Positions 1 to 64,000 of a stretch of 64,000 bases of DNA are shown here, one piece after another. The notes under the pieces are model-generated. The model saw only the letters and a list, made by a program, of their open reading frames with translations. It searched no databases and was not told the origin of the DNA. The stretch lies in NCBI RefSeq assembly GCF_965237845.1, contig NZ_OZ250154.1:259121-323120 (forward strand), given 5' to 3'. The stretch is from Candidatus Spongiihabitans sp. (GTDB lineage: Bacteria; Pseudomonadota; Gammaproteobacteria; Arenicellales; Poriferihabitantaceae). The position numbers were made by a program, and so were the translations under genes. Numbering within the stretch: the stretch's first letter is position 1; each line of letters begins with the position of its first letter.

Positions 1-1
1 A

Positions 2-127
2 GTGTCGAGAATAATGGCGATTAATACAGATTGCAAGCGATTCAAGACGGATATGATCAGGTGGAACCTGAGTATCATGCTGACCGTGACGGCATTGTTT
101 TTCGGGCTGGTCAAATTCGCCATATGA
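2..127 (+). CDS. C-terminal fragment of a CDS that starts left of the window; tail-anchored small membrane protein (possibly DUF1640-like)
   Basis: The frame is open from the window edge to TGA 125-127 (41 codons, below the ORF-track cutoff). The translation ends RWNLSIMLTVTALFFGLVKFAI, a single C-terminal hydrophobic helix with the same layout as ORF 3730..3996. Confidence 0.3.
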   Translation: MSRIMAINTDCKRFKTDMIRWNLSIMLTVTALFFGLVKFAI

Positions 128-557
128 CCCCGCGTATGAACCGCAACGACGCTTCGGGAATCAGATGAATCGACATATTGTCCGGAAAAATCGCCTGAAG
201 CGATTTTTATTCGTCTCATCCTTGACTCACCCCTGCAGGGCAAACAGCAGGTTGATGCCATCGGCGAGACCGAAAACGGCGTGTTGCTAAGCGGCAGACT
301 GCGGTTTTAATGGTGCGGCTTGCGCAGAAATGACGACGGGAAATCGAGTAACAAAATCACTCCATCGGCCAGACTGCGAGCCACCACAGGTGTAAGCCTT
401 CGCGGGATAATTTTGATAGAATCGATTCGCAAGCGTATTCTCGCAAAAGGTGTCGGCGAGTGCAACGAGGAACATATTCCAACGATCCTGAAATGGCATC
501 GAAAAACCAACTGACACGTTTCATAACCCATGCGCCATAACTAATATTCCATAGCCT

Positions 558-1049
558 ATGCCCGCCCCCGCCGAGTTTGAGATTCGCCCGAATAGCGCCT
601 GCCATCCCCGGTCATGGCTTAAGGTTTTTGCGCTATTGGTGGTGGTCTGCCTGAGCATTGCCATCAGATTTGCTTTACTGGGATACTGGATGATTCTGCC
701 CTTCGCGCTGATAGATGTATTGGCGGTTGGTTTGATTTTGCAGATGGTGGTGCGCCAGTCGGCGTATATCGAAAAAATACGGGTCGATGGCGAGAAGGTG
801 GAAATTCAGCATATCCAGAAAAACAACAATGCCAGTTGGCAGTTTCCATTGCATTGGATTCAAGTGAACTTACAATCACCCAAACATCGTTGGTATCCGC
901 ACAAGTTACTGATCGGCAGTGCCGGCAAATGGGTCGAGATTGGCCGATGTTTGACTGACCGGGAACGAATAACGCTGGCTCAGGCGATTGGCAATCAAGT
1001 CCTGCGCTTCGATGGCATTGATAAGGGCCGGCGGTCCAGCGTAAATTAA
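558..1049 (+). CDS. Integral membrane protein of the type found next to cytochrome oxidase genes (DUF2244-like)
   Basis: 163 aa with two adjacent TM helices (LKVFALLVVVCLSIAIRFALLGYWMILPFALIDVLAVGLIL) and then a soluble tail. It lies directly upstream of the heme O synthase and cox genes. Confidence 0.5.
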   Translation: MPAPAEFEIRPNSACHPRSWLKVFALLVVVCLSIAIRFALLGYWMILPFALIDVLAVGLILQMVVRQSAYIEKIRVDGEKVEIQHIQKNNNASWQFPLHWIQVNLQSPKHRWYPHKLLIGSAGKWVEIGRCLTDRERITLAQAIGNQVLRFDGIDKGRRSSVN

Positions 1050-1078
1050 CCGGCGCAAATCAACCAGCGTAAATCAAC

Positions 1079-1981
1079 ATGAGTGAAGCGATTCAACAAA
1101 GAACCCACTGGCAGGCGTACTTGGTGCTGTGCAAACCCAAAGTGGTATTGCTGATTTTATTCACGGCTCTGGTTGGAATGGTTTTATCCACAGATGGATG
1201 GGTTCCGTTTAACGCCTGGTTTTGGGGATTGATCGGCATCGGATTGGCCGCGTCCGCGGGCGCGGCGCTGAATCATTGGGTGGATGAAGAAATTGACGCG
1301 CGCATGGAGCGTACCCATAACCGACCGCTGCCGGCCGGCAGTATCACTGGCAAACAAGCGGTTATTTTTTCATTGTCGTTGGCAGCGTTGTCTATGGCAG
1401 TGCTGCTCAGTTTCATCAATGTACTGACCGCTGTATTAACATTCGCCTCTATGGTGGGCTATGCGGTTATCTATTCCATGTTCCTCAAGCACAGCACGCC
1501 GCAAAACATCGTCTTGGGTGGTGCGGCAGGCGCCGCGCCGCCGGTATTAGGCTGGACCGCGGTGACCGGCGAACTTCACAGTGAAGCACTGTTATTGTTC
1601 TTGATAATTTTTATCTGGACACCGCCGCACTTTTGGGCGTTAGCGATCAAGCGGGTGGACGATTACGCTAAAGTCGGCGTGCCGATGCTGCCGGTAACCC
1701 ACGGCATTGCCTTCACCAAACTGCATATCCTGCTCTACACCATTTTGCTGGTGGTCGTTACCCTGATGCCATTTCTGGTGTTGATGAGCGGCACGATTTA
1801 TCTGGCTGGCGCGTTGGCTCTGGGTGCGGGATTTGTGTTTTATTCGGTCAAGCTATATCGTACCGACGGCGATCAATACGCCATGAAAACGTTCGGCTAC
1901 TCAATTTTTTACCTCAGTGCGTTGTTCGCATTCCTGCTATTGGATCATTATGCGCGAATTATCATTCGCAATTTTTTATAG
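1079..1981 (+). CDS. cyoE: Protoheme IX farnesyltransferase (heme O synthase)
   Basis: 300-aa polytopic UbiA-family protein with the Asp-rich motif NHWVDEEIDARMERTHNRPLPAG. It sits in cox cluster context. Confidence 0.9.
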   Translation: MSEAIQQRTHWQAYLVLCKPKVVLLILFTALVGMVLSTDGWVPFNAWFWGLIGIGLAASAGAALNHWVDEEIDARMERTHNRPLPAGSITGKQAVIFSLSLAALSMAVLLSFINVLTAVLTFASMVGYAVIYSMFLKHSTPQNIVLGGAAGAAPPVLGWTAVTGELHSEALLLFLIIFIWTPPHFWALAIKRVDDYAKVGVPMLPVTHGIAFTKLHILLYTILLVVVTLMPFLVLMSGTIYLAGALALGAGFVFYSVKLYRTDGDQYAMKTFGYSIFYLSALFAFLLLDHYARIIIRNFL

Positions 1982-1998
1982 GCAATGACGTTCACAAT

Positions 1999-2238
1999 AT
2001 GAGCGCCCGCAATCAACCTCCCGAAGATCCAAACTCAAAAAAACCGGCGGTCACGTTTTTCACCATTCTCCAGAGTGTCTTTTCCTCTTTTATCGGCATA
2101 CAAAATAATGCCAATCGAAAACGCGATTTCGAGAGCGGAAAATTCCGGCATTTTTTCGCCGCGGGGATTATTTTTATGGTGGTCTTTGTGGTGGCGTTGT
2201 GGCTTGGCGTGAAATACTTAATTGCGACTGCGGCTTAA
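1999..2238 (+). CDS. Small membrane protein (DUF2970-like)
   Basis: 79 aa with two hydrophobic helices, 18 nt downstream of cyoE. The family call is from memory of similar small ORFs in cox clusters. Confidence 0.45.
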   Translation: MSARNQPPEDPNSKKPAVTFFTILQSVFSSFIGIQNNANRKRDFESGKFRHFFAAGIIFMVVFVVALWLGVKYLIATAA

Positions 2239-2516
2239 AACATAAGACGGGTATGACCACAAAATGAGTGGCATTAAAACTTGAACACAAATACCCTAAA
2301 TCCAGGCTTTGAAGTTATAATCGCCAACGCACAGCGGGTAAATAGTTGACGGCAGCGGTGTTTGTAACCCATGCCCGATTTGGCCACCATGCCGCCTTTT
2401 TGAGGTCGATGGGTCATGTGCGGTTTGATTAATTTAAATAGGGCAATCTTAAATAGTGCAACCCCTTATGATTTTATTGTATATTATTATTGTTGACGAG
2501 GATTCATAAAAATTTA

Positions 2517-3695
2517 ATGAACAAAATTCAACGAATGCCCGAACGCGCACTCAAAAGAACGGCGAAAACCATGGCAAAAGTTATGTTGGGCATGTCGCTG
2601 TGGGCGCTTAGTTTCACGGCGGCGGCCGATTGGCAACTTAATTTAACTCAGGGGGTAACGGAAATCAGCCGTCGAGTTTACGACATGCATATGATGGTGT
2701 TATGGATCTGTGTGGCTATTGGCGTTTTGGTGTTTGGCGCTATGGCAATCAGCATCGTCAAGCACCGAAAATCCAAAGGCGTTAGCGCGGCGACTTTCCA
2801 CGAAAGCATCACCGCCGAAATGCTTTGGACCGTGGTTCCGTTTGTTATTTTGGTGGCCATGGCAATTCCCGCGGCAAAAACCCTGATTGTGATGGAAGAC
2901 TCCTCCGATGCGGACATCACCATCAAGATTACCGGCCACCAATGGAAATGGGAATACGAATATCTTAATGAGGGGATTCGGTTTATCAGCAGCTTGCACA
3001 GCGATAGCAGAGAGGCCGCGGTGCTGGATTCCGGCATTGACCCACATACGGTGGACAATTATTTGCTGGAGGTGGATAAGCCCATGGTGCTGCCGGTCGG
3101 CAAGAAGGTTCGGTTTTTGCTGACTTCAAATGACGTGCTTCATGCATGGTGGCTGCCGGCTCTGGCGATTAAGAAAGATGCCGTGCCGGGTTTCATCAAT
3201 GAAATGTGGACCAATATCGATGCCGATAAAGTCGGGATTTATCGCGGGCAATGCGCCGAGCTTTGTGGTCGCGACCATGGTTTCATGCCGATTGTGGTGG
3301 AAGCGAAGACAGAGGCCGACTATAACCAATGGGTTGCTCAGGAACTTGTCGCCGCCGAGGAAGCCGCAAATTCGGCGGATCGCGAATGGACTAGGGCCGA
3401 ACTTATGGAAAAAGGCAAACAGGTTTATGACACCACCTGCGCCGCCTGCCACCAAGCCAACGGCGAAGGCATTACTGGGGTATTCCCGGCACTGGCAGGC
3501 AACCAGATGGTGCTCGAAGATATTGAATCCCACATCGGCATTGTCATGAACGGCACGCCCGGCACCGCCATGCAAGCCTTCGCCGCCCAACTCGGCGATG
3601 TTGATATTGCCGCGGTCATCACCTACGAGAGAAATGCCTGGGGCAACGATACCGGCGATGTGATTCAACCGGCCACCATCAAGGCGGCGCGCTGA
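2517..3695 (+). CDS. coxB: Cytochrome c oxidase subunit II with fused C-terminal cytochrome c domain
   Basis: It has N-terminal TM helices, the CuA centre HAWWLP...QCAELCGRDHGFMP and a C-terminal heme-c site CAACH. The ORF-track start is TTG 2490; the first ATG (2517) is used here, so the start is uncertain. Confidence 0.9.
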   Translation: MNKIQRMPERALKRTAKTMAKVMLGMSLWALSFTAAADWQLNLTQGVTEISRRVYDMHMMVLWICVAIGVLVFGAMAISIVKHRKSKGVSAATFHESITAEMLWTVVPFVILVAMAIPAAKTLIVMEDSSDADITIKITGHQWKWEYEYLNEGIRFISSLHSDSREAAVLDSGIDPHTVDNYLLEVDKPMVLPVGKKVRFLLTSNDVLHAWWLPALAIKKDAVPGFINEMWTNIDADKVGIYRGQCAELCGRDHGFMPIVVEAKTEADYNQWVAQELVAAEEAANSADREWTRAELMEKGKQVYDTTCAACHQANGEGITGVFPALAGNQMVLEDIESHIGIVMNGTPGTAMQAFAAQLGDVDIAAVITYERNAWGNDTGDVIQPATIKAAR

Positions 3696-3729
3696 TGCTA
3701 CCAAGAGAAACGCATTTATACTTACGCCA

Positions 3730-3996
3730 ATGAGCGCACTCGCTATGGAAACCCACGAGTTCATCAAAGAACTGACCGAGGCCGGTATGACTGAACGCCA
3801 AGCCGAAGCCATCGCACGCCATCAATCCCAAATCATTAATGAGAATTTGGCGACTAATCATTACTTTGAGTTGTTGAGGCATGACATTGAGTTGTTGAGG
3901 AAAGAATTGATGCTCAAATTAGGTTCGATGATCGTCGCCAGCGGGGCCGCTACGATTGGCATTATTCTCGGCGTGATGTCGGTGATGTTGAAATGA
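3730..3996 (+). CDS. Small coiled-coil, tail-anchored membrane protein (DUF1640-like)
   Basis: 88 aa with a helical N-terminus containing a repeated ELLR (gagttgttgagg at 3868 and 3889) and one C-terminal TM helix. It has an ATGA overlap with the next ORF. Confidence 0.5.
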   Translation: MSALAMETHEFIKELTEAGMTERQAEAIARHQSQIINENLATNHYFELLRHDIELLRKELMLKLGSMIVASGAATIGIILGVMSVMLK

Positions 3997-4220
3997 GACA
4001 GGACGGAAGAATGTTTCCCATGGAAGAAGTGCAAAAATTGCTGGCAAGCAAAAAAAGCGTCAACCACATATTGCATGCCATATTAACGGCCATCACATTT
4101 GGATTGTGGGGCATCGTTTGGTTATGTTGTTTCGCCTTTGTCTCACAGCATAACGGGCAAATTGATGATAAAGTTAGAATAATTGAAATGGCACAGTTGT
4201 CTCAACAAGCATCAAAATGA
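3993..4220 (+). CDS. Small hydrophobic protein, unknown family
   Basis: 75 aa with a hydrophobic stretch ILHAILTAITFGLWGIVWLCCFAFV. It is translationally coupled (ATGA) to the previous ORF and lies between coxB and coxA. Confidence 0.35.
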   Translation: MRQDGRMFPMEEVQKLLASKKSVNHILHAILTAITFGLWGIVWLCCFAFVSQHNGQIDDKVRIIEMAQLSQQASK

Positions 4221-4242
4221 ATGAAACTTTGAGAGCAAATCA

Positions 4243-5826
4243 ATGAACGCATATGCAACCCACGCCGACGACCACCACGATCATCACGGCCCCGCGCCCG
4301 GCCTGATGCGCTGGGTCACCACCACCAACCACAAAGATATTGGAACCCTGTACTTGTGGTTCGCATTTATTATGTTCTTCATCGGCGGCTTCATGGCGCT
4401 GATTATCCGCGCCGAATTATTTCAGCCCGGCCTGCAAATCGTGGATCCGCATTTCTTCAATCAGATGACCACGCTGCATGCATTGGTCATGATTTTCGGC
4501 GTGGTCATGCCGGCCTTCGTCGGGCTGGCGAACTGGATGCTGCCGATAATGGTGGGCGCGCCGGACATGGCGCTGCCGCGCATGAACAACTGGAGTTTCT
4601 GGATCCTGCCATTTGGGTTTGCGATGATGCTTTCCACTCTGTTTATGGAGGGCGGCGCGCCGGCGGCCGGCTGGACTTTGTATCCGCCATTGTCATTGCA
4701 AACCGGCAATGCCTTACCGTTTATAATTTTCTCGATTCACCTGCTTGGGATTTCATCCATCATGGGCGCGATCAATATTATCGCCACCATCATGAACCTG
4801 CGCGCCCCGGGCATGACTTTTATGAAAATGCCGCTGTTTGTTTGGACCTGGTTCATCACCGCTTATTTACTGATCGCGGTAATGCCGGTATTGGCTGGCG
4901 CGGTGACCATGTTGCTAACGGATAAATTTTTCGGCACCAGTTTTTTCGACGCGGCCGGCGGCGGCGACCCGGTGATGTTCCAGCATATTTTCTGGTTCTT
5001 CGGCCATCCTGAAGTCTATATCTTGATTCTGCCGTCATTCGGCCTGGTGTCCGAAATCATCCCGACCTTCTCGCGCAAAAGATTGTTTGGCTATAGCTCA
5101 ATGGTCTATGCCACCGCGTCCATCGCCTTTTTGTCGTTCATTGTTTGGGCGCATCATATGTTCACCGTGGGCATGCCGTTGGCCGGGGAGTTGTTCTTCA
5201 TGTTTTCCACCATGCTGATCGCGGTGCCTACCGGCGTGAAAGTGTTTAACTGGGTATCCACGATGTGGCGCGGGTCGCTGACGTTTGAGACACCGATGCT
5301 GTTCGCCTTGGGTTTTGTGGTGATGTTCACCATCGGCGGTTTCTCCGGGTTGATGCTGGCCATGACCCCTATCGACTTCCAATACCACGACACCTATTTT
5401 GTCGTGGCGCACTTCCACTACGTACTGGTGCCGGGCGCGGTTTTCGGGATTGTCGGCGGTGTTTATTATTGGCTGCCTAAGTGGACCGGCAACCGCTATA
5501 ACGAAGGATTGGGCAAATGGCATTTTTGGCTATCGACCATTTTCGTAAACATCCTGTTCTTCCCGATGCATTTCGTCGGACTCGCTGGAATGCCGCGCCG
5601 CATCCCGGATTACGCCGTCCAATTTACGGATTTCAACCAGATTGCGACCATCGGCGCATTCGGTTTTGGCTTCTCGCAAATCTTGTTCTTGATCTTGGTT
5701 GTGAAATGCATCCGCGGCGGCGAGAAGGCCGCCGACCAGGTTTGGGAAGGCGCCCACGGTTTGGAGTGGACCTTAAGTTCGCCGCCGCCGTACCATACTT
5801 TTTCCGTGCAGCCGATGATTAAATAA
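4243..5826 (+). CDS. ctaD: Cytochrome c oxidase subunit I
   Basis: 527-aa 12-TM heme-copper oxidase. Motifs: WFFGHPEVY (CuB His and cross-linked Tyr), AHHMF, HFHYV. Confidence 0.95.
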   Translation: MNAYATHADDHHDHHGPAPGLMRWVTTTNHKDIGTLYLWFAFIMFFIGGFMALIIRAELFQPGLQIVDPHFFNQMTTLHALVMIFGVVMPAFVGLANWMLPIMVGAPDMALPRMNNWSFWILPFGFAMMLSTLFMEGGAPAAGWTLYPPLSLQTGNALPFIIFSIHLLGISSIMGAINIIATIMNLRAPGMTFMKMPLFVWTWFITAYLLIAVMPVLAGAVTMLLTDKFFGTSFFDAAGGGDPVMFQHIFWFFGHPEVYILILPSFGLVSEIIPTFSRKRLFGYSSMVYATASIAFLSFIVWAHHMFTVGMPLAGELFFMFSTMLIAVPTGVKVFNWVSTMWRGSLTFETPMLFALGFVVMFTIGGFSGLMLAMTPIDFQYHDTYFVVAHFHYVLVPGAVFGIVGGVYYWLPKWTGNRYNEGLGKWHFWLSTIFVNILFFPMHFVGLAGMPRRIPDYAVQFTDFNQIATIGAFGFGFSQILFLILVVKCIRGGEKAADQVWEGAHGLEWTLSSPPPYHTFSVQPMIK

Positions 5827-5994
5827 CCCCGTTAATTGACCTGTTATTGACCTGTTTTTGGATATATCGCGGTGGACAAAAAGGTAAAAAATACGATAGT
5901 TGCGCTTTTCGTGGTTGCGCTAATGATTTATTTTAGCTTTATTTTTTTGGCCGGCAGCGGTCGATTGTGAAGCGATTCCGCAAGATGACGCAAG

Positions 5995-6531
5995 ATGACA
6001 TTGAAACCCAAGTTGATTAAGAAGCGCACAATCGCCCACCTTTTCTTAATTCCGGTGGTTATGTTTGGGTTCGGGTATTTGATGGTGCCGATTTACAATG
6101 TGTTTTGTGATCTAACCGGCTTGAATGGCAAGACCGGCAGTATTTCCGTCAGCCAGGCGCATGAATTTGAAATTGATGCACAGCGGCTGGTGAAAGTGGA
6201 ATTTCTCAGTGTCTTGAATCAGCAAGCGCCCTGGAAATTCGCCCCGGAAGTAAGCAGTATGTTGGTCAATCCCGGCAAACCATACACCACCAACTATATC
6301 GCCGCCAATCAACTGAGTCAGGAGATGGTCGGACAGGCGATACCCAGCGTGGCGCCATCTAAAGCGGCCGCCTATTTCAAAAAAACCGAATGTTTTTGTT
6401 TTAGCCAACAAAAGTTTGCAGCGAATGAATTAAAACAAATGCCGCTGACTTTTGTGATTGATCCGGCGTTACCAGACGACATCAACACGGTGTCGCTTTC
6501 TTACACACTTTTTGATGCAACAGTCGAATAA
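5995..6531 (+). CDS. ctaG: Cytochrome c oxidase assembly protein CtaG/Cox11
   Basis: It has an N-terminal TM helix and a Cox11 domain with the copper-binding motif CFCF (KKTECFCFSQQ). Confidence 0.85.
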   Translation: MTLKPKLIKKRTIAHLFLIPVVMFGFGYLMVPIYNVFCDLTGLNGKTGSISVSQAHEFEIDAQRLVKVEFLSVLNQQAPWKFAPEVSSMLVNPGKPYTTNYIAANQLSQEMVGQAIPSVAPSKAAAYFKKTECFCFSQQKFAANELKQMPLTFVIDPALPDDINTVSLSYTLFDATVE

Positions 6532-6570
6532 ACTAAATAATCGAATTAAATAATATTGAGAGGCACAGTT

Positions 6571-7437
6571 ATGGCAGAGGTGGCGCGCGGTCACTATTTC
6601 GTTCCCGAGGCGGCAAAATGGCCGATTGTCGGCTCCATTGCATTAACCCTGATCATGGGTGGGTTTGCCGCCTATTTAAATGGCAGTGCGCTAGGCTCGA
6701 AATTCAGTATTGCGGGCTTCATACTCTTTGTGGTGATGTTGTTTGGATGGTTTGGAACCGTAATTCGGGAAAGCGAATCAGGCACATACCAACCTTGGGA
6801 AGACATGTCTTTTCGACTGGGAATGAGTTGGTTTATTTTTTCTGAAGTCATGTTCTTCGCGGCTTTCTTCGGCGCACTGTATTATTCTCGCATACTTTCA
6901 GTCCCCTGGCTGCTGGGTGAAGGCGCTGGCACCGAAACCCACATGCAACTGTGGGGGGCATATTCCGAGATTTGGCCGACCAATGGGCCCGGAAATTTAG
7001 GGAGCAGTGACTTCCATATGGGTTGGTGGCCGCTGCCGTTCCTCAATACGATTATTCTGCTTAGTTCCGGGGTTACGGTTACCTGGGCGCACCATGCGAT
7101 CAAAGCCAATCATCGCGCTCAAATCATAATCGGCCTGTTCCTGACCGTCGCCCTCGGGTTCTTGTTCGTCTATTTACAAGGCGTGGAATACATCGAAGCC
7201 TATCATGAAGGCATGACACTCAGCAGTGGTATCTATGGCTCAACATTTTTTATGCTGACCGGATTTCATGGCATGCACGTGACCTTGGGCGCGATCATGT
7301 TGACGGTGATGCTGTTTCGCGCAATTCGTGGACATTTCACCCCTGAGCGGCATTTTGCCTTTGAAGCTGCCGCCTGGTATTGGCACTTTGTGGATGTGGT
7401 TTGGTTAGGATTGTTTATTTTCGTATACGTCCTTTAA
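6571..7437 (+). CDS. coxC: Cytochrome c oxidase subunit III
   Basis: Polytopic subunit III-like sequence (FHGMHVTLG, WYWHFVDVVW). ATG 6571 is preceded by GAGAGG; the ORF-track start at 6556 is a TTG five codons upstream. Confidence 0.9.
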   Translation: MAEVARGHYFVPEAAKWPIVGSIALTLIMGGFAAYLNGSALGSKFSIAGFILFVVMLFGWFGTVIRESESGTYQPWEDMSFRLGMSWFIFSEVMFFAAFFGALYYSRILSVPWLLGEGAGTETHMQLWGAYSEIWPTNGPGNLGSSDFHMGWWPLPFLNTIILLSSGVTVTWAHHAIKANHRAQIIIGLFLTVALGFLFVYLQGVEYIEAYHEGMTLSSGIYGSTFFMLTGFHGMHVTLGAIMLTVMLFRAIRGHFTPERHFAFEAAAWYWHFVDVVWLGLFIFVYVL

Positions 7438-7511
7438 CCCACGAGTCACCACGGGCCACCGTCGCAAGATTTTTAGAAACGGCGCGCGCCGTTTTGGTTC
7501 GCCCATCGTTC

Positions 7512-7721
7512 TTATTGCCCAAATCCGTGCGGAGAAATCCAGCCGAATTGTACGCCAACAAATAAAAGCAGCATAATAAACAGCGACAACCCCACGCGAA
7601 TGAACAGTGATTTAACCATCCGTGTGGAGGCAGCGGGATCCTTGACCATATAGTAAAACGCCGTAAACAAGCTGACGATGACAAATAGCAACAGCGCGAC
7701 CAGTATAATTTTGAACATCAT
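7512..7721 (-). CDS. Twin-TM small protein (DUF2909-like)
   Basis: 69 aa with two TM helices, on the opposite strand between coxC and SURF1. This is a position where such small ORFs commonly sit. Confidence 0.5.
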   Translation of the reverse strand: MMFKIILVALLLFVIVSLFTAFYYMVKDPAASTRMVKSLFIRVGLSLFIMLLLFVGVQFGWISPHGFGQ

Positions 7722-7769
7722 TGATTAACGGCGGCATTGAATGAATAACGGATTGAGGAGGGCGATAAT

Positions 7770-8549
7770 ATGATCACGGATTCCGAAAAAAAACCAATTG
7801 AAAATGGGGTTAAACGCCGGATTATTAAACCCGGGATTATTAAACATGCCGTCATGGTTGTCTATCTATTGGGGTTGTCGTTATTGCTGGGATTAGGCGG
7901 TTGGCAGATCGGCAGGGGCCTGGAAAAAAACCAGGTTGAGAAAGCCATTTCTGAACGGCAAAATCAGCCCATAGTCATAAAAAAACAGCCTGAAAGCTGG
8001 GGCGACATAAAGTACAAAATGGTGCAACTGGATGGAAATTGGTTGGCGGGAAAAACATTTTTGCTGGACAATCGCGTCTATCAGGGGAAAACAGGTTATG
8101 AATTGTTGAATCCCATTCAGCTGAGTGGCGATGGCAGTGCAGTGCTTGTCAATCTCGGCTGGGTTGAAAAGCAACGGGTTAAGGAGGTCATGTCAATCAA
8201 TGCCAGGTTAATCAGCAATGACTCGGTTGAGTCAGAAAAAGTGACCGGCCAACTGTATTTGCCGGACAAAGGGTTTACCCTGGGAGCGGCCTATACAAAT
8301 GAAACTTCATGGCCAAAAATAATCCAGTATTTCGATCAGGCGGCGTTGTCAAAAGCACTGGGGGTTGATCTAGGTCCGGCAGTCGTTGTTTTGGACTCAA
8401 GCCCAAGTCGAGGCTTAATAAAAATCTGGTCGCCCTATGTGGTCAACGCATCTCGCCATTTCGGATATGCTTTTCAATGGTGGGGATTAGCGTTGACATT
8501 GATAATTTTCGGTATTATATGGCGGCGCAACAGTAATAGCCAATTTTGA
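7770..8549 (+). CDS. SURF1-family cytochrome oxidase biogenesis protein
   Basis: 259 aa with TM helices at both ends flanking a periplasmic domain. The C-terminal RHFGYAFQWWGLAL is typical of SURF1/Shy1. Confidence 0.8.
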   Translation: MITDSEKKPIENGVKRRIIKPGIIKHAVMVVYLLGLSLLLGLGGWQIGRGLEKNQVEKAISERQNQPIVIKKQPESWGDIKYKMVQLDGNWLAGKTFLLDNRVYQGKTGYELLNPIQLSGDGSAVLVNLGWVEKQRVKEVMSINARLISNDSVESEKVTGQLYLPDKGFTLGAAYTNETSWPKIIQYFDQAALSKALGVDLGPAVVVLDSSPSRGLIKIWSPYVVNASRHFGYAFQWWGLALTLIIFGIIWRRNSNSQF

Positions 8550-8563
8550 TATGATGGCTTGAT

Positions 8564-9214
8564 ATGACAGACAAAAACAAAAACGCTGGAGGCGCTGATT
8601 TTGGAAACACGGATTTGTGGCGTTCAAGGTTAAAACTAATTTTCATTTTTTTCCTGTTTCTTGGGCCGCTGTTGGTTGCATTCTTTTGGTACTACGGCTT
8701 AGGCGCCATATTGTTGCCGAAAGGGAAATCCAATCATGCTCCGCTGGTCAATCCGGTGGTCACTTTAACCCCATTCGAAAATAGTCTGTTCAACCACGGG
8801 CGCATTTCATCAGGAAGAATTTCACTTGAGTCGTTAAAACATAAATGGACCATCGTGCACTTGCTCAATTCCAACTGTGAGGCACAATGCCAAAAGTCCC
8901 TCTATAACACACGCCAAACGCGTATCGCCCTGGGCAAAGGCGCCGTGCGCGTGCAGCGCTATGTGGTTATCAATGACTCTGTATTGGCCGATGAAATTCA
9001 GCAACGCCACGCAGATGTTGTGCTGGTGAATCAATCCGGGGAAGGGCTGCAAAAACAATTGCAGCGGATTATTGAGCAACATAATATTGGCAGTGATGAT
9101 GCGCTATTAATTGACCCGGTGGGAAACGTAATGATGGTGATTCCCGTGGATCTGGATCCAAGGCTGTTGCTCAAAGACCTGAAGAAACTGCTTAAAGTGT
9201 CACGGATAGGTTGA
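8564..9214 (+). CDS. Membrane-anchored hypothetical protein, possibly SCO/thioredoxin-like
   Basis: 216 aa with an N-terminal TM helix and a CxxxC motif (NSNCEAQCQ) reminiscent of SCO/SenC copper chaperones. It ends the cox cluster. The assignment is tentative. Confidence 0.4.
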
Positions 9215-9272
9215 TAGAATAGACCTGTGCAAGCCCACAGCAATTTTATTTGGTGAAAAATCGCGCAATAAT

Positions 9273-10673
9273 ATGAATCAAAAAAAACCATGGGGAGGGC
9301 GCTTTTTAAGCGCCACCAATCGCCTGATGGAACAATTTTCCGCATCAGTTGGTTTCGACTGCCGATTATATCGACACGACATTGCTGGATCAATTGCCCA
9401 TGCGCGTATGCTCAGCCGCCAAGGTATTATTACTCAAATGGACTTTGATTCCATTGCAAAAGGATTGTTGGAAATCCAAGCTGAAATAGAAAACAACACC
9501 TTTGAATGGCGCGAAGGGCTTGAAGATGTTCACATGAATATTGAAGCGGCATTAACCTCAAGAATTGGCGAGGCCGGTAAAAAACTGCATACCGGGCGCT
9601 CGCGCAACGATCAGGTTGCCACCGACATGCGTTTATTTCTGAGGCAAGCGCTGGATGGGATATGCTTGCAATTGACCGAATTGCAACATGCGTTAATCAG
9701 ATTGGCCGAGCATGAGGCGGAAACTATCCTGCCCGGTTATACGCATATGCAGGCCGCTCAGCCGGTGATTTTGGGGCATCATATTCTGGCCTGGAACGAA
9801 ATGCTGCAACGTGATTTCGAACGGTTTCAGCAATGCAGGCAAAGGATAAATATTTGTCCGCTGGGCAGTGCGGCGCTGGCTGGCACCAGTTACCCCATAG
9901 ATCGGGAAATGACCGCCCAGGAACTCGGTTTCGAGGGTGTTAGTTTGAATTCGCTGGATGCGGTATCGGATCGTGATTTCATTATTGAATTTACCGCCCA
10001 TGCCGCACTGGCCATGATTCACTTATCGCGGGTCTCGGAAGAGTTGGTGCTGTGGTCATCCGATGCCTTTGGATTCGTAGATTTGGGCGACCAGTTTTGC
10101 ACCGGTTCGAGCATCATGCCACAGAAAAAAAATCCCGACGTTGCCGAGCTGACCCGAGGAAAAAGCGGGCGAGTTTGCGGTGATTTGATGTCGCTGTTAA
10201 TGTTAATGAAAGGGCAACCCCTAGCCTATAACCGAGATAATCAGGAAGATAAAGAGCCCCTGTTTGATACCGTCGATACGCTGCAACTCTGTTTGGGTGT
10301 TTTTTCGGCGATGTTTCCTGGGGTGAAATTTAACCGCGATAGAATGAATGCGGTGGCTGAAAAAGGATATTCCACGGCAACGGATTTGGCGGATTATCTG
10401 GCAAGGAAAAACATTCCGTTTCGGGATGCCCATGAAGTTGTTGGTAAGGTTGTCGGTTATGCCGTTGAACAAAGTGTGGCCTTGCCAGATATAGCGTTAA
10501 GTCAATTGCAAAAGTATTGCGCGGTGATTGAGCAAGATGTTTATGCTGTGTTGGACTTGCAGGGCTCGGTCAATGCGCGCGATCATATGGGCGGAACAGC
10601 GCCAAAACGGGTTAGGCAGGCGGCCGCGGCCGCACGAAAATTACTCGATGCAAGAAAGTCCAATTCAGGATAA
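9273..10673 (+). CDS. argH: Argininosuccinate lyase
   Basis: 466 aa with the fumarate-lyase signature [15 protein letters not shown] and N-terminal WGGRF. Confidence 0.95.
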
Positions 10674-10701
10674 AATCACAGGCGGATTCATCTCGGCCCA
10701 A

Positions 10702-10731
10702 GATATAAGCAATGACGATATAAGCAATGAC
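10702..10731 (+). repeat. Perfect 15-nt tandem duplication (gatataagcaatgac x2) in the argH-lptM spacer
   Basis: Read directly: 10702-10716 is identical to 10717-10731. Confidence 0.9.
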
Positions 10732-10778
10732 CAACCAAATATCCGCATCCCTAAGAATGTGATCCCCAAAAGGTATCA

Positions 10779-10943
10779 ATGAGAAGCGCCCTAATCTTGG
10801 TGATGGCGAGTTTTATGTTGTTGTCTGCTTGCGGGCAGAAAGGCCCGTTGTATTTGACCGAAGACCAAATTAGTGCAGAGCAGACTGAGCAAAAACAACA
10901 ACAAAAACAACAGAAACAACAAGGAGAAAAGACGACGGATTAG
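10779..10943 (+). CDS. lptM: Small lipoprotein LptM/YifL-like
   Basis: This 54-codon ORF is absent from the track. It has the lipobox LLSAC followed by GQKGPLYL, the signature of the small lipoprotein usually found just upstream of lysA/dapF. The Gln/Lys-rich tail is encoded by low-complexity caa/aaa sequence. Confidence 0.6.
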   Translation: MRSALILVMASFMLLSACGQKGPLYLTEDQISAEQTEQKQQQKQQKQQGEKTTD

Positions 10944-11040
10944 ATTATCGTTTTTAAGCATTAGATTCATTTTTCGGACGGCTGCGTAACCTCGCCACCT
11001 CAGTTTTCTAACCCAGTTTTCTAAACCATTCCAACCTCAA

Positions 11041-12294
11041 ATGGATTATTTCGAGTATAAAAACAGGCGGTTATTTGCCGAGCAAGTCGCCCTTGGCGAT
11101 ATTGCAGAACAAGTCGGCACGCCTTGTTTCGTATACTCCCGCGCAACCCTGGAAAGACATTGGAATGCATTCAACAATGCATTCGGCGACTATCCCCATC
11201 AAATTTGTTATGCGGTAAAAGCAAACGGCAATCTTGCTATCCTGAACTTACTCGCCAGATTAGGCTCTGGTTTTGATATTGTCTCTGCGGGGGAACTTAT
11301 GCGTGTTATGGAATCTGGCGGGGATCCAGCGAAGACAATTTTTTCTGGTGTGTGTAAACAGAGTTGGGAGATTCGCAATGCGCTGGAAGCAGGGATTCAT
11401 TGTTTTAACATCGAATCCGAAGGCGAGTTGCAACGCATCAGTGCGATTGCCGGGGAATCAGGCGTGCAGCCGCGGATATCGATACGGATAAATCCGGACG
11501 TGGATGCAAAAACCCACCCGTATATATCCACCGGTCTGCGGGAAAACAAATTCGGCTTGTCTCCCGCCCAAGCGCTGGAAATCTATACACAAGCATCTAA
11601 AGACAAAAATATTCAAATCCACGGCGTTGCCTGCCACATTGGCTCTCAGTTGACGGATTTATCGCCTTTCAAAGCCGCGTTGAACCGCACCTTGTATTTT
11701 GTTGGCCAACTTGAGCGCATTGGGATTGCAATCAGCCATCTTGATTTCGGTGGTGGATTGGGGGTGAGATACCGTGATGAACAGCCTCCCAGCCCCGATG
11801 AATACGGGCAAATGCTGCTTGACCAACTTAAACCCCGAGCCCGGCAAATTCCGGTTGTCATCGAACCCGGGCGGGCGATTATCGCCAATGCAGGAATTTT
11901 GCTAACCAGGGTGCATTATATCAAGAAAAGCGATGCCTCAAATTTTTGTATCGTTGACGCAGGAATGAACGATTTAATTCGGCCCGCGTTATATCAGGCG
12001 TATCAGGAAATAGTTGAAGTGGATAAAACCGGCAAAGTCGATCCCGATGTCTATGATGTCGTCGGGCCAGTTTGCGAAAGCAGCGATTTTCTGGGCACGC
12101 AACGACGATTAAGTGTTGCTGAGGACGATTTACTTGCGGTCAGAACCACGGGTGCTTATGCTGCGGTGATGAGTTCAAATTACAATGCCCGTCCGCGACC
12201 CGCTGAAGTCATGGTTGATGGCGATAAATTTCATGTTATTAAACCACGCGAAACTGTGGAATCACTCTATCAGGGAGAACAAATTCTGCCTTAG
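11041..12294 (+). CDS. lysA: Diaminopimelate decarboxylase
   Basis: 417 aa with the PLP lysine motif YAVKAN, plus EPGRAI and CESSD motifs. Confidence 0.95.
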   Translation: MDYFEYKNRRLFAEQVALGDIAEQVGTPCFVYSRATLERHWNAFNNAFGDYPHQICYAVKANGNLAILNLLARLGSGFDIVSAGELMRVMESGGDPAKTIFSGVCKQSWEIRNALEAGIHCFNIESEGELQRISAIAGESGVQPRISIRINPDVDAKTHPYISTGLRENKFGLSPAQALEIYTQASKDKNIQIHGVACHIGSQLTDLSPFKAALNRTLYFVGQLERIGIAISHLDFGGGLGVRYRDEQPPSPDEYGQMLLDQLKPRARQIPVVIEPGRAIIANAGILLTRVHYIKKSDASNFCIVDAGMNDLIRPALYQAYQEIVEVDKTGKVDPDVYDVVGPVCESSDFLGTQRRLSVAEDDLLAVRTTGAYAAVMSSNYNARPRPAEVMVDGDKFHVIKPRETVESLYQGEQILP

Positions 12295-12306
12295 CGTTGC
12301 GCTCGA

Positions 12307-13242
12307 TTACTGATTGGTGATGCCGCTGGGGACATGCCCGGTTGGGACGTGTTGGCGCGCAGATTCGCAATGACCGCGTTGATCGTCGAAGAAAATATCG
12401 GCATCGAAGGTGCGTAAAAACTCGCCTTTATCCATGCCGCCCAGAAAAAAGCTTTCATCAATCCTGATATTCCAGGCGCGCAGGGTTTTAATGACTCGTT
12501 CATGGGCGGGTGCGCCGCGGGCGGTAATCAAGGCCGTGCGAATAGGCGATTGCGGGTGGTTTTGTTGAATCCGGTGCAGCGCAGCCAATACATTCTTAAA
12601 CGGTCCTCCGAGCAAGGGCTGGTTGGCCGCTTGTTTTTCGGTTTCGCTGAATGCCGCAAGCCCTTGATTTTGAAACACCTGTTCTGCTTCATCCGAAAAC
12701 AAAACCGCATCGCCGTCAAACGCAATTTTCAGTTTGCCGGAATCCCGGTTATCCATCTGCGACGGCAAAATGGTGGCGGCGGCGCAGCCGGCGTCCAGAG
12801 CTTGACTGACGTCTGTCGGGTCAGCAGATAAAAATAAATCCGCATCAAATGGTTTGACGTACCGATACGGCGACCGCCCGCCGGTAAATACCGCGCGGGT
12901 GATATTCAGACCGTAGTGCTCAATGGAATTAAATACCCGCAAGCCGGTGTCGGCGCTGTTTCTGGAAATCAACACGATCTCGACATGCTGTCCGGCACGG
13001 TTATTTTCCAGCGCATTATGATTGTTGGCATCGTCGGTATCCGGTGTATCGTTCAGCGCCAAAAACTTTTTCACCATAGGGAAAGCCACGCCGGGATTCA
13101 GGGTTTCATTTTCGTGATCGATTTGATATTGGCAATAGGCATCGACACCCTGCCCGGTATAGACCGCATGACTTTCGGCCATATCGAACAGGGCGCGCGA
13201 TGAGATGGCGATTACCAGAGAATTTTCAAACGATTGCGCCAT
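12307..13242 (-). CDS. 5'-nucleotidase-like HAD-type hydrolase
   Basis: 311 aa. It resembles the bacterial cN-IA-like 5'-nucleotidase family as I remember it (IAISSRALFDM... and KIAFDGDAVLFSDE). Confidence 0.55.
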   Translation of the reverse strand: MAQSFENSLVIAISSRALFDMAESHAVYTGQGVDAYCQYQIDHENETLNPGVAFPMVKKFLALNDTPDTDDANNHNALENNRAGQHVEIVLISRNSADTGLRVFNSIEHYGLNITRAVFTGGRSPYRYVKPFDADLFLSADPTDVSQALDAGCAAATILPSQMDNRDSGKLKIAFDGDAVLFSDEAEQVFQNQGLAAFSETEKQAANQPLLGGPFKNVLAALHRIQQNHPQSPIRTALITARGAPAHERVIKTLRAWNIRIDESFFLGGMDKGEFLRTFDADIFFDDQRGHCESARQHVPTGHVPSGITNQ

Positions 13243-13257
13243 GTTCAGACCTGATGT

Positions 13258-14109
13258 TCAGAATCGACGTAGCGCATCAATGACCGACCGACTGTGCGGG
13301 CGTTTCTGGTGCCACACATAAAACGATTCAGCCGCTTGTTCGACCAGCATCCCCAATCCATCGTGCACCTGGGCGGCGCCATGTGCCAGCGCCCAATTCA
13401 TAAATATCGTAGGTTGTGCGCCATACATCATGTCATAGACCAGCGTGTTTTCAGAAACACACTTTTCGCTGAGCCCCGGTAGCTGCCCCTCCAGGCTGGT
13501 TGCGGTGCCATTTACAATTAAATCAAAAGACCTGTCAACCGCTTGATCGAGTCCCACCCCGTGCACCTCATTGCCGAACCTTTCACTCAATGCGGTTGCT
13601 TTATTAACCGTGCGGTTGGCGATGGTTATGCCTTTCGGCTGGCACGCCAATAGCGACCCAATCACCCCGCGCGCCGCGCCACCGGCGCCGACCACCAGAA
13701 CCGATTTATCCTGAATGGAAAAACCAATGTTGTTTTGCAGATCGGCCACCAATCCTGCGCCGTCGGTATTGTCGCCAAATACGCCACCCTGTTTTTCAAA
13801 TCGAAGTGTATTTACAGCCTGCGCCTGGCTTGCCCTGTGGCTAAGGGTATTTTGCCCTTGTTGACAAAACTGCCAAGCCTCAACTTTGTAAGGTACAGTA
13901 ATATTCAACCCGGCCCCGCCGCAAGCTGAAAAATGGCTAACCGCTTGATAAAAACCACCCACATCTACCTGAATCCGGTCATAGTCTATCGCAATACCGC
14001 ATTGTTGCGCAAATAAACTATGGATCTGCGGCGACTTGCTGTGTTGCACTGGATTGCCCATCACGGCGAAACTGGACGACTTTAATTTGAAGTCAAATAA
14101 ATCGGTCAT
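13258..14109 (-). CDS. aroE: Shikimate dehydrogenase
   Basis: 283 aa. Motifs: NPVQHSKSP, NTDG and the NADP-binding VVGAGGAARGV. Confidence 0.9.
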   Translation of the reverse strand: MTDLFDFKLKSSSFAVMGNPVQHSKSPQIHSLFAQQCGIAIDYDRIQVDVGGFYQAVSHFSACGGAGLNITVPYKVEAWQFCQQGQNTLSHRASQAQAVNTLRFEKQGGVFGDNTDGAGLVADLQNNIGFSIQDKSVLVVGAGGAARGVIGSLLACQPKGITIANRTVNKATALSERFGNEVHGVGLDQAVDRSFDLIVNGTATSLEGQLPGLSEKCVSENTLVYDMMYGAQPTIFMNWALAHGAAQVHDGLGMLVEQAAESFYVWHQKRPHSRSVIDALRRF

Positions 14110-14187
14110 GATAATCGGGCATGATAAAGAATGTTGCTAAAGGAAGTTTCCAATAATATTTTCTGGATATTTTCCGGCTCAACCCTA

Positions 14188-14802
14188 TCACACTTCCTCA
14201 AACAGGATAAAAACCGGGCCGTCGCAGTCAATGCAAATGGTGCCAGCACCCACATTACTCAAGCCCAAAGAGCTCAAAGGCATAAATTTGGTGGTTTGCG
14301 GACAAGGATAGCGGCAATCGCCGGTTATGCCGACCCGTGTTTGTTCGACTACCGAAACGCTAAAGCCGCCGATGCGCTCGAACCGCCATTGCCCGGAGGA
14401 ATAGCCAACAATATCATTGTCAAATTTAATCGTCGTCGGAGATTTTCTGGCGCGCAAGAAATGATGCGATTCGCCGATATTGAATAATTCATGATCGCGT
14501 CGTCCACCGAGAAATCCGATTAAATTCACTTCGCCGAAATGTTCAGGAATATGGCCAAGGGCAAAAGCCAGGTCAGAAAAATCCTTGCTTGGATTCAGCG
14601 GAACATCGATCATGCCTTCAAAAGAATCACCATCCCCTACCGAAATGCCTTCTCCCGATTTTCGCAAGCGCGCGCCGCGGTCCACGAAGATTACAGGTTC
14701 TTCAATACCCTGAACATTGTCATGGACATTTTCATAAAAAGGCCCCACCAACGTAATGTGCAGGCTGTTTTTGAAGTTGCTTAGATATTTTTCGATGGTC
14801 AT
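14188..14802 (-). CDS. Thiamine pyrophosphokinase-like protein
   Basis: 204 aa. GDGDSF, SKDFSDL and GGRRDHEL match the TPK catalytic pattern GDxDS...KDxTD...GGRxDH. Confidence 0.5.
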   Translation of the reverse strand: MTIEKYLSNFKNSLHITLVGPFYENVHDNVQGIEEPVIFVDRGARLRKSGEGISVGDGDSFEGMIDVPLNPSKDFSDLAFALGHIPEHFGEVNLIGFLGGRRDHELFNIGESHHFLRARKSPTTIKFDNDIVGYSSGQWRFERIGGFSVSVVEQTRVGITGDCRYPCPQTTKFMPLSSLGLSNVGAGTICIDCDGPVFILFEEV

Positions 14803-14863
14803 TGAAGCGGTGAAAATTTAGAACGACAGGGCCGTATTCGGTTAAGCGCTCGGTTAAGCAATA

Positions 14864-15811
14864 CTATAGACATCGGGCAGGTAAATTAAAAGGGCATGCA
14901 AAAGCCGGCAGCACAAAGAGAGCGCTGGGCCGACAAGCGGAGCGCCTGATGATCGTTGAAAACAATAGTGATAAGTCATCGGGCCGATAACCACTCCAAC
15001 GGGCCACCAATCTCTGCCTGAAATAACAGATCATTCTGCCATCGGCGCCGCTGGTTGCCGATTTACCCCATGATTTACCCCAAGGCGCAACACCGTGCAT
15101 AGCTAAACGGTGGACAACAAACGCTTGGCCGGGTTTTACCGCGATCTCCACTCGTTTACAGGTGGCGAATACATTTTTACGGGTGCGTTGATAAATCTCG
15201 GTAACATCTTCGTCGCCCCACTTGTCCGGCGCCAGGCCCTTAAAGCGTGTGCCGAATGCCGTGCGGACAATTTCATGAGATTTCTCCCAGACAACAAACG
15301 GCGAAGCATCCGCGCTGAAATCAACCAGCGGAATGCCCAGAATAAAACCATGATGCTCGCGCAGATGGCGGCGCCGAGCGGTGCCTTCAGCGCGCAAGCC
15401 ATCGACATGGGCGGCATCGCAGTCACGGCGATACCGAAAGGCGGCGCTGGATTCCGATTCCATCGGCTGAGGATAACCCGGGTAGCATACCGAGATCTGC
15501 CCGCGGTCCAGATCGAAATTTGACAGCCCCAGGCAATGTCGAATAAATTCCACCGCAGCGCCTTGCAGTGGTGCGCAGTCGCCTAGCGCGCCAGAAGCCG
15601 AGTTTGGCAGTACGTTCACGCCAGCGAACCAGGTACCGCCACAACGCAACCATTGTGCGTTTTCCTGTTTGCTAACCGCTTCACGCGCTTCAGGCAACGC
15701 GCATTTAACCCATTCGGCGAGCGCGCCGTCGTATTTGAATTTGCGCCAGCCTTGTTTAAAAAATGATTCAGCGTTCATAACGACAACCCCGCGCAAACCC
15801 TGGACGGTCAT
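14864..15811 (-). CDS. Hypothetical protein, possible 2-His-1-carboxylate (cupin/2OG-oxygenase-like) enzyme
   Basis: AAHVDG and a later HRLAMHG could form an HxD...H triad. The likely real start is ATG 15775 (MNAESFF). The last ~50 residues look like low-quality read-through. Confidence 0.4.
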   Translation of the reverse strand: MTVQGLRGVVVMNAESFFKQGWRKFKYDGALAEWVKCALPEAREAVSKQENAQWLRCGGTWFAGVNVLPNSASGALGDCAPLQGAAVEFIRHCLGLSNFDLDRGQISVCYPGYPQPMESESSAAFRYRRDCDAAHVDGLRAEGTARRRHLREHHGFILGIPLVDFSADASPFVVWEKSHEIVRTAFGTRFKGLAPDKWGDEDVTEIYQRTRKNVFATCKRVEIAVKPGQAFVVHRLAMHGVAPWGKSWGKSATSGADGRMICYFRQRLVARWSGYRPDDLSLLFSTIIRRSACRPSALFVLPAFACPFNLPARCL

Positions 15812-15856
15812 TTCAACTGAGTGGATTGAGAGTTGATAATGGGGTCTGTTGAAAAT

Positions 15857-18814
15857 CTATGCGACGCGGAAAATATCTCCAGGTTGTTCGGTCCAATAGC
15901 GACGGTATTGCCCGGAAGCTTTTTGGGGGTCGTTGAACATGAAAAGCTTCACCTGGACCCCAGCCTTGCCGTGGCGGAAAAAACGGGGTTTTTCATCCTC
16001 TTCAAACAGCTCTTTGTAACCGTCTATTCTGCGCTCGGCGGCAGTGTATTCGGTTCCCTTCGGATCCACAAACACGATACGGTATTCATTTCCCTTACAC
16101 ATCCAGAAAACAAAATCAGGCAGAAAACGGCGGTAATCGTTGTTACCTCTATCATAGTAAGGAATGTGAACATCGTCCAAGGACTCGTCTATTTTGCTGA
16201 ACATCCAAGCATCCCACGGTACCTTGTTTCTCTCCACCCATTTTTCCAGTGCATTAAGAAAACTGACCTCGCTATTGACTTTGATTATATGCTGTATGTA
16301 ATCGGTTGTCTCGTTCCCCAGAAGCACGGGAAAGTAATAGTGTTGAGCAACCCTTTTGATCGTCAGCTCCCTGAAAGTCTCTTCATTTTTTCCTGAAGAC
16401 TTCTTAGTAAACTCTTCCCGCGTTATCTCACCCAGTCCAAGTTGCTGACCTAATTTGCTTATCTCTCCATCGGACACCTCACCTTGCCTGACCCGGTTAA
16501 GTCTTTCTTTAAGATCGTTGACGTATTCAGAATGGACACGAATATGACGGAAGTGAACAATATCTTTTTTGCCAAGCGCCCGAACGCCATCAGACACCTT
16601 TGCCGTTTTAGAAAGGTGGGATATAAGACGGTGTTGCAAAAAAGGAATCATCGCATAGTTCTTTTCCGGGGTGAGTTGTATTTTCTCCGTATTTTTTACC
16701 ATGCTGCGCAATGCAGCAATCTGGGATGTTTTAAGCCCATCTCGAACTGCAAACACTGCATCGGATGTTGTTTCCATATAACTTTTGAGTCTGTTCAGGG
16801 TTTTCTCGCTCATGGCGAATTTTCCTTGTGCGGCTGCGCCATCTTTCGCTTCTTTGTATTCGGGAACCAGCAACGGCATATTTTTATTGCCGATTTTCGG
16901 TATTGGCGCCCTTTCAAAACCTTCCAGGATTTCAAAGTCTCCACTTTCTCCATATTCCGCCGCCAACCCTTCCAGCACCGCCTTGACGGCACTTCGGTTG
17001 GTCGCAAAAAGAAACAAGGTTTCCAGCGGCTGTACCTGGTCGTGATAAGGCTGAATGGCCTTTTTCTCATTACTCTCAGGCAAACGGGCAAACCGGCGGC
17101 GTTGATTGGGCAACGGCTCTATCCGTACGCCTCGCCCGACCGACTGCACCACAAACTTCTTGGCGTCTTTCCCGCCGATGTTGATGAAGTTGATCACGTT
17201 GGGGCGGTTGGAATCCCAACTTTCAAAGAATGATCGCGAGCCCATCAGGATGGTTATTCGGCTTTTCTCCAAGCCCTCAAAAAACGATTTCCCTTGCAAT
17301 GCGGTTGTTTCTTCAAATCCATCGAGCAATATATTGCGCCATTTGGATGTATCGCCGATGCGTATCAAGGCAAAAGGCGAGTCGGCGTTTTTTAATTGAA
17401 ACGCCAGTTCCTTGTTATCTTCGCTGCGGATGAATTGCAATGCTCCCTTTGCGCGGCTCAGAAAAACCGCTTCGCGCAAATCGGTTATTTTCATTTTGCC
17501 GATGACATCTTCATCGGTTCCAATAATTCCAGCGCCATTCCCGCCGAAAAGAAGCCTTGCGTTTCTCCAATTATCCATCAATTCGGTTTTCGCCTCTTTG
17601 AAAAGCGATTGGTCAATCTCTCCAGTGGCAATTTCGCGCAAGGTTTGAAAAAACGCCCACAAATCATTCTGGTCGTTTTCAATGTCGGTATTGACGGAAT
17701 TAACCAAGGTCAGCATCAGCGGCAGATGGTAAAGGTTTTCCAACCCCGTGCCGATGCGAAGCGCCTTGACCCGCATAGATACATAAGCCAGCGTGATAAG
17801 CGACTTCAGGACAATTTTTCGTCTTTCCGCGTGGCTGATTTCCTCTTTCCTGTTTTTGAATGCGTTGTACTCGGTTTCATTCAAGTAAATGTTTTTGCCA
17901 TGTCCGTTTTTTACAAACTCTTCCAAATTGTATTTTTTAACGGTCGTTATGATGTCCTCTTTATCGGTAAAAGTTGCGGAGAAGTTAAACAGAAAACCCT
18001 CGCGCGCCATAATCGCGTAATACGCCTGCCGTTTGGAATCCTCCTTGCTGCCCTTGTGTGCCTCATCCAGCAGGATGAACCATTTGCCTCCGTTTTCATA
18101 TGTGCGATAATCAATCAACGCCTCTTTCTGAACATCGGAAATGTTGTCGCTGCGGTGGTAATAAACCACTATCGAATCGCCGACCCTGTGCTGATACGAC
18201 CCCCTGCCCGCTTGACGCAAAGGAACCAAATCTATTTGCAATCCGCTACTTCGGTTGAATTCGTCAATGGTGCGGCGTATCTGCCCAATCAAGCCACCGC
18301 TGCTCGGAGCGAGGATAAGAATGTTATGCGGTGGAATTTCGCCATGTTGCTGCAAATGACGCAAGTATTCAATCAATTTAACCATCACCAACGTCTTGCC
18401 GCTTCCGGTGGCCATCCAAAAGCACATTCGGTTTATCAGGTTGGCATATGGGATTAAATCGCCCAATGGGCGCATGAACTCCGACAATAGGCGAAATACT
18501 TGGCTTTCCCTCTTGTTCTTTTCATCGGCACGGGTTTCGTATTTTTTAAGATACGCAGACAAGCTGGAATCTCTGTATAAATCCATGAAAAACCTTTTGC
18601 GTTCATTGCTTGTCTCCTGGGTTTCACCGGAAAACCAATCATGATCTTTCCCATAATAAAGATAAAACGCGCGCGCGGCTTTTTCCAAAGCGTCTGTTTG
18701 GTAGCCGTATAGGGTTTTTTCGGAAGAAAACCGGTGAATATCAGGCACGCGCCAAGTTTCGGGGAGGTCTCCGTAGTTCAGGGATTCGCTGATAAGTTCA
18801 AGATGTGTTTGCAT
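15857..18814 (-). CDS. res: Type III restriction enzyme Res-like subunit (SF2 DEAH helicase with C-terminal PD-DxK nuclease)
   Basis: 985 aa. Helicase motifs: I ATGSGKT, Ia ILILAPS, II LLDEAHKG, III NFSAT, VI QSVGRGVR. The C-terminal nuclease motif is LPDFVFW...IVFVDPKG. It is the last gene of the mod operon and its start overlaps the previous ORF by 17 nt. Confidence 0.8.
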   Translation of the reverse strand: MQTHLELISESLNYGDLPETWRVPDIHRFSSEKTLYGYQTDALEKAARAFYLYYGKDHDWFSGETQETSNERKRFFMDLYRDSSLSAYLKKYETRADEKNKRESQVFRLLSEFMRPLGDLIPYANLINRMCFWMATGSGKTLVMVKLIEYLRHLQQHGEIPPHNILILAPSSGGLIGQIRRTIDEFNRSSGLQIDLVPLRQAGRGSYQHRVGDSIVVYYHRSDNISDVQKEALIDYRTYENGGKWFILLDEAHKGSKEDSKRQAYYAIMAREGFLFNFSATFTDKEDIITTVKKYNLEEFVKNGHGKNIYLNETEYNAFKNRKEEISHAERRKIVLKSLITLAYVSMRVKALRIGTGLENLYHLPLMLTLVNSVNTDIENDQNDLWAFFQTLREIATGEIDQSLFKEAKTELMDNWRNARLLFGGNGAGIIGTDEDVIGKMKITDLREAVFLSRAKGALQFIRSEDNKELAFQLKNADSPFALIRIGDTSKWRNILLDGFEETTALQGKSFFEGLEKSRITILMGSRSFFESWDSNRPNVINFINIGGKDAKKFVVQSVGRGVRIEPLPNQRRRFARLPESNEKKAIQPYHDQVQPLETLFLFATNRSAVKAVLEGLAAEYGESGDFEILEGFERAPIPKIGNKNMPLLVPEYKEAKDGAAAQGKFAMSEKTLNRLKSYMETTSDAVFAVRDGLKTSQIAALRSMVKNTEKIQLTPEKNYAMIPFLQHRLISHLSKTAKVSDGVRALGKKDIVHFRHIRVHSEYVNDLKERLNRVRQGEVSDGEISKLGQQLGLGEITREEFTKKSSGKNEETFRELTIKRVAQHYYFPVLLGNETTDYIQHIIKVNSEVSFLNALEKWVERNKVPWDAWMFSKIDESLDDVHIPYYDRGNNDYRRFLPDFVFWMCKGNEYRIVFVDPKGTEYTAAERRIDGYKELFEEDEKPRFFRHGKAGVQVKLFMFNDPQKASGQYRRYWTEQPGDIFRVA

Positions 18815-19361
18815 TTGCTGACAGTTTTTTAGCCAAAATCTCGGATGGTATTATTTCAACATCGCCTACCACTTTCTTTGTTAATACTCCGCGCAAATCA
18901 TCAAGCAGGTAGCTAGCCAAATATTCAACAACCCCTCTTGTTTCCTCTGCGTCTACACCATCTATAACAAGCCAAAAATCATGCTTTTTATCTTTCATGC
19001 GTTTTGCAGCATCCTTGCATTTTGCAGCTAAACGACACAGAACAAGCAAACTTCCATATACTTTCACGTAATTTTCTTGTCTAACATTTTTAACAACACA
19101 ATCCTTCTTGTCATCATCATTAAGATATGAATATTGTTCTTCAATGGCTTTAATAGTATCCGCCAAACGAGTTTCTTCGACAACAAAAATTTTGTTATCA
19201 TTAATAAAAAAATAATCGCAACAGTTGCAGCTTCCCAAACCCACATCTGCCCTCATATCGGGCATCTCTACCGATTTTGTTGTGTTATCCATACGAAAAA
19301 CATCAACTTCTTTCCCGTTCGAGTCTGGTCTTACTTCCCGAAATTGACCAAGAAATGTCAT
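18798..19361 (-). CDS. 187-aa orphan protein, unknown family (possible degenerate PD-(D/E)xK fold)
   Basis: AAGGGG lies 5 nt upstream of its ATG, which has an ATGA overlap with the ATPase stop. The ORF is very AT-rich. The only motif-like feature is CDYFFINDNKIFVVEETR (D...ExR). It has no HNH or Toprim signatures. Confidence 0.6.
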   Translation of the reverse strand: MTFLGQFREVRPDSNGKEVDVFRMDNTTKSVEMPDMRADVGLGSCNCCDYFFINDNKIFVVEETRLADTIKAIEEQYSYLNDDDKKDCVVKNVRQENYVKVYGSLLVLCRLAAKCKDAAKRMKDKKHDFWLVIDGVDAEETRGVVEYLASYLLDDLRGVLTKKVVGDVEIIPSEILAKKLSANANTS

Positions 19362-20746
19362 AAAAGCCCCTTGATATACAAATCAGAAAACGGTTTTGTC
19401 AGTTCCTGCTTTATCCTTGCCAATTTAATGTCAAAATCGCTCTCACCATCTATAACTCCTTGATGTGAAAAATGATTTAATGCCACCAATTCCTCATATT
19501 CTGGATTTTTCTTTACTGCCACTTCAAGGAATTTAAGAATATCGGCACTGTGGGTGGCGATGACAACGTTAACGCCGCCTTTCGCCAATTCAAACAGGGT
19601 TTCAGCCATAACGACCTGCCACCCCGGGTGCAGATGCGCTTCCGGTTCGTCAATGAAAATAAAGGAATCCTCGTCCAGCACCTTGCGCTCAATCAACAGC
19701 GCCAAAACACCGAGGTTGGCAACTCCCATGGCGGTTACGGGCAAAGAGAAACTACGGCCATTTTCCTGGAATGATAAATCGCCGCTTTCGGAAAGTGCGA
19801 TTTTTCCGCCGAGAATATTCTCGCCAGTCAATTTTTCATATACATCCGGGAAAGCCATATCACCGGTGTATTGATACTTGAGCGCGCTTGCCAGATCATA
19901 AAAATATCCCGGAATCCCACTGATTCGTTCTCTGCTGCTATGCAGGTGCCTCGGAGATAGGCGAATGTCCTCCAAAGCGTTTTTTAATTTCCAGTAAACA
20001 GGGGATTCCAGATAAATCACTTTGGAATATTGTTGTAATTCCTGCAATCCAAACCGAGGTATGCTGAACTCAATTTCTCCATTTGAGAATTCAAATTTTC
20101 CAAGATAATCACTCACAACTTCCGATGACCGGTCTTCTTTGCCTCTCAGATCGGAAAGCTTTGGCACTTGAAAATTTTGAATCAGATTCTCTTTAATTTT
20201 ATATGCTATCCCGGAAACAATAAATTCTTTCGCATTTTTGTCGCTGAGTTCTTCTTGCAACTTGGTCAAAGATTGTTCCTCACCCTTCAAAGTATCTTTC
20301 ATTAAGGAACGGGAACCGTCCAGATCCGGCGATGCCATAGATTCCAGTTCTAAAATCAGTTTAGAGAGAGTTGCCTGTATCTCTTTCGCCTTGTTAGCAA
20401 GATCAGGCATGATTTTGTCCAACTGTTTAAAGTCTCCGATTGGGGAATCTATGATCATATCTTGCAACACTCTAATTCTCTCGTATAGCGGAAATAGCGA
20501 CACTCTTTCCCCCTCTGAATCCTCCAAATCTTTTAGATTACCAATACTATGTAAAAGATGTGCGGTGAGATTATTTATATGCTCCTTAGCATGATTCGCA
20601 TTCATCGAGTTAAAAAGCGAATACAAAACCTTAGAAACAAAACTTTTGCCGGTGTTATTCGGTCCGGCGAACACAGTGAATTGCCCGATGCGAATTTTCG
20701 CATCGGCAAGTTTGCCGATATTCTTGATTTTCAGTTCAAAAGCCAT
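19358..20746 (-). CDS. ABC/SMC-like AAA15/AAA21-family ATPase
   Basis: 462 aa. Motifs: Walker A GPNNTGKS, Walker B/D-loop FIFIDEPEAHLHP, H-loop IATHS. A coiled-coil-like insertion rich in E/K/L lies between the two halves. An AGGGGA SD lies 6 nt upstream of the ATG. Confidence 0.8.
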   Translation of the reverse strand: MAFELKIKNIGKLADAKIRIGQFTVFAGPNNTGKSFVSKVLYSLFNSMNANHAKEHINNLTAHLLHSIGNLKDLEDSEGERVSLFPLYERIRVLQDMIIDSPIGDFKQLDKIMPDLANKAKEIQATLSKLILELESMASPDLDGSRSLMKDTLKGEEQSLTKLQEELSDKNAKEFIVSGIAYKIKENLIQNFQVPKLSDLRGKEDRSSEVVSDYLGKFEFSNGEIEFSIPRFGLQELQQYSKVIYLESPVYWKLKNALEDIRLSPRHLHSSRERISGIPGYFYDLASALKYQYTGDMAFPDVYEKLTGENILGGKIALSESGDLSFQENGRSFSLPVTAMGVANLGVLALLIERKVLDEDSFIFIDEPEAHLHPGWQVVMAETLFELAKGGVNVVIATHSADILKFLEVAVKKNPEYEELVALNHFSHQGVIDGESDFDIKLARIKQELTKPFSDLYIKGLL

Positions 20747-20782
20747 GATGCATCCCCTAAGTGCAAAAGCATTGTTATTCTA

Positions 20783-23401
20783 TCACTCCCCCCACCACAA
20801 GTAGGGCTTGATTAGGGATATGAAATGCCGCTTTTCCTGCTCCGTCATTTTTGTCGTATCTATTTTTTCAATGCTCCCGTCCTCAAAGGTTACCGTGTCC
20901 GCGGTGCGATGGCGGATTTGTTTGCCGAGGATGTTGGAGAGTGATTCGGCGATGTCTATGTCGGGGTAGAGGTTGTGCAGGTTGATTTTTAGTTTGCCGT
21001 TTTTCAGGGGTTTGACGGCGTGGGCGAGTTTGTCATCGCCGAAGAAGACATATTGTTCAAACGGCGATTTCGCGCTGTCCAGTTCCAACTGTTCGCCGTC
21101 CTCGTAGCGGGCGTTTTTCAGGGATTCTTCGTATTGTTCCAGCGTGTAGTATTTGAGGCAGTGGCTGCTGCCCTCGCGGGAAACGGGCTTGCCGTCTTTC
21201 CAGTCTTTGGAATAGACAACTTTTTTTATCCGTGGAAGCAGAACCGTATGGAAGTACTCTCCCATTTCAATAAGCAGATATTTTCGCTCTCCGCCATCTT
21301 CACGGTTTAGATTTATTACTGCATGAGCAGTGGTACCGGAGCCGGCGAAGTAGTCGAGAATATTCCCCGAACCAGACTCCGCCCCAGAGCCTATCAGTCC
21401 GGTATAGAAAAAAACCGAGTGGCAGTACGGGAAATTCTTCAGTCCCAATTTATCAAGGTCTGACTTGCCTCGTCTAGCATCTGGCATAACAGAACTTATC
21501 TGATACTTTGAACCATCCTCTAAAATCCGCTTTTGCCTTGGTTGAGTGGTTTCATCTGAGCCGAAAAGAATCTCTCCTTTATCAATCATTTTTTGAAGGG
21601 TTTCAGGGGTGCGAGAAAAACCATTTGGCGGAACAGCGCATGGTTTGCCAGTAACAGGATGTATCAGCGGGATAAAGAATTTTTTGTCTGTTCGTGGTTC
21701 TGGCGCCCTGAGACTAACGTCACGATAAACTAATCCCTCGTCATCTAAGAAACGGCAAGCTTGCTCACCCCCACTTAATTTGGAATTTCTAGAAACCCAT
21801 TCGGCATATTGTTTTTTTGCTGTGTCAGTAACGCCATCGTTTCGCTTAATAATTGCTTCTGCTTTTGCCAGCATGATTTTGATATTTTTACTTTGAGCAT
21901 TGAAGGTTTGATCTGTCTTCATTCTGAAGATTACATACTCGTGTTGCTTTGCTATACCGCTGCCTCCAGTCATAGGATTCCTCTTATCCCAAATCACAGT
22001 CCCGGCATTCAGCAAGCCGCTATTATCCATAAGCAAATGCAGTCTCTCGTATTCATTTTCATCAATATGGCACAAAAATGATCCGTCATCCGAGAGCCAC
22101 CCCAAAGAACAGTGAACACGATTGTCCATCATCGTCAGCCAACTGGAATGTTTGTAATCATTACGATAAAGAAAGCCGCTGGTTTTCGTATTGTATGGTG
22201 GGTCAATGTGAATACACTTCACCTTCTCCCTATAACGCTTTTGCAAACTATTCAACGCCTGCCAATTCTCGCTATGCACCAACTCCCCGTCCAGCACTTC
22301 ATCCAAGTTACCCAAGCAACCAAGAATATCCAATTCCAAATCCTTGAAATGCGCGGTATCAAGCGGCAGAAATTGACACTCGCCGCTTGCGCCGTTTTTG
22401 TCGGCCAGACTTTTCTGTCCGTTGAAAATCGCGGTCATTGAAAACTGATTATCCACCATCCCCAACTCGCGCCATTCTTTTATCTGCGCTTTTGCCCCTT
22501 GATGTTTTATTATCTTGTTCAGAACCCCGTCCGCCAGTTTGTCCAACGTGACGACATAATTGACATTACGCACAAACTTCGGCTTCTCCCATACCCGACA
22601 AAGTTCATCTTCAAACTGCGCGATGAAGTCAATGATGTTATAGGCGGTGTCCTTGATCGCCTGAATCTGCCGAATTCTTTTTTCCTCGAAGACGGTTTCT
22701 TCCTGAAAAATGTATTGATACACCCACAAGTCAAACTGCTCGTGCAAAAAGCCTCTTGCGTCTTTGTTGATGAAAAAGTTGGCTTCGGTCTGCCGCTGGA
22801 ATACACCGATGGCTTTTTGCAATTCATCCTTGGACAGCGGGATTCTTTCTTTTCGGCATTGTTTGAGAATTTCATCGGCCCTGGTTTTAGCGCCGTTTTT
22901 GGAATACGAAACCTTGAAGTGAATAACCCATCCTTTCGGCGATCTTTTCACTTCGTCAAAGGCAAAAACGAATTCTTTCCGCTCGTTATTTTTCTTGTGC
23001 TCAACCTCGGAAGCGTCAAAATACAAAAGCCGAGTGTTTTGCGGCATTCCCTCTTCGTTCAACTCAACCGGCATGGAGCGCACCAGCACGTCGGATTTAA
23101 CGTAGTAAAGCATCTGCGTTTTCCACGACAGGGCGACATCCTGCCCATCGGCATACACGCGCTCGTAGGTTTTTGAGAAAGCTGGCAGGTGGCGGAAGTA
23201 GATCGAGCCGCTTTCGCAGAAGTAGCGGTTGAAGAAGGTATAGAGTTTGTCGAAAAGTTCTTCGCGGAATGAAGTCTGCCGTTCGGCGCGACGATCAATC
23301 TCCGCCATCAGTTGCGGGCGGATGGAACGAAAATAGGCGCGCTTCATCCGCATCAAATTAACAAAGCCGGAGTCGCCGTCCACTTCGGCGCCGGTGAACA
23401 T
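20783..23401 (-). CDS. mod: Type III-like Mod DNA methyltransferase (beta-class N6-adenine/N4-cytosine)
   Basis: 872 aa. Motif [11 protein letters not shown] lies ~290 residues upstream of motif [15 protein letters not shown], which is the beta-class order. The N-terminal extension is ~390 aa. There is no SD before ATG 23401, and the frame stays open 33 codons further upstream (stop at 23501-23503), so the start is uncertain. Confidence 0.8.
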
Positions 23402-23619
23402 GGATTCGAGCGCGTCCAGGAAGCGTTTTTCTTTGGTGTTGATATTCCGTCCTCGTATTGTTTGATTACGTCGATTGAGCGTGTCTGTTATCGAAAAAAT
23501 TCAGGGATATTGTACCTTGCATTCAACTTTGAAGCGCAACTCATCCACAAGGTCGGGCAGGCAAAGCAAGGGCAGAAGTCAATTTAAGGTTGCGGCATAA
23601 GCCACGGGTGTCTCACTGG

Positions 23620-23642
23620 ATTATCGGGTTGAGCCCGATAAT
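23620..23642. other. Perfect 9-bp inverted repeat (attatcggg / cccgataat) with a 5-nt loop
   Basis: Read directly in the 416-nt non-coding stretch at the right edge of island 1. Function unknown. Confidence 0.6.
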
Positions 23643-23859
23643 GATGGGCGCAGAGCGGAGCCGAGTCAATGCGCATTTTTGTTCAATAGCCGGCATGCGG
23701 TTTTGGCAATACGCTTTGATTACGATTTCCAAACAGGATAAACTGCAACCCAGCCTTATTTACCTGCATAAAATTAACGATTGAAATGAGTAGTTCGATT
23801 TACAAAATCAGTTCGTCTTGGTGCCATTTCCGAGTTGGCTTTTCGGGAAATTCGTGTTA

Positions 23860-24747
23860 ATGAATATCGGTTTTATTGGCCTTGGTGTGATGGGCAATCC
23901 TATAGGGTCAAATTTGGTGCGGGATGGCGGTTATAACGTGTCCGTGTTTGATATACATACAGAGCGCGCGGATAACTTGGTTGAAATGGGTGCGCTGCGC
24001 GCCAAATCTGTTGCACAGGCAGTTGAGGGTGCGAATGTCATTATGACGTCATTGCCCGGCCCTGATCAGATCGAGGCCGTGGCATTCGATGACGATGGAT
24101 TGTTCGCCAATATCCAGGCCGGGGCGGTGTGGATCGATTTAAGCACCAGCAATCTTGAATTGTGCAAGCGTATCGCGGCCTGCGCCACCGAACAAAAAGT
24201 GGACTATCTGGATGCGCCGGTCTCAGGCGGCGATGAGGGCGCGCGGGCAGGCAATTTGACCATTCTGGTTGGCGGTGAAAAAGCGGTGTTTGAACGCTAC
24301 TTGCCAGTGCTGCAAGTAATCGGAGAGAGGATTACTTATTTGGGCCCATCGGCAGCCGGGTGTTGTGCAAAAATTGCTCAGGTAGTGCTGTGTTATTTGC
24401 ATTCTCTGGCGCTGTCCGAAGCATTGATGCTGGGAATAAAGGGCGGTGTCGAAGCGTCAGAAATGTTATCGATCATTCAAAATAGCACGGGCCGAAGTTA
24501 TGTTGCGCAGCGCTATGGCCCACCGATTCTGCGCGGCGACTATGACCCCTCATTTACCCTCGGTTTGGCGCACAAAGATATGAAACTGGCTCAGGCAATG
24601 GCCGATGACCTCGGTCTCAGGTTGCCGATGTGCGATTTAACCACCGAGATCTACGCTCGCGCCCTTGAACAATATGGATTTGATGCCAATCATCTAAAAG
24701 CGGTGCGTTTACTTGAAAATGACAACAAAACGTTTCTACGGGAATAG
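23860..24747 (+). CDS. NAD(P)-dependent 3-hydroxyisobutyrate/6-phosphogluconate dehydrogenase-family oxidoreductase
   Basis: It starts at MNIGFIGLGVMGNPIG (Rossmann GxGxxG). The ORF-track start at 23818 adds 14 unlikely residues. Confidence 0.8.
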   Translation: MNIGFIGLGVMGNPIGSNLVRDGGYNVSVFDIHTERADNLVEMGALRAKSVAQAVEGANVIMTSLPGPDQIEAVAFDDDGLFANIQAGAVWIDLSTSNLELCKRIAACATEQKVDYLDAPVSGGDEGARAGNLTILVGGEKAVFERYLPVLQVIGERITYLGPSAAGCCAKIAQVVLCYLHSLALSEALMLGIKGGVEASEMLSIIQNSTGRSYVAQRYGPPILRGDYDPSFTLGLAHKDMKLAQAMADDLGLRLPMCDLTTEIYARALEQYGFDANHLKAVRLLENDNKTFLRE

Positions 24748-24799
24748 ATCATCTATTAAATTGCAAATCCACATCAAATAAACCATCGGCGAGGTAAGT

Positions 24800-25573
24800 A
24801 TGAATAAACAAGTTAACCCGGAAGATTTTAACAGTGCCAAGGGTGCGATAGCGGCTAATGCACAAGAGCGGCAAGTGCGTATAGACCTGGCGGCGATGTT
24901 CCGGCTGACCCATTTGATGGGTTGGGACGACACTATTTGGAATCACATTACCGCACGGGTGCCCGGTACTGATCACGCCTTTTTGATGCATCGGTTCGGG
25001 CTGCTATACGAAGAAATCACCGCATCGAATCTGATTAAAGTGGATGAAAACGGCAACGTGCTGGAAGGTTCCACGGAGGTTAATACCGCCGGGTTTGTGA
25101 TTCACAGCGCAATTCATTTACACCATCCAAATAACAAATATGTATTTCATGCTCATCCGCCGACGGCGCTGGCAGCGACAGCATTCAAGGGGGGTATCCC
25201 GTATTGGGTGCAGGATTCATCCATGCTTTACGGCAAGGTCGGTTATCACGACTGGGAAGGGTTGTCGGTTGATCTCGATGAGCGTTTTCGCATTGCCGAA
25301 AACCTTGGTGATAACAAGGTGCTGGTGATGCGCAACCACGGATTTCTCAGCGTCGGTGAAACCGCTGGTGAAGCGTTTATGAACATGTATTACACCATTC
25401 GCATGTGCCAGGTGGCGGTGCAGGCACAGAGCGCCGGGCTGGAGTTGGAACCTGCGACTGCTGAGGTGTGGGCTATGTCATCCAGGCAGTATGAAGCCTT
25501 TCCTCCGGGCAAATACGAGTGGCCAGCGTTGAAACGGCGATGCGATCGTGCCGATCCCTCGTATAAAAATTAG
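24800..25573 (+). CDS. Class II aldolase/adducin-family protein
   Basis: 257 aa with metal-binding His motifs (HSAIH, VFHAHPP) typical of the family. Confidence 0.75.
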   Translation: MNKQVNPEDFNSAKGAIAANAQERQVRIDLAAMFRLTHLMGWDDTIWNHITARVPGTDHAFLMHRFGLLYEEITASNLIKVDENGNVLEGSTEVNTAGFVIHSAIHLHHPNNKYVFHAHPPTALAATAFKGGIPYWVQDSSMLYGKVGYHDWEGLSVDLDERFRIAENLGDNKVLVMRNHGFLSVGETAGEAFMNMYYTIRMCQVAVQAQSAGLELEPATAEVWAMSSRQYEAFPPGKYEWPALKRRCDRADPSYKN

Positions 25574-25650
25574 CCATAATGATTTGACCGGCCGATCTAA
25601 ACCAGCGTGGATTATGTTGACATGGGCCGCCGTTTAACACAGCGCCATAA

Positions 25651-26751
25651 TTGAGAGGGCCGGTCACGAAAATCACCAAATTTAAAACCACTCTGGTCAA
25701 GGTGCCACTGACAAAACCCATTGCCACGGCGAGGCACAATGTGAACAGCGTGGGTTGCGTGTTACTGGAACTCGAAACCGACCAAGGCTTATCTGGCGAG
25801 AGTTATGTATTTACCCTGAACGGTGTGCGCTTGAAAGCGTTGCACGAAATGATATTGGGTTTTTCTCATCAGGCAATCGATCGCGACCCTCATTTTGTCG
25901 CCGAAATTTGGCAAAATATCTACAACGAAATGAACGCCATCGGGCACCAGGGATTTTCCATAGCCGCGCTTTCTGCTATCGATACCGCCTGTTGGGATGT
26001 GATCGGTAAAGCCGCAGGCCAGCCACTGCACAAAGTGTTTGGCGCCTGTCGTGATAAAGTAAAAACTTATGCCAGTGGCGGGTTGTGGTTATCTCAATCT
26101 ATCGAACAATGCCGCCTGGAAGCCCAGCAGTTTATCGACGCTGGATTTCGCTCAATGAAAATTCGTCTTGGCAGCAAAAGAATGGAAGACGATATAACGC
26201 GGGTGCGTGCTATCCGTGAGGTCGCAGGGCCGGATATCGAATTGCTGGTTGATGCCAACCAGGCGTTCACCCCAAAACAGGCAATCAGGCTCGGTCGCCG
26301 ACTCGAGGAATTTGATCTTGGCTGGTTTGAGGAGCCGGCGCCTTATCAAAATCTGAGAGGACATGCACAAGTGCGGCGAGCGCTGGATATTCCCATTGCC
26401 AGCGGGGAGACCGAGTACACGCGTTATGGTATGCGTCGTATTCTTGAGGCCGATGCGGTGGATGTTTTGATGCCCGACTTGCAGCGCATCGGCGGCTTGA
26501 GCGAATTTCGTCGCGCTGTGGCATTGGCGGCCTGCCACGATGTGCCTGTTTCAACGCACATGTTCACCGAGCAGAGTATCAGTATTGCGGCATCCGAGCC
26601 GAACTGTGTTTCTGTCGAACATATGCCGTGGTTTTGTCCGCTATTCAACGAGCCGATGGAAATAACAGAAGGATATCTATGTGTGCCGGAGCGCCCTGGC
26701 ATTGGATTTACGTTTGATCAATCCGCCATTACCCATTTCAAACTTTCCTGA
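25651..26751 (+). CDS. Enolase-superfamily enzyme (mandelate racemase/muconate lactonizing family)
   Basis: 366 aa. Motifs: FRSMKIRLG, LLVDANQAF, WFEEP and PDLQRIGG (metal and acid-base residues). It has a TTG start. Confidence 0.8.
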   Translation: MRGPVTKITKFKTTLVKVPLTKPIATARHNVNSVGCVLLELETDQGLSGESYVFTLNGVRLKALHEMILGFSHQAIDRDPHFVAEIWQNIYNEMNAIGHQGFSIAALSAIDTACWDVIGKAAGQPLHKVFGACRDKVKTYASGGLWLSQSIEQCRLEAQQFIDAGFRSMKIRLGSKRMEDDITRVRAIREVAGPDIELLVDANQAFTPKQAIRLGRRLEEFDLGWFEEPAPYQNLRGHAQVRRALDIPIASGETEYTRYGMRRILEADAVDVLMPDLQRIGGLSEFRRAVALAACHDVPVSTHMFTEQSISIAASEPNCVSVEHMPWFCPLFNEPMEITEGYLCVPERPGIGFTFDQSAITHFKLS

Positions 26752-26769
26752 TCACCATCCGAATACGGG

Positions 26770-27792
26770 CTAGGCAAAATTCTTCGCCATCAGCGATACC
26801 TGGTCTTTCAACATCGCAATCTCTGGCTCAGTGATTCGATGGGCCGATTTAGCGTGCATTGCCAGTAACCGTGGTTGATTCGCCGCCCACGACTTACCCA
26901 GTTCATCAGCTACCCTGGCCGCGCTCTTGGGGTCGTTGCATATCAACGCCATATCGCACCCGGCCTGTAGTGCGCGCTTTGTTCGTTCCACAGCATTTCC
27001 AGCGACATGGGCGCCCGTCATCGACAGATCATCACTGAATATAAGTCCGCTAAAACCAATTTCCTGGCGAAGTATTTTATTGAGCCAGAATGCCGAGAAG
27101 GTCGGCGGATCGATATCTACCTGCGGAAATTGGATATGCGCGGTCATGACGCCGCGCAAGGTTTTTGCCAGTTTTTTGTAGGGCGCTAAATCGCACTCAG
27201 CGATTTGACCCAATGATCGATCATCAACCGGTAATGTAAAATGAGAATCCGCGGTAACGCCGCCATGGCCTGGAAAATGTTTTCCGGTGGCCGCCATGCC
27301 AGCATCGCTCATGCCGTCGATGAAAGCGCCGGCCAAGGCAGCGATAATCTCAGGCTGTTCATGGAAGCCACGATCACCAATCACCTTGCTGTTCAAATTC
27401 GCGCAATCCAGCACCGGCGCAAAACTGAAATCCACCCCAACTTGCACCAACTCCGTTGCCATCAAGCAGCCGGCGGCGTGGCAAAGATGGCGGGCTGATT
27501 TCGGGTCTTGCTGATAGGCCTGGCCGAATCGATAAGCCGCCGGCAGGGCAAAAAATTCATGCTTGAATCTTTGCACCCGACCGCCTTCCTGGTCGACGGC
27601 GATCAGCAGCGACGGGCTTCGAATAGATTTTATTTCATCGATGAGATGCGTGACCTGCTCACGGGATTCATAGTTGCGCGCGAATAAAATCACCCCGCCG
27701 ATTGCCGGTTGGGATAAAAACGCGGTTTCATCGGCGCTAAGTTGCGCGCCGCTGACATCCACCATCAGCGGGCCCAAAGGCAGATTAGACAT
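26770..27792 (-). CDS. nagZ: Beta-N-acetylhexosaminidase
   Basis: GH3 motifs KHFPGHGGV and FSDDLSM. The start is set at MSNLPLGPLMVDV (27792) because the 77-codon upstream extension of the ORF would overlap the next gene. Confidence 0.85.
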   Translation of the reverse strand: MSNLPLGPLMVDVSGAQLSADETAFLSQPAIGGVILFARNYESREQVTHLIDEIKSIRSPSLLIAVDQEGGRVQRFKHEFFALPAAYRFGQAYQQDPKSARHLCHAAGCLMATELVQVGVDFSFAPVLDCANLNSKVIGDRGFHEQPEIIAALAGAFIDGMSDAGMAATGKHFPGHGGVTADSHFTLPVDDRSLGQIAECDLAPYKKLAKTLRGVMTAHIQFPQVDIDPPTFSAFWLNKILRQEIGFSGLIFSDDLSMTGAHVAGNAVERTKRALQAGCDMALICNDPKSAARVADELGKSWAANQPRLLAMHAKSAHRITEPEIAMLKDQVSLMAKNFA

Positions 27793-27800
27793 GAGGCAGA

Positions 27801-28301
27801 TTAGGCATGGATGGTTACGTTTGTGCCCACTGATACGGTATCGTATAGCGCCAGCAAATCCTGATTTCTCATTCTGATACACCCGGCTGAGCCGGGCTTT
27901 CCTAACGCTACGTCGTCCGGCGTGCCGTGAATATAAATATATCGACGCATGGTATCGACGTTCCCAAGCCGGTTGAATCCCGGCTGGCAACCGCTTAACC
28001 ATAGAATCCGGGTCAATATCCAATCCCGATTGGGGTGCAGTTCGCGCATACCCGGTTGGTAAATTTCACCGGATGGTCTTCGGCCAATGAATATGGTATT
28101 GATCGGTTGGTCGCCGCCAATTTTTGCGCGGATGACATGTTCTCCCTGAGGGGTGCAGCCACTGCCATCGACCTCTCCAGGCCCATTGATTGCGGTGGAA
28201 ACCGGATAGTTTGTTTTGCGACCGCCGCCTATGCCATCGCCGTTGAGGAGGTGAAGCGTTTGGTTGGCGATATCGATTCGCAGGCGGATACCCGGATGCA
28301 T
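27801..28301 (-). CDS. L,D-transpeptidase (YkuD) family protein
   Basis: 166 aa with the catalytic motif IHGTPDDVALGKPGSAGCIRM. Confidence 0.8.
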   Translation of the reverse strand: MHPGIRLRIDIANQTLHLLNGDGIGGGRKTNYPVSTAINGPGEVDGSGCTPQGEHVIRAKIGGDQPINTIFIGRRPSGEIYQPGMRELHPNRDWILTRILWLSGCQPGFNRLGNVDTMRRYIYIHGTPDDVALGKPGSAGCIRMRNQDLLALYDTVSVGTNVTIHA

Positions 28302-28801
28302 TATCGTGACCTCGGGCGCTTTGCAAGCCGCCGGGCAAGTAATTGGTCGAGCAACTTGTGGCAGGCATCTTCAATCAAATCCAGGGTCAGATCAAATCCA
28401 TTTTCTCCGCCGTAATAGGGGTCGGGCACTTCAAGGTTATCTGGAGAGTCTGCGTATTCCAACAGTAGCCGAACCTTTGGTTGATGTGACTCATCCGCTA
28501 ATTCCAATAGTCGCAATCGGTTGTCATTATCCATCGCAATCAGGCTATCGTAATACCGCGTATCGGCAACGCAAACCTGCCGCGCCCTAAGGGCCGAAAG
28601 GTCGATATCCCGCTCACTGGCAGCCTGCTGTGCACGTTTGTCCGCTGGACAACCGATGTGCCAGCCGCCGGTCCCGGCGGAATCAATTTCAAACTGATTT
28701 TCTGCCCCACGCTGTTTGACCAGCTTTCTGAAAACCCCTTCCGCTGTGGGTGATCGGCATATATTTCCCATACATACAAACAATATTCGATGCGTGTCCA
28801 T
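28301..28801 (-). CDS. Low-molecular-weight protein tyrosine phosphatase
   Basis: It has the P-loop CMGNICRSP (Cx5R-S) and the DPYYG loop. Confidence 0.85.
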   Translation of the reverse strand: MDTHRILFVCMGNICRSPTAEGVFRKLVKQRGAENQFEIDSAGTGGWHIGCPADKRAQQAASERDIDLSALRARQVCVADTRYYDSLIAMDNDNRLRLLELADESHQPKVRLLLEYADSPDNLEVPDPYYGGENGFDLTLDLIEDACHKLLDQLLARRLAKRPRSR

Positions 28802-28803
28802 GC

Positions 28804-31002
28804 CTATCCCCGAGTCAGTTTTATGACTGAAGGCTCGGTATGGAGCTGACGCATGATATCGGCGAGATGTTTGCGGTCGGTGACTTCAATGATGAATAAC
28901 ATCTTGGCGGTATGCCTGAGTTCCTGTTCAACCGTGAGGCGATTGATATTGGAATTGTGCTCGGCAATGATGTTGCTGATAGTGGCAAGAACGCCCGGCT
29001 CGTTTTGCGCCTCAACATCGATAACAACCTGGAATTTTCCTTTTGTGGTTTCCGACCAACTAAGGTGAAAGTAGTTATCCGGTTGACGCATGATAACCTT
29101 GCAATTTTTGCAGTTGGATTGATGGACTACCAAACCTCTGCCGCTGGTGGTCGTGCCGATTATGTTGTCCCCGGGAATGGGATGGCAGCAACTGGCGTAA
29201 GTAATTAGCAAGCGCTCGGTGCCTTCAATGGTCAGAGTAGACTGTTTTTGGTCGTTTGGCACGGGCCGATTCCGATGTTGCGCTTCGGATTCGGCGATCA
29301 ACTGTTTAGCGACTAGAGTGGGTAATCGCTTGCCGAATCCAATGTCGATCAATAAGCGTTCCCAGCCGTCCAGCTCAAGATGTTTAAGCAGGTTGACCTT
29401 GTCCGCGCTCGGGATACGCACTCTGCGATATCCCTGGTCGCTCAATGCGCCACGCAACAGTTTTCTTCCAAGACGCAAGGATTCCCGGTCTTTTTGCCGG
29501 CTGAGGTAATGCCGGATCGATGCACGCGCTTTCGATGTAACCGCGTAGTCGAGCCATTGTGGTATAGGCCGGGCTTTTCGAGAAGTTTTTACTTCGACAT
29601 AATCGCCATTTGATAATTTTTCATGCAAGGGTACGGCGGTCTGGTTGATTAGCGCCCCGATACAATGGTCACCCACGCCAGAATGTACCGAATAAGCGAA
29701 ATCCAGCGCAGTGGCGCCGCGCGGCAATCTTTTTATGTCGCCTTTTGGGGTGAATACATAGACTTCGTCAGGAAACAGGTCGGCTTTCAGGTGTTCAAGA
29801 TAATAGCCCGAATCACTGGACATGTGTTGGGATTCCAAAAAACTATTCAGCCATTGTTGGGCCAGTTGCTGAGGCGCGTGTTCACCCGTGGTTTCGGTTT
29901 TGTAAAACCAGTGGGAGGCCACCCCTTTTTCCGCAGTGCGGTGCATCGATTGGCTGCGTATTTGAATCTCGACAGGTTGGCCAAAGGGCCCAACCACAAC
30001 GGTGTGCAACGATTGATAGCCGTTAATTTTTGGGATGGCGATATAGTCCTTAAAACTTTCCGGTCGGGGTTTATATAGCTGATGAATAACGCCGAGGGCT
30101 TGATAGCAATCCGGGCGTTTTTCCGTGATGATCCTGATGGCGTTAATATCTTTTACTTCTTTGAGCGAGAGCTTCTTTTGTTGCATCTTACGATAGATGT
30201 TAAAAATATTTTTTTCCCGCCCATACACCTCCGTTTTTAAGCCATTTTGCGCCAGTTTATCCTGAATGTTTTTACACGCCTCATTAACCACGGGTTTGCG
30301 GCCGCGTTTTGAAGCCTTGACCTTTTTCGCGATCGCGCTGTAACGTTTCGGGTATAAATTAAGCAGGCTCAAATCTTCGAGTTTTTGACTCAGTTCACGC
30401 ATCCCCAATCGGTTGGCTATGGGCGCATATATTTCCAGGGTCTGCCTGGCGATTCGGCGCTTGCGAACATCGTCCAATGAATCCAGTGTATGCATATTGT
30501 GCAAACGATCAGCGAGCTTGATGATAATTACCCGGATGTCCTGAGCCATAGCCATAAACATTTTACGAAACGACTCGGCTTCGGCATGTTCCTGGAATTC
30601 CAACTGACTGACCTTGCTGACGCCATCAACCAAAACCGCGACATCATCACCGAAGCTTTCGCCGATCTGATCCAGCGTAATGCCGGTATCTTCCACAACA
30701 TCGTGCAGAATCGCGGCGATGATGGTACGACTGTCCATGCACATTTCACCGAGCATCTGCGCCACGGCGATGGGGTGGTAAATATAGTCTTCGCCGCTGA
30801 TGCGTTTTTGCCCCTTATGGGCATCCGCGCCATATAACGTAGCCTTGTAGATGTCGGCGACTGCGGCCTCGTCCAGATAGCTTTCCAGAACCCCGCTCAG
30901 CTCGCTGAACAGGTTTTCATGATCTGGAGCTGCCTTTCCCAGCGCTTCCAGTAGTTCACTCAGGTTTTTCTTCCACCTCTTTGCCAGGGCGATCTTGCTC
31001 AC
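28804..31002 (-). CDS. spoT: Bifunctional (p)ppGpp synthetase/hydrolase
   Basis: 732 aa with an HD hydrolase domain (ILHDVVEDT), a synthetase domain ([10 protein letters not shown]) and TGS/ACT-type C-terminal regions. ATG 31002 overlaps the rpoZ 3' end by 47 nt. Confidence 0.9.
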
Positions 31003-31306
31003 TTTCAGTGTCCTCCAGCATGGCCTGTCTGATCGCTTCCTCTACCTCATCATCGTTCATTTCGATCATTTCATCGTGGTCACCAAAGTTAAGACCGGGC
31101 AGAGTGACTTCTTGGTCGAGAATGGAAGGGCCGATTAACCCCTCGGCTATTTCGCGCAGGGCAATCACGGTGGGCTTATCCTTTTCGACTTCGACAAGGG
31201 GCTCTGCCCCCAAGGTAAGTTGCCGCGCCCGTTTAGCTGCAACCAAAACCAATTCAAATCGATTGTCCACGTGCTGCAAACAATCGGTAACTGTTATACG
31301 TGCCAT
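30956..31306 (-). CDS. rpoZ: RNA polymerase omega subunit with long acidic tail
   Basis: The N-terminus is [30 protein letters not shown]. It sits in the conserved gmk-rpoZ-spoT order. Confidence 0.9.
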
Positions 31307-31345
31307 TTGTTTAATCTACCCTTAATATAAAATGTGAATGTTCGT

Positions 31346-31924
31346 TTATTCGGCTGTTTCAATAGCGGATTTAAGGCCATTCACGATAGATTCAAGTTCA
31401 GCCAAAGCGCTGTCAAAATGATCATTGATGATAATAGCGTCAAATTCGTCTTTATGGCTCATTTCATTATTCGCTTCCTTCATCCGCCGGGCGATGACTT
31501 GGTCGCTATCTTGCTTGCGCCGTTGCAAGCGTTGTTCAAGCACTTCCGTTGACGGCGGTATCACAAAAACCGAGATGGCAGCCGGATACTTTTTTCGAAC
31601 ATTTTTAGCCCCTTGCCAGTCAATGTCCAGAATAGCATGCTTGCCATTTAAAATCAGTTTTTCTATGGACTCAATGGAGGTCCCGTAGTAGTTATCGAAA
31701 ACCGTCGCGTACTCAATAAATTGACCCTCAGCAATCATTGTCTTGAACGTTGGTTTGTCAACGAAATAGTAGTGCACTCCATTTTCTTCCCCCGGGCGTT
31801 GCCCACGAGTGGTATGGGAGACGGTAATTGAAACATCATCTCGCGACCCAGCCAAGGCCCGGGCCAAGCTGGTTTTGCCGCCGCCGGAGGGCGCGGAAAG
31901 AATCAATATTCCTGATGATGACAT
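31346..31924 (-). CDS. gmk: Guanylate kinase
   Basis: It has the P-loop SAPSGGGKTS. The start is chosen at MSSSGILIL; the ORF also extends 16 codons upstream to 31972. Confidence 0.9.
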   Translation of the reverse strand: MSSSGILILSAPSGGGKTSLARALAGSRDDVSITVSHTTRGQRPGEENGVHYYFVDKPTFKTMIAEGQFIEYATVFDNYYGTSIESIEKLILNGKHAILDIDWQGAKNVRKKYPAAISVFVIPPSTEVLEQRLQRRKQDSDQVIARRMKEANNEMSHKDEFDAIIINDHFDSALAELESIVNGLKSAIETAE

Positions 31925-31964
31925 GGTCTGTTTACGGTCGTAGCTGTCATTGTCAGCGCAGTCT

Positions 31965-32855
31965 TTACTCAAGATTCTGCACTTGTTCGCGCATCTGATC
32001 TATCAAGACCTTTAACTCGATTGCGGCATTGGTCACTTGCTGATCCACCGACTTCGCTCCCAGGGTGTTGGCTTCACGATTTAGTTCCTGCATCAAAAAG
32101 TCTAAATTACGCCCGGCTGGTTTGCCCGCTTGCAAATGGTGTTCGACCTCGGTCAAATGCATCTGCAATCGGTCCAACTCTTCACTGACATCGGTTTTAG
32201 TGAGCAAAATCGTGATTTCCTGGGCCATGCGCCCCTGATCGATTACTTGATCGATATTTTGATCCATATGATGCGTAAACGCTTCAATGCGCCGCTGCCA
32301 CTTGTCCTGAATTTTTTGTTGAATCTGGTCAATATTGCCCATTAATTGTGCGACTATTTTTCTACATTGAACGACGCGTTTCTCAATCATGTTCGCCAAA
32401 CGCCCTCCTTCCCGTCGGCGATTTTCAACCAATTGAGAAATGCAATTTTGCAGCGCAGTCAGGGTATGCTTATTCAGGCGTTGTCTATCGATCTGATTTT
32501 CTGAAATTACCCCCGGCCAACGCAGAATATCGGTGGTTTTTGCTGGCTGAAGATTGGAGTTGGCTCGCTCAATTTGCTCCAGCAGGTTCACCAATGCTTT
32601 AACGGACTGAAAATCTATGGTGGTTTGGGGGCTCAGGGCGTTGGATTGTTCAATCTTAAAATGAGCATCAATCCTGCCGCGTTTTAATCCTTCCGTAATC
32701 TGTTTCCGGCATGACGTGTCCAGGGCGCGCAACTGCTCCGGCAACTTTAGAATGATATCCAAATAACGATGATTAACACTTCGGATTTCCCAGATCAACT
32801 GGTTTCCTTCCAGTTCCGTTTCAAGCCTGGCGAATGCGGTCATACTTGTGGTCAT
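31965..32855 (-). CDS. yicC: YicC-family stress-induced protein
   Basis: The N-terminus MTTSMTAFAR matches the YicC consensus start (SMTGFAR). The C-terminal domain is helical. Confidence 0.8.
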   Translation of the reverse strand: MTTSMTAFARLETELEGNQLIWEIRSVNHRYLDIILKLPEQLRALDTSCRKQITEGLKRGRIDAHFKIEQSNALSPQTTIDFQSVKALVNLLEQIERANSNLQPAKTTDILRWPGVISENQIDRQRLNKHTLTALQNCISQLVENRRREGGRLANMIEKRVVQCRKIVAQLMGNIDQIQQKIQDKWQRRIEAFTHHMDQNIDQVIDQGRMAQEITILLTKTDVSEELDRLQMHLTEVEHHLQAGKPAGRNLDFLMQELNREANTLGAKSVDQQVTNAAIELKVLIDQMREQVQNLE

Positions 32856-33063
32856 CAGCGATATTCCGGAGATCTTGAGGTGACAAATAACGGGCAATAA
32901 CCCCTCAACCGCTTGGATTCTGCGATAAATTTGGGTGTATCGATTGTATTCAGTTGAGATTGCCGCTGCAATTGTTATTCGGGGAAAACGGTCTTAACTT
33001 GCTGGGAAAGGTGCTGGAAAAGGTTGAAAAATTCCCATTTTACCGAATACTTGAGCATAACAG

Positions 33064-33939
33064 TTATTTCATGTCAGTTTGTTCCAGATCAATCTGCGGA
33101 TCCACAAAAGTCAAGGAACAATAATCGAATCCATGCTCAATGGTAGGCTTGATTATTTTGAAAAAGGGTGAAACATCAAAGTCCCGCGGCGTGAACAAAC
33201 TGTGGTGGCGAATATGGTAAATTTCCTTGACGCTGTAATGATAAGAGGAAACTTCTGTTCTCTTTTCGATCAGCGGCAGAATGGGATAGTGGATGGAGTG
33301 AAAGGATTCGGCGATTAAACTTGAGCATATTGCTCTTGATGGGTCGCCACTGCCGAGGGCGATCATCTGTCGCCGGAATCTTACCGGGACTGGCGGGGTA
33401 GCGTAAAGATACCGTAACAGATCAAAAATATGCTTAAGGTCATATTGCAAACCCAAACTCCTTACCATAAATTGCACGGCTTTTTCGCGGTCGTCGTCTG
33501 ATAATCCGACCGGGCGGCAAATACGGATATTGAAATTTCGGTACTTTGACAATGGAGACGCGATGACCCCTTCATCTAACAACGCCTCGATCAATGGCGA
33601 CGCTTCCCCTGATTCGGTGAATCCATTGGTTGCAGACCCGGCATAGAAGGCGGCGTGCGACCAGGTGGATTGTGTCAGGTATTTTATGGGGGTGCTGATT
33701 CTGGTGTTGCCGTCCACAAGCAGGATATCTCCGGGCTGCATGACTTTTTCCAGCAACGGAATTTCATAAGTGGAAAAAGGCAGGTAGTTTGGAATGGGCT
33801 GGCTCAAATAGTGCGCCAGCCATTTTCCGAGCTTGAATCTCAACGAGCTGGACAGGGTCAATGCCACAACTGCCGCCACGATAACGATAATGACCGCCAC
33901 AATGAGAGCGACCAATATTTTGACAACCAGAAAAGCCAT
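33064..33939 (-). CDS. Membrane-anchored YiiX/permuted-papain-like hydrolase (tentative)
   Basis: 291 aa with an N-terminal TM helix and GDILLVDG...STWSHAAFYAG, reminiscent of the YiiX/NlpC-P60-like family. Confidence 0.45.
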   Translation of the reverse strand: MAFLVVKILVALIVAVIIVIVAAVVALTLSSSLRFKLGKWLAHYLSQPIPNYLPFSTYEIPLLEKVMQPGDILLVDGNTRISTPIKYLTQSTWSHAAFYAGSATNGFTESGEASPLIEALLDEGVIASPLSKYRNFNIRICRPVGLSDDDREKAVQFMVRSLGLQYDLKHIFDLLRYLYATPPVPVRFRRQMIALGSGDPSRAICSSLIAESFHSIHYPILPLIEKRTEVSSYHYSVKEIYHIRHHSLFTPRDFDVSPFFKIIKPTIEHGFDYCSLTFVDPQIDLEQTDMK

Positions 33940-34037
33940 GACCTGAAAATGATGGGTTATTGGGTGGCTGAGGCGATTCGGTTTAACCGGCGAATACCCG
34001 GCAACAGTATCGGTAAGTTAGTTGGCATGACAATCAA

Positions 34038-35207
34038 TTATGCTGCGGTGTTATAGGGCGAATGCGCGCTTACCGCGTCGATATAGCGTTGCACCCCGGA
34101 TTGTTCACGTTCAACAAATTGCGCTATCGCCTGGTTAAACGGGCTTTGCGCCATCCAATGCAATGACTGCGTCCGCGTGGGCGCAAATCCCCGGGCAATT
34201 TTGTGTTCCCCTTGTGCGCCAGGATCAAAACGCTGTAAGCCTTTTTCAATACAAAGCTCGATACCCTGATAATAGCAGACCTCAAAGTGCAGGCTGTCTA
34301 TATAATGCTCAGATCCCCAATGCCGTCCATAAAGGGTGGTGTCGTCGCAGTACATCAGCGCCGCGGCCAGGCAATTTTGATTCCGCCGATGTTGATCACG
34401 CGATGCCAGCACCAGTTGAATTTGATTGGGCATGGATTGGGCAATATCCATAAAAAAGGCCTGATTGAAAGCTGGCATGCCGTATTTTCGATCATACATT
34501 TTTTGATACAAAGCGGTAAAATCATACCAGTCGTCCGCGCTGGCCATATGTCCATCCAGTCTGCGAATTTTTACCCCGGCTTCGGCAACCTTGCGCCGTT
34601 CCTGTTTAATGTTTTTGCGTTTTTTGGATTTTAGCCTGCCTAAAAAATCCTCGAAGCAAGTGTAGCCTTGGTTGTGCCAGTGAAACTGGCAGTCGTTTCT
34701 TGAAATCGCATGCTGCTGATTTAAAATTGCGAAGTCTTTGGTCGCAGGGAAAAGACTGTGCAGTCCGCTATAGTTGCCTTCATTTACCAACGCATTGGCT
34801 GCCGCCACCAACAAACGCGCCGTTTCCTTGTCATTTTCACTGTTTAACAATATCCGTTGACCGCTGGCAGGCGTAAACGGAATGGCATTGACCAGTTTCG
34901 GGTAGTATTCGACGCCATAGCGTTGATAGGCATCTGCCCAGGCATGATCAAAAACGAATTCCCCCCATGAATTGTGTTTTTCATAGAGCGGCATGGCGCC
35001 CATTATTTGATTATTTTTCGAATAGACCAGGTGCCGGGGAATCCACCCCACATGCGCCCCGACACAACTAAATTTTTCCAACGCGCAAAGAAAAGCATGT
35101 TGCAGAAACGGGTAGTTTCCGCCGATCAACGCATTCCACTCGGCAACAGGGATGGCGTCCATGCTCGAATGGACCTCAATATTCACGGGGTTTGGGTCGG
35201 CGCGCAT
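34038..35207 (-). CDS. GNAT/FemAB-like protein (DUF482 family)
   Basis: 389 aa. The N-terminal W..L......PFLQHAFL.ALE.S..VG pattern is typical of this family as I recall it. Confidence 0.55.
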   Translation of the reverse strand: MRADPNPVNIEVHSSMDAIPVAEWNALIGGNYPFLQHAFLCALEKFSCVGAHVGWIPRHLVYSKNNQIMGAMPLYEKHNSWGEFVFDHAWADAYQRYGVEYYPKLVNAIPFTPASGQRILLNSENDKETARLLVAAANALVNEGNYSGLHSLFPATKDFAILNQQHAISRNDCQFHWHNQGYTCFEDFLGRLKSKKRKNIKQERRKVAEAGVKIRRLDGHMASADDWYDFTALYQKMYDRKYGMPAFNQAFFMDIAQSMPNQIQLVLASRDQHRRNQNCLAAALMYCDDTTLYGRHWGSEHYIDSLHFEVCYYQGIELCIEKGLQRFDPGAQGEHKIARGFAPTRTQSLHWMAQSPFNQAIAQFVEREQSGVQRYIDAVSAHSPYNTAA

Positions 35208-35410
35208 ACAAAGGATATTATACTCGGCCCGGATAGTGCATAAAGCCGAAACGATTCTTATATGACAGCGGTCTGCCCGCTGTGCGCCAATGAGATCACA
35301 GACGGGCGAGACTAAATTGGAGTATCATATTGCCAGACACAATGCAACAAGCTCATGCAACAGGTCCGAATGATCACGAGACTACGAACAATAATAGAAA
35401 ATCAAGGTAT

Positions 35411-36856
35411 ATGAAACCATTAAACCGGCCTGGCTTGTTCAAGATTGCCGCATTACTGGCCATGCTTGCGGTTGCCGCCGGCTGCGCCACCAATCCGGTG
35501 TCCGGAAGATCAGATTTCGTGTTGATGTCAGAACAACGGGAGATTGCCTTAGGGGCTCAAAATCACCAGCAAATACTGAAGCAGTACAAGGTATATGAAC
35601 ATCCACAATTGCAACAATACGTCAATGAAGTGGGGCAAAAATTGGCGCAACAAAGCCATCGCAACCATCTGGAATTCCGCTTTACCTTGCTGGACTCTCC
35701 TGAAGTCAATGCCTTTGCCCTGCCTGGGGGTTATATTTATATCACTCGGGGCATCATGGCATACATGAATAACGAAGAACAATTGGCCGGGGTGCTCGGC
35801 CACGAAATTGGTCACGTGACCGCGCGTCATGGTGTGCGCCAACAGAGCGCCCAAGTTGCAGCAGGGATTATCGGGTTAATCGCAACCATTGCTAGCGGAG
35901 ACAAACAAGTGGCAGAAGCCTCTAATCAGCTTGGCGATGTGCTGATTAGCGGGTACGGACGTAATCACGAACTGGAAGCAGACCGATTAGGCGCAGAGTA
36001 TTTAGCTCGCACCGACTACGATCCCGAAAAAATGTTGGGGGTGGTGGGCATTCTTAAAAATCAGGAAGAGTTCGAATTGCAACGCGCCCGGGAAGAAGGC
36101 CGAGAGCCTAGGGTTTACCACGGCGTGTTCTCAACCCATCCGCGAAATGATCGGCGTTTACAGGAGGTGATTCGTGCGGCTGATAAGTTTAAAAATCCCG
36201 ATGCCAGAGCAACCGATCCGGAAAATTTCCTGCGCTTGATGAATGAGGTTGCTTTTGGCGAAAGTGAAGAGCAGGGAATCATACGAGAAAACAAGTTTTA
36301 CCACAAAGCCATGGATTTTGTGGTTGCCTTTCCGCAAGACTGGCGTATTGAAAACCAACCCAATCAACTGGTGGCGATTAGAGCGGATGGTGCTGCGGCA
36401 ATGATTGTGAATACCGCTCAGTTAGAGGGTGGCGAATCCACTGCACAATTTCTCAACCGAAAATTCAGCAATTTACAAAAAGGTCAATCTGTTGACGGCG
36501 GTGGATACACTGGCATCGCTACGGGTAAACACCCCCTCGGCGATGGCCCTTATCGTGTTGTTACTGTGCCGCACCAAGGATATGTTTTTGTCGTTGCCGG
36601 GTTCGCCAAATCCCAACGCCCTGACCAACTGTTCGTTGATACTGCAACATCCATACGAAAACTGAAAAATAGTGAACACACGCTTGCTCAGGCGCAAAAA
36701 ATTAGATTGCTCCGGGCAAAATCGGGGGACACCTTTGCCCTGCTCGCCAAGCAAACCGATTTGGGCAGGTTTGCCGAAGAAAGGTTAAGGCTGCTGAACG
36801 GGTTGTATCCCGACGGCGAACCAGCCAACGGGCAATTGATAAAAATAATTCAATAG
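35411..36856 (+). CDS. M48-family zinc metalloprotease lipoprotein
   Basis: It has the HExxH site GHEIGHVTARH and a signal/lipobox sequence LAVAAGC. The start is set at MKPLNRPG; the ORF-track TTG at 35330 adds 27 residues. Confidence 0.8.
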   Translation: MKPLNRPGLFKIAALLAMLAVAAGCATNPVSGRSDFVLMSEQREIALGAQNHQQILKQYKVYEHPQLQQYVNEVGQKLAQQSHRNHLEFRFTLLDSPEVNAFALPGGYIYITRGIMAYMNNEEQLAGVLGHEIGHVTARHGVRQQSAQVAAGIIGLIATIASGDKQVAEASNQLGDVLISGYGRNHELEADRLGAEYLARTDYDPEKMLGVVGILKNQEEFELQRAREEGREPRVYHGVFSTHPRNDRRLQEVIRAADKFKNPDARATDPENFLRLMNEVAFGESEEQGIIRENKFYHKAMDFVVAFPQDWRIENQPNQLVAIRADGAAAMIVNTAQLEGGESTAQFLNRKFSNLQKGQSVDGGGYTGIATGKHPLGDGPYRVVTVPHQGYVFVVAGFAKSQRPDQLFVDTATSIRKLKNSEHTLAQAQKIRLLRAKSGDTFALLAKQTDLGRFAEERLRLLNGLYPDGEPANGQLIKIIQ

Positions 36857-36884
36857 CGAAATTCGGCTGATATTTTTTGTCCGG

Positions 36885-39842
36885 GTGAACAGTTTGAAAA
36901 CCATGGTCTGTGCCCCAATACCGAGTGCCCTTGCAGACGCCGTAGAAAATTACTGGCTTCGGTTTGTCGACGCAATTGTCACATTGTCTGAGGTTGGACA
37001 ATCATCTGATTTACTTGAGTTGTGTTCGTCTCGCCCCGAACTTGGCGCGGTGTGGGCGGCAAGCGACTTTGTGGCCAAGACCTGTATCGGCGCACCGCTG
37101 CTTTTATACGACCTTATTAACAGCGGTGACCTGGACCGGCTCTATGCGCCCGGCGAATTGACTTGCAGAATCAAAGAGGCCCTTGGCGGCTGCGAAGACG
37201 AAGCTGCCTTGCATACTCAGTTAAGGCAAATCCGACAAAGAGAAATGGTGCGAATGGCTTGGCGCGATCTTTGTGGCGTGGCCGATCTTGAAGAAACCAT
37301 GCAGTGTGTTTCGGAACTTGCGGAGAGCTGCATCGGCCAGGCATTGCTCCACCACAACAATTGGTTGTCCCGGCGTTATGGTCAACCGCGGAATAAAAAT
37401 GGCGATATGGCTAATTTGATCGTTCTGGGATTAGGAAAGTTGGGGGGTCGCGAGCTTAATTATTCATCCGATGTCGATTTGATTTTTGCCTACGATAGCC
37501 CCGGCCAAACTGCCCCTGTTGACAACCGCCATGACAAAACCACTGGTATAGACAAGCCGGGTATAGACAACCAGGAATTCTTTATCAAGTTGGGCAGAAA
37601 AATCGTATCGGCACTGGATACTGTGACCCAGTATGGATTTGTCTTTCGCACCGACATGCGGCTGCGTCCGAACGGAGACAGCGGCCCATTGGTGTTATCG
37701 TTTCCGGCAATGGAACACTATTACCAAACCCACGGTAGAAATTGGGAACGCTATGCATTGATAAAGGCCCGGGTGGTGGCGGGCGATAAAGACTCGGGCG
37801 CCGAATTGTTGGCTTTGTTAAAACCGTTTATCTACCGAAAATACCTGGACTTTGGCGCCTTTGACGCCATCCGTGAAATGAAAAGCATGATCGAACGGGC
37901 GTTAAAGCATACCGGGGTGAATCAAAATATCAAACTGGGCTGGGGCGGGATTCGAGAAATAGAGTTTCTCGTGCAAAGCCACCAGCTCATTCGCGGTGGC
38001 CGGGAAAAGAATTTACAAACCCAATCATTATATCAAGCACTATCCAGCTTGGTAGAACTAGGCGTTATTGATGACGGGGTGCTGCAACAATTATTAAACG
38101 GCTATCGGTTTTTACGCAATACCGAACACCGATTGCAAATGGTGGCGGATCGCCAAACCCAACAACTGCCCCAATCGGAAATTGAGCAGCAGCGACTGGC
38201 CTGGAGCATGGGATGTGAAAACTGGTCTGCATATGTTGAAAAACTGTATCAACATCGAACCTATATTCATAGTCAATTTAAAATGATATTGGGTGCAGAT
38301 GCCCAACAAACCAACCCACCCGATGCAACAATGGTTCAGCTAGCCGATGTGTGGGCACAGACATTGCAACAACAAGAAGCGGTGAAATTGTTACGCACCG
38401 CAGGATTCGCTCAGGCCTCGTCCACCATACAGCTATTGCGAGGGTTTCGGGAAGGACGGCTCTATCAGGCATTTTCCGGCATTGAGAGGGACCGAATTGA
38501 TCGATTGATGCCGCTCGCGCTACAGCAAGCCGCGCAACACGCCGCGGCAGAGCGTGCGATGGCGGCATTTGTTTCGGTTGTTGAAGCCATCGGTCGGCGC
38601 TCGGTTTATCTCAGTTTGCTGATTGAAAACCCCATCGCTCTGAAACAACTGCTTCATCTGTGTGCCGCCAGTCCCTGGATTTCTTCGCATATTGGCAAAC
38701 ACCCGGTAATACTGGACGAGTTGCTCAGTCCATTAGCGGGGTCATTAGCGGAGCCATTAGAGCGTCCATTGGTAGATATCCGTAACCGCAGCGATCAAGC
38801 GTTATACGCCGAACTGAATCACCGTTTGGCGCAAGTAGATTTGAATGATCAGGAAAGACGGGTGGATACACTGCGGGAATATCAGCAGGCCCGGATATTA
38901 CGTATTGCCGCAGCCGATGTTTCGAGGGTGCTTCAGGTGGACGATGTTCATCACGCGCTCACGCAACTCGCCGAAGTGTTGCTGCAAACTGTGTTCCGTG
39001 ATGCGGTGAAGTTCGTGGAGAAAAAATTCGGCGTGAAGAAATTCGTGACGCCCGACAGTGTCGGCGGCATTGCCTATGGCAAATTAGCCAGTGGTGAACT
39101 CGGTTACAATTCTGATTTAGACGTAGTGGTATGTTATGAAAAAGCTGACGGAGGCCCATCCACCGACCACAGTGAAGCCGAGCATTTTTATAGTCGGGTG
39201 GGCCGACGGTTCATCCATTTGCTGACCACACGCACCCAGGCGGGAATCTTATATCAACTCGACATGCGACTGCGGCCCAGTGGGCGCAGCGGTATATTGG
39301 TAACTTCTCTTTCGGGATTTTTCGATTACCAGTTTAATAATGCCTGGACTTGGGAGCATCAGGCTCTGGTCAGATCACGGGTGATGGTAGGAAATGCTGA
39401 GTTTCAAAGAAAATTTGAAGTGGCCAGAAAAGCAATACTGTGCTTGAAACGTGAAAGCCGGCAATTGACGGATGACGTGATCAGCATGCGCCGAAAGATG
39501 ATTGACGTGAATTGTCGGTCAACTGACCGGGTCTATGATATTAAGCTTGATGAAGGCGGTATTGTCGATATCGAGTTCTTGATCCAGTATTGGATTTTGC
39601 GCCATGCCAATGAGCATGTAGCGTTGACGATTCCACGCACCACTGCCGATTGCATAGATGCTTTAATCGAGCATTCAATAATCGATGCAAATACTGGCAG
39701 GCAACTGTTAAATTGTTATGCAACCTACCTTCGCCATTCTCTTGATTTAAAGCTAATGGAGCGACCCGTATTGGTCGAACAAGGCGCGTTATTGGCTGAA
39801 CGGGGTGCGATTAAAGCAATCTGGAACAAGACTTTTGGTTGA
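36885..39842 (+). CDS. glnE: Bifunctional glutamine synthetase adenylyltransferase/adenylyl-removing enzyme
   Basis: 985 aa with two nucleotidyltransferase domains (GKLGGRELNYSSDVDLIF and GKLASGELGYNSDLDVVV). Confidence 0.9.
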   Translation: MNSLKTMVCAPIPSALADAVENYWLRFVDAIVTLSEVGQSSDLLELCSSRPELGAVWAASDFVAKTCIGAPLLLYDLINSGDLDRLYAPGELTCRIKEALGGCEDEAALHTQLRQIRQREMVRMAWRDLCGVADLEETMQCVSELAESCIGQALLHHNNWLSRRYGQPRNKNGDMANLIVLGLGKLGGRELNYSSDVDLIFAYDSPGQTAPVDNRHDKTTGIDKPGIDNQEFFIKLGRKIVSALDTVTQYGFVFRTDMRLRPNGDSGPLVLSFPAMEHYYQTHGRNWERYALIKARVVAGDKDSGAELLALLKPFIYRKYLDFGAFDAIREMKSMIERALKHTGVNQNIKLGWGGIREIEFLVQSHQLIRGGREKNLQTQSLYQALSSLVELGVIDDGVLQQLLNGYRFLRNTEHRLQMVADRQTQQLPQSEIEQQRLAWSMGCENWSAYVEKLYQHRTYIHSQFKMILGADAQQTNPPDATMVQLADVWAQTLQQQEAVKLLRTAGFAQASSTIQLLRGFREGRLYQAFSGIERDRIDRLMPLALQQAAQHAAAERAMAAFVSVVEAIGRRSVYLSLLIENPIALKQLLHLCAASPWISSHIGKHPVILDELLSPLAGSLAEPLERPLVDIRNRSDQALYAELNHRLAQVDLNDQERRVDTLREYQQARILRIAAADVSRVLQVDDVHHALTQLAEVLLQTVFRDAVKFVEKKFGVKKFVTPDSVGGIAYGKLASGELGYNSDLDVVVCYEKADGGPSTDHSEAEHFYSRVGRRFIHLLTTRTQAGILYQLDMRLRPSGRSGILVTSLSGFFDYQFNNAWTWEHQALVRSRVMVGNAEFQRKFEVARKAILCLKRESRQLTDDVISMRRKMIDVNCRSTDRVYDIKLDEGGIVDIEFLIQYWILRHANEHVALTIPRTTADCIDALIEHSIIDANTGRQLLNCYATYLRHSLDLKLMERPVLVEQGALLAERGAIKAIWNKTFG
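38729..38776 (+). repeat. Degenerate 12-nt tandem repeat x4 inside glnE (SPLA GSLA EPLE RPLV)
   Basis: Read directly: tccattagcggg / gtcattagcgga / gccattagagcg / tccattggtaga. Confidence 0.8.
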
Positions 39843-40014
39843 CAATGGATCGAATGTGATTTATTTAGTATTTTTAACAGCCCGGTCGATGGCCGCTTCT
39901 ATGGGACGGGCAAAATCTATTACACCCAAGAACAATTTGACCAAATATAATCAGGTTACGTAAAATCAGGCCAGGCAAAATCAGGCAATCGTTAAATTTG
40001 TGGAGATAATCAAA

Positions 40015-40935
40015 ATGTCGTTCAGTGATCGTGATGGCGTGATATGGATGGATGGAAAAATGCTGCCGTGGCGCGAAGCCAAGGTCCACGTCCTGACCCA
40101 CACCCTGCATTATGGTATGGGGGTATTCGAAGGCGTGCGCGCCTATAAAGCGGAAAAAGGCGCCGCTATTTTTCGATTGGCCGAACATACCCAGCGATTG
40201 TTTCGTTCGGCGCATATTCTGGGCATGAAAATCCCATTCGATGCCGATACGGTTTCCCAGGCTCAGATCGACTCGATTAAACAAAATAATCTGGAATCAG
40301 GATATTTACGGCCGATGGCGTTCTACGGCTCCGAAGGCATGGGCCTGCGCGCCGACAATTTGAAAGTGCATCTCATCATTGCCGCGTGGCATTGGGGTTC
40401 CTATTTAGGTGACGATAATCTTGCAAATGGCATCCGCGTGCGGGTATCTTCTTATGCCCGGCACCATGTGAACGCCAGTATGTGCCGGGCTAAAGCGAAT
40501 GGTCATTACATTAACTCCATGTTAGCGTTGCGGGAGGCCATTGAAACCGGCTACGACGAAGCTCTGTTGCTCGATACCAATGGTTTCGTCATGGAAGGCA
40601 GCGGCGAGAATATTTTTATCATTCGCGACAATGTTGTGTACACCCCAGACCTGACCTCGGCGCTGGATGGCATCACCCGTAAGACCGTCGCTAAAATTAT
40701 TGCTGATGAAGGTCTGGAGTTGGTTGAAAAACGCATCACCCGGGATGAAGTTTATATTTGTGATGAAGCCTTCTTTACCGGCACTGCCGCTGAGGTAACG
40801 CCAATCCGGGAATTGGATAATCGTCAAATTGGCAATGGCGGCCGCGGCCCAATAACGGAAAAAATTCAAAGCCGTTTCTTTGATGCGGTGCATGGCCGCA
40901 TACCGGAATACGAAGATTGGCTGACCTATGTCTGA
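40015..40935 (+). CDS. ilvE: Branched-chain amino acid aminotransferase
   Basis: Class IV aminotransferase with the EGSGENIF motif. ATG 40015 is preceded by GGAGA. Confidence 0.9.
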   Translation: MSFSDRDGVIWMDGKMLPWREAKVHVLTHTLHYGMGVFEGVRAYKAEKGAAIFRLAEHTQRLFRSAHILGMKIPFDADTVSQAQIDSIKQNNLESGYLRPMAFYGSEGMGLRADNLKVHLIIAAWHWGSYLGDDNLANGIRVRVSSYARHHVNASMCRAKANGHYINSMLALREAIETGYDEALLLDTNGFVMEGSGENIFIIRDNVVYTPDLTSALDGITRKTVAKIIADEGLELVEKRITRDEVYICDEAFFTGTAAEVTPIRELDNRQIGNGGRGPITEKIQSRFFDAVHGRIPEYEDWLTYV

Positions 40936-41191
40936 TAATAAAAAGTCGAACATGCCCGAAGATTTTTCGAGCGCTCAGGATCCAGTCACTCTGGATCCTG
41001 ACACGCCGAATGTCAATCAGCGGGTTGAAGTCAGCGCGGATGATCTACCGCTGCACTGTCCCATGCCCGGCAAACGCCTGTGGGATTCCCATCCTAAAGT
41101 TTATCTCCCTATCGAGGACAGCGGGCAAGAACTTTGTCCCTATTGCGGCACCCGTTATGTTCTCATCGGCGCCGTGCCATCGTCGCATTGA
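40928..41191 (+). CDS. Zinc-finger (CHCC-type) small protein
   Basis: 87 aa with LHCP...CPYCG spaced as in zf-CHCC domains. It overlaps the ilvE stop by 8 nt. Confidence 0.6.
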   Translation: MSDNKKSNMPEDFSSAQDPVTLDPDTPNVNQRVEVSADDLPLHCPMPGKRLWDSHPKVYLPIEDSGQELCPYCGTRYVLIGAVPSSH

Positions 41192-41222
41192 GCCCGATAT
41201 TGAGCTCGACATTGAGCCTGAT
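41187..41222 (+). repeat. 12-nt tandem repeat x3 (attgagcccgat / attgagctcgac / attgagcctgat)
   Basis: Read directly. It spans the stop codon of the zinc-finger ORF and the spacer upstream of the GT2 ORF. Confidence 0.85.
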
Positions 41223-41233
41223 GAGATGGGTGC

Positions 41234-41866
41234 TTGATTGAAAATAAAAGAAAACCAGCGGTCAGCGTGGTCATGGCAGCCTACAATATCGAACCGTATA
41301 TTGGCGTTACCATGGAAAGCATCCTTAACCAAACCATGGGCGATCTGAAACTCATCGTAGTCGATGATGGCTCCACCGATGGCACCGCCGCGCGCAATGT
41401 GGCAATAGCCCACGCCCAAAGCGACTTCGTCGTCATCATAGACGGCAACGACATAACGCATCTGCAACGGCTGGAAAAACAGTTCTCTTTTCTCATCCAA
41501 AATCCGCAATACGCCGCGGCCTCGTGCCGGTGCGAGTTGATTGACGGGGCAGGAGAACGGATGAAAATACAAAGCGCAAGGAAGCCCTCGCAGGAAGCCG
41601 GGCGGCGGCTGGAAGAACTGCGACGAGGGCAAATACTGGTCAACCAGACCGCGATGATTCGGATTTTATCGCTTGGATGGTCGAACGAAATCTATCGCCC
41701 GCGGTTTCGGATGCAAGATTTTTCCGCACCCACCCCCTCGGTAATTTCGGGCGCATTTTGCGTATTTCTGTATAAGCGCCGCAAAGACCGGCGCCGTTTT
41801 TTGCGCGACTGGAACAACAAGCTGGAGCAGTTGAAGCGATTTGCCGGGGTTTTCGGCGGACCGTGA
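41234..41866 (+). pseudogene. Degenerate family-2 glycosyltransferase
   Basis: The N-terminus VSVVMAAYN...LIVVDDGSTDGT is classic GT2, but it runs straight into ARNVAIAHAQSDFVVIIDGND. The ~30-40 residues normally between these motifs are therefore missing. The distal half is Arg-rich with no recognisable GT2 motifs. It has a TTG start. Confidence 0.5.
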
Positions 41867-41935
41867 CATCCCATTTTGTGAGTGCTCGATAAGTGTGAAT
41901 GGTTGCCATGAACATCACATCATGAACAGCAAGCC

Positions 41936-43024
41936 ATGAACAACATTCTGGTGGTAGGCCCGGCCTGGGTCGGCGACATGGTAATGGCGCAAAGTCTGTT
42001 CAAGGCACTTAAGCGCGCGCAGGCCGATGCTCAGGTCGATGCTCAGGCCGATGCTCAGGCCGATAACGAGATCAGCGTGCTGGCGCCGCCGTGGAGTATC
42101 CCGATACTGGCGCGTATGCCGGAAGTCGCTCATACGATTCGCATGACCGTCGGCCACGGCGCGCTCGGGCTGGGCGCGCGACATAAGATAGGACGCCAAC
42201 TGCGACGCTCGAATTTCGACCATGCCATCGTCGTGCCGAATTCGTTCAAGTCGGCGCTGGTGCCGTGGTTCGCCAAAATTCCGCGTCGCACCGGTTATCT
42301 CGGCGAGCAGCGCTGGGGTTTGCTGAATGACATTCGTATCCTCGACCGGCGGGTGATGCCGCTGAATGTGCAGCGCTTTGTCGCCTTGGGCTTGCCAAAA
42401 TCATCGACCGCCAACGCCGTCGAAACCCTGCAATCTACGGACCTTCCCAAGCCGGCGCTGGCGGTGAATCGGGAGTTGGTTGGCGAGACCGCGGCGCGTT
42501 TCAAACTGCAGACCGACGCGCCGGTGCTGGCGCTTTGTCCGGGCGCCGAGTATGGGCCGGCCAAGCAATGGCCGGCGGCGCATTTCGCCGAAGTCGCCAA
42601 CGCGCAACTCGCACAGGGTTGGCGGGTGTGGCTGTTCGGCTCGGACAATGATCGGCAAATCGCCGCGCGCATCAACCAACTTTGCCAACGGCGCTGCGCC
42701 GATCTTGCCGGCCGCACCTCGCTGGGCGAAGCGATTGATTTGATGTCGCTGGCGAAGTATGCGGTCACCAATGATTCCGGATTGATGCACATCGCCGCCG
42801 CCGTTGGCTGCCATGTGATTGCTATCTACGGCTCGTCCAGCGACGCCTTCACCCCGCCGCTGACCGAGCACTGCGACTGCCTCACCCTGCGCCTCGAATG
42901 CAGTCCTTGCTTCCAGCGCGAGTGCCCGCTCGACCATCTGAATTGTTTGAATCAATTGATGCCAAAAAAGGTTTTAGACATCATCAAAAAAATGGGCAAT
43001 AAAATTGGCGATGGATTAGGGTGA
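41936..43024 (+). CDS. waaF: ADP-heptose:LPS heptosyltransferase II
   Basis: 362-aa GT9 protein with VVGPAWVGDMVMAQSL and NDSGLMHIAAAVG. Confidence 0.85.
   Translation: MNNILVVGPAWVGDMVMAQSLFKALKRAQADAQVDAQADAQADNEISVLAPPWSIPILARMPEVAHTIRMTVGHGALGLGARHKIGRQLRRSNFDHAIVVPNSFKSALVPWFAKIPRRTGYLGEQRWGLLNDIRILDRRVMPLNVQRFVALGLPKSSTANAVETLQSTDLPKPALAVNRELVGETAARFKLQTDAPVLALCPGAEYGPAKQWPAAHFAEVANAQLAQGWRVWLFGSDNDRQIAARINQLCQRRCADLAGRTSLGEAIDLMSLAKYAVTNDSGLMHIAAAVGCHVIAIYGSSSDAFTPPLTEHCDCLTLRLECSPCFQRECPLDHLNCLNQLMPKKVLDIIKKMGNKIGDGLG
42017..42064 (+). repeat. 12-nt tandem repeat x4 in frame in waaF, encoding (AQAD)4
   Basis: Read directly: gcgcaggccgat / gctcaggtcgat / gctcaggccgat / gctcaggccgat. 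It sits in the loop before the conserved LAPPW motif. Confidence 0.9.
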
Positions 43025-43185
43025 GCGATGCCAAAGCGTTGCCTGAAAATATTTTCTGAAAATATTATCTGATTAGACTAACCGGCCCGATCTCTCTTTG
43101 GCAACGTAGATAACCTGTTGAAATTGCTGGAAAGGAAAAATAATTTTGACGAACCCTATATGCTGGGTTTAATATCGGAGTTTCC

Positions 43186-43227
43186 CCACTACATATAGTT
43201 TTTATACTAGAATATAAAATATAGTGC
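43186..43227. promoter_or_regulatory. Two NrdR-box-like AT-rich palindromic half-conserved sites upstream of nrdJ
   Basis: ccactacatatagttt (43186-43201) has 13/16 matches and atataaaatatagtgc (43212-43227) 11/16 matches to the remembered NrdR box acaCwAtATaTwGtgt. The centre-to-centre spacing is 26 bp, which is not the usual integral number of helical turns, so confidence is low. Confidence 0.35.
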
Positions 43228-43347
43228 CAATCAGTGGGTTGGCGGAACGAGCCAGAAAAATTCTGGTTTTGCAAACGGAGATGAACATTACAGGGATAAC
43301 AGTTATTGATAGAAATTGATGACGTTACGGCCTTAAAAGGCCGCTGA

Positions 43348-45519
43348 GTGAAGATAAGTTTAATCATGAAAATGGCTAATCTGGCCAATAATAAAAGTGC
43401 CATCGGCAGCATCATCAAGCGCGTCTCTGTGGACGATATTCCACTTCAGCCAGCGTCCCTCGATATCTGGGATAAAAAATATCGACTGAAGAGCATAACG
43501 GGCGACCCTTTGGATCAGGATATCGATGCGACCTACGACCGCGTTGCCAAATCCTTGGCTGAAGTCGAAGTCACCAAGCCGAAACAACAGGAGTGGCACG
43601 ACAAATTTTTATGGGCGTTAAAAAATGGCGCCATTCCCGCCGGGCGAATTACCTCCAACGCCGGCGCGTTGGCGCATAAACCGGCAACAAGCACCATTAA
43701 CTGCACCGTCTCAGGCACCATTCCAGATTCCATGGACGGCGTTTTAAGGTCAGTCCACGAAGCCGGGATGACGTTGAAGGCCGGTTGTGGCATCGGCTAT
43801 GAATTCTCCACTTTGCGCCCCAAGGGTGCCTTCGTCAGCGGCGCAGGAGCTTATACCTCCGGCCCGCTGTCTTTCATGGATATTTTTGACTCGATGTGCT
43901 TTACCGTGTCTTCCGCTGGCGGGCGACGCGGCGCGCAAATGGGCGCTTTTGACATTTCCCACCCGGACATTCTCGAGTTCGTCCGCGCCAAACGTGAAAA
44001 CGGTCGCCTGCGACAATTTAATCTGTCCTGTTTGATTACCGATGAATTTATGCAAGCGGTAAATGATGATGCCGAATGGAAACTGTATTTCCCCGCCACC
44101 CAACAGGAAACAAAGAGCGGCGAAGACGAAATCATTATGCGGCCCTGGCCACAGTCGTCGGATTACACAACCAATGAGCTCGGCCAGGTGGCCTGTCGGG
44201 TGTACAACACCATTCCAGCCAAGCAGCTATGGAACCTGATCATGAATTTCACCTACGATTATGCCGAACCCGGTTTCATCTTGGTCGATCGAATCAATGA
44301 AATGAATAATAACTGGTTTTGCGAAAATATCCGCGCAACCAATCCCTGTGGCGAACAACCGCTGCCGCCCTATGGCGCATGTCTGCTCGGCTCGGTCAAC
44401 TTAACCCGATTCGTGGACGACCCATTTACCGATGCCGCCAAATTTGATTGGGACAAGTATTGTGAAGTGGTCGCTATCTTTTGCCGCATGCTGGATAACG
44501 TAGTGGAAGTTAACGGCTTGCCGCTTGAAAAACAAAGCGAAGAAATTTTGTCCAAACGCCGACATGGCATGGGCTTTCTCGGACTCGGCTCAACGTTGAC
44601 CATGTTAAAAATGAAATACGGTGATGAGTCCTCGCTGAAGTTCACCGAACGCGTCGCCGAAAAAATGGCCACTGTAGGGTGGGAAATCGGTGTCCAACTG
44701 GCCGAAGAAAAGGGCGTTGCCCCGATACTGGATCTGGAATACCCGGTAACCAACGAAATGCTGGCGATGCGACCGGAAATGAAAAAACACGGGTATCGTC
44801 CCGGCGACACCGTCAAAGGGTCGGTATTAATGGGCAAATACAGTCGTTATATGCAGCAATTCCCGCAACAATTACAAAACCAAATCGCAGTTAAAGGCTG
44901 TCGTTATACGCACCATACTTCTATCGCACCGACCGGCACCATCAGCCTGTCTCTGGGAAATAATGTCAGCAACGGCATCGAGCCGACATTTGCCCATAGC
45001 TACAGCCGCAACGTCATCCGCGAAGGAAAGAAATCCAAGGAGAAAGTCGATGTGTTGTCATATGAATTATTGGCCTATCGCCATCTGGTGAATCCACAGG
45101 CCGCGGCGTCTGTCGAAGACAAGGCAAACGCTCTGCCGGATTATTTCGTTACCGCCGATGACATCACCCCGAAACAACATGTCGATGTGCAGGCTGCGGC
45201 ACAAAAATGGATCGATTCGTCGATATCGAAAACCGCCAACGTGCCAACAGACTTTGCTTTCGAAGATTTCCAGGGCATCTATCAATACGCATGGGAAAAA
45301 GGGTTGAAGGGGTGTACTACATTTCGATTCAACCCCGAAGCGTTCCAGGGTGTTTTGGTAAAAGAACAGGACCTGGAAAATACCAAATACCAGTTCACGC
45401 TGGAAAACGGTGAAATAGTCGAAGTCAAGGGCAACGAAGAAATTGAATACGATGGCGAAATTCATACCGCCGCGAACCTGTTCGACGCATTGAAAGAGGG
45501 ATACTACGGTAGATTTTAA
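43348..45519 (+). CDS. nrdJ: Class II (adenosylcobalamin-dependent) ribonucleotide reductase, large fragment NrdJa
   Basis: 723 aa with the active-site motif NPCGEQPLPPYGACLLGSVNL. It has a GTG start at 43348 (alternative ATGs at 43366 and 43372). The protein stops before the C-terminal Cys-rich tail, which is encoded by the next ORF. Confidence 0.9.
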   Translation: MKISLIMKMANLANNKSAIGSIIKRVSVDDIPLQPASLDIWDKKYRLKSITGDPLDQDIDATYDRVAKSLAEVEVTKPKQQEWHDKFLWALKNGAIPAGRITSNAGALAHKPATSTINCTVSGTIPDSMDGVLRSVHEAGMTLKAGCGIGYEFSTLRPKGAFVSGAGAYTSGPLSFMDIFDSMCFTVSSAGGRRGAQMGAFDISHPDILEFVRAKRENGRLRQFNLSCLITDEFMQAVNDDAEWKLYFPATQQETKSGEDEIIMRPWPQSSDYTTNELGQVACRVYNTIPAKQLWNLIMNFTYDYAEPGFILVDRINEMNNNWFCENIRATNPCGEQPLPPYGACLLGSVNLTRFVDDPFTDAAKFDWDKYCEVVAIFCRMLDNVVEVNGLPLEKQSEEILSKRRHGMGFLGLGSTLTMLKMKYGDESSLKFTERVAEKMATVGWEIGVQLAEEKGVAPILDLEYPVTNEMLAMRPEMKKHGYRPGDTVKGSVLMGKYSRYMQQFPQQLQNQIAVKGCRYTHHTSIAPTGTISLSLGNNVSNGIEPTFAHSYSRNVIREGKKSKEKVDVLSYELLAYRHLVNPQAAASVEDKANALPDYFVTADDITPKQHVDVQAAAQKWIDSSISKTANVPTDFAFEDFQGIYQYAWEKGLKGCTTFRFNPEAFQGVLVKEQDLENTKYQFTLENGEIVEVKGNEEIEYDGEIHTAANLFDALKEGYYGRF

Positions 45520-45816
45520 CCAGGCATTATTTGCGCTGGCGGGAATTTCTAATTAATGACGCAATAGAGTTTAAATTGTGAACAAGACTAACAAAAGGTA
45601 TCCAAACCTTTCCCGAAATAGCGAACGCAATAGAAGAATCCAGTTCAATCGGCATATTGGTCAGTTGATGCATACGCCATACAGCGCCCAGCGAAGTTTG
45701 CTGAGTAAGCGTGTTCATCCGGTGAAAAAGTGACCGACAGACATATAAAAGCAAGTTTGAGAAAGCGACCCCATCAATATAAAAGAAGCAATAGCATAAA
45801 GAATACTGATTAAATC

Positions 45817-46572
45817 ATGGCCATTACCATTGAAAAGCAAATTGTTGATTACAACGTAATCAAACCCAGCGACCTCGACAACAACGACATTGACCCGCGC
45901 GCCGCGGAATCCCCCCCGCAAGCCGCTAAGCAGATAACGGAGTCTTTGGATACGGGCACTCAGGGTCAGTCCAAAATCGTGCAAATGCACGAAAAAGTGG
46001 TGCGACCGGACCGGTTAATCGGCAATACCTATAAAATCAAAACACCCGTTTCAGAACACGCGTTTTACATCACCATCAACGATATCCTGTTGAATCCGGG
46101 CACGCCATTCGAAAAACGCAGGCCGTTTGAGATTTTCATCAATTCAAAAAACATGGACCACTACCAATGGATCTCGGGCCTGACATTGATTATTTCGGCG
46201 GTGTTTAGAAAGGGCGGGGATGTCACCTTTCTGGTTAACGAACTACAAAGCGTATTCGATCCCAAAGGCGGCTACTTTAAGCGCGGCGGAAAACTCATGC
46301 CGTCTTTGGTCGCTGAAATTGGCGACGCGATTGAATCCCATTTAAAAATGATCGGGATGATTGTTGATAAAGGTCTTGACCAATACCAACAGGCACTGGT
46401 CGATCAAAAACGCAAAGAATTTGAGGCGCAAAATCGATTGAGAGGCATTGACCTGGAATCTGGCAGTTTCCCGGCCGGGGCGACGCTTTGCCTAAAATGC
46501 AACACCAAAGCCACGGTTTTATTGGACGGCTGCATGACCTGCCTCAACTGCGGCGAAAGTAAGTGCAGCTAA
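45817..46572 (+). CDS. nrdJb: Class II ribonucleotide reductase small fragment NrdJb
   Basis: 251 aa with the C-terminal redox/zinc Cys cluster CLKCNTKATVLLDGCMTCLNCGESKC. The split nrdJa/nrdJb arrangement is known from Pseudomonas. Confidence 0.8.
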   Translation: MAITIEKQIVDYNVIKPSDLDNNDIDPRAAESPPQAAKQITESLDTGTQGQSKIVQMHEKVVRPDRLIGNTYKIKTPVSEHAFYITINDILLNPGTPFEKRRPFEIFINSKNMDHYQWISGLTLIISAVFRKGGDVTFLVNELQSVFDPKGGYFKRGGKLMPSLVAEIGDAIESHLKMIGMIVDKGLDQYQQALVDQKRKEFEAQNRLRGIDLESGSFPAGATLCLKCNTKATVLLDGCMTCLNCGESKCS

Positions 46573-47166
46573 TATGTCCACAGCTAATTTCATCGAAGTT
46601 GTTGCTATAGGGCCGAAACCCGAACTAATCCATATAGACCCGCACAACGAATATCATGAACCAAGAAAAAGGGCTGCTTTTCGGCAGCTATCGCGTTCTG
46701 GCTAAACCGATCAGCCACGTTTTGGGCAGTAATCAATCAGGGATTAGCTAACAGTCGCTACCCAAGGCGGCCCCGCCCAGATGCAAAACACTCGACATAA
46801 AATCACCTCCTTTACGCAATTAAATGGACTTAAAGGTTAGCATGCCAGAGTCATGGTGTCACCACTAATAGGCAGACATGTTATCGTAGAGATCAGGTAT
46901 GCCTTGCCTCTACGCCGATTTGGTTGCTGGGTTATCACCGCTTGGTTGGGTGTTTTTGTCACCCTGAAAACCGTGGTTATCAAGCGCCTTATTTCGGCGC
47001 TGGATTCGACACGCTAACAGACTGAAAGAATTTTTTAGGTTCTGCTTGAATTCAAGTTTCGTAATTCTGGTGCAAGTGGGGTCACTACCGAAATCGGATT
47101 TGTAAACTCACTATAAGGGAATGACTAACGCTGGTATATGGAAAGATTTAAACACATAATGAAATC

Positions 47167-48501
47167 GTGAAAAAAATATTGTTTGATAAAACGGTATTGT
47201 CCTGGGCGCTTTATGATTGGGCAAATTCCGCATTCGCGACTACCGTGGTGGCGGGATTCTTTCCGGTTTTTTATACGCTCTTGAGCGCCGAGCTAACCAC
47301 ACGGGATGCCCAATTTTGGTTCAATATAACATTGGCGGTCAGCAGTATATTGATTGCCATCGCGGCGCCGGTTTTAGGCGCCATTGCCGACCGCGGTGGC
47401 CGCCGTAAAAAATTTCTCGCCACCTTTGCCATGCTGGGAATTTTAATGAGCGCCGGGTTGGCATGGGTCGGCGCCGGCATGTGGTGGATGGGGTTGCTGA
47501 TTTATGGGCTGGGCCAGATTGGATTTTCAGGCGCCAATATTTTTTATGATGCAATGATTGTGGACCTATCTTCAGAAGAGGATTTGGATGTTGTATCGGG
47601 CTATGGATATGCTCTGGGGTATGCTGGCGGCGGAATTTTATTTCTTGTCAATGTGCTGATGGTAACCAAACCGCAACTGTTTGGTTTGGCAGATCCAGGC
47701 ACGGCTTTATCATTGTCATTTATCAGCGTAGCCATTTGGTGGGCAATTTTTACCGCGCCGCTTTTATGGGTGGTCAAAGAGACCACCAGCCAATCACAAA
47801 CAACTTTGGCACAAACAACTTTGGCACAAACAACTTTCGGTCAAAGCATACGGCAGGGTTTTCAACAACTGCGTATCACTTACCGAGAACTACGGCAACT
47901 GAAAGCGGCATTGCTGTTTCTTGCCGGGTACTGGCTATACATCGATGGCGTCGGCACTATTTACAAAATGGCGATATTTTTTGCCAACCGAGTTCTTGAA
48001 CTACCCCAGGAAAGTTTGATTACCGCATTATTGTTAACTCAGTTTGTGGCCTTTCCAGCCGCATTATTTTTCGGTTGGCTGGGCAAACGTATCGGACCTA
48101 AGTCAGGCATCTTGATTGGGTTGATTGTTTACACCCTGGCGGTTTTCTATGCCTGGGGGTGGCTTGATTCAGCGGCTGATTTTTATAAACTCGCAGTGGC
48201 GATTGGTTTAGTCCAGGGCGGGGTGCAAAGTCTGAGTCGGTCGCTGTTTGCGCGTTTGATTCCCATATCCAAGACGGCTGAGTTCTTCGGGTTTTTTAAT
48301 ATGGTCGGAAAATTTGCAAGCATCCTGGGCCCGCTGCTGATGGCGGCGGTGCCGGTATTATTCGCGCGCAGCGAAGCGCGGGATAGTATTTTGGTTTTAG
48401 TGATGCTTTTTGCGGCCGGTGGTTATGTTTTGTTAAAGGTCAATGTTAAAAATGGAATACAGGCGGCCAAAGACATAGAATATAAATTAACCCCGCATTG
48501 A
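47167..48501 (+). CDS. MFS transporter (UMF1/Atg22-like)
   Basis: 444 aa with ~12 TM helices. The N-terminal WALYDWANSAF is typical of this MFS subfamily. It has a GTG start. Confidence 0.75.
   Translation: MKKILFDKTVLSWALYDWANSAFATTVVAGFFPVFYTLLSAELTTRDAQFWFNITLAVSSILIAIAAPVLGAIADRGGRRKKFLATFAMLGILMSAGLAWVGAGMWWMGLLIYGLGQIGFSGANIFYDAMIVDLSSEEDLDVVSGYGYALGYAGGGILFLVNVLMVTKPQLFGLADPGTALSLSFISVAIWWAIFTAPLLWVVKETTSQSQTTLAQTTLAQTTFGQSIRQGFQQLRITYRELRQLKAALLFLAGYWLYIDGVGTIYKMAIFFANRVLELPQESLITALLLTQFVAFPAALFFGWLGKRIGPKSGILIGLIVYTLAVFYAWGWLDSAADFYKLAVAIGLVQGGVQSLSRSLFARLIPISKTAEFFGFFNMVGKFASILGPLLMAAVPVLFARSEARDSILVLVMLFAAGGYVLLKVNVKNGIQAAKDIEYKLTPH
47796..47840 (+). repeat. 15-nt tandem repeat x3 in frame in the MFS central loop (TTLAQ TTLAQ TTFGQ)
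   Basis: Read directly: acaaacaactttggc x2, then acaaacaactttcgg. Confidence 0.9.
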
Positions 48502-48571
48502 TGGCCTGAACCAGACAAACCTCAAAGGTCATACCGGGAATAATATCAAGAGCAAGATCAGGCGTAATATA

Positions 48572-50029
48572 ATGAATAGCAACCAACCTTACGAAACACT
48601 TGACCCGGAAGATTGGGAAAAAATGAGGGCGCTGGCCCACCAAATGGTGAATGATGCCATCGATTATTTAGAATCAGTGAGCGACAGACCGGTTTGGCAA
48701 CGGGTTCCGACAGAGATAGCGCAGACTTTTCACGCCGCGCTTCCCGAAAAGCCGTCTGATCCGTCCGAGATTTACCAGGAATTTTTGACCAATATCTTTC
48801 CTTATCCCATGGGAAATATTCACCCCCGGTTCTGGGCCTGGTATATGGGAAACGGCACCGTCATGGGCGCCCTTGCTGATTTAATGGCATCCACTATGAA
48901 TTCGAATATGGGGGGCGGAAACCATTCTGCCGCTATGGTGGAAACCCAGGTTACCAACTGGATGAAGCAAGTCGTGGAATTTCCCGATGACTCGAGCGGA
49001 CTGCTGGTTAGCGGTGGATCAATGGCGAACCTGGTGGGGATAACCGTGGCACGAAATGTTGTTGCCGGCTTTGATGTGAGAAAACACGGCGTGCAGGCGA
49101 TCGACAAAAAGCTGACCGTATACGCCTCAACTGAAGTTCACAGCAGTAATCAGAAAGCCGTGGAATTGCTCGGCTTGGGTCACGATTGTTTTAGAAAAAT
49201 TGGAGTATGCGATGATTACACCATCAATCTTGAGCAATTGAACAACGCCATTACCGAAGATACACGATTGGGCTGCCAGCCGATTTGTGTAATCGCATCA
49301 TCCGGCACCGTCAATACCGGCGCCATAGACGATCTTAACCGTATCGCGGATATATGCAGCCAACATAATATATGGTTTCATGTGGATGGCGCCATTGGCG
49401 CGACGGCGATGCTGTCTGAAACGGTCAAACCGTATTTATCCGGGATCGAACGGGCCGATTCCATCGCCATGGATTTGCATAAGTGGATGCATATCCCGTT
49501 TGAAGCTGGATGCGTGTTGGTACGCGATGCAAAAGCCCATCGAGACACATTTTCACTGGTGCCGGAATACCTTGAGCCTGCCACGCGCGGCATTGCTTCG
49601 GGGCCCTATTGGTTTTCAGAATACGGGTTGCAATTAAGCAGATCCTTTCGCGCACTAAAAATCTGGATGACGATAAAAGAGCACGGCACTGAAAAACTCG
49701 GTCGGATGATTTCAAGAAACGTGGAGCAGGCACAATATCTCGGCACGCTGATTGAAAAGTCTGTGCATTTGCAACTGATTGCCCCGATTGGTCTTGATAT
49801 CGTTTGCTATCGCTATAATCCCGGCGCAATGGAGCAGGAAGGACTGAATAAACTTAATCGCGAGATATTGGTGGAGCTACAGGAGCAAGGCATTGCCGCG
49901 CCGTCCTATACCACCCTGAATGGCGTTTACTGCATTCGGGTCGCCATCGCCAACCACCGCAGTCGCTTTGAAGACTTTGATGTTCTGGCAGCAGAGACGA
50001 TTCGAATCGGGCAATCCATAACCAATTGA
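48572..50029 (+). CDS. PLP-dependent group II amino acid decarboxylase
   Basis: 485 aa with the PLP-lysine motif SIAMDLHKWMHIP and an aspartate aminotransferase fold-type layout. Confidence 0.8.
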   Translation: MNSNQPYETLDPEDWEKMRALAHQMVNDAIDYLESVSDRPVWQRVPTEIAQTFHAALPEKPSDPSEIYQEFLTNIFPYPMGNIHPRFWAWYMGNGTVMGALADLMASTMNSNMGGGNHSAAMVETQVTNWMKQVVEFPDDSSGLLVSGGSMANLVGITVARNVVAGFDVRKHGVQAIDKKLTVYASTEVHSSNQKAVELLGLGHDCFRKIGVCDDYTINLEQLNNAITEDTRLGCQPICVIASSGTVNTGAIDDLNRIADICSQHNIWFHVDGAIGATAMLSETVKPYLSGIERADSIAMDLHKWMHIPFEAGCVLVRDAKAHRDTFSLVPEYLEPATRGIASGPYWFSEYGLQLSRSFRALKIWMTIKEHGTEKLGRMISRNVEQAQYLGTLIEKSVHLQLIAPIGLDIVCYRYNPGAMEQEGLNKLNREILVELQEQGIAAPSYTTLNGVYCIRVAIANHRSRFEDFDVLAAETIRIGQSITN

Positions 50030-50041
50030 AATTGGTGGAAA

Positions 50042-50066
50042 CCGGGGTATCGAGTAAATACCCCGG
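50042..50066. terminator. Hairpin between convergent genes (likely terminator, better for the minus-strand gene)
   Basis: ccggggtat-cgagtaa-ataccccgg forms a perfect 9-bp stem. On the minus strand it is followed by TTTCC, and on the plus strand by AAAATT. Confidence 0.5.
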
Positions 50067-50088
50067 AAAATTGAGGGTCGCCTCTGGA

Positions 50089-50937
50089 TTAGTATTTACT
50101 GCGTAATTTTGCGCGTGGTGTCGAGCCGTAGATATAATTTCTTTCTTCCAACTGCAAGGCTTGTTTGCGAGCTTCCGCCAATTCATCTCCATTGAGATAG
50201 ACCAGTTTGACCAATTCCAACACCTCTTTGTTGGGGTCATCCCCCTTCCAATCGACATAGACATTGCCTACGCCCTTTGCGTAATATTTGAGTTGAAAGG
50301 CGCCGGGTTCCTCGTAATTGAATTCCTCGGTCACCAGCACGTTTTTGTAACTTCCCATGGCAACCTGAATTTCTTGCCCGGTTAGAATTACGCGGGCGCG
50401 GTCGGTCCAATAAAAAGGCGCGGGCGCATAACCTTGCGAATAGCCGGGCGTGTTGGATTGCGGATTCGCCGGCATCATAATGCCCGCCTTTGCCTCCTTC
50501 AAATGGCCGACAAGCCAGGCTCGCCCGCCGACAAGCTCGATGCCGTTTTCTTCATACAGTTCACGGTATTGGCCCAAGTGCCAAACATTCCCCTTTTTAT
50601 CTTGCGCAAAAAATGCGAGTTCCGATTCTTGCAGGATTCCCTCTTTGAAGTCTCTGTCCCAAACGACAACGGTTGAAATGCCGTCAATCTCCTTGACCAA
50701 ATCGGTGACGGTAAAAATGATACTGTGTTCTTCTTTTTTACCATCCTCAATCGTATAGCCCTGATAATGGAGCTGCTTCCCGGGCGGCAGGGGCCACCAT
50801 TCATTATCAATCCGGTTTGAATTTTCATCGAAATCGGCGTGTCTGAAGTCTTCAAAAGCCTCTCTTTCGGAATCATCCTGAGCGCCAAGATTGCCGGCAA
50901 AGAAGCAAAGACAAAGTAGAGCAACAGCGCATTTCAT
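50089..50937 (-). CDS. Secreted hypothetical protein
   Basis: It has the signal peptide MKCAVALLCLCFFAGNLGA and no recognisable domain. The ORF-track start at 50982 is 15 codons upstream. Confidence 0.5.
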   Translation of the reverse strand: MKCAVALLCLCFFAGNLGAQDDSEREAFEDFRHADFDENSNRIDNEWWPLPPGKQLHYQGYTIEDGKKEEHSIIFTVTDLVKEIDGISTVVVWDRDFKEGILQESELAFFAQDKKGNVWHLGQYRELYEENGIELVGGRAWLVGHLKEAKAGIMMPANPQSNTPGYSQGYAPAPFYWTDRARVILTGQEIQVAMGSYKNVLVTEEFNYEEPGAFQLKYYAKGVGNVYVDWKGDDPNKEVLELVKLVYLNGDELAEARKQALQLEERNYIYGSTPRAKLRSKY

Positions 50938-51205
50938 AATTTTCTCCTGATAAAACAAGTATATGCGTGGGAGTATAGCCACATGTTCATTGAATGGAAA
51001 TGCATCGGGGCATCCCCAAAGTAGAAGCCTCTCGGTTGTAGCGGTGCGGTTCGCCTGCGACGGTATTTAGTCCGGTTGCGGTAAATTGGCTGACATTACG
51101 AAATAGTAACATGAAATTAGTTTATTGGTTCTAGCGCATTAGATATATAATTATCCGTCCCGACGAATTATAATTATAACATTTATATAATAAGAGGACA
51201 GTAAC

Positions 51206-51862
51206 ATGACTTTAAGAATTAATGATCAAGCGCCGGACTTCACCGCCAATACCACGCAAGGCGAAATTAGTTTTCATGACTGGCTGGGGGATGGTTGGGG
51301 GATTCTTTTTTCCCATCCCAAGGATTTCACCCCGGTATGCACCACCGAATTGGGCTATGTCGCCAAACTAAAACCGGAATTTGAAAAACGTAATTGCAAG
51401 GTTATTGGCTTGAGTATCGACCCGGTTGACGATCACTCGGCATGGGCTAAAGACATCGAGGAAACCCAGGGGCATGCGGTCAACTTTCCGATGATCGGCG
51501 ATACTGATCTCAATGTTGCAAAGCGCTATAACATGTTTCCTGCGGACGAGAGCGGGACGTCGGAAGGGCGCACCGCCATGACCAATGCCACGGTGCGCAC
51601 GGTCTATGTCGTCGGCCCCGATAAAAATATCAAGTTAATGATGACTTACCCGATGACCACCGGCCGCAATTTTGATGAAATTTTGCGTGTCATTGATTCC
51701 ATGCAACTAACCGCCGCGCATAAAGTGGCAACCCCGGTGAACTGGAAACAGGGCGATGATGTGATTATCGTGCCGGCGGTTTCCGATGAACAGGCCAAAG
51801 AGAAATATCCCGACGGCTGGAAGACCGTGAAGCCGTATCTGCGCTTAGTCAAACAGCCGTAG
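51206..51862 (+). CDS. Peroxiredoxin (1-Cys/Prx6-type)
   Basis: 218 aa with the peroxidatic Cys motif PKDFTPVCTTELG. Confidence 0.85.
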   Translation: MTLRINDQAPDFTANTTQGEISFHDWLGDGWGILFSHPKDFTPVCTTELGYVAKLKPEFEKRNCKVIGLSIDPVDDHSAWAKDIEETQGHAVNFPMIGDTDLNVAKRYNMFPADESGTSEGRTAMTNATVRTVYVVGPDKNIKLMMTYPMTTGRNFDEILRVIDSMQLTAAHKVATPVNWKQGDDVIIVPAVSDEQAKEKYPDGWKTVKPYLRLVKQP

Positions 51863-51951
51863 GCGACTCTTCAGCGACGCGTTCGCAAATTATGCTTGCC
51901 TGAAATCAAGCACAGTCCGGCAATTCGGCAGTTCGTTTATTTGCTGCCAGA

Positions 51952-52509
51952 CTATTTTCCTGACCATTTTATCGAACAACCAATGCTGGGGATTTGCTCC
52001 AGAGGCCCCTTGCCGGTTTGTGCGATGCGCTTCATGGCTTCGTACAATTCCCGACGGGCGCCCAGTTTCGGCGGTTTTTTCCCGCTTTCATCCAGCCGTC
52101 CGCGGTATTGCAGTTGAAGGTCGGCGTTGTAGCCAAAAAAATCCGGCGTGCAAATCGCGCCATAACCTTCCGCGATTTTCTGGTCGGTATCGATCAGATA
52201 TGGAAATGTAAAATTATGCTTGTCGGATATGCGCTTCATGTTGTCAAAAGAGTCTTCAGGGTAATCGTCAGGATCGTTTGACATAATCGCCACGCTTTTT
52301 ATGCCGTGCTTCTCAAGGCCACTGACATCGCCAACGATTCTATCGATAACGGCTTTGACATAAGGGCAATGATTACAGATAAACATTACCAGCAATCCGT
52401 TTTCCCCGACGCAATCATTCAGCCCCCAGGTTTTCCCATCAATACCTTGCAAACTAAAATCCACAGCAGGTAATCCAAACTCACATACGGGTGTTTCAAG
52501 CGCCGCCAT
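51952..52509 (-). CDS. Thioredoxin-fold thiol-disulfide oxidoreductase (AhpC/TSA-like)
   Basis: 185 aa with the CxxC motif FICNHCPYV. Confidence 0.7.
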   Translation of the reverse strand: MAALETPVCEFGLPAVDFSLQGIDGKTWGLNDCVGENGLLVMFICNHCPYVKAVIDRIVGDVSGLEKHGIKSVAIMSNDPDDYPEDSFDNMKRISDKHNFTFPYLIDTDQKIAEGYGAICTPDFFGYNADLQLQYRGRLDESGKKPPKLGARRELYEAMKRIAQTGKGPLEQIPSIGCSIKWSGK

Positions 52510-52629
52510 TTTTCGCCGCCATTGTTGGGTAATTTGAAATCATTATTTGAATAGTAACCTAAAATCGTTACACCGTCATTCTTGAAATGCCACAGAAGTA
52601 GATCTTGCCGTGGGCTGAATTAATCATGA

Positions 52630-52650
52630 ACCCGGTCCTACCGGGTTTTC
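52630..52650 (+). terminator. Orphan terminator-like hairpin at the left edge of island 2
   Basis: acccggt-cct-accgggt is followed by TTTC. No plus-strand gene lies upstream of it. Confidence 0.3.
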
Positions 52651-52737
52651 ATCTGATTGGCAAAGTTCTTTAGTTTTACGGAAAATGTGTAAAAAACAGG
52701 GAGAAACGACTTGGTAAATCTGGGTATAAGTTAATAA

Positions 52738-53065
52738 TTACAGATTATCTTTACTTCCTATATCCCCGATGTAAAGGATACATTGCTGAAAGAGCAAATA
52801 CTGCTTGTTGAAAAAATAACGGCTGCAGTAAAGCGTGGAGATTGGATGATATACCAGGCGTCCGGCGGGACGACAACTACTATGGAAAGTATCGCGCTGG
52901 CGCTTACGGCGCCACACCGGATATTGCATGGTGAAACCCAAGCTTTTCGCACGTCATACTGTGTTGCTGGTTGGCGAGGGCAAAACCGAATGTGCATTTC
53001 TCAAGCATCTGAAATCGTTGTATATCTCTCGTGGCTGTGGTGTAGCGGTCAAAATCATTGTATAA
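52738..53065 (+). pseudogene. Remnants of an RloA/RloB (AbiL-like) module: ATPase C-terminal fragment plus RloB-like N-terminal fragment
   Basis: One frame, open from 52738, reads LQIIFTSYIPDVKDTLLKEQILLVEK, which resembles the ABC/AAA21 H-loop region (QxIxTTHSP...). A second frame (ATG 52928 to TAA 53063-53065, 45 codons) reads HTVLLVGEGKTECAFLKHLKSLY. This matches the RloB/Toprim-like N-terminal motif (ILIVCEGEKTEPNYF) and then stops ~150 codons early. Confidence 0.35.
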
Positions 53066-53225
53066 GTTCAGAAACATGCACGCGACAGGGGGCAAAAGAA
53101 GTGCAATATGAGTGAACCCGGACACTGGGCTGTGATTGCCCTCTATCCATGCTACACCTAAAGTAGGTATAATGACCACTAAAATAGTATAAACGACCAC
53201 ACTATAACCAACTGGAGAATCTCAA

Positions 53226-53426
53226 ATGACTAAAACACACCACATTTCCGACCGCGAGAAAAAGTTCGCTGCCATGCTTGAGGATGCGCTATCTCGTCCT
53301 GGGGTACGTGAAGTTATGCAGGTCTATCAATGGTGGCAGAAACAAGACCAGGCACTTGATTCTTATCGCTCAGCAACGAAAGAAATTCCGCATATCCTTA
53401 CATCAGACCGCGCGAACATTTCTTAA
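53226..53426 (+). CDS. 66-aa helical protein, unknown family
   Basis: GGAGA lies upstream of the ATG and a TATAAT hexamer sits at 53168-53173. It is 11 nt from the protease gene, so the two are probably co-transcribed. Confidence 0.5.
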   Translation: MTKTHHISDREKKFAAMLEDALSRPGVREVMQVYQWWQKQDQALDSYRSATKEIPHILTSDRANIS

Positions 53427-53437
53427 ACGGTTTTACC

Positions 53438-54415
53438 ATGCCCATTTGGAGTGAGATTCTCGCTGAGCTTGAAGGTAGCCGCCAGCAGGGTGTACCGGAC
53501 TTTTTTGATGGAGTTCGGCGCAAGTATCTCCTTCAACTCTACCGACATACTGGGCGCAATGTCATTTTGTACGCTTCGGGATGGCAACAAAAGAGCGAAG
53601 CACCGGGAGCGGCTATGTTGATTGGCGACGAGGATATTCACGCGCTGATGGAGGTGACTCATGGTCTACAAGGTTCTAATCTTGATTTGATATTGCATAG
53701 CCCTGGCGGTTCCCCCGAAGCGGCCGAGGCGATCGTTTCTTATTTGCGGTCACGCTTTTCTCATATTCGCGTAATTGTTCCCAATCTTGCCATGTCAGCG
53801 GCGACGATGATTTCATGTGCTGCTGATGAAATTGTGCTCGGTAAACATTCTTTCCTCGGACCGACCGATCCGCAAATTCTGCTCTTGACCTCACTGGGCG
53901 CGCGCTTGGTTCCGGCTCAAGCAGTCTTGGACCAGTTTGATAAGGCACAAAAAGAATGTGCTGACCCAGGCAAACTATCGACGTGGTTGCCGATGCTAAG
54001 CCAATATGGCCCCGACTTGCTGGTGAGATGTGAAGTGGCTCTGGCCATGTCCAAAGAATTGGTAAAGACATGGCTGGAAGCGTATATGTTCAATGCGGAG
54101 GAAGACGGACAACAGAAAGCCGAAGCGATTTCAAAGTGGTTTGCCAAACACCAGAATTTCAAGAGTCATAGTCGACATATATCACGCGATGATCTTGAGG
54201 ATCAAGGGTTGGTGGTAACTCGATTGGAAAATGATGAAAAATTACAGGATGCAAGCCTTTCTGTGTTTCATGCAACAACCCATACGTTTACCGGCACCCC
54301 CGCCGTTAAAATTGTCGAAAATCAAACCGGTCGCGCATTTATCAAACACCATGCTCCTCCTCAAATGCCCCCCGGGTTTCAGATTGATCTAATGCCAAAT
54401 CAACCCCCCGTCTGA
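53438..54415 (+). CDS. SDH-family ClpP/SppA-fold serine protease
   Basis: 325 aa. LILHSPGGS and NLAMSAATMISCAADE (catalytic Ser context) plus the N-terminal RRKYLLQLYRHTGRNVILYASGW are typical of the serine dehydrogenase proteinase family as I remember it. Confidence 0.7.
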   Translation: MPIWSEILAELEGSRQQGVPDFFDGVRRKYLLQLYRHTGRNVILYASGWQQKSEAPGAAMLIGDEDIHALMEVTHGLQGSNLDLILHSPGGSPEAAEAIVSYLRSRFSHIRVIVPNLAMSAATMISCAADEIVLGKHSFLGPTDPQILLLTSLGARLVPAQAVLDQFDKAQKECADPGKLSTWLPMLSQYGPDLLVRCEVALAMSKELVKTWLEAYMFNAEEDGQQKAEAISKWFAKHQNFKSHSRHISRDDLEDQGLVVTRLENDEKLQDASLSVFHATTHTFTGTPAVKIVENQTGRAFIKHHAPPQMPPGFQIDLMPNQPPV

Positions 54416-54516
54416 AACCGCGGTATCCAGAGTTAGAAAATTTCGTGGTAAGCCTCAGGCCAGACATGGGGCAGCCGATTGGCCGGTGGTTATTCGCTTG
54501 CTTCATCAATTTCCTG

Positions 54517-54665
54517 CATCAATCACTCGGTTTCCACTAAGGCGACAATGATTTTTTGGGAGTGGATGATGTCGTGGTGGTTCAAGGCGCGGCCTTTGCG
54601 GTCTTTTAGCCATTTTTGGGCCGGTTGGTAGCCGCCGATGAAGAAATGCCAGGCGATTTCGGGGA
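54517..54665. repeat. 149-nt direct repeat, copy A (partner at 56003..56151)
   Basis: My hand alignment to 56003-56151 is ungapped with about 21 mismatches over 149 nt (about 86% identity). Confidence 0.85.
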
Positions 54666-54840
54666 CATCCTTTGCCCGACGGACGCCATCGTCGCGCCCT
54701 GGCAACTCGACGCCACCCCCCTGGTAACTGTTCGCCTGGGATGAGCGAGACTTCGCACACTTCACCGAAGGCTCTGCAATCCGCCGTATCGGACATACCC
54801 GTTGACTGCGAAACCTCGCCGTCGCCCTCGGCAACGCACC
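54523..54840 (-). pseudogene. Frameshifted 3' remnant of a type ISP/IIG-like methyltransferase-nuclease gene
   Basis: The last ~47 codons (VPEIAWHFFIGGYQPAQKWLKDRKGRALNHHDIIHSQKIIVALVETE) parallel the C-terminus of the 1067-aa enzyme. Upstream, the sensible reading (GEVCEVSLIPGEQLPGG) is in another frame across a G6 run near 54705. Nothing corresponds to the N-terminal ~950 residues. Confidence 0.65.
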
Positions 54841-55053
54841 TTCAAACGAAGCGGTCATCTCGGCTCTGCGCAACCGGTCAAGCCACCCTTCCGAGTTGGT
54901 ACGAGAGCATGTGGATTGGGTGCTGGGGGCGCATTTTAGGAGATGAAAAATAGTAGAAAAATCAAATGGTTGATATAGATTTTCAAGCGGCACAAAAAAT
55001 TTCACTTTTTGGTATACTTACCCTACCAACCACACCACACAGAGGAGACAATC

Positions 55054-55263
55054 ATGAAAACCACCCACAAAACAAAACCCCTTACAATTCACATAGGGAA
55101 AACAGGCGGCGTTCAAGTCAATGCGGATGAGTTTTTCGCGCAACCCGAAGTGCAAAAACGGCAGCAAGTGATGCGAGAACTGAACATCGCAGGAAAAAGA
55201 CTGAATGGCAACAAACTTGAGCCATTGAATACACCCTCCGAGAAAACACCAAACAATTCTTAA
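55054..55263 (+). CDS. 69-aa hydrophilic protein, unknown family
   Basis: GGAGA lies 6 nt upstream of ATG 55054; the ORF-track start at 55009 is less likely. Its stop is 3 nt before the next ORF. Confidence 0.5.
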   Translation: MKTTHKTKPLTIHIGKTGGVQVNADEFFAQPEVQKRQQVMRELNIAGKRLNGNKLEPLNTPSEKTPNNS

Positions 55264-55266
55264 TCA

Positions 55267-55926
55267 ATGTCTTCACTAACAAATGGATTTGTATTAGGAA
55301 CTCTCTCCATATTGGCATGCGGCTACATTATTTACGATGCGCCGATTTGCCGTTTGTGGCTGTCCAAATCCACCGGCTATGTTTTGTATTTTCGCATTAT
55401 CGTCACCGGCTTTTCTCTGGTGCTCGCCCTGACCGTATTGTTATACGCGCCGGCTTTCCGCGGTCTTACCTTATTTGATGTTGAGATCGTCCCAGAACAT
55501 GCGCCGGTACTGGCATTTACCATTGCGCTTGCCTTCCGGTCGTTCTTTGCCATAGGAACTCGACTTTGTGGGGGACGCAGGTGTAAATATAAACTGGACT
55601 TGAGAAATCTTAATGAAAACGGGCTGGCTCAAATCGTTTATGAAAGGATCCATGCAAAAAAAATGATTATGGTCACATTGGAGAATAATAAAGTCTATGC
55701 AGGTTGGCCACTTGAGGCGCCCAACAATGAAGAGCGTAAATGGTTGCGTCTCGTCCCGGAATGGAGCGGTTATCGAGATAAGCAAGCGAGAATTAACGTT
55801 GAAACAGACTATTCATCGGTCTTTAATATGTCACCATCCGAGCGGGATCATATGCTGATTTCCGCGGACAAAATTGTCACCGTGCAGCCTTTTGATGTGG
55901 AAGTTTTTCAGAGATTTAATCTGTAA
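55267..55926 (+). CDS. Membrane protein with three N-terminal TM helices and a ~100-aa C-terminal soluble domain (DUF6338-like?)
   Basis: 219 aa with hydrophobic segments at about residues 8-27, 35-60 and 78-100. The C-terminal part MIMVTLENNKVYAGWPLEAPNNEERKWLRLVPEW...LISADKIVTVQPFD looks like a small beta-rich domain. The family guess is from memory only. Confidence 0.55.
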   Translation: MSSLTNGFVLGTLSILACGYIIYDAPICRLWLSKSTGYVLYFRIIVTGFSLVLALTVLLYAPAFRGLTLFDVEIVPEHAPVLAFTIALAFRSFFAIGTRLCGGRRCKYKLDLRNLNENGLAQIVYERIHAKKMIMVTLENNKVYAGWPLEAPNNEERKWLRLVPEWSGYRDKQARINVETDYSSVFNMSPSERDHMLISADKIVTVQPFDVEVFQRFNL

Positions 55927-55966
55927 TCCACGCCCCCGGTCGCGCCTAATACCGCCTCCGGTGCCA

Positions 55967-58900
55967 TCAACCGCAAATATTCCCGCACTTCTCTATTTCC
56001 CCCATCAATCGCTCGGTCTCAAGCAGGGCGATGATGATTTTTTGGTAGTGGATGATGTCGTGGTGGTTTAGGGTTCGGCCTTTGCGGTCTTTTAGCCATT
56101 TTTGGGCGGGTTGGTAGCCGCCGATGTGGAAGGTCCAGGCGGTTTCTGGGATGTCGCTGAAGTATTGGGTTTTGTTGATGCGGACTTTGCCGAGGCGGTT
56201 TTTGGGGTCGGTGATTTCAAAGATTGGTTTGGTGACGGTGTTGTCGCCGGTTTCGGGGTAGCCGGTGATGAGGGTGTTCAGGGTTGGGCTTTCCAACAGG
56301 TGCAATCCGCGCAACTCGGCGCCGAGGGCGGCCAGTTTTTGGAATTGTTTTTTGTCGGTGGGGTATGGCACGCGGGGGAAGTCTATTTTTAGAAACTCTT
56401 TGTAACGCGCCCGATACGCGGGCGAGTGGAGGACGGCGTAGAGGTAGTCCAGCAGGTCGATGGGGGCGAAGGTGTTGGGGTCGGCCTCGACTTCGTGGGT
56501 GAAGCGCAGGCAGAGTCCGGCGGCGATGGTTTGCACGATGTTTTTGTCGAGGTTAGGTTCGCGCTCTTGTTTGTTGTCGAGGCTTTGTTGTTTGTTGTCG
56601 GGGTAGAGGTAGAGAGGGAATATGTAACTTATGTCGTAGCGGGTAGCGTTCTTATGTGCCGTTATGTGCTTGGTGCATAATACAGAAAAATTATCTTTTG
56701 TAATGCGTGAAGTGACTAACCCCACATTCTCACCCAAGAGAAAGTGCTTCATTACCTGCATAACCGGCCAGCCGATAAACCCCCGAGTACGCCCCGTATA
56801 GACAATTTCCCGAAAGTCGAAAGGTCGATAATGAATTGTTTGTACAAGTTTGTTGCTGATGCCAAACTTTTCAATATCATTCCTTGCCCACTCATACCGC
56901 CAATCTCGCACATCATTCGGAAGGTTGTATTTACGGTAAAACTCATCTTTCTCCATGTTCAATATGTCTCTTGCTGCTTGGAGTGCTCTGTCGCGTGAAA
57001 AATGAATAGAGAGTTTGTCTCTTTTTGTAACTATGCCGGTGCCATTTATCGGAAACAACTCATTGACCGAAAATCCTTTGTCATACTCGCCCTGCAGCTT
57101 GTAGTCCTTCGGCACGAAAAAATACTGTGGCGCTTGCGGTTTCAATTCCTGGAAGCCAACTTGTTTAAGATTGCTGTCCCACAAAAATTGATATTTGCTT
57201 TCGCGATGTCCATACAGATCGTGGTGGAGCACGCGCGCCAAAGCCCCCTTTTTCTTCTGCCCGGTTTTTATGAACAAGTTGATGGACACGCCTTGCTGTA
57301 TGTCAAACACATTTTTATCCGGCGAGCCGTCGGGCGTGGTTTCCTTTTTCTTGCTGTTGCCGTGCAAGTCAATGATATAAATGCTGTCGAAACTTTGCAG
57401 CAAACTCCAGCGCATGCCGCGAAAGGTCGGGTTGTCCAGAAAACTGTGGTTGTTGATGTAGGCGAGGACGCCCACGCCGGTGCGATCAATGTAGTGCTGA
57501 CCATAACGAATGAACTTCACATAATCATCGTTAAGCCACTTGGAATTTTTCTCCTGCAATTTTCCGCCGCCCGGCTCTTGTTTGTAAGGCTGCAGCAAGT
57601 CGGTAATCCACTCGCCTTTGTTGGCGGATTCACCGCTATACGGCGGATTGCCCAGCACCACCATCACCGGCGTGTCGCGCTTGATGAAATTCGCTTCATT
57701 CGCCTCGGCCGAAAGCCATTGCGCGAACAGGGTGCCGGTGTCGGGGTGGTGTTGCTCCAGGGAGTTGGTCAGGAAGACGCGCAGGCGGCGGTCGTCGAGT
57801 TCGCAGCCGCTGTCGCGCAGCACCATGTCCAATTTGGTGTGCGCCATGGCGTAGGATGCCATCAACACTTCGAAGCCGTTCAATCGTGGAATCAGGTCGT
57901 TGCGGACATAGTCGGGCCAGATGCCTTTTTGATTGGCAAAATGCTCGCTATAAATCTGTTGCACGACGGCGGCGAGGAAGGTGCCGGTGCCGGTGGCCGG
58001 GTCAAGGATTTGCACTTGATGCACTTCCTTCTTGTACTTCTCGATTGTGCCTTTCTTGCGTTTGTCGGTGGACGGTTGCGCGTCGATTTCAATGGTGATT
58101 TTGCTGGTGTCGGCGAGGCCGGCGGACAAGCCGAATTCCTTTTGCAGGATGTCATCCACGGCGCGCACGATGAAGTCCACTACCGGTTTTGGGGTGTAAT
58201 AAACGCCGCGGCTCTTGCGTAACTTCGGGTCGTATTCGCCGAGGAAGGTCTCGTAAAAATGCAGGAACGGGTCATTGCGCTGAGTGGCTTTGCCGTAGTC
58301 TTTCATCAATTCGCCGACATCGGCGGCGCGGAAGATGTCGGCCAGGTCGTCGACGATCCAGCGAATGCGCTGGTCGAGGTCGTAGCCGGCGATGTGTTGA
58401 AAAAATCGGCGCAGGAACGGGTTGTTGGCGGGGATGAGTTCGGCGGCTTCGCGGCGTGTGAAGGTGACCGGGGTCGGGTCGTGCAGACGCGCCGCGAACA
58501 TGCCGTAGGCAACGGTCTGGGCGTAAATGTCGGCGAATGCGGCGGGCGCGATGTCGTGGATTAGGTGTTTCTGGAACGCGGCGAGTTGGCCTTGCAGGGC
58601 GCTGTCAATTTCGCTGGGCTGGTCGGTTGCGCCTTCGTCCTGATGCAGCGCTTTGGTAATCGTCTCTGCTAGCAGTCGCGCTTTCATCGCCATGCGTTTG
58701 GCGAGGTCGGCAGCAGTTTGGATGGTTTGGCCCTGGTAGCCGATGAAGGCGTCGAGGAGCGCGGTGAAGTTGGCGAAGTTTTTGGTTTTACTTGTTATTT
58801 TTCCGTTGACGATTTCACCGATAGCAACCGTTGATACGGGTTTGCCGTCGCGCAGCAGGCGAAACTCCAGGTAATTGGTAAAAATCAGATTATCCAGTGA

Positions 58901-59170
58901 TTCGGTGTAGCGTTTCAGTTGTTCTTTGTGGGCAGGATCGTCAAGGCTCTTGCCGAGGTCCTTGGCTTCGAGGTAGCCGAGCGGGATTTGGTTGCGGGTC
59001 AGTACAAAGTCGGGTGCACCGCAGTCAATCTGCTTCGGCTCGTTGGTGACCAGTACGCCGGGGAGCGTCGCCTTTAACAAGGTTTCCAACGCCGAGCGGT
59101 GGGTGTGTTCGGTGGCGATGCCGGCTTGGTGGTGCTGGTCGAGTTGCTTGAGGTATGGGTGGATGTTCAT
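55967..59170 (-). CDS. Type IIG/IIL-like bifunctional restriction endonuclease / gamma-class N6-adenine methyltransferase with type ISP-like C-terminal specificity domain
   Basis: 1067 aa. The N-terminal PD-ExK motif is GAPDFVLTRNQIPLGYLEAKD. MTase motif I ILDPATGTGTFL precedes motif IV VVLGNPPYSGES, which is the gamma-class order. The C-terminal FHIGGYQPAQKWLKDRKGR block is as in type ISP/MmeI-like enzymes. No helicase motifs are present. Confidence 0.75.
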   Translation of the reverse strand: MNIHPYLKQLDQHHQAGIATEHTHRSALETLLKATLPGVLVTNEPKQIDCGAPDFVLTRNQIPLGYLEAKDLGKSLDDPAHKEQLKRYTESLDNLIFTNYLEFRLLRDGKPVSTVAIGEIVNGKITSKTKNFANFTALLDAFIGYQGQTIQTAADLAKRMAMKARLLAETITKALHQDEGATDQPSEIDSALQGQLAAFQKHLIHDIAPAAFADIYAQTVAYGMFAARLHDPTPVTFTRREAAELIPANNPFLRRFFQHIAGYDLDQRIRWIVDDLADIFRAADVGELMKDYGKATQRNDPFLHFYETFLGEYDPKLRKSRGVYYTPKPVVDFIVRAVDDILQKEFGLSAGLADTSKITIEIDAQPSTDKRKKGTIEKYKKEVHQVQILDPATGTGTFLAAVVQQIYSEHFANQKGIWPDYVRNDLIPRLNGFEVLMASYAMAHTKLDMVLRDSGCELDDRRLRVFLTNSLEQHHPDTGTLFAQWLSAEANEANFIKRDTPVMVVLGNPPYSGESANKGEWITDLLQPYKQEPGGGKLQEKNSKWLNDDYVKFIRYGQHYIDRTGVGVLAYINNHSFLDNPTFRGMRWSLLQSFDSIYIIDLHGNSKKKETTPDGSPDKNVFDIQQGVSINLFIKTGQKKKGALARVLHHDLYGHRESKYQFLWDSNLKQVGFQELKPQAPQYFFVPKDYKLQGEYDKGFSVNELFPINGTGIVTKRDKLSIHFSRDRALQAARDILNMEKDEFYRKYNLPNDVRDWRYEWARNDIEKFGISNKLVQTIHYRPFDFREIVYTGRTRGFIGWPVMQVMKHFLLGENVGLVTSRITKDNFSVLCTKHITAHKNATRYDISYIFPLYLYPDNKQQSLDNKQEREPNLDKNIVQTIAAGLCLRFTHEVEADPNTFAPIDLLDYLYAVLHSPAYRARYKEFLKIDFPRVPYPTDKKQFQKLAALGAELRGLHLLESPTLNTLITGYPETGDNTVTKPIFEITDPKNRLGKVRINKTQYFSDIPETAWTFHIGGYQPAQKWLKDRKGRTLNHHDIIHYQKIIIALLETERLMGEIEKCGNICG
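56003..56151. repeat. 149-nt direct repeat, copy B (partner at 54517..54665)
   Basis: See copy A. This copy lies inside the 3' end of the intact 1067-aa gene. Confidence 0.85.
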
Positions 59171-59324
59171 TGTTTGTCCGCAGTCGGGTTGGGTTCGGCG
59201 GCGGTTTTAGGTGGCATTGTCGCTGCCGAATAATACGCTTGCATATGCCGTGTATTTTAGTGGATATTTCTGTATCATAATCGTTAAAAAATTTCCGCAT
59301 GGGATAATACCCTGTTTTTAAGGA

Positions 59325-60059
59325 ATGAATGATTATTACGAAAACACTAAATCATACCGCCAGGCCATTGACATTGACTTCTGGCGCAATCCTGAAGGGG
59401 TGTCGGTGCCGGACGACGAACTCAATTTTCTGCTGGTGCCTGATGTTGTTGAATCGGTTGCTTGCCTGGATTTAGCGAAACAGGTGCACGCCTATCAAAA
59501 ACAACATGAAAACCTGCCCGAACAGATTACAAAATCGTTGATGGTGACCATGGGCGGATTGTTGCCCAGCGTCTTGCTTTACGATCATTTGGTTGAAGGC
59601 CGTCATGGAGAAATTCCAAAAATTGAGTTTGGAACCATTGGGGTTTCATTATACAAGGGGCCGGGAGAGCGTTATAAAAACCCGTTAGTGCAACACGAAA
59701 TTTCCATCCCGATTACCGGGGAAACCGTGCTTGTCATCGACGACCTTGGCGATGAAGGCGGCACCATGCAGTTTCTCACGCGCCACATTCTCGACAGCGG
59801 CGCGCACAAGGTGCTGAACCTAGCGTTGTATATGAAACCCAAGGCGATGGCGGTCAGTGGCGCTGATTTTTATTTTGGCGAAACCCCGCAGAATACATGG
59901 ATTATCACACCCCGAGAGCGGGTAGAAACATTAATGAAGCGGGTGCCGCTATGGAAGCAACGCGGCGCATCTATGGACGAGTGTCGCCGCAGACTGGTTG
60001 ACTTGATTGGCTATACCGAGCAGGAAGTGGATTACTATCTGGGTATCGCTTACCGCTAA
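59325..60059 (+). CDS. Phosphoribosyltransferase-family protein
   Basis: 244 aa with the PRPP-binding motif VLVIDDLGDEGGT. Confidence 0.7.
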   Translation: MNDYYENTKSYRQAIDIDFWRNPEGVSVPDDELNFLLVPDVVESVACLDLAKQVHAYQKQHENLPEQITKSLMVTMGGLLPSVLLYDHLVEGRHGEIPKIEFGTIGVSLYKGPGERYKNPLVQHEISIPITGETVLVIDDLGDEGGTMQFLTRHILDSGAHKVLNLALYMKPKAMAVSGADFYFGETPQNTWIITPRERVETLMKRVPLWKQRGASMDECRRRLVDLIGYTEQEVDYYLGIAYR

Positions 60060-60763
60060 TCGAGTTTCTCCAACAATGCCTTGCCACCCAACTGTTTCAT
60101 CTGTTTCAATATCCATCGCTGGCGTTTGACCACAAATGCCGAAGGCTGCAGAACTGAGTATTGCGTCGGATTGGGTAATACCGCGGCGATTCGCGCGGCT
60201 TCGTGCCGATTTAATTGCTCAGGCGTCTTGTGGTAATAAAAAGCGCTGGCGGCGCCGATGCCAAACAGGTTGTCCCCCATTTGCGCGATGTTAAGATAGA
60301 CCTCAAGAATGCGTTGTTTGCTCCAGAATATTTCAATCAAAATTGCCAACCCCGCTTCCAATGCTTTTCGGAAGTAGCTGCGTTCGGGCCAAAGAAAAAG
60401 ATTCTTGGCGACTTGCTGGGTGATGGTGCTCGCGCCGCGTAGTCGATCAGATTTCGAGGCGATGGTGTTGAACAGTTCATTAAAGTCGATGCCGAAGTGG
60501 GCAGGGAATCTCTGATCTTCAGCGGCGATAACCGCGACTGCCGCATGCCCTGAAATTTTGTCCCAATCATGCCATTGGTATGCTGAGAACTTGTTCTCTC
60601 CAGACAAAACCGAATGAATATTATTTTGCAGCATGACCGAGCTGGTGATTGGATCGATCCATCGAAGAGCGCCAATAAAAATTATCGCGCAAATTACAGG
60701 CAGCAATAATAAAAACAGCGCAATGGCCAAGAGTCTGGTTTTAAGTTTTTGCCGCATCATCAA
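60056..60763 (-). CDS. mtgA: Monofunctional peptidoglycan glycosyltransferase
   Basis: 235 aa with an N-terminal TM helix and the GT51 motifs AAEDQRFPAHFGID and RKALE. Confidence 0.9.
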   Translation of the reverse strand: MMMRQKLKTRLLAIALFLLLLPVICAIIFIGALRWIDPITSSVMLQNNIHSVLSGENKFSAYQWHDWDKISGHAAVAVIAAEDQRFPAHFGIDFNELFNTIASKSDRLRGASTITQQVAKNLFLWPERSYFRKALEAGLAILIEIFWSKQRILEVYLNIAQMGDNLFGIGAASAFYYHKTPEQLNRHEAARIAAVLPNPTQYSVLQPSAFVVKRQRWILKQMKQLGGKALLEKLD

Positions 60764-60799
60764 TCAAATACCGCCAAATACCAGATGACAAAAACAATC

Positions 60800-62389
60800 C
60801 TAGAAGCCCGCAGCCATGCCATCTTTGCGGTGGTCGGAACCGCCGATATAACCGGCCTCGGTTTTCACGATCAACTGCGCGCCACCCATGCTGAATCGGG
60901 TGTCTGCATTGTTATCCACTATATTGTGCCCGCGGTTTTTCAATTCACCGCGAACTTTGTCGCCAATACCGTCTTCAATATGAACTTGATTATCGGTGGA
61001 TACTCGCCAGCGCGGCGCATCGCTTGCCGCTTGGGGGTTTAGTCCATAATCACAAATCCGTATCACCATTTGGGCATGGCCCTGTGCCTGCATGTGTCCG
61101 CCCATTACCCCGAAGCTCATGAAAGGTTTTCCATTAGCACAGAGAAACGCCGGGATGATAGTATGAAACGGGCGTTTGCCGCCGCAAACTTGGTTCGGAT
61201 GGCCGTTTTGTAAAACGAAACCGGCGCCTCGGTTCTGAAGGCTAATTCCGGTTTCGGGTATGACGATGCCGGAGCCAAATCCCTGGTAATTACTTTGAAT
61301 CATCGACACCATCATGCCGGATTGATCTGCGGCGGCAAGGTAAACCGTGCCGCTGTTCGGCGGCAAGCCATAGGCAGGATTTCCGGTTTTTTTCATGTCG
61401 ATCAATGCGGCGCGACTTTCCAGATACCCACAATCCAGAAGCGCAACGGCATTGATGTCCATATAGGCGGGGTCGGCGATGTAGCGAAAAGCATCGGCAA
61501 AAGCCAGTTTCATAGCCTCAATTTGGCAATGCAGGCTGTCTGCCGAATCCATTTCATACTGCGCGATATTATGGTGTTGAATAATTCCGAGCATGATCAG
61601 CGCGGCCAATCCCTGACCGTTGGGTGGGATTTCGTGCAACTCAAAATCGTTATACTCATGAGAAATTAAATCAACCCAGTCGGCTTGGTGTGCCTCAAGG
61701 TCGGTCGCGGCCAGCTTGGCATCGGCGCATTTTGCTGCACTCACCATCTGCTCTGCCAGATCGCCTTGGTAAAATGCCCCGCCTTTAGTGTCGGCGATTT
61801 TCTGCAGCGTTCGCGCTTGATCCGGGAAGCGGAATAGTTGGCCAGATTTGGGCGCGTTTCCGCCTGGAAGGAAGGGTGCAAAATCTTCAAATTCAGAAAA
61901 TATTTCAGCTGCCGCAGACCAGGCATTTGCCGTAATCGGTGTCACCATAAAACCATTGTCGGCGTACTCTATGGCCGCTTCAAATAGTTTGTCGAACGGC
62001 AGTCTGCCAAAGCGTTTCGACAATGCAACCCAGGCACTGACACAGCCTGGCACAGTCACGCTGTCCCATCCGCGTTGCGGCATTTCACTCAGCCCGGCAA
62101 AATAATCGGCCGATAGCGCCGCCGGACTCCGTCCCGAAGCATTGAGGCCATGCAGTTGCTCGCCGTCCCACAAAATACAAAAAGCATCGCCGCCGATGCC
62201 ATTGCTGGTCGGTTCCACAACTGTCAACGTAATTGCCGTGGCAATTGCAGCATCTACCGCATTGCCGCCCTGGCGCATGATCGATAATCCAGCCTGCACC
62301 GCCAGCGGATGGGAAGTGGCAACCATGTTCCTGGCCATGACCGGCATACGCTGGGAAGGATAGAGAAATTGTTCCCGGTAACTACTCAT
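60800..62389 (-). CDS. ggt: Gamma-glutamyltransferase family protein
   Basis: 529 aa with an Ntn-hydrolase Thr context NSGTVYLAAAD and the C-terminal GGSDHRKDG. Confidence 0.85.
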   Translation of the reverse strand: MSSYREQFLYPSQRMPVMARNMVATSHPLAVQAGLSIMRQGGNAVDAAIATAITLTVVEPTSNGIGGDAFCILWDGEQLHGLNASGRSPAALSADYFAGLSEMPQRGWDSVTVPGCVSAWVALSKRFGRLPFDKLFEAAIEYADNGFMVTPITANAWSAAAEIFSEFEDFAPFLPGGNAPKSGQLFRFPDQARTLQKIADTKGGAFYQGDLAEQMVSAAKCADAKLAATDLEAHQADWVDLISHEYNDFELHEIPPNGQGLAALIMLGIIQHHNIAQYEMDSADSLHCQIEAMKLAFADAFRYIADPAYMDINAVALLDCGYLESRAALIDMKKTGNPAYGLPPNSGTVYLAAADQSGMMVSMIQSNYQGFGSGIVIPETGISLQNRGAGFVLQNGHPNQVCGGKRPFHTIIPAFLCANGKPFMSFGVMGGHMQAQGHAQMVIRICDYGLNPQAASDAPRWRVSTDNQVHIEDGIGDKVRGELKNRGHNIVDNNADTRFSMGGAQLIVKTEAGYIGGSDHRKDGMAAGF

Positions 62390-63305
62390 TTGGTTTTGCT
62401 GCGAATGGATTGTTTGATTGATTTTTTAAGTGATTGTGCAATTGTCGTTCATGGCGAATAGCGATCAAACTGTAGGTAATAACCGAGGCTAACACGATGC
62501 CGCCTCCAAAAAACGTGTAATTTCCTGGTACCTCATTGACCCCAATCCAAACCCAAATCGGGCCGAGCGCCGATTCGCTCAATGCAAATAGTGCGACCTC
62601 CGCGGCCGGGATGAAGCGCGTTCCCAGGGTTAACAGGAAGAATCCCAAGCCAAATTGGAGACTGCCCAAGACGATGCAAATTAATAAGTCATGGGCGGTA
62701 ATATTTAGATCGGAAACCATGATTGCAGCGACCGCAAACGTCAGCAAACCGGACAATCCGGTCGCCGGCACCATGTCAACGTCTTTTTTGGCGCGCAATA
62801 TCAACAGGTAAAACGCAAACACAAATACCATGCACATTGCCAGAATGTTGCCCAATAGTCCGCCGCTCACGAAGCCGTCTATAAACATCAATCCGATGCC
62901 CAACACCGCCACGACCATTGTCGCCAGTCGCCAGGCACTGAGCTTTTCCTTAAGGAAAAGCCATGCCACCAATGCGGTCACCAGCGGACTCGATCCAATA
63001 ATGAACACCACATTTGCGACCGTGGTGTTGAGCATGGCGAAAATGTAAAGAACCGATCCAAGGCTGAGCAGGGTGGCGGCGACCAGCCCGAGGATGCCGA
63101 CCGCCCGGTATGCCGCGAAGGTTTTCCTGCCGTATTTGAAAACCAGAATCGTCAGGATGGTGCAAAAAAACGCAATAGAGCGGAAAAATATTATTTGCCA
63201 ACCATCGGCATTATCCATAATGCGTAACAAAATACCCGATATGCTTAAGCAAACACCGCCGGAGATGACCAGCAGAATACCGAGTAGATACCGGTTTTGC
63301 TTCAC
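62382..63305 (-). CDS. DMT-superfamily (EamA) transporter
   Basis: 307 aa with ten hydrophobic helices in a two-EamA-repeat layout. It overlaps the ggt start by 8 nt. Confidence 0.75.
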   Translation of the reverse strand: MKQNRYLLGILLVISGGVCLSISGILLRIMDNADGWQIIFFRSIAFFCTILTILVFKYGRKTFAAYRAVGILGLVAATLLSLGSVLYIFAMLNTTVANVVFIIGSSPLVTALVAWLFLKEKLSAWRLATMVVAVLGIGLMFIDGFVSGGLLGNILAMCMVFVFAFYLLILRAKKDVDMVPATGLSGLLTFAVAAIMVSDLNITAHDLLICIVLGSLQFGLGFFLLTLGTRFIPAAEVALFALSESALGPIWVWIGVNEVPGNYTFFGGGIVLASVITYSLIAIRHERQLHNHLKNQSNNPFAAKPNE

Positions 63306-63350
63306 AATGTCTGAATGCGAGAATGTTATGCGAGCAAGACTAAATTCGGG

Positions 63351-64000
63351 CTAGACTTGTAATTTCTGGGTCGCCCGCAGCCGTCGGCTTCGCCGGTTTT
63401 CGATAGGCACCACCAATAAAGACATCATTGGCGGGATGATCAACAATGTAATAATCGCCGACAAACCCAACCCGCCCACCACCACAGAGCCGAGTCCGCG
63501 ATATAACTCAGAGCCAGCGCCGGGAAATAAAACCAAAGGCAACATGCCGAAAACACTGGTCAACGTGGACATAAAAATCGGCCGAATCCGATTTCGAGTC
63601 GCTTGTTTTATGGCCTCTTGGGCGGTAAGCAGATCGTTGCGAATATGGCGCAATGTTTGATGCACCAGCAAGATTGCATTATTGACCACTATGCCGATGA
63701 GAATCACAAAGCCAAGCATGGTCAGCATGTCCAGCGGCTGCTGCGTGACCAGATTCAAAAGCGCCAGGCCGCCCACGCCGCCAGCCGCGGCCGCCGGCAC
63801 CGACAGCATGATGATTATTGGATAGACAAAACTTTCAAAAAGCACCGCCATGACCAGATAAACAATAATAAGCGCCAGCATCATATTAATCGCCATGGCA
63901 TTTCGGGTTTCAACCAATTTGTCGGCGGTGCCTGAAATGTTCAACTGCACGCCAGCGGGCAGCCCTTCTTGCTGCAAAGGCTCGATCACCTGCTGTTTTA
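63351..64000 (-). CDS. RND efflux transporter permease (AcrB family), C-terminal part; gene continues beyond the right window edge
   Basis: The C-terminal TM bundle sequence (IRPIFMSTLTSVFGMLPLVL...) is typical of HAE1 RND pumps. The frame is open to the window end. Confidence 0.8.
   Translation of the reverse strand, partial: KQQVIEPLQQEGLPAGVQLNISGTADKLVETRNAMAINMMLALIIVYLVMAVLFESFVYPIIIMLSVPAAAAGGVGGLALLNLVTQQPLDMLTMLGFVILIGIVVNNAILLVHQTLRHIRNDLLTAQEAIKQATRNRIRPIFMSTLTSVFGMLPLVLFPGAGSELYRGLGSVVVGGLGLSAIITLLIIPPMMSLLVVPIENRRSRRLRATQKLQV

Follow-up and report, generated by a model that had tools for sequence, protein, structure and literature searches.

The locus described here lies in a window of 64,000 nucleotides from Candidatus Spongiihabitans sp. 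(contig NZ_OZ250154.1, positions 259,121 to 323,120) and consists of four tightly coupled genes on the minus strand, in the order mod, ATPase, ORF187 and res. Its features, in coordinates of the window, are the following:

23402..23817, minus strand: intergenic region upstream of mod, presumed operon promoter region
20783..23401, minus strand: mod, 872 aa, beta-class N6/N4 DNA methyltransferase of a type III-like restriction-modification (R-M) system
20747..20782, minus strand: mod-ATPase spacer, 36 nt, with AGGGGA 6 nt ahead of the ATPase ATG
19358..20746, minus strand: ATPase, 462 aa, ABC-type, SMC/PtuA/AriA-like
18798..19361, minus strand: ORF187, 187 aa, small partner protein
15857..18814, minus strand: res, 985 aa, SF2 helicase-type restriction subunit, with its ATG 17 nt inside ORF187

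This layout agrees with the first-pass annotation of the sequence, in which the coordinates of the four open reading frames were exact and every motif reported for Mod, the ATPase and Res is present in the translations. The junctions also read from the DNA as described, with the 36-nt gap and its AGGGGA, an ATGA overlap that places the ORF187 start on the ATPase stop, and a 17-nt overlap between ORF187 and res, where no GGAG-like sequence precedes the res ATG. The sequence is consistent with the suggestion that res relies on translational coupling, which is a general trait of this R-M family; in the relatives compared, res overlaps any gene that precedes it. The four genes have a GC content of 42-46%, against roughly 47-55% in the flanks, which points to a horizontal origin. 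Searches around the island for boundary repeats, tRNAs, Rfam families and promoter or terminator enrichment gave nothing informative. One promoter-like match lies upstream of mod (23669-23641), with no enrichment of such sites in that region relative to shuffled sequences.

Mod belongs to PF01555 (3.4e-25) and aligns over residues 1-844 with positions 15-807 of 816 in the PADLOC model MTase_III (PDLC03638, 1.1e-192). Its DPPY (motif IV) lies upstream of FAGSGTT (motif I), the order of the beta class. Homologues of Mod begin about 15 codons further upstream, and the window keeps a conserved mod-like peptide in the codons at 23402-23446, with no ATG, GTG or TTG there; comparison of the N-termini suggests that the native mod start may lie about 15 codons upstream of the called one. 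Res matches ResIII (2e-13) and DEAD (8.5e-6) in Pfam and has a partial, weak similarity to the PADLOC model REase_III (PDLC03654, 2.6e-19). It is an SF2 helicase-type ATPase with a C-terminal PD-(D/E)xK endonuclease motif, carrying ATGSGKT, LLDEAHKG, NFSAT, QSVGRGVR and, at the C-terminus, PDF...VDPKG. In the alignment of Res homologues (A2), ATGSGKT, DEAH, SAT, QxxGRxxR and PDF...VDPKG are invariant, and 503 Res-related stretches were found in metagenomes. With canonical type III R-M systems (EcoP15I-like Mod2Res) the two proteins share the beta-class Mod with motif IV before motif I, the SF2 helicase motifs and C-terminal PD...DxK motif of Res, and the order mod before res, the two being translationally coupled in relatives without an insert. 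They differ in that the window mod and res are parted by two other genes, that the window Res has no sequence match to any solved structure, and that about one third of the family carry cargo between mod and res.

A census of 75 Res-anchored loci showed that the family is normally mod-res adjacent, the two genes being direct neighbours in 49 of them; in Athalassotoga pATS2 they overlap by 4 nt. The other 26 loci hold inserts of 143-5073 nt, none of which contains the ATPase-ORF187 pair. Their cargo, unrelated to the pair, comprises MNT-HEPN, OLD-type ATPase-Toprim, Schlafen/AlbA_2, Fic, DUF805 and ABC/SMC-like ATPases. Beyond this census, PD-T7-4 and PtuA-like and AriA-like ATPases were also seen at the junction, and in Rhodothermus a nucleotidyltransferase pair occupies it. 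The mod-res junction is thus a recurrent landing site for many unrelated toxin-antitoxin and defence cassettes. Cargo cassettes are set apart by repeated scars, in which an N-terminal fragment of Res is followed by a C-terminal fragment of Mod. On the speculative view that the junction is a dedicated cassette-exchange site, R-M loci would trade defence modules by recombination, with res staying translationally coupled.

The ATPase carries the motifs GPNNTGKS, FIFIDEPEAHLHP and ATHS, is assigned by Pfam to AAA_15 (3e-19) and AAA_21 (3.2e-13), and matches phrog_14430 over its full length (7e-77). The best of its 134 PADLOC matches is HEC-02A (PDLC04214, 7e-32), in an alignment covering ATPase residues 184-421 and only positions 65-299 of the 338 in the profile; NsnB, PD-T4-4_A and PDC-M47A follow. 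The protein has a helical insert at about residues 50-190. A Foldseek search of the PDB with its AF2 model (pLDDT 81.9) places PtuA, an SMC head, AriA and GajA at the top, with a probability of 1.0, and the sole sequence match among solved structures is AriA (8ux9, E=3.4e-4, residues 336-417). With tblastn, the ATPase gave one weak match in the phage collection, and ORF187 gave none in the phage and plasmid collections. An exact-sequence look-up returned no record for either window protein. We propose that the ATPase is the sensor or scaffold of the embedded pair.

ORF187 has no family match in Pfam, NCBIfam or PHROG and no PADLOC match at E<=0.1. Foldseek searches of the PDB and BFVD with its AF2 model (pLDDT 87.7) found nothing at E<=0.001, the low-probability matches being of XPF/Mus81 type with a TM of about 0.36. 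Matches to MafB at E about 0.016, obtained with the ORF187 profile against solved structures, were judged spurious. Among 1.84 billion cluster representatives (50% identity clusters), 272 relatives were found at E<=1e-3. For the family, 95 homologue clusters were collected, and it comes almost entirely from sponge-symbiont genomes or MAGs. Pfam searches with 74 family members and the family consensus revealed no recurrent family and no NERD match, and neither Pfam nor PADLOC detected AriB/DUF4435 in ORF187 or its family. PtuB is weakly matched by one of the 74 members, and an HNH domain is absent from ORF187. The 445-aa protein P0220, which contains an ORF187 domain and was considered as a natural fusion, is instead the product of a deletion joining the N-terminal half of the ATPase to ORF187.

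The family does show a faint resemblance to the PADLOC group HEC-02B, which is matched by 14 of the 74 members through three models (10, 3 and 1 members, respectively) with a marginal best score of 1.3e-4. The family consensus aligns collinearly with HEC-02B, also marginally (E=6.4e-4, residues 38-157 against 31-151 of 173). The earlier description of ORF187 as an orphan holds for Pfam, NCBIfam, PHROG, direct PADLOC searches and significant fold matches, but it is weakened by these HEC-02B matches, since HEC-02B is the partner of HEC-02A, the best PADLOC match of the ATPase. In the family alignment (A1), L42, C48, D49, E62 and K100 are invariant and C45, C47 and C109 nearly so. According to this alignment and the AF2 model, D49, E62 and K100 sit on the beta-beta-alpha elements expected for PD-(D/E)xK residues. 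The (D/E/Q)xK signature itself is absent, the aligned strand reading E62-E63-T64 with a nearly invariant T64; the invariance of D49, E62 and K100 would allow for a relocated lysine. ORF187 is proposed to be a divergent HEC-02B-like effector of the PD-(D/E)xK type. The conserved threonine at the place of the canonical lysine, the missing Pfam NERD match, the marginal HEC-02B scores, the lack of any PADLOC match for the window ORF187 itself and the negative Foldseek result speak against a nuclease assignment.

The distribution of the pair across genomes is informative about its relation to the R-M system. ORF187 is immediately preceded by a full-length ATPase gene in 66 of 70 genome loci, and independent gene calls in relatives give overlaps of 4 nt or 1 nt between the two. 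Intact flanking Mod and Res are present in only 8 of the 70 loci, and four further loci (L026, L042, L045 and L069) retain decayed remnants of the Mod C-terminus and/or the Res N-terminus around an intact pair, Res being fragmented in L042. This Mod/Res is missing from 57 of the 70 loci, and many of the loci without full flanking Mod and Res are bordered by housekeeping genes, such as sulfatase, enolase, ffh, ilvB/ilvC, gatA/gatB, arg and proteasome genes. The two genes form a conserved unit, coupled in translation and usually found without this R-M system; in the window they are same-strand cargo inside a multi-gene system, and their homologues are also found non-embedded. The four-gene composite, with its 17-nt ORF187/res overlap, is nevertheless shared by symbionts from several phyla and by independent metagenomes. 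Two independent metagenome contigs (L162 and L164) have the same gene order and the same overlap, and a further locus (L003) has the four genes with an extra PD-T7-4-like gene between mod and ATPase. Additional cargo between mod and res varies even among pair-bearing loci. In a comparison with the close relative Ca. Spongiihabitans thiooxidans (L004), most 300-nt windows show a DNA identity of 85-95% for the flanks, 98% for the 3' part of ORF187 and only 65-78% for res; flanks and ORF187 together are put at 90-98%. The cargo evolves separately from res.

Other neighbours of the pair are also of interest. In eight loci of Latescibacterota, it lies directly upstream of a weakly methyltransferase-like protein of 966 aa (C8), which has no sequence match in the PDB. 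This protein was considered as a diverged Res and rejected, there being no BLASTP similarity. A type I R-M identity for three neighbours in the same genomes (C4, C6 and C7) was likewise dismissed, since Pfam identifies them as an F5/8-type-C protein, a sulfatase and an enolase-superfamily enzyme. In two loci (L050 and L058), the pair is directly upstream of a different Mod'/Res'. The frequent position of the pair directly upstream of another methyltransferase-like gene is an observation that counts against its independence from R-M.

Nesting of this sort has already been described. HEC-02 (Hma-embedded candidate 02), composed of the ABC ATPase HEC-02A and the NERD-like PD-(D/E)xK protein HEC-02B, is a validated embedded defence system, and both genes are needed for phage defence in E. 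coli (Payne et al., bioRxiv 10.1101/2024.01.29.577857). The same study found ABC-ATPase defence modules embedded in Hma, BREX, DISARM and type I R-M loci; its survey of embedding covered no type III R-M loci. The first-pass annotation, which named ATPase modules nested in type I loci but treated the arrangement as unfamiliar inside a type III operon, had overstated its novelty. With HEC-02 the window pair shares the gene order, ATPase first and then a partner of similar size (173 positions in the HEC-02B profile, 187 aa in ORF187), the embedding inside another methylase-containing defence operon, and the profile similarity of the ATPase, together with the marginal one of the ORF187 family, described above. 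However, the window ORF187 itself falls below the HEC-02B models, the lysine of (D/E/Q)xK is replaced by the conserved threonine with an invariant lysine on the following helix, and the ORF187 family has a conserved CxCC...C cysteine set and is nearly confined to sponge-symbiont MAGs. The partial HEC-02A alignment and the host, which is a type III-like R-M system and not Hma, are further differences.

Septu (PtuA/PtuB) and the retron-associated PtuAB have in common with the pair an ABC ATPase with a helical insert and a small nuclease partner, ORF187 being a candidate nuclease, and PtuA chains (8eea, 8sux, 9e91, 9kjy and others) are the best matches of the ATPase model (probability 1.0, E about 1e-5). 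The sequence similarity to PtuA is nonetheless confined to the region from Walker B to the H-loop, and ORF187 is not an HNH protein. PARIS (AriA/AriB) also combines an ABC ATPase, the only one with a solved structure matched by the window ATPase in sequence, with a small effector, often in R-M or defence hotspots, but ORF187 has no DUF4435/Toprim domain. PrrC, which in the EcoprrI type Ic R-M system is the paradigm of functional coupling between cargo and host R-M (PMC12707154), is likewise a defence gene lodged between the genes of an R-M operon, and it encodes an ABC-type ATPase domain. In contrast to the window pair, which mostly occurs without such an R-M, PrrC consists of one protein that carries an anticodon-nuclease domain, and its host is a type I system.

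Taken together, the locus is best explained as a type III-like operon of mod and res that has taken up, at the junction of the two genes, an autonomous defence module of two genes; we give this reading a probability of about 0.7. The pair probably defends against phages as a distant relative of HEC-02. On the model of HEC-02, Septu and PARIS, an oligomer of the ATPase would hold or control ORF187 and sense a phage cue. Once triggered, ORF187 would act as the effector, most likely as a metal-dependent nuclease via D49, E62 and K100, with a possible metal site formed by C45, C47, C48 and C109, and the outcome could be abortive infection or degradation of the invader nucleic acid. Through embedding, the pair would be transcribed from the R-M operon and move with it by horizontal transfer, with res remaining translationally coupled to whatever gene comes before. 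The module most likely acts independently of the R-M system, judging from the distribution of the pair. Against this, the conservation of the four-gene composite across phyla and metagenomes means that some functional synergy with R-M could be selected.

The first-pass annotation had left a choice between a nested second defence module and a four-component system in which the ATPase gates Res. The former is supported, as the pair is mostly found elsewhere and the relatives are mostly free of inserts. The latter, in which the ATPase and ORF187 would be type III subunits or regulators, gating for instance Res cleavage or DNA loading, finds some backing in the tight coupling of the four genes, the lack of a Shine-Dalgarno sequence for res and the recurrence of the gene order in three other loci. 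Yet it is very improbable, since the two census results, mod-res adjacency in most relatives and pairs mostly lacking this Mod/Res, are the outcome set beforehand as deciding against it; moreover, the 26 inserts are unrelated cargo, the extra cargo differs among pair-bearing loci, and ORF187 and res evolve at discordant rates. A looser coupling, in which the pair stays silent while Mod/Res is intact and is set off by phage anti-restriction proteins that block the R-M system, would give a two-layer defence like PrrC/EcoprrI or PARIS/Ocr. This concept has been reviewed (PMC12707154) and discussed (bioRxiv 10.1101/2024.01.29.577857), and it is consistent with the embedded position in a single operon, the composite and junction conserved across phyla, the repeated adjacency of the pair to methyltransferase-type systems, and an ATPase that falls with AriA and PtuA in one broad ABC class. 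It seems unlikely all the same, because the pair mostly lies apart from any such R-M, which argues against obligate coupling, the pair outlasts R-M decay, res has been swapped while ORF187 stays 98% identical, and Pfam and PADLOC detect no PrrC-type anticodon-nuclease or AriB/Toprim domain. As a PARIS-like guardian needs no R-M linkage, the conflict with an autonomous module is only partial. The combined proposal that the junction is a dedicated cassette-exchange site, and the pair a new guardian sensing inhibition of methylase-linked restriction through a hitherto undescribed Cys-rich nuclease-like effector largely confined to sponge symbionts, is speculative and would be a doubtful guess.

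A role outside defence has also to be considered, with the pair as a selfish toxin-antitoxin or addiction module, or as a housekeeping DNA-repair ATPase with its adaptor, ORF187 being a non-catalytic regulator with a structural Cys4 metal site. Several features agree with it: ORF187 matches no nuclease family or fold significantly and lacks the canonical lysine, its four conserved cysteines suggest a structural metal site, and many copies of the pair sit among housekeeping genes. We regard this role as quite improbable, given that profile and fold alike place only defence ATPases nearest to the ATPase, that known defence and toxin-antitoxin cargo occupies the same mod-res junction, that the pair is patchy and mobile in its distribution and the island low in GC, and that D49, E62 and K100 are invariant where PD-(D/E)xK residues are expected.

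The preferred reading, an autonomous module embedded in an R-M operon, makes the locus a useful new example of a described kind of nesting and not a new four-part machine. For genome annotators, it follows that it should not be named a four-subunit restriction enzyme. For experimentalists, it offers a compact two-gene candidate with clear point mutants, and ORF187 represents an unannotated family of small proteins that are candidate effectors of ABC-ATPase defence systems. At the level of the R-M family, the principle by which defence genes are embedded inside other defence operons is extended to a type III-like system, about one third of whose members hold varied cargo exactly between mod and res, which makes this junction a cheap hotspot for the mining of defence systems.

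The ATPase and ORF187 make up a translationally coupled pair that is complete in itself and sits inside an R-M operon, where they lie between the genes of a methyltransferase (mod) and of an SF2 helicase-type restriction subunit (res).

The four genes in the ORF listing of the window
20783-23401, minus strand, mod
19358-20746, minus strand, ATPase
18798-19361, minus strand, ORF187
15857-18814, minus strand, res

These reading frames agree exactly with the coordinates proposed in the first-pass annotation, all of whose quoted motifs were seen in the four translations, and the tight junctions that it had described can be read in the DNA. A 36-nt spacer separates mod from the ATPase gene, with AGGGGA 6 nt ahead of the ATPase ATG, the ATPase stop and the ORF187 start overlap as ATGA, and ORF187 and res overlap by 17 nt, with no Shine-Dalgarno-like sequence ahead of res at this junction. 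The GC content of the four genes (42-46%) is below that of the flanking housekeeping genes (roughly 47-55%), in keeping with a horizontal origin. Searches around the island for tRNAs, Rfam families, boundary repeats and enriched promoter or terminator signals found none. Elsewhere in the window, the 1-kb bin at 42001-43000 has a GC content of 61%, against about 46-54% in neighbouring bins. A plus-strand ORF at 15833-16396, antisense to the 3' end of res, shows no sign of being a gene in the ORF listing, and the 187-aa length that it shares with ORF187 is a coincidence.

With regard to the host operon, Mod gives a full-length match to the type III methyltransferase model of PADLOC, a defence-system profile set (1.1e-192), and matches PF01555 in Pfam. 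In Res, helicase motifs of the ResIII/DEAD kind and a PD...DxK motif at the C-terminus are present and invariant across its relatives. Since Res is only weakly like the curated type III Res models of PADLOC and no solved structure is related to it in sequence, the system is named type III-like. Homologues of Mod begin about 15 codons upstream of the window mod ATG, and a homologue-like N-terminal peptide is kept in frame on the minus strand at 23402-23446, a stretch that contains no ATG, GTG or TTG. The window mod would either begin at a non-canonical codon (ATC at 23443 is a candidate) or have recently lost its native start; the same start pattern is seen in L153, L025 and L018.

The ATPase belongs to AAA_15/AAA_21 (Pfam), and its best PADLOC matches are HEC-02A (7e-32), NsnB, PD-T4-4_A and PDC-M47A. 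The structural comparison proposed in the first-pass annotation was informative for this protein, for whose AlphaFold model (pLDDT 81.9) Foldseek gives probability 1.0 against SMC heads, AriA, GajA and the PtuA proteins of Septu and of retron effector complexes. The protein is an ABC ATPase of the defence type and has a helical insert. In some near-identical contigs with a stand-alone pair (L154, L157), the ATPase gene is broken into two ORFs, which may reflect real pseudogenisation or a long-read assembly error.

The same comparison gave nothing significant for ORF187 against PDB and BFVD, the low-probability matches including XPF/Mus81/Zip2-Spo16 and assorted viral endonucleases. Its description as an orphan holds for ORF187 alone, which has no match in Pfam, NCBIfam or PADLOC and only non-significant ones in PHROG (E about 0.01 or worse), and is weakened by its family, some members of which, like the consensus, weakly match HEC-02B. 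This family is real, conserved but rare: a word-indexed search found homologues in 95 clusters, and when 1.84 billion representatives were searched exhaustively with a profile, only 272 relatives came up at E<=1e-3, nearly all members being stand-alone proteins of 180-220 aa. The sole long match, P0220, was discarded as a deletion that joins the N-terminal half of the ATPase to ORF187. In the family alignment, L42, C48, D49, E62 and K100 are invariant and C45, C47 and C109 nearly so, and the conserved stretch reads GLGxCNCCDY...IEETxL...ENxLKVYGSLLVLCRL. The confident AlphaFold model (pLDDT 87.7, pTM 0.84) has D49 where one strand begins, E62 where the next one ends and K100 on the subsequent long helix, an order that would suit a PD-(D/E)xK core whose lysine has been relocated. 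The cysteines C45, C47, C48 and C109 make up a CxCC motif plus one cysteine on the long helix. Their conservation suggests a Zn or Fe-S site, in a pattern unlike the iron staple of Cas4/AddB.

Over 74 family members, Pfam showed no recurrent family, and the consensus was unmatched too. The PADLOC scan of all members gave a weak but consistent signal, with HEC-02B models matched by 10, 3 and 1 of the 74 (best 1.3e-4, marginal) and PDC-M47B by five; the consensus is collinear with HEC-02B over residues 38-157 (profile positions 31-151 of 173), at a marginal E=6.4e-4. As HEC-02A and PDC-M47A are among the top matches of the ATPase and their partners HEC-02B and PDC-M47B are weakly matched by members of the ORF187 family, the pair is best read as a probable remote relative of HEC-02 (Hma-embedded candidate 02), the HEC-02B link being marginal. 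The ORF187 family differs in being too diverged for the models now available, in having Thr for the Lys of the (D/E)xK signature, and in carrying a CxCC...C cysteine set.

A census anchored on ORF187, in which one genome per GTDB species was scanned, yielded 70 loci, nearly all in sponge-associated MAGs of many phyla (hosts: Latescibacterota, Poriferihabitaceae, Porifericomitaceae, Arenicellales, Nitrospira, Ca. Spongiihabitans and Porisulfidus). This confinement, together with the lack of any relative in phage or plasmid collections, suggests that the family spread horizontally within a restricted habitat. A full-length ATPase lies directly upstream of ORF187 in 66/70 loci, the other four being contig-cut or degraded. 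The neighbourhood count that the first-pass annotation had proposed finds the pair mostly without this R-M system: 57/70 loci have no flanking homologue of the window Mod or Res, and many have housekeeping neighbours (sulfatase, enolase-superfamily enzyme, ffh, ilvB/ilvC, gatA/gatB, arg and proteasome genes). Intact Mod and Res homologues flank both sides in eight (L003, L006, L018, L020, L023, L025, L027, L035), four keep the intact pair with only Mod C-terminal and/or Res N-terminal remnants (L026, L042, L045, L069), and one is cut by a contig end (L004). Res is fragmented in L042, with a piece of about 500 aa left; the Mod remnant of L069 is a mere 17 aa. Look-ups from ATPase homologues added the identical four-gene arrangement with its 17-nt ORF187/res overlap in L162 and L164, an arrangement that begins alike on the shorter contig L165, and a stand-alone pair in L166. 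In eight Latescibacterota loci (L028, L033, L039, L043, L047, L048, L052, L065), a protein of ~966 aa comes next after the pair (for example L065:10419-13319), in most of them with a gap of about 13-30 nt. It lacks Pfam domains, contains a DLACGTG motif and weakly matches MTase_II, mad2 and DrmMI in PADLOC; perhaps it is a large enzyme of the methyltransferase-type restriction or BREX-like kind.

The cargo evolves independently of the R-M genes. The window can be aligned over its full length with L004, a contig of Ca. Spongiihabitans thiooxidans, and the alignment is a mosaic at 8816-19201: most 300-nt windows of the chromosomal flanks show 85-95% DNA identity, the 3' part of ORF187 reaches 98%, and res has only 65-78%. 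Insertion site and cargo are the same, but the restriction allele has been swapped. In a quick neighbour-joining tree of the ATPase, the embedded copies are all confined to a single major clade, where stand-alone copies are mixed in among them, and the stand-alone L002 and the embedded L003 are sisters with downstream genes in common, which argues that the R-M flanks were repeatedly gained or lost. Furthermore, in L018, L025 and L035 successive cargo cassettes are separated by repeated fragments, in which about 58-64 aa of the Res N-terminus precede about 20-150 aa of the Mod C-terminus, just downstream of ORF187 and upstream of the ATPase; these fragments look like recombination scars from the joining or swapping of Mod-cargo-Res loci.

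The mod-res junction was also approached from Res, with relatives sampled at only about 40% identity. By tblastn, two full-length relatives lie on plasmids: Athalassotoga pATS2 has a 4-nt mod/res overlap and no insert, and Rhodothermus marinus pRHOM17201 has a two-gene cargo (nucleotidyltransferase and hypothetical protein) that overlaps res by 4 nt. A metagenome scan gave 503 related stretches, and 80 of them were retained. Among the 75 plasmid and metagenome loci holding both genes, mod and res are adjacent in 49, the insert-free state that the first-pass annotation had associated with a simple nested insertion, and 26 carry inserts of 143-5073 nt. The ATPase-ORF187 pair is in none of these 26; a sample of the inserts codes for MNT-HEPN pairs, an OLD-type ATPase-Toprim protein, SMC/AAA_21 ATPases, Schlafen/AlbA_2-HATPase_c_4 proteins, Fic and DUF805. 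Additional mod-res cargo also varies in the pair-bearing loci: PD-T7-4 (3.9e-73), PtuA-like and AriA/NsnB-like ATPases, Schlafen/AlbA_2 and a ParA-like gene. Given the frequency of inserts and their toxin-antitoxin- or defence-type content, the junction is a recurrent embedding site for such cargo in this family, with res always coupled to whatever gene comes before it.

Between the two readings that had been offered at the outset, a nested second defence module and a genuine four-component system, the evidence favours the former, as the pair is a unit found mostly without this R-M system and the junction takes varied cargo. An obligate four-subunit enzyme is unlikely, since most pair loci are without window-type Mod and Res and since mod and res are mostly adjacent in the family. 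The main rival is a guardian role, in which the pair would be triggered when R-M is inhibited, as for PrrC and PARIS (PMC12707154); the retention of the four-gene composite across phyla speaks for it, as does the position of the pair immediately upstream of other methyltransferase-like genes. For a nested module, by analogy with HEC-02, Septu and PARIS, an oligomer of the ABC ATPase would sense a phage cue and control ORF187, which would act as effector and would most probably be a nuclease of a divergent PD-(D/E)xK type that works via D49, E62 and K100, with a metal site that its four cysteines may form. Embedding would allow for shared transcription and linked horizontal transfer.

HEC-02, an ABC ATPase with a NERD-like PD-(D/E)xK protein, was discovered embedded in Hma systems, and its phage defence needs both genes (bioRxiv 10.1101/2024.01.29.577857). 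The same study reported ABC-ATPase defence modules embedded in Hma, BREX, DISARM and type I R-M loci; its survey did not extend to type III R-M. The arrangement, which the first-pass annotation did not know of inside a type III operon, is therefore published as far as the embedding of such modules goes, and stands outside that survey with regard to type III R-M. What is new, compared with the published cases, is a host operon of the type III-like kind whose mod-res junction is busy, a diverged partner family, and a distribution almost confined to sponge symbionts.

Follow-up and report, generated by a model that had tools for sequence, protein, structure and literature searches.

Among the anti-phage modules in which an ATPase sensor is combined with an effector, PARIS (AriA/AriB) is frequently located within restriction-modification (R-M) loci, and anti-restriction proteins act as its trigger. 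In a related setting, PrrC guards its own R-M system against an anti-restriction peptide. Another module is HEC-02, the Hma-embedded candidate 02 of Payne et al. HEC-02 consists of an ABC ATPase and a PD-(D/E)xK (NERD) nuclease, is found embedded, and needs both of its genes for phage defence (bioRxiv 10.1101/2024.01.29.577857). Here, we describe a pair of genes coding for an ABC-type ATPase and a small partner protein, ORF187. The two genes lie inside the operon of a Type III R-M system, and together they most likely represent a variant, not described before, of the established anti-phage modules of the "ATPase sensor plus effector" kind. A preliminary description of this DNA had already viewed the pair as an uncharacterised variant of this theme, which is supported by the fact that the family of ORF187 is unnamed and the pair is conserved across phyla.

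The pair was analysed within a window of 64,000 nucleotides, the whole stretch of DNA under study (GCF_965237845.1, NZ_OZ250154.1:259121-323120), in which it belongs to a four-gene operon on the minus strand that runs from a Type III Mod via the ATPase (19358..20746) and ORF187 (18798..19361) to a Type III Res. Both reading frames of the pair were found at the positions and on the strand given in the preliminary description; the fact that Type III R-M genes enclose the pair was absent from it. Mod and the ATPase are separated by a gap of 36 nt, the ATPase and ORF187 overlap by 4 nt, and the start of Res overlaps the stop of ORF187 by 17 nt, as read from the sequence. The 4-nt overlap is an ATGA stop/start overlap (19358..19361, minus strand), indicating translational coupling of the ATPase and ORF187.

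The first gene of the operon, which forms the upstream frame of the cassette, encodes a Mod DNA methyltransferase of 872 amino acids (20783..23401, minus strand) that matches MTase_III of PADLOC (1e-192) and N6_N4_Mtase of Pfam (3e-25). DPPY and FxGxG motifs can be read in its translation, and its target-recognition region (TRD, around residues 401-680) is hypervariable, with 18-35% identity to Ca. Spongiihabitans as compared to 77-88% in the flanks. Mod is thus a beta-class N6/N4 DNA methyltransferase with an internal TRD, as is characteristic of Type III systems. The last gene encodes a Res-like subunit of 985 amino acids (15857..18814, minus strand) with matches to ResIII of Pfam (2e-13) and REase_III of PADLOC (3e-19). 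Its translation contains GSGKT, DEAH and LPDF...VDPKG and has the Type III architecture of an SF2 helicase with a DEAH box and a C-terminal PD-(D/E)xK nuclease with a PD...DxK motif, the latter found by eye only. Adjacency of mod and res, a further characteristic of Type III systems, is lost here through the two-gene cassette and in relatives through variable cargo. The gaps between mod and res of related loci harbor AlbA_2/HATPase_c_4, a ParA-like ATPase and further AAA_15/21 ATPases, as well as additional defence-type cargo, namely HTH-M78 with DUF4411, DUF4145 and a MORC-like ATPase. The context of the pair suggests a function in defence, and this reading gains strength from the Type III mod and res genes on either side.

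The upstream gene of the pair encodes an ABC-type ATPase of 462 amino acids, the proposed sensor or regulator half, which was assigned using Pfam, PADLOC, PHROGs and an AF2 model (pLDDT 82). It matches AAA_15 (3e-19) and AAA_21 (3e-13) of Pfam and, over its full length, phrog_14430 (7e-77); its PADLOC matches are HEC-02A (7e-32), NsnB (7e-27), PD-T4-4_A (6e-25) and AriA (1e-21). AriA is also the sole sequence match in the PDB (E 3e-4), which is confined to residues 336-417. In a Foldseek search of the PDB with the AF2 model, PtuA chains were the best matches (E 2e-6 to 1e-4, prob 1.0), and AriA as well as SMC and Rad50 heads were also retrieved. The Walker A motif or P-loop FAGPNNTGKS (residues 26-35; 20642..20671, minus strand) is invariant or nearly so in alignments of 47 and 52 ATPase sequences. 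The segment from the Walker B/D-loop FIFIDEPEAHLHP (residues 362-374) through the H-loop ATHS (residues 397-400; 19547..19663, minus strand) contains the invariant residues D366, E367, P368, E369, H373 and H399. Between these motifs lies a non-conserved helical insert at around residues 52-191, for which the AF2 model predicts helices at 52-78, 85-99, 106-136, 140-169 and 172-191. Its hypervariable part comprises residues 56-175 (20222..20581, minus strand). Within the family, mean pairwise identity is 0.20 in the insert versus 0.46-0.67 elsewhere, and in the comparison with Ca. Spongiihabitans the insert is 28% identical versus 79-89% for the remainder. Such variability between close relatives suggests a sensor-like role, and the insert is proposed to be a trigger-recognition or oligomerisation arm. 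The AAA_15/AAA_21 matches, the invariant motifs and an ABC head with Walker A, a signature-like helix, Walker B/D-loop and H-loop that is split by an insert place the protein among the defence ABC ATPases of the AAA_15/AAA_21 class. The earlier view of split ABC motifs around an insert and of a protein fit to be the sensor half is thus supported: the head is ABC/SMC-like and carries a helical insert, and among solved structures PtuA and AriA are the nearest.

The downstream partner, ORF187, is a protein of 187 amino acids and the proposed effector, which was characterized by its homologues, their conservation and a confident AF2 model of a well-folded protein (pLDDT 86.8, pTM 0.83). Homologues number 95 at cluster level and 262 representatives at 50% identity. 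The protein has no match in Pfam, NCBIfam, PADLOC or PHROGs; in Pfam and PADLOC, nothing was retrieved at E <= 1 for ORF187 itself and nothing at E <= 10 for 47 members of the family. Foldseek searches with the model gave nothing significant in the PDB (best E 0.08, TM <= 0.38) or in BFVD (E 0.046, TM 0.42). The preliminary description had found neither a Toprim nor an HNH motif, and this holds at the level of family matches; in addition, the predicted topology opens with antiparallel hairpins and does not resemble the Rossmann-like Toprim. A known effector family, which a search for remote homology might have revealed, was found neither by HMM nor by fold comparison. Near-invariant residues are D25 (97%), C48 (97%), D49 (99%), E62 (99-100%), K100 (99-100%) and Y102 (96%), followed by E96 (86%). 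Apart from D25, these residues lie in a core motif block, the proposed PD-(D/E)xK-like metal site (19170..19229, minus strand), in which C45-N-C-C-D49-Y50 is followed by a beta-hairpin and E62-E63-T64, and in a helix motif, E96-N-x-L-K100-V-Y102 (19056..19076, minus strand). In the AF2 model, strands 50-54 and 57-64 form the hairpin, in the register of which D49 would lie opposite E62. The single histidine and the six cysteines (C45, C47, C48, C88, C109 and C115) were correctly counted before; however, the cysteines were given too little weight, since in addition to C48, C47 and C109 are conserved in around 87% and C45 in 76% of the members.

The conserved residues D25, D49, E62 and K100 may correspond to the metal site of PD-(D/E)xK enzymes. 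As in these nucleases, including the ERCC4/XPF-Mus81 branch, ORF187 has an acidic residue where a strand ends (D25), [C/G]-D-[Y/F] where a hairpin strand begins (D49), h-h-E-x-(K/T) within the strand after it (E62-64), and finally a helix; the order of strand, hairpin and helix in the model is compatible with a restriction-endonuclease core. In contrast to PD-(D/E)xK enzymes, the lysine of ExK is replaced by threonine in 85% of the members (position 64: T 85%, K 6-7%, S 5%), the invariant lysine, K100, is located on the following helix, and there is a conserved cysteine cluster, which is not a feature of PD-(D/E)xK families. The canonical ExK at positions 62-64 is found in around 7% of the members, and position 64 covaries with E96: of the 14 members with K64, 13 have lost E96, whereas 173 of the 188 others retain it (Fisher 5e-12). 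The invariant D/E/K set and the canonical ExK sub-clade fit a very divergent PD-(D/E)xK-type nuclease, and the chemistry of ORF187 is probably not exotic. The low-scoring Foldseek matches comprised nuclease-fold domains of XPF, Mus81 and Zip2-Spo16 (E 0.26-1.5, TM <= 0.38). The Pfam models for PD-(D/E)xK, NERD and ERCC4 retrieved none of the 47 members even at E <= 10, and hhalign of ORF187 against the C-terminal nuclease domain of Res gave nothing.

The two genes had been expected to occur as a pair in other genomes, and this is indeed the case, far beyond what chance would give. A pattern-based search, biased towards close relatives, yielded 53 related genomic loci that represent seven phyla or more; in 49 of them the ATPase immediately precedes ORF187, and it is the one systematic neighbour of ORF187 in these loci. 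The very divergent members P0182 and P0214 are paired as well. A 4-nt (A/G)TGA overlap is present in 38 of 47 loci when the first in-frame start is used and in 30 of 47 when the start closest to the stop is taken. The two proteins co-diverge: distances between ATPases correlate with those between ORF187 proteins (r = 0.69; Mantel 0/2000), which could be explained by simple co-inheritance. The arrangement with the pair between mod and res is found here and in L003, L024, L028, L061 and L063. Locus L066 adjoins R-M genes of Types II and IIG, some of the loci without the Mod/Res frame adjoin arginine-biosynthesis genes, and most standalone loci lie outside obvious defence islands.

Alternatively, the pair might belong to a Type III-like R-M machine of four components as an integral accessory that regulates, for example, the loading, translocation or cleavage by Res, or controls restriction alleviation. 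The tight four-gene layout, its recurrence in several phyla and the finding that no internal promoter or terminator in the operon scored above chance are in line with such a role; however, around three quarters of the loci contain the pair without Mod or Res, and L027, L029, L041 and L042 retain only stubs of Mod and Res around an intact pair. Both observations indicate that the pair is an autonomous cassette. Furthermore, unrelated cargo parts the pair from res in L019, L026 and L036, and Mod and Res each possess complete catalytic motifs of their own, so that an accessory role appears improbable. An even smaller probability is given to a function outside defence, either in DNA repair or recombination, with an SbcCD/RecN-like ABC ATPase and a nuclease, or as a horizontally spreading selfish addiction module. 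ABC/SMC-like ATPases paired with nucleases also serve repair, the Foldseek search with the ATPase retrieved heads of Rad50 and SMC proteins, and many standalone loci are located amid housekeeping genes. On the other hand, the distribution of the pair is patchy and crosses phyla, the GC content of the island (0.42-0.47) is below that of its surroundings (around 0.50), the pair shares its place in R-M operons with other defence cargo, the helical insert of the ATPase is hypervariable, and pseudogenes occur among the copies, all of which is typical of defence or mobile genes rather than of core repair. In addition, the nearest HMMs of the ATPase are all defence ATPases.

The third alternative concerns ORF187, which might be an adaptor, a sensor or an antitoxin-like regulator, with the ATPase or a host factor doing the damage and the cysteine cluster binding a structural or redox-sensing metal. 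Nuclease homology was not detected, the lysine of ExK is missing in most members, and C48 together with the less conserved C45, C47 and C109 could form a metal site. However, three acidic residues and a lysine that are near-invariant at around 30% identity are what is usually seen in a catalytic site, the covariation in the ExK sub-clade suggests that the active site has been rearranged, and the small partner is a nuclease in every characterised relative (Septu, PARIS and HEC-02). A non-enzymatic ORF187 is therefore unlikely, if the least unlikely of the three alternatives.

The reading preferred here, to which we assign a probability of roughly 55%, is that of an autonomous two-gene "ABC ATPase + effector" anti-phage cassette nested in a Type III operon. 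In the mechanism proposed with it, the ATPase would oligomerise via its ABC heads and keep ORF187 inactive, until the hypervariable insert senses a phage-derived trigger. This trigger could be an anti-restriction protein directed against the R-M system in which the pair is nested, by analogy to PARIS and PrrC; the R-M embedding of PARIS and its activation by anti-restriction proteins serve as a model for this logic. Binding or hydrolysis of ATP would then free or activate ORF187, which might act as a metal-dependent PD-(D/E)xK-like nuclease via D25/D49/E62/K100 and cut DNA or RNA, thereby stopping the infection. A bolder version is put forward only tentatively: ORF187 might be the founder of an undescribed effector family, whose fold would either be new or derive from the restriction-endonuclease fold by extreme divergence, with a cysteine cluster and the catalytic lysine at another place, and might form with its dedicated ABC ATPase a new cross-phylum anti-phage system, apparently mostly of sponge-associated microbiomes, which in the Type III operon would act as a guard fired by phage anti-restriction factors that disable R-M. 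If true, this would be the first guard of this kind in a Type III system.

In comparison with the known systems, the ATPase resembles PD-T4-4_A and NsnB of Menshen (NsnABC); however, the cognate partners PD-T4-4_B and NsnA/NsnC are lacking, as ORF187 has no PADLOC match at all. PrrC/RloC and AbiL (Rlo genes) are defence genes with ABC-type ATPase modules that, like the pair, lie between R-M subunit genes, but their operons are of Type I and not of Type III (mod/res), and ORF187 is a separate small protein without an anticodon-nuclease or RloB (Toprim-like) signature, including the RloB model PF13707 of Pfam. With Septu (PtuA/PtuB), including PtuAB of the retrons Ec78/Ec83/Eco7, the pair shares an ABC head that carries a helical insert, and a small partner gene directly downstream. 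PtuA is the best structural match of the ATPase, but with a TM of 0.35-0.40 and a sequence identity of 10-13%; the PtuA models give weak scores (PADLOC 6e-13; NCBIfam 27 bits versus a cut-off of 500), and PtuB is an HNH protein, whereas ORF187 has no HNH motif or HMM match and its single histidine is not conserved. PARIS also combines an ABC ATPase with an effector, and the ATPase matches AriA in PADLOC and the PDB; however, AriA ranks below HEC-02A, NsnB and PD-T4-4_A in PADLOC, the similarity does not extend beyond the Walker B region, and ORF187 does not contain the DUF4435/Toprim domain of AriB. Judged by the HMM of the ATPase, the closest validated analogue appears to be HEC-02 and not PARIS, Septu or AbiL, to which the architecture had originally been likened. 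HEC-02A is its best PADLOC match (109 bits), with the best stretch covering only residues 184-421, mainly the C-terminal half. ORF187 matches neither the partner model of HEC-02 nor NERD of Pfam, and the host frame of HEC-02 is an Hma helicase/methylase operon instead of a Type III R-M system. Both, however, consist of two genes, an ABC ATPase and a small partner, which occur inside a defence operon and also alone, and if ORF187 is PD-(D/E)xK-like, they would share the class of their effector as well.

The 462-aa ABC-type ATPase and its 187-aa partner, ORF187, are the two middle genes of a compact four-gene operon, of which the preliminary description covered only these two. All genes lie on the minus strand in the order Mod, ATPase, ORF187 and Res. 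Mod (20783-23401, 872 aa) is a Type III methyltransferase (PADLOC MTase_III, 1e-192; Pfam N6_N4_Mtase) and is followed by the ATPase (19358-20746), ORF187 (18798-19361) and a Res-like helicase-nuclease of 985 aa (15857-18814; Pfam ResIII, 2e-13; PADLOC REase_III, 3e-19), in whose translation GSGKT, DEAH and C-terminal LPDF...VDPKG motifs can be read by eye. The intergenic distances are +36 nt, -4 nt (an ATGA overlap, read directly) and -17 nt. In the composition profile, the block has a GC content of 0.42-0.47 compared to a window average of around 0.50; it is bordered by housekeeping genes on either side, and the locus with its flanks shows synteny to contigs of Candidatus Spongiihabitans thiooxidans. 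Promoter and terminator counts between 15000 and 24500 were at shuffle level; internal transcription signals are therefore not claimed and the genes are taken as one operon. Scans for tRNAs and Rfam families across the window gave no matches. Membership of the operon in an Hma system was rejected, as no Hma model is found among the PADLOC matches listed for Res (all four), Mod (best 25 of 30) and the ATPase (best 25 of 134). A 315-aa ORF immediately downstream of res (14864-15811, minus strand) has no Pfam match and is 90% identical to the syntenic Ca. Spongiihabitans ORF; it is a conserved gene bordering the island. At 42001-43000, the GC content peaks locally (0.61 versus around 0.50).

A pattern-plus-tblastn scan of species-representative genomes, which is biased towards close relatives, returned 53 loci of ORF187 homologues. 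The ATPase gene is located directly upstream of ORF187, and co-directional with it, at 49 of the 53 loci, as determined by tblastn and independent ORF clustering; truncated or pseudogenised copies account for the exceptions. An AAA_15/AAA_21 ATPase is also encoded immediately ahead of the very divergent ORF187 relatives P0182 and P0214, so that the two-gene module proposed in the preliminary description is conserved in other genomes. No further gene family is systematically present near the pair across the 53 loci. Both genes share a 4-nt (A/G)TGA stop/start overlap at 38 of 47 loci when the first in-frame start is used, and at 30 of 47 if the start closest to the stop is taken. Pairwise distances of ATPase and ORF187 are correlated (r = 0.69; Mantel test, 0 of 2000 permutations as high), which alone does not prove physical interaction; judged from the sequences, adjacency and correlation show that ATPase and ORF187 are inherited and diverge as a unit.

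Individual loci deviate from this arrangement. Two full-length tandem ATPase copies precede a single ORF187 at L033 (7070-9935), and a truncated second ORF187-like ORF of 120 aa follows straight after the intact one at L015 (10554-10916). L054, L057 and L058 derive from strain variants of a single population; in these, a split or frameshift divides the ATPase into two ORFs (around 8480-10004), and ORF187 is intact and identical. This may reflect ongoing inactivation of the ATPase or long-read indel errors. Immediately downstream of the pair, L054-L060 carry an AAA_14/DUF4143 ATPase gene encoding around 385-390 aa (around 10585-12075). Of the two otherwise unrelated contexts in which this gene occurs, one has it on the strand of the pair and the other on the opposite strand; it may be there by coincidence or as a loosely associated third gene. 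In the database protein P0098 (445 aa), the N-terminal approximately 250 ATPase residues, comprising the Walker A half without Walker B, are joined in frame with an entire ORF187 domain; this fusion probably arose by a deletion or through misassembly.

Homologues of the window Mod and Res encircle the pair at about nine loci and at the JGI loci L061-L064. In L027, L029, L041 and L042, Mod and Res are reduced to stubs (in L027, 42 aa are left from the end of Mod and 111 aa from the start of Res) and the pair is intact, and the other roughly three quarters of loci carry no trace of the frame. The pair is found amid arginine-biosynthesis or other metabolic genes at the P0011 and P0044 loci. The frame-less loci and the decayed frames thus argue that the pair is maintained independently of restriction-modification. 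Extra genes are present between mod and res at several related loci (L006, 6625-12825; L019, 7878-15129; L026, 10494-16206; L036, 4123-14314; L038, 6320-8600); cargo of this gap includes an AlbA_2/HATPase_c_4 protein, a ParA-like AAA_31 ATPase, other AAA_15/21 ATPases, an HTH-M78 peptidase with DUF4411, a DUF4145 protein, an additional methyltransferase and a MORC-like HATPase_c_3 protein. From its gene content, the mod-res gap is a cargo site and looks like a defence-gene insertion hotspot. Evidence for "guilt by embedding" has so far come mainly from Hma, BREX, DISARM and Type I R-M loci, and the embedding of such a pair in a Type III operon is little documented; the principle may extend to Type III operons, with the mod-res gap as the cargo hotspot here.

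The source genomes belong to Gammaproteobacteria (Arenicellales, Pseudomonadales and others), Nitrospirota, Latescibacterota, Acidobacteriota (Terriglobia), Chloroflexota (Dehalococcoidia), Verrucomicrobiota (Limisphaerales) and Thermodesulfobacteriota. Mod of the window gammaproteobacterium is 71-77% identical to its homologues in Arenicellales or Dehalococcoidia MAGs, an identity that indicates horizontal transfer. Several of the source genomes bear the names of sponge-symbiont taxa (Spongiihabitans, Poriferihabitaceae, Porifericomitaceae, Porisulfidus); enrichment of the pair in sponge microbiomes is only a suggestion, judged by taxon names in a scan biased to close relatives. The apparent sharing across phyla bears on the exchange of immunity genes within dense host-associated communities.

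The ATPase had been described as a split-motif ABC protein of 462 aa, and this assignment holds: it matches AAA_15/AAA_21, there is no or almost no variation in its Walker A (residues 26-35), Walker B/D-loop (362-374) and H-loop (397-400), and in the AF2 model (pLDDT 82, pTM 0.84) the ABC head is broken by five long helices at residues 52-191. The best 120 matches listed in the homologue search are each at least 54% identical. A Foldseek search against the PDB ranked PtuA chains from Septu and retron Ec78, Ec83 and Eco7 complexes best (E 2e-6 to 1e-4, probability 1.0, TM 0.35-0.40), followed by AriA, SMC and Rad50 heads, and the sole relative in a PDB sequence search was AriA (E 3e-4, Walker B region). 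The top PADLOC models are HEC-02A (7e-32), NsnB of Menshen (7e-27), PD-T4-4_A (6e-25) and AriA (1e-21). Despite a full-length match to phrog_14430 (7e-77, function unannotated), tblastn against 50,697 phage records gave a single weak partial match for the ATPase, and ORF187 had no tblastn match in the phage and plasmid collections; these searches give no sign of the pair being carried on phages or plasmids.

Compared to the Ca. Spongiihabitans locus, ORF187 is 88-93% identical and the ATPase 85% (residues 1-55), 79% (176-300) and 89% (301-462) identical, whereas the helical insert (56-175) retains only 28% identity. Family-wide, the mean pairwise identity is 0.20 for the insert and 0.46-0.67 for the other ATPase regions. 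A constant effector and a constant ATPase engine combined with a swapped or fast-evolving insert would be the pattern of a sensor surface. Mod shows 77-88% identity in its flanks and 18-35% in its TRD (window 21362-22183, residues around 401-680), and DNA similarity vanishes precisely there, which suggests that the Mod specificity domain has been swapped between close relatives.

ORF187 represents, by its sequence conservation, a real, conserved and unnamed family. A word-indexed search yielded 95 clusters, and an exhaustive profile search found 262 representatives (50% identity) at E <= 1e-3, 209 of them at E <= 1e-10; nearly all are stand-alone proteins of around 190 aa, and the few with NCBI names are all called "hypothetical protein". 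The protein contains a single His and six Cys, as previously reported, and its remote homology search likewise bears out the preliminary description, since no known effector family was found by HMM, PDB profile or Foldseek. It has no family match in Pfam, PADLOC, NCBIfam (E <= 1) or PHROGs, and 47 aligned members gave no consistent Pfam match at E <= 10; matches of 13 of these to zf-C2H2_ZFHX3 (best E 0.5) originate from the Cys cluster and were discarded. The ORF187 profile found nothing beyond noise in the PDB, its sole match (MafB bZIP, E 0.013) being coiled-coil or compositional noise. The AF2 model, built from the 47-sequence alignment, is confident (pLDDT 86.8, pTM 0.83) and predicts strands 8-12, 18-23, 50-54 and 57-64, helices 66-76, 82-114 and 116-122, strand 126-133, helix 139-160, strand 165-172 and helix 173-183. 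Foldseek returned no match at E <= 0.001 in the PDB or BFVD (best E 0.08 with TM <=0.38, and E 0.046 with TM 0.42, respectively), and matches to the Rag GTPase roadblock, USP and esterase folds were discarded at TM < 0.4. Motif order and predicted topology contradict Toprim, HNH and deaminase readings, in agreement with the absence of Toprim and HNH noted before.

In an alignment of 202 sequences, D25 (97%), C48 (97%), D49 (99%), E62 (99-100%), K100 (100%), Y102 (96%) and G103 (94%) are nearly invariant, followed by C47 and C109 (around 87%), E96 (86%) and C45 (76%); the residues that a strict metal or Fe-S site with four Cys ligands would need are thus not universal (C45 76%, C47 87%, C109 86%). 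D49 begins strand 50-54 and E62 lies within the paired hairpin strand 57-64, and from the hairpin register of the model they would face each other. At position 64, 85% of the members have Thr, 6-7% Lys and 5% Ser, and those with Lys show D...E-[E/D]-K, which is the canonical PD-(D/E)xK signature. E96 is lost in 13 of 14 K64 members, whose mean identity is only 33%, and kept in 173 of 188 others (Fisher 5e-12, not phylogeny-corrected). This coupling suggests that positions 64 and 96 share one site with the invariant K100, located on the same helix as 96. The predicted strand-hairpin-helix-strand order is compatible with a restriction-endonuclease core, and low-scoring Foldseek matches include the ERCC4-type nuclease-fold domains of Zip2-Spo16, Mus81-Eme1 and XPF. 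The ERCC4 family carries the motif GD[YF]...ERK, to which CDY...EE(T/K) of ORF187 bears a resemblance that may serve as a lead. No HMM or profile comparison supports the PD-(D/E)xK link, and a relationship to the C-terminal nuclease domain of Res was dismissed (hhalign probability 0.2%). Because the motif resemblance lacks such support, we consider it tentative, at somewhat below even odds, that ORF187 is a divergent PD-(D/E)xK-type nuclease. The T64/E96 and K64/non-E96 states constitute a natural experiment with ready-made mutant predictions.

Pairs of an ABC ATPase and an effector, such as Septu, PARIS, Gabija, Lamassu and HEC-01 to 04, form a major branch of bacterial immunity, and to our knowledge every new effector of such pairs so far has had a distinct killing chemistry or activation logic. 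Both the ATPase class and the two-gene architecture described here are already known; the partner family is new, with around 260 diverged members outside Pfam, NCBIfam, PADLOC and PHROGs and no solved structural relative found. Even if the pair were inert, this conserved family would deserve naming. From the directly observed pairing, coupling, co-divergence, autonomy, context and conservation pattern, we infer that the pair is most likely an autonomous ABC-ATPase-plus-effector defence cassette, and all steps of its mechanism are deduced likewise. An ATPase oligomer would restrain the putative small nuclease until a phage cue is perceived. Anti-restriction factors trigger PARIS (Ocr) and PrrC (Stp), and by analogy such a factor would be a plausible cue for an R-M-nested pair. 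The operating logic would probably resemble that of Septu, PARIS and HEC-02. The preliminary description of the pair as a variant of the known ATPase-plus-effector theme is supported with refinements, one being that the best PADLOC model of the ATPase is HEC-02A, above AriA. HEC-02 consists of an ABC ATPase and a NERD nuclease and protects against phages, for which both genes are needed (bioRxiv 10.1101/2024.01.29.577857). The cargo of the mod-res gap matches the embedding pattern by which Payne et al. traced previously undescribed defence systems, HEC-02 among them, within Hma, BREX, DISARM and Type I R-M loci (bioRxiv 10.1101/2024.01.29.577857).

Follow-up and report, generated by a model that had tools for sequence, protein, structure and literature searches.

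A low-GC ABC ATPase and small-protein gene pair within a Type III-like restriction-modification operon of Candidatus Spongiihabitans: a putative two-gene anti-phage module

In a 64,000-nucleotide stretch of the genome of Candidatus Spongiihabitans sp. (GCF_965237845.1, NZ_OZ250154.1:259121-323120; referred to below as the window), a small, GC-poor open reading frame lies between the gene for an ABC ATPase and that for a restriction subunit. What does this frame encode, and is its product a partner of the ATPase, a part of the restriction enzyme, or neither? We favor the first answer: with a probability of roughly 0.6, the pair is a divergent two-gene anti-phage module resembling HEC-02, WonAB and PD-T4-4, consisting of a small nuclease-like effector and an ATPase.

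A conserved gene pair and its restriction-modification surroundings

The features of the operon are as follows.
23641..23669, minus strand: sigma-70-like promoter match upstream of mod, a tentative operon promoter (consensus scan only, 9 of 12 positions)
20783..23401, minus strand: Mod, a Type III-like DNA methyltransferase of 872 aa, first gene of the operon (PADLOC MTase_III, 1e-192; Pfam N6_N4_Mtase)
19358..20746, minus strand: OLD-type ABC ATPase, 462 aa (assigned from Pfam, PADLOC, motifs and gene order)
19358..19361, minus strand: ATGA overlap of the TGA that ends the ATPase gene with the ATG that starts the small ORF (from the sequence)
18798..19361, minus strand: small ORF of 187 aa, encoding a putative restriction-endonuclease-fold effector partner of the ABC ATPase (from the ORF list)
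18798..18814, minus strand: 17 nt shared by the 3' end of the small ORF and the beginning of res (from ORF coordinates and sequence)
15857..18814, minus strand: Res, a Type III-like restriction subunit of 985 aa with a ResIII/DEAD helicase (Pfam ResIII, 2e-13; PADLOC REase_III)

The four genes thus lie on one strand in the order mod-ATPase-small-res, with coupled or overlapping junctions, and from mod to the end of res the only terminator-like site on the minus strand falls inside mod (21754-21769). The ATGA overlap suggests that translation of the small ORF is coupled to that of the ATPase; an AAGGGG Shine-Dalgarno-like motif stands 5 nt upstream of its start.

The small ORF, present at the coordinates given by a first-pass annotation, is a real gene under selection, with a median dN/dS of 0.25 over 161 pairs. 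It is not the orphan it had been taken for: we found 95 close homologues (34-92% identity), 273 family representatives at 50% clustering and 70 loci in species-representative genomes. Almost all of these loci are in metagenome-assembled genomes (MAGs) whose names indicate sponge symbionts, spread over at least eight phyla, and the phage, plasmid and IMG/VR collections searched contained no member of the family.

The same annotation had called the ORF extremely AT-rich and compositionally foreign even relative to its neighbors. Its local G+C counts are exact (26.7% at 19081-19140 and 33.3% at 19141-19200, against 56.7% in a stretch of coxA at 4561-4620). Over its full length the ORF has a GC content of 37.2% (GC3 29%), compared with a mean of 49.3% (sd 3.9%) for 564-nt segments of the window; only 0.4% of such segments are as GC-poor, and the ten poorest all lie inside the small ORF. 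Because its GC content is also below that of the ATPase gene (42%) and of mod and res (47%), the comparison with the neighbors stands, but 'extremely AT-rich' is too strong for 37% GC. In 66 of 68 loci the ATPase-plus-small cassette has a lower GC content than its flanks, by about 10 points on average, so low GC is a property of the whole cassette in nearly every host and not of the small ORF alone. Together with the patchy distribution across phyla, it indicates horizontal spread.

The small gene is obligately linked to the ATPase gene, which is found directly upstream of it in 68 of the 70 loci, bearing out the earlier suggestion that it might always follow an ABC ATPase. One database protein, P0100, consists of the N-terminal half of the ATPase fused to the small protein. 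Linkage to the restriction-modification genes is far looser. Only about 12 of the 70 pairs lie between orthologous mod and res genes, and about 58 are situated among housekeeping genes with no mod or res within 10 kb. Co-occurrence with mod and res, one or both of which are nearby in only those 12 or so loci, is therefore not obligatory, and the pair constitutes an autonomous cassette that is independent of the restriction-modification genes.

This distribution bears on the idea that the ATPase and the small protein belong to the Type III-like enzyme as accessory subunits, working only with Mod and Res, perhaps as loader, specificity factor or additional nuclease. The single-strand arrangement with coupled or overlapping junctions would fit such a role, as would the fact that the order mod-ATPase-small-res recurs both in the closest relatives and in about 12 genomes from several phyla. 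We nevertheless regard it as very unlikely, given the roughly 58 loci that stand apart from mod and res. Furthermore, Res carries a PD...(V)DPK nuclease motif of its own at the C-terminus ('LPDFVFW...IVFVDPKG', conserved in 11 orthologues), and in relatives the gap between mod and res is filled by varying, unrelated cassettes. Comparison with Ca. Spongiihabitans thiooxidans also argues against it: the small ORF is 97-99% identical there while the adjacent res is only 60-83% identical, so the two genes have separate histories.

The cassettes that occupy the mod-res gap in relatives are of defense type and include further AAA_15/21 ATPases, OLD-TOPRIM and SLFN AlbA_2 with HATPase_c_4, as well as ParA-like, M78 plus DUF4411 and DUF4145 genes. 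The gap acts as a stacking site for exchangeable defense cassettes, and the position of our pair within the mod-res operon looks like an embedding of one defense system in another. With its low GC content and these gap neighbors in relatives, the cassette has a defense-type signature.

The small protein and its putative active site

Proteins of the PD-(D/E)xK superfamily have an acidic residue at the start of a core β-strand and a (D/E)-x-K motif on the next strand, within an αβββαβ core. The positions relevant to this comparison are:
19287..19289, minus strand: codon of D25, in an invariant 'YRMD' motif just after the N-terminal hairpin (alignment of diverse members)
19170..19229, minus strand: core motif CNCCDYFFINDNKIFVVEET, residues 45-64, predicted β-hairpin (from conservation, AF2 strands 50-54 and 57-64, and alignment with the D39...E52 hairpin of HEC-02B)
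19215-19217, minus strand: codon of D49, at the start of the core-motif hairpin
19176-19178, minus strand: codon of E62, near the end of the core-motif hairpin
19029..19076, minus strand: helix motif ENYVKVYGSLLVLCRL, residues 96-111, carrying K100 and Y102 (from K100 conservation and alignment with K86 of HEC-02B)
19062-19064, minus strand: codon of K100, invariant in 66 diverse members

The first-pass annotation had seen a possible restriction-endonuclease-fold core, with R in place of K, in the peptide GSCNCCDYFFINDNKIFVVEETRLADTI. This peptide is present at residues 43-70, and an AF2 model (pLDDT 88, pTM 0.84) predicts a β-hairpin there, formed by strands 50-54 and 57-64. The acidic part of the claim holds up, since D49 and E62 are suitable residues, the former where the first strand begins and the latter close to the end of the second. 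The substitution does not: R65 varies freely (R/H/Q/N/K/D/E), the position two residues after E62 is a conserved threonine (T64) in place of the canonical lysine, and the invariant lysine is K100 in the following helix. The remainder of the protein had been expected to be helical, which is partly true; the model also contains β-strands at 126-133 and 165-172 and an N-terminal hairpin, and the order of its secondary structure elements is compatible with an αβββαβ core.

An alignment of 66 diverse members shows no variation at D25 and K100 and conservation of 90% or more at C48, D49, Y50, E62 and Y102; close homologues all have D49 and E62. D25, D49, E62 and K100 are thus invariant or nearly so across proteins that are only 20-30% identical. 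With these conserved charged residues, and D49 and E62 on a predicted β-hairpin, the small protein looks like an enzyme. Its active site is likely to comprise D49 and E62 on the hairpin, with K100 on the next helix replacing the E-x-K lysine, and possibly D25, which we consider a candidate additional acidic residue.

Four cysteines (C45, C47, C48 and C109), each with a conservation of 90% or more in the closer homologues, could be taken to bind zinc or an Fe-S cluster, making the small protein a redox or metal sensor instead of a nuclease. Cys-rich Pfam families gave matches, for example zf-C2H2_ZFHX3 in 17 members (best E = 0.5), but all were far below threshold, and family-wide only C48 stays at 90% or more; C45, C47 and C109 often give way to P, S, V, I or L. 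We find this reading highly improbable.

The earlier proposal of a structure prediction followed by a Foldseek search yielded a confident model, in which the conserved residues do map to the D/E positions, but no significant match to a nuclease. Neither the PDB (best E = 0.08, TM at most 0.38) nor BFVD (best E = 0.03) contained a significant neighbor; nuclease-like proteins among the sub-threshold matches were Zip2-Spo16, MUS81-EME1, Nt.BspD6I and phage endonucleases. A positive control, a PDC-M47B/PD-T4-4_B-type partner with a canonical D...ExK motif, also had no significant match, so the negative result says little. No Pfam, PADLOC or NCBIfam model matched the small protein, including those for HEC-02B, PD-T4-4_B, PDC-M47B and Pfam NERD. 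For NERD (PF08378), none of 75 family members matched at E values up to 10; this test has little power because bona fide HEC-02B proteins lack a Pfam match as well.

The best positive evidence for a restriction-endonuclease-like protein comes from profile-profile comparison, which points to remote homology with HEC-02B. HEC-02 (Hma-embedded candidate 02) pairs an ABC ATPase, HEC-02A, with a NERD-like PD-(D/E)xK protein, HEC-02B, and is reported to defend against phages (Payne et al., bioRxiv 10.1101/2024.01.29.577857). With hhalign, the small family aligned to HEC-02B over 128 collinear columns with a score of 29.7 and P = 6e-4, at a probability of 28% where the usual bar is 90%. Reversed controls scored 14-15, and 200 block shuffles had a mean of 15.0 (sd 2.9) and a maximum of 25.8, none of them reaching 29.7. 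The alignment places D49, E62 and K100 on the invariant D39, E52 and K86 of HEC-02B, the last of which lies in a 'DKVTDSLLML' helix; a 'K-V-x-x-S-L-L-h-L' helix is shared by both families. While this similarity is suggestive only, it matters for the missing strand lysine, since HEC-02B mostly has R at E+2 and likewise lacks an invariant K there.

The threonine at that position could mean that the site is non-catalytic. The small protein would then be a dead restriction-endonuclease derivative serving as an adaptor or sensor that regulates the ATPase and has nucleic acid or a phage protein as its ligand; the effector would be the ATPase itself or an unlinked factor. The lack of a significant structural match to active nucleases agrees with this, as does the presence of non-catalytic RE/XPF-fold proteins (Zip2-Spo16, EME1) among the weak fold matches. 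Near-invariance of D25, D49, E62 and K100 at such low identity is, however, typical of a catalytic site, and HEC-02B keeps the same D, E and helix K despite its R. Moreover, AAA_15 and AAA_21 are the only domains found in the ATPase, leaving it without an effector domain of its own. On balance we consider an inactive adaptor unlikely, though it deserves some weight, and retain the nuclease-like effector as our working assignment.

The partner ATPase and related two-gene systems

The AAA_15 (3e-19) and AAA_21 (3e-13) matches of the ATPase, together with an intact Walker A (GPNNTGKS, G28-S35), Walker B (FIFIDEP, F362-P368) and H-loop (ATHS, 397-400), place it by sequence in the OLD-type, or defense, ABC clade. 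It also aligns over its full length with phrog_14430 (260 bits). Its best PADLOC match is HEC-02A (109 bits), followed by NsnB, PD-T4-4_A and AriA. Sister ATPases are paired with small partners bearing a D...(D/E)-x-K/R motif in B. cereus, in Annamia (PDC-M47), in E. albertii (PD-T4-4), and in Pseudanabaena and Polaromonas (HEC-02).

HEC-02 has the same layout of two adjacent, co-oriented genes, with that for the ATPase preceding that for a partner of about 180 aa, and is also found embedded in larger defense systems; the Polaromonas copy adjoins the BREX-2 gene pglX. Our pair is nevertheless not a family-level member. The ATPase match covers only profile positions 65-299 of 338, whereas true members match the profile from end to end with 386-416 bits, and the small protein had no PADLOC HEC-02B match at E values up to 1, where true members score 237-283 bits. 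The ATPase is also about 120 aa longer (462 vs roughly 350 aa), with a long charged insert, and the small protein differs from HEC-02B in its threonine at E+2 and its extra N-terminal motif (YRMD). The surrounding system here is a Type III enzyme and not Hma or BREX, and the small-protein family is almost confined to the apparent sponge-symbiont MAGs.

WonAB, from the WASA-1 prophage of Vibrio cholerae, is a two-gene operon for an OLD-ABC ATPase, WonA (AWB73975.1), and a PD-(D/E)xK nuclease of variant type, WonB (AWB73976.1). It causes abortive infection through translation shutdown (PMC12137116) and is the only such pair with data on mechanism. Both genes are needed and a K71A mutant of WonB is inactive; WonB depends on WonA, ATPase mutants destabilise the nuclease, and the binding site predicted for WonB is the C-terminal extension of WonA in its dimerised form (PMC12137116). 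Judged by that paper's description only, our pair resembles WonAB and other 'OLD-ABC ATPase + novel REase' operons in combining an ABC ATPase of the OLD family with a small protein, here a putative PD-(D/E)xK variant. WonB keeps the catalytic lysine in its motif (K71) where our protein has threonine, and WonAB is prophage-borne, unlike the small family, which is missing from every phage and viral collection searched.

PD-T4-4, classed as a PD-(D/E)XK nuclease and a P-loop NTPase that form complexes (bioRxiv 10.1101/2025.07.10.664194), and PDC-M47 match our pair in architecture, sizes and gene order; their small partners have about 190 aa and a D...(D/E)xK motif. A local motif, G-x-C-x-x-D-[YF]-hhh...hhh-I-E, is common to their partners and the small family. 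With their family models the ATPase scored 86 and 73 bits, compared with 864 and 767 for true members, and the small protein did not match; hhalign against the B family gave a probability of 4.7% over only 24 columns. PD-T4-4_B and PDC-M47B keep the canonical D/E-x-K lysine that the small family lacks.

More distantly, PARIS (AriA/AriB), Septu (PtuA/PtuB), Gabija (GajA) and OLD share the AAA_15/AAA_21 ATPase clade (matches to the AriA, PtuA, GajA and Old models, 1e-10 to 1e-21) and follow the same principle, in which a nuclease is controlled by an ATPase acting as sensor or scaffold. They differ in having TOPRIM or HNH effectors, which are not restriction-endonuclease-like and are larger or fused to the ATPase. 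The genetic setting recalls PrrC, an anticodon nuclease embedded in the EcoprrI Type Ic restriction-modification locus (as summarised in bioRxiv 10.1101/2024.01.29.577857): in both, an abortive system based on an ABC-type ATPase appears nested in, and co-transcribed with, a restriction-modification operon, in keeping with a 'backup when RM is inhibited' model. PrrC consists of one polypeptide that includes an anticodon-nuclease domain and depends physically on the Type I enzyme, while the cassette described here has two genes, belongs to a Type III-like operon and in most genomes is found without restriction-modification genes.

Proposed function and its meaning

We infer that the small ORF encodes the effector half of the module, and that the upstream, translationally coupled ABC ATPase is its partner. 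The examples of HEC-02, WonAB and PD-T4-4 suggest that the ATPase would form a dimer and bind its small partner, holding it inactive, or stabilising it, until an infection cue. The small protein, probably a highly diverged PD-(D/E)xK, NERD-like restriction-endonuclease-fold enzyme, would then cleave DNA or, as has been proposed for several relatives, an RNA of the translation machinery, and so stop phage growth, probably at the cell's cost. Between mod and res, the cassette would be co-transcribed with the restriction-modification genes and may serve as a second line when restriction-modification is evaded or inhibited.

The pair could also be a selfish addiction module, similar to a toxin-antitoxin system, that stabilises its island and has no anti-phage role. 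Horizontal spread, visible in low GC content and patchy cross-phylum distribution, would suit such an element; Pfam names AAA_21 after a TA toxin, and the WonAB nuclease is toxic when over-produced (PMC12137116). We think this quite unlikely: the family was not found on the plasmids, phages or viral contigs searched, the nearest characterised relatives protect against phages, and WonAB was shown to be something other than a simple TA pair (PMC12137116; bioRxiv 10.1101/2024.01.29.577857), and embedding in restriction-modification loci beside other defense cassettes points to defense.

The anti-phage module may have a bolder form, which we put forward as a doubtful speculation. The family would be a defense effector specific to sponge microbiomes, with a rearranged active site (D-D-E plus the helix lysine, no strand lysine), and the long-insert ATPase would sense failure or inhibition of the surrounding Type III enzyme. 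If true, restriction-modification and abortive infection would be functionally coupled in this operon, an arrangement for which Type III systems have so far offered no described example, and the substrate or trigger might be a new one.

Altogether, the analysis offers a first functional hypothesis for a family of about 270 clusters whose members go unrecognised by Pfam and PADLOC and are annotated only as 'hypothetical', and would add a new branch to the growing class of ABC-ATPase-plus-nuclease defenses (HEC-02, WonAB, PD-T4-4). Its value lies in annotation and in a candidate for experimental testing, and none of it would surprise a specialist. Because the cassette is GC-poor everywhere, and because a nearly identical small ORF lies beside a much more divergent res in Ca. 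Spongiihabitans thiooxidans, its near-exclusive presence in apparent sponge-symbiont MAGs of many phyla suggests that defense genes are shared within one host-associated community.

Operon context and distribution of the small gene

The small ORF is the third of four same-strand genes, which lie on the minus strand in the order mod, ABC ATPase, small ORF, res:

20783-23401, minus strand: mod, Type III-like methyltransferase (PADLOC, 1e-192)
19358-20746, minus strand: OLD-type ABC ATPase (Pfam AAA_15 and AAA_21)
18798-19361, minus strand: small ORF, 187 codons
15857-18814, minus strand: res, with a ResIII helicase domain

An ATGA overlap joins the ATPase stop to the small-ORF start, with AAGGGG lying 5 nt before it; the small ORF and the start of res share 17 nt; and no convincing internal terminator was found in the four-gene operon. 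Res has its own C-terminal nuclease motif (LPDFVFW...IVFVDPKG), kept in 11 orthologues, so the restriction-modification (RM) enzyme does not need another nuclease. Repeats and tRNA-like ends that might mark island boundaries were sought around 14.8-24.2 kb, and nothing convincing was seen.

The first-pass annotation described the ORF as an extremely AT-rich orphan. The G+C counts that it quoted were exact on recount. The ORF has a GC content of 37.2% (GC3 29%), where the 64 kb as a whole has a mean of 49.3% (sd 3.9% among equally long windows), and all ten lowest-GC 564-nt windows of the 64 kb fall within it, so the compositional claim holds, although ‘extremely’ is generous. The 1-kb bin at 42001-43000 reaches 61% GC, well over the window mean of 49%.

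The orphan label does not hold. Among 5.8 billion proteins searched, 95 are homologues with 34-92% identity, each of them unnamed or ‘hypothetical’. Searching 1.84 billion cluster representatives with a profile gave 273 family members, nearly all of 170-220 aa, and in genomes sampled at one per species the gene occurs at 70 loci. MAG names at almost all of these loci indicate sponge symbionts, among them Latescibacterota, Poriferihabitaceae, Porifericomitaceae, Arenicellales, Nitrospira/Nitrospirales, Gemmatimonadetes, Terriglobia, Dehalococcoidia, Thermodesulfobacteriota, Limisphaerales and Ca. Spongiihabitans thiooxidans, the last of which is named in the literature in a sponge-symbiont context. 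The median dN/dS of the gene was 0.25 (161 pairs above 70% identity). On mobile elements, tblastn detected the family neither in plasmids nor in phages, IMG/VR viral contigs had no match either, and the ATPase gave one weak phage match only.

The ATPase–small gene pair as a mobile cassette

Next, we searched six-frame ORFs of the 70 loci with the four window proteins. In 68 of them the gene immediately preceding the small one encodes the ATPase, the two exceptions being truncated or degraded, which answers in the affirmative the earlier question of whether the ORF always follows an ABC ATPase. Orthologous Mod and/or Res, by comparison, stand beside the pair at only about 12 of the 70 loci. One explanation of the operon in the window is that the small protein and the ATPase are true RM subunits, as their position between mod and res would allow; this distribution led us to reject it. 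The stand-alone pairs have sulfatases, enolase-family enzymes, arginine-biosynthesis genes and similar neighbors, and in a neighbor-joining tree of the ATPase they are interspersed with the RM-embedded pairs, most of which fall in one clade with the window. In most genomes the cassette functions, or at any rate survives, in the absence of RM genes; an addiction module is a rival account of such a pair. Both cassette genes are low in GC relative to their flanks in 66 of 68 genomes, by 10 points on average; AT-richness is a property of the mobile cassette and not of the window’s genome.

Two further arrangements were seen. P0100, a 445-aa protein from the representative library, joins the N-terminal half of the ATPase (residues 1–255, the Walker A side) in frame to a complete small protein, and may have arisen by deletion or be an assembly artefact. 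In two otherwise unrelated contexts a gene for an AAA_14/DUF4143 ATPase adjoins stand-alone pairs (L071, 10585-11739; L079-L081, 8903-10075).

Relatives (L006, L018, L020, L023, L025, L027, L035 and L078) carry a range of defense-type cassettes between mod and res. These include extra AAA_15/21 ATPases, one with an OLD-type TOPRIM; SLFN AlbA_2 with HATPase_c_4; a ParA-like AAA_31; Peptidase_M78/HTH with DUF4411; DUF4145; and HATPase_c_3 with a receiver-like protein. Where extra cassettes exist, mod 3’ fragments lie just upstream of the ATPase gene and res 5’ fragments just downstream of the small gene (L003, L020, L035, L042 and L045 at ~8000-8800; L018, L025, L026 and L035 at ~10470-11550), and L025 has a chimeric res-5’/mod-3’ ORF. 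Since such stubs of mod and res stand between the stacked cassettes, these data suggest that cassettes were stacked by recombination between RM operons, within conserved mod/res frames. A clear mosaic is also seen when the window is compared with the syntenic Ca. S. thiooxidans LS_SOB contig (L004). The housekeeping flank (8813-15819) has ~90–95% nucleotide identity and the small ORF (18902-19201) is 97–99% identical, whereas the adjoining res is only 60–83% identical (window 15857-19201 compared), with a recombination breakpoint close to where the small ORF meets res; the small ORF is cut off by the end of the L004 contig. Against L004, the closest relative, dN/dS over the 97–99% identical segment is ~1, which is uninformative with about a dozen substitutions.

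Fold and conserved residues of the small protein

None of the Pfam, PADLOC, NCBIfam or PHROGs models recognized the small protein (best NCBIfam match SaoD, E = 0.1; phrog_35728, E = 0.01), 75 family members searched against Pfam at E up to 10 returned scattered noise only, and a sequence-profile search of the PDB gave only a spurious bZIP match (MafB, E = 0.016) to a helical stretch. The first-pass annotation had read GSCNCCDYFFINDNKIFVVEETRLADTI as the strand-turn-strand of a possible degenerate PD-(D/E)xK core with R in place of K. The peptide is present, and an AlphaFold2 model built with 75 homologues (pLDDT 88, pTM 0.84) predicts a β-hairpin there, with strands at 50–54 and 57–64. Foldseek searches with this model found no significant neighbor in the PDB (best E = 0.08, TM ≤0.38) or BFVD (best E = 0.03); restriction-endonuclease- and XPF-type folds occur in the weak lists (Zip2-Spo16, MUS81-EME1, Nt.BspD6I, and phage endonucleases including VRR-NUC and Vsr-type). 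As a control we built a model (pLDDT 88) of PDC-M47B, a partner protein that resembles PD-T4-4_B and has a canonical D...E-x-K motif. It too had no significant match (best E = 0.1; the weak matches include FokI and MunI), and the silence of Foldseek is therefore no argument against a restriction-endonuclease fold in small, diverged proteins of this kind.

Conservation was assessed in an alignment of 66 members down to 20–30% identity. D25 and K100 are invariant, conservation reaches at least 90% at C48, D49, Y50, E62 and Y102, position 63 is occupied by E or D, and T64 is also conserved. The acidic residues of the proposed core, D49 and E62, are thus conserved, while R65, its supposed lysine stand-in, varies freely; we propose K100 instead. 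A protein that kept the fold as a dead adaptor is a rival to a nuclease. A metal-sensor protein, with a Cys4 metal site or Fe-S cluster, is disfavored: distant members lack C45, C47 and C109, so a site of this kind cannot be obligatory.

Relation to known defense modules

The best PADLOC matches of the ATPase were HEC-02A (109 bits), NsnB, PD-T4-4_A, PDC-M47A and AriA, all far under family level, while phrog_14430, of unknown function, matches it over its full length at 260 bits, well above any PADLOC model. We compared bona fide exemplar pairs from plasmids: PDC-M47 (Annamia), PD-T4-4 (E. albertii), HEC-02 (Pseudanabaena and Polaromonas) and unclassified pairs (B. cereus and K. pneumoniae). 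All of these ATPases precede a small protein of 175–222 aa with a D...(D/E)-x-K/R hairpin motif. The K. pneumoniae pair (5.9-kb plasmid, L075 1631-3596; partner motif LYLIEFKEG) and the B. cereus pair (L072 4007-6054; LDFIEIKG) have D...E-x-K partners without any PADLOC or Pfam match and are apparently additional unclassified sister families. On Polaromonas pPNAP01 (L077 1-3535), a bona fide HEC-02 lies directly downstream of BREX-2 pglX, another example of embedding.

We rejected homology of the small protein to PDC-M47B/PD-T4-4_B (hhalign probability 4.7%, with only 24 motif columns aligned); compared as single sequences, the B. cereus and Annamia partners gave 9–11%. Against an alignment of 41 HEC-02B proteins, hhalign gave a score of 29.7 (P = 6e-4, probability 28%) over 128 collinear columns, compared with 14–15 for reversed controls and a mean of 15.0 for 200 block shuffles (sd 2.9, max 25.8). 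D49, E62 and K100 align with D39, E52 and K86, all three invariant in HEC-02B, and K-V-Y-G-S-L-L-V-L of the small protein aligns with K-V-T-D-S-L-L-M-L. Since the E+2 position of HEC-02B is itself mostly Arg, a helix-borne lysine appears to be common to both families. Judged from these alignments, the small family is probably a remote homolog of HEC-02B, short of proof.

HEC-02 consists of an ABC ATPase and a NERD-like PD-(D/E)xK protein, is embedded in Hma systems and has reported phage defense (bioRxiv 10.1101/2024.01.29.577857). PD-T4-4 has been placed among systems in which PD-(D/E)XK nucleases and P-loop NTPases form complexes (bioRxiv 10.1101/2025.07.10.664194). In WonAB, an OLD-ABC ATPase acts with a variant PD-(D/E)xK nuclease; both genes are needed, WonB K71A is inactive, WonB is lost upon ATPase inactivation and is predicted to dock on the C-terminal extension of WonA, and infection is aborted with a translation block rather than bulk DNA degradation (PMC12137116). 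By analogy, an ABC ATPase dimer may bind and control the small protein until a phage cue turns it on; it would then cut DNA or translation-machinery RNA through a metal site formed by D49, E62 and K100, possibly with D25, and the infection would be aborted. Embedding in a Type III-like operon would provide co-expression and co-transfer, and perhaps a backup when restriction is evaded.

Altogether, the PD-(D/E)xK reading of the small protein is partly supported, with K100 and not R65 as the candidate active-site lysine. The family is new and unannotated within a known kind of defense module; it is no surprise, and its use is in annotation and as a candidate for experiments.
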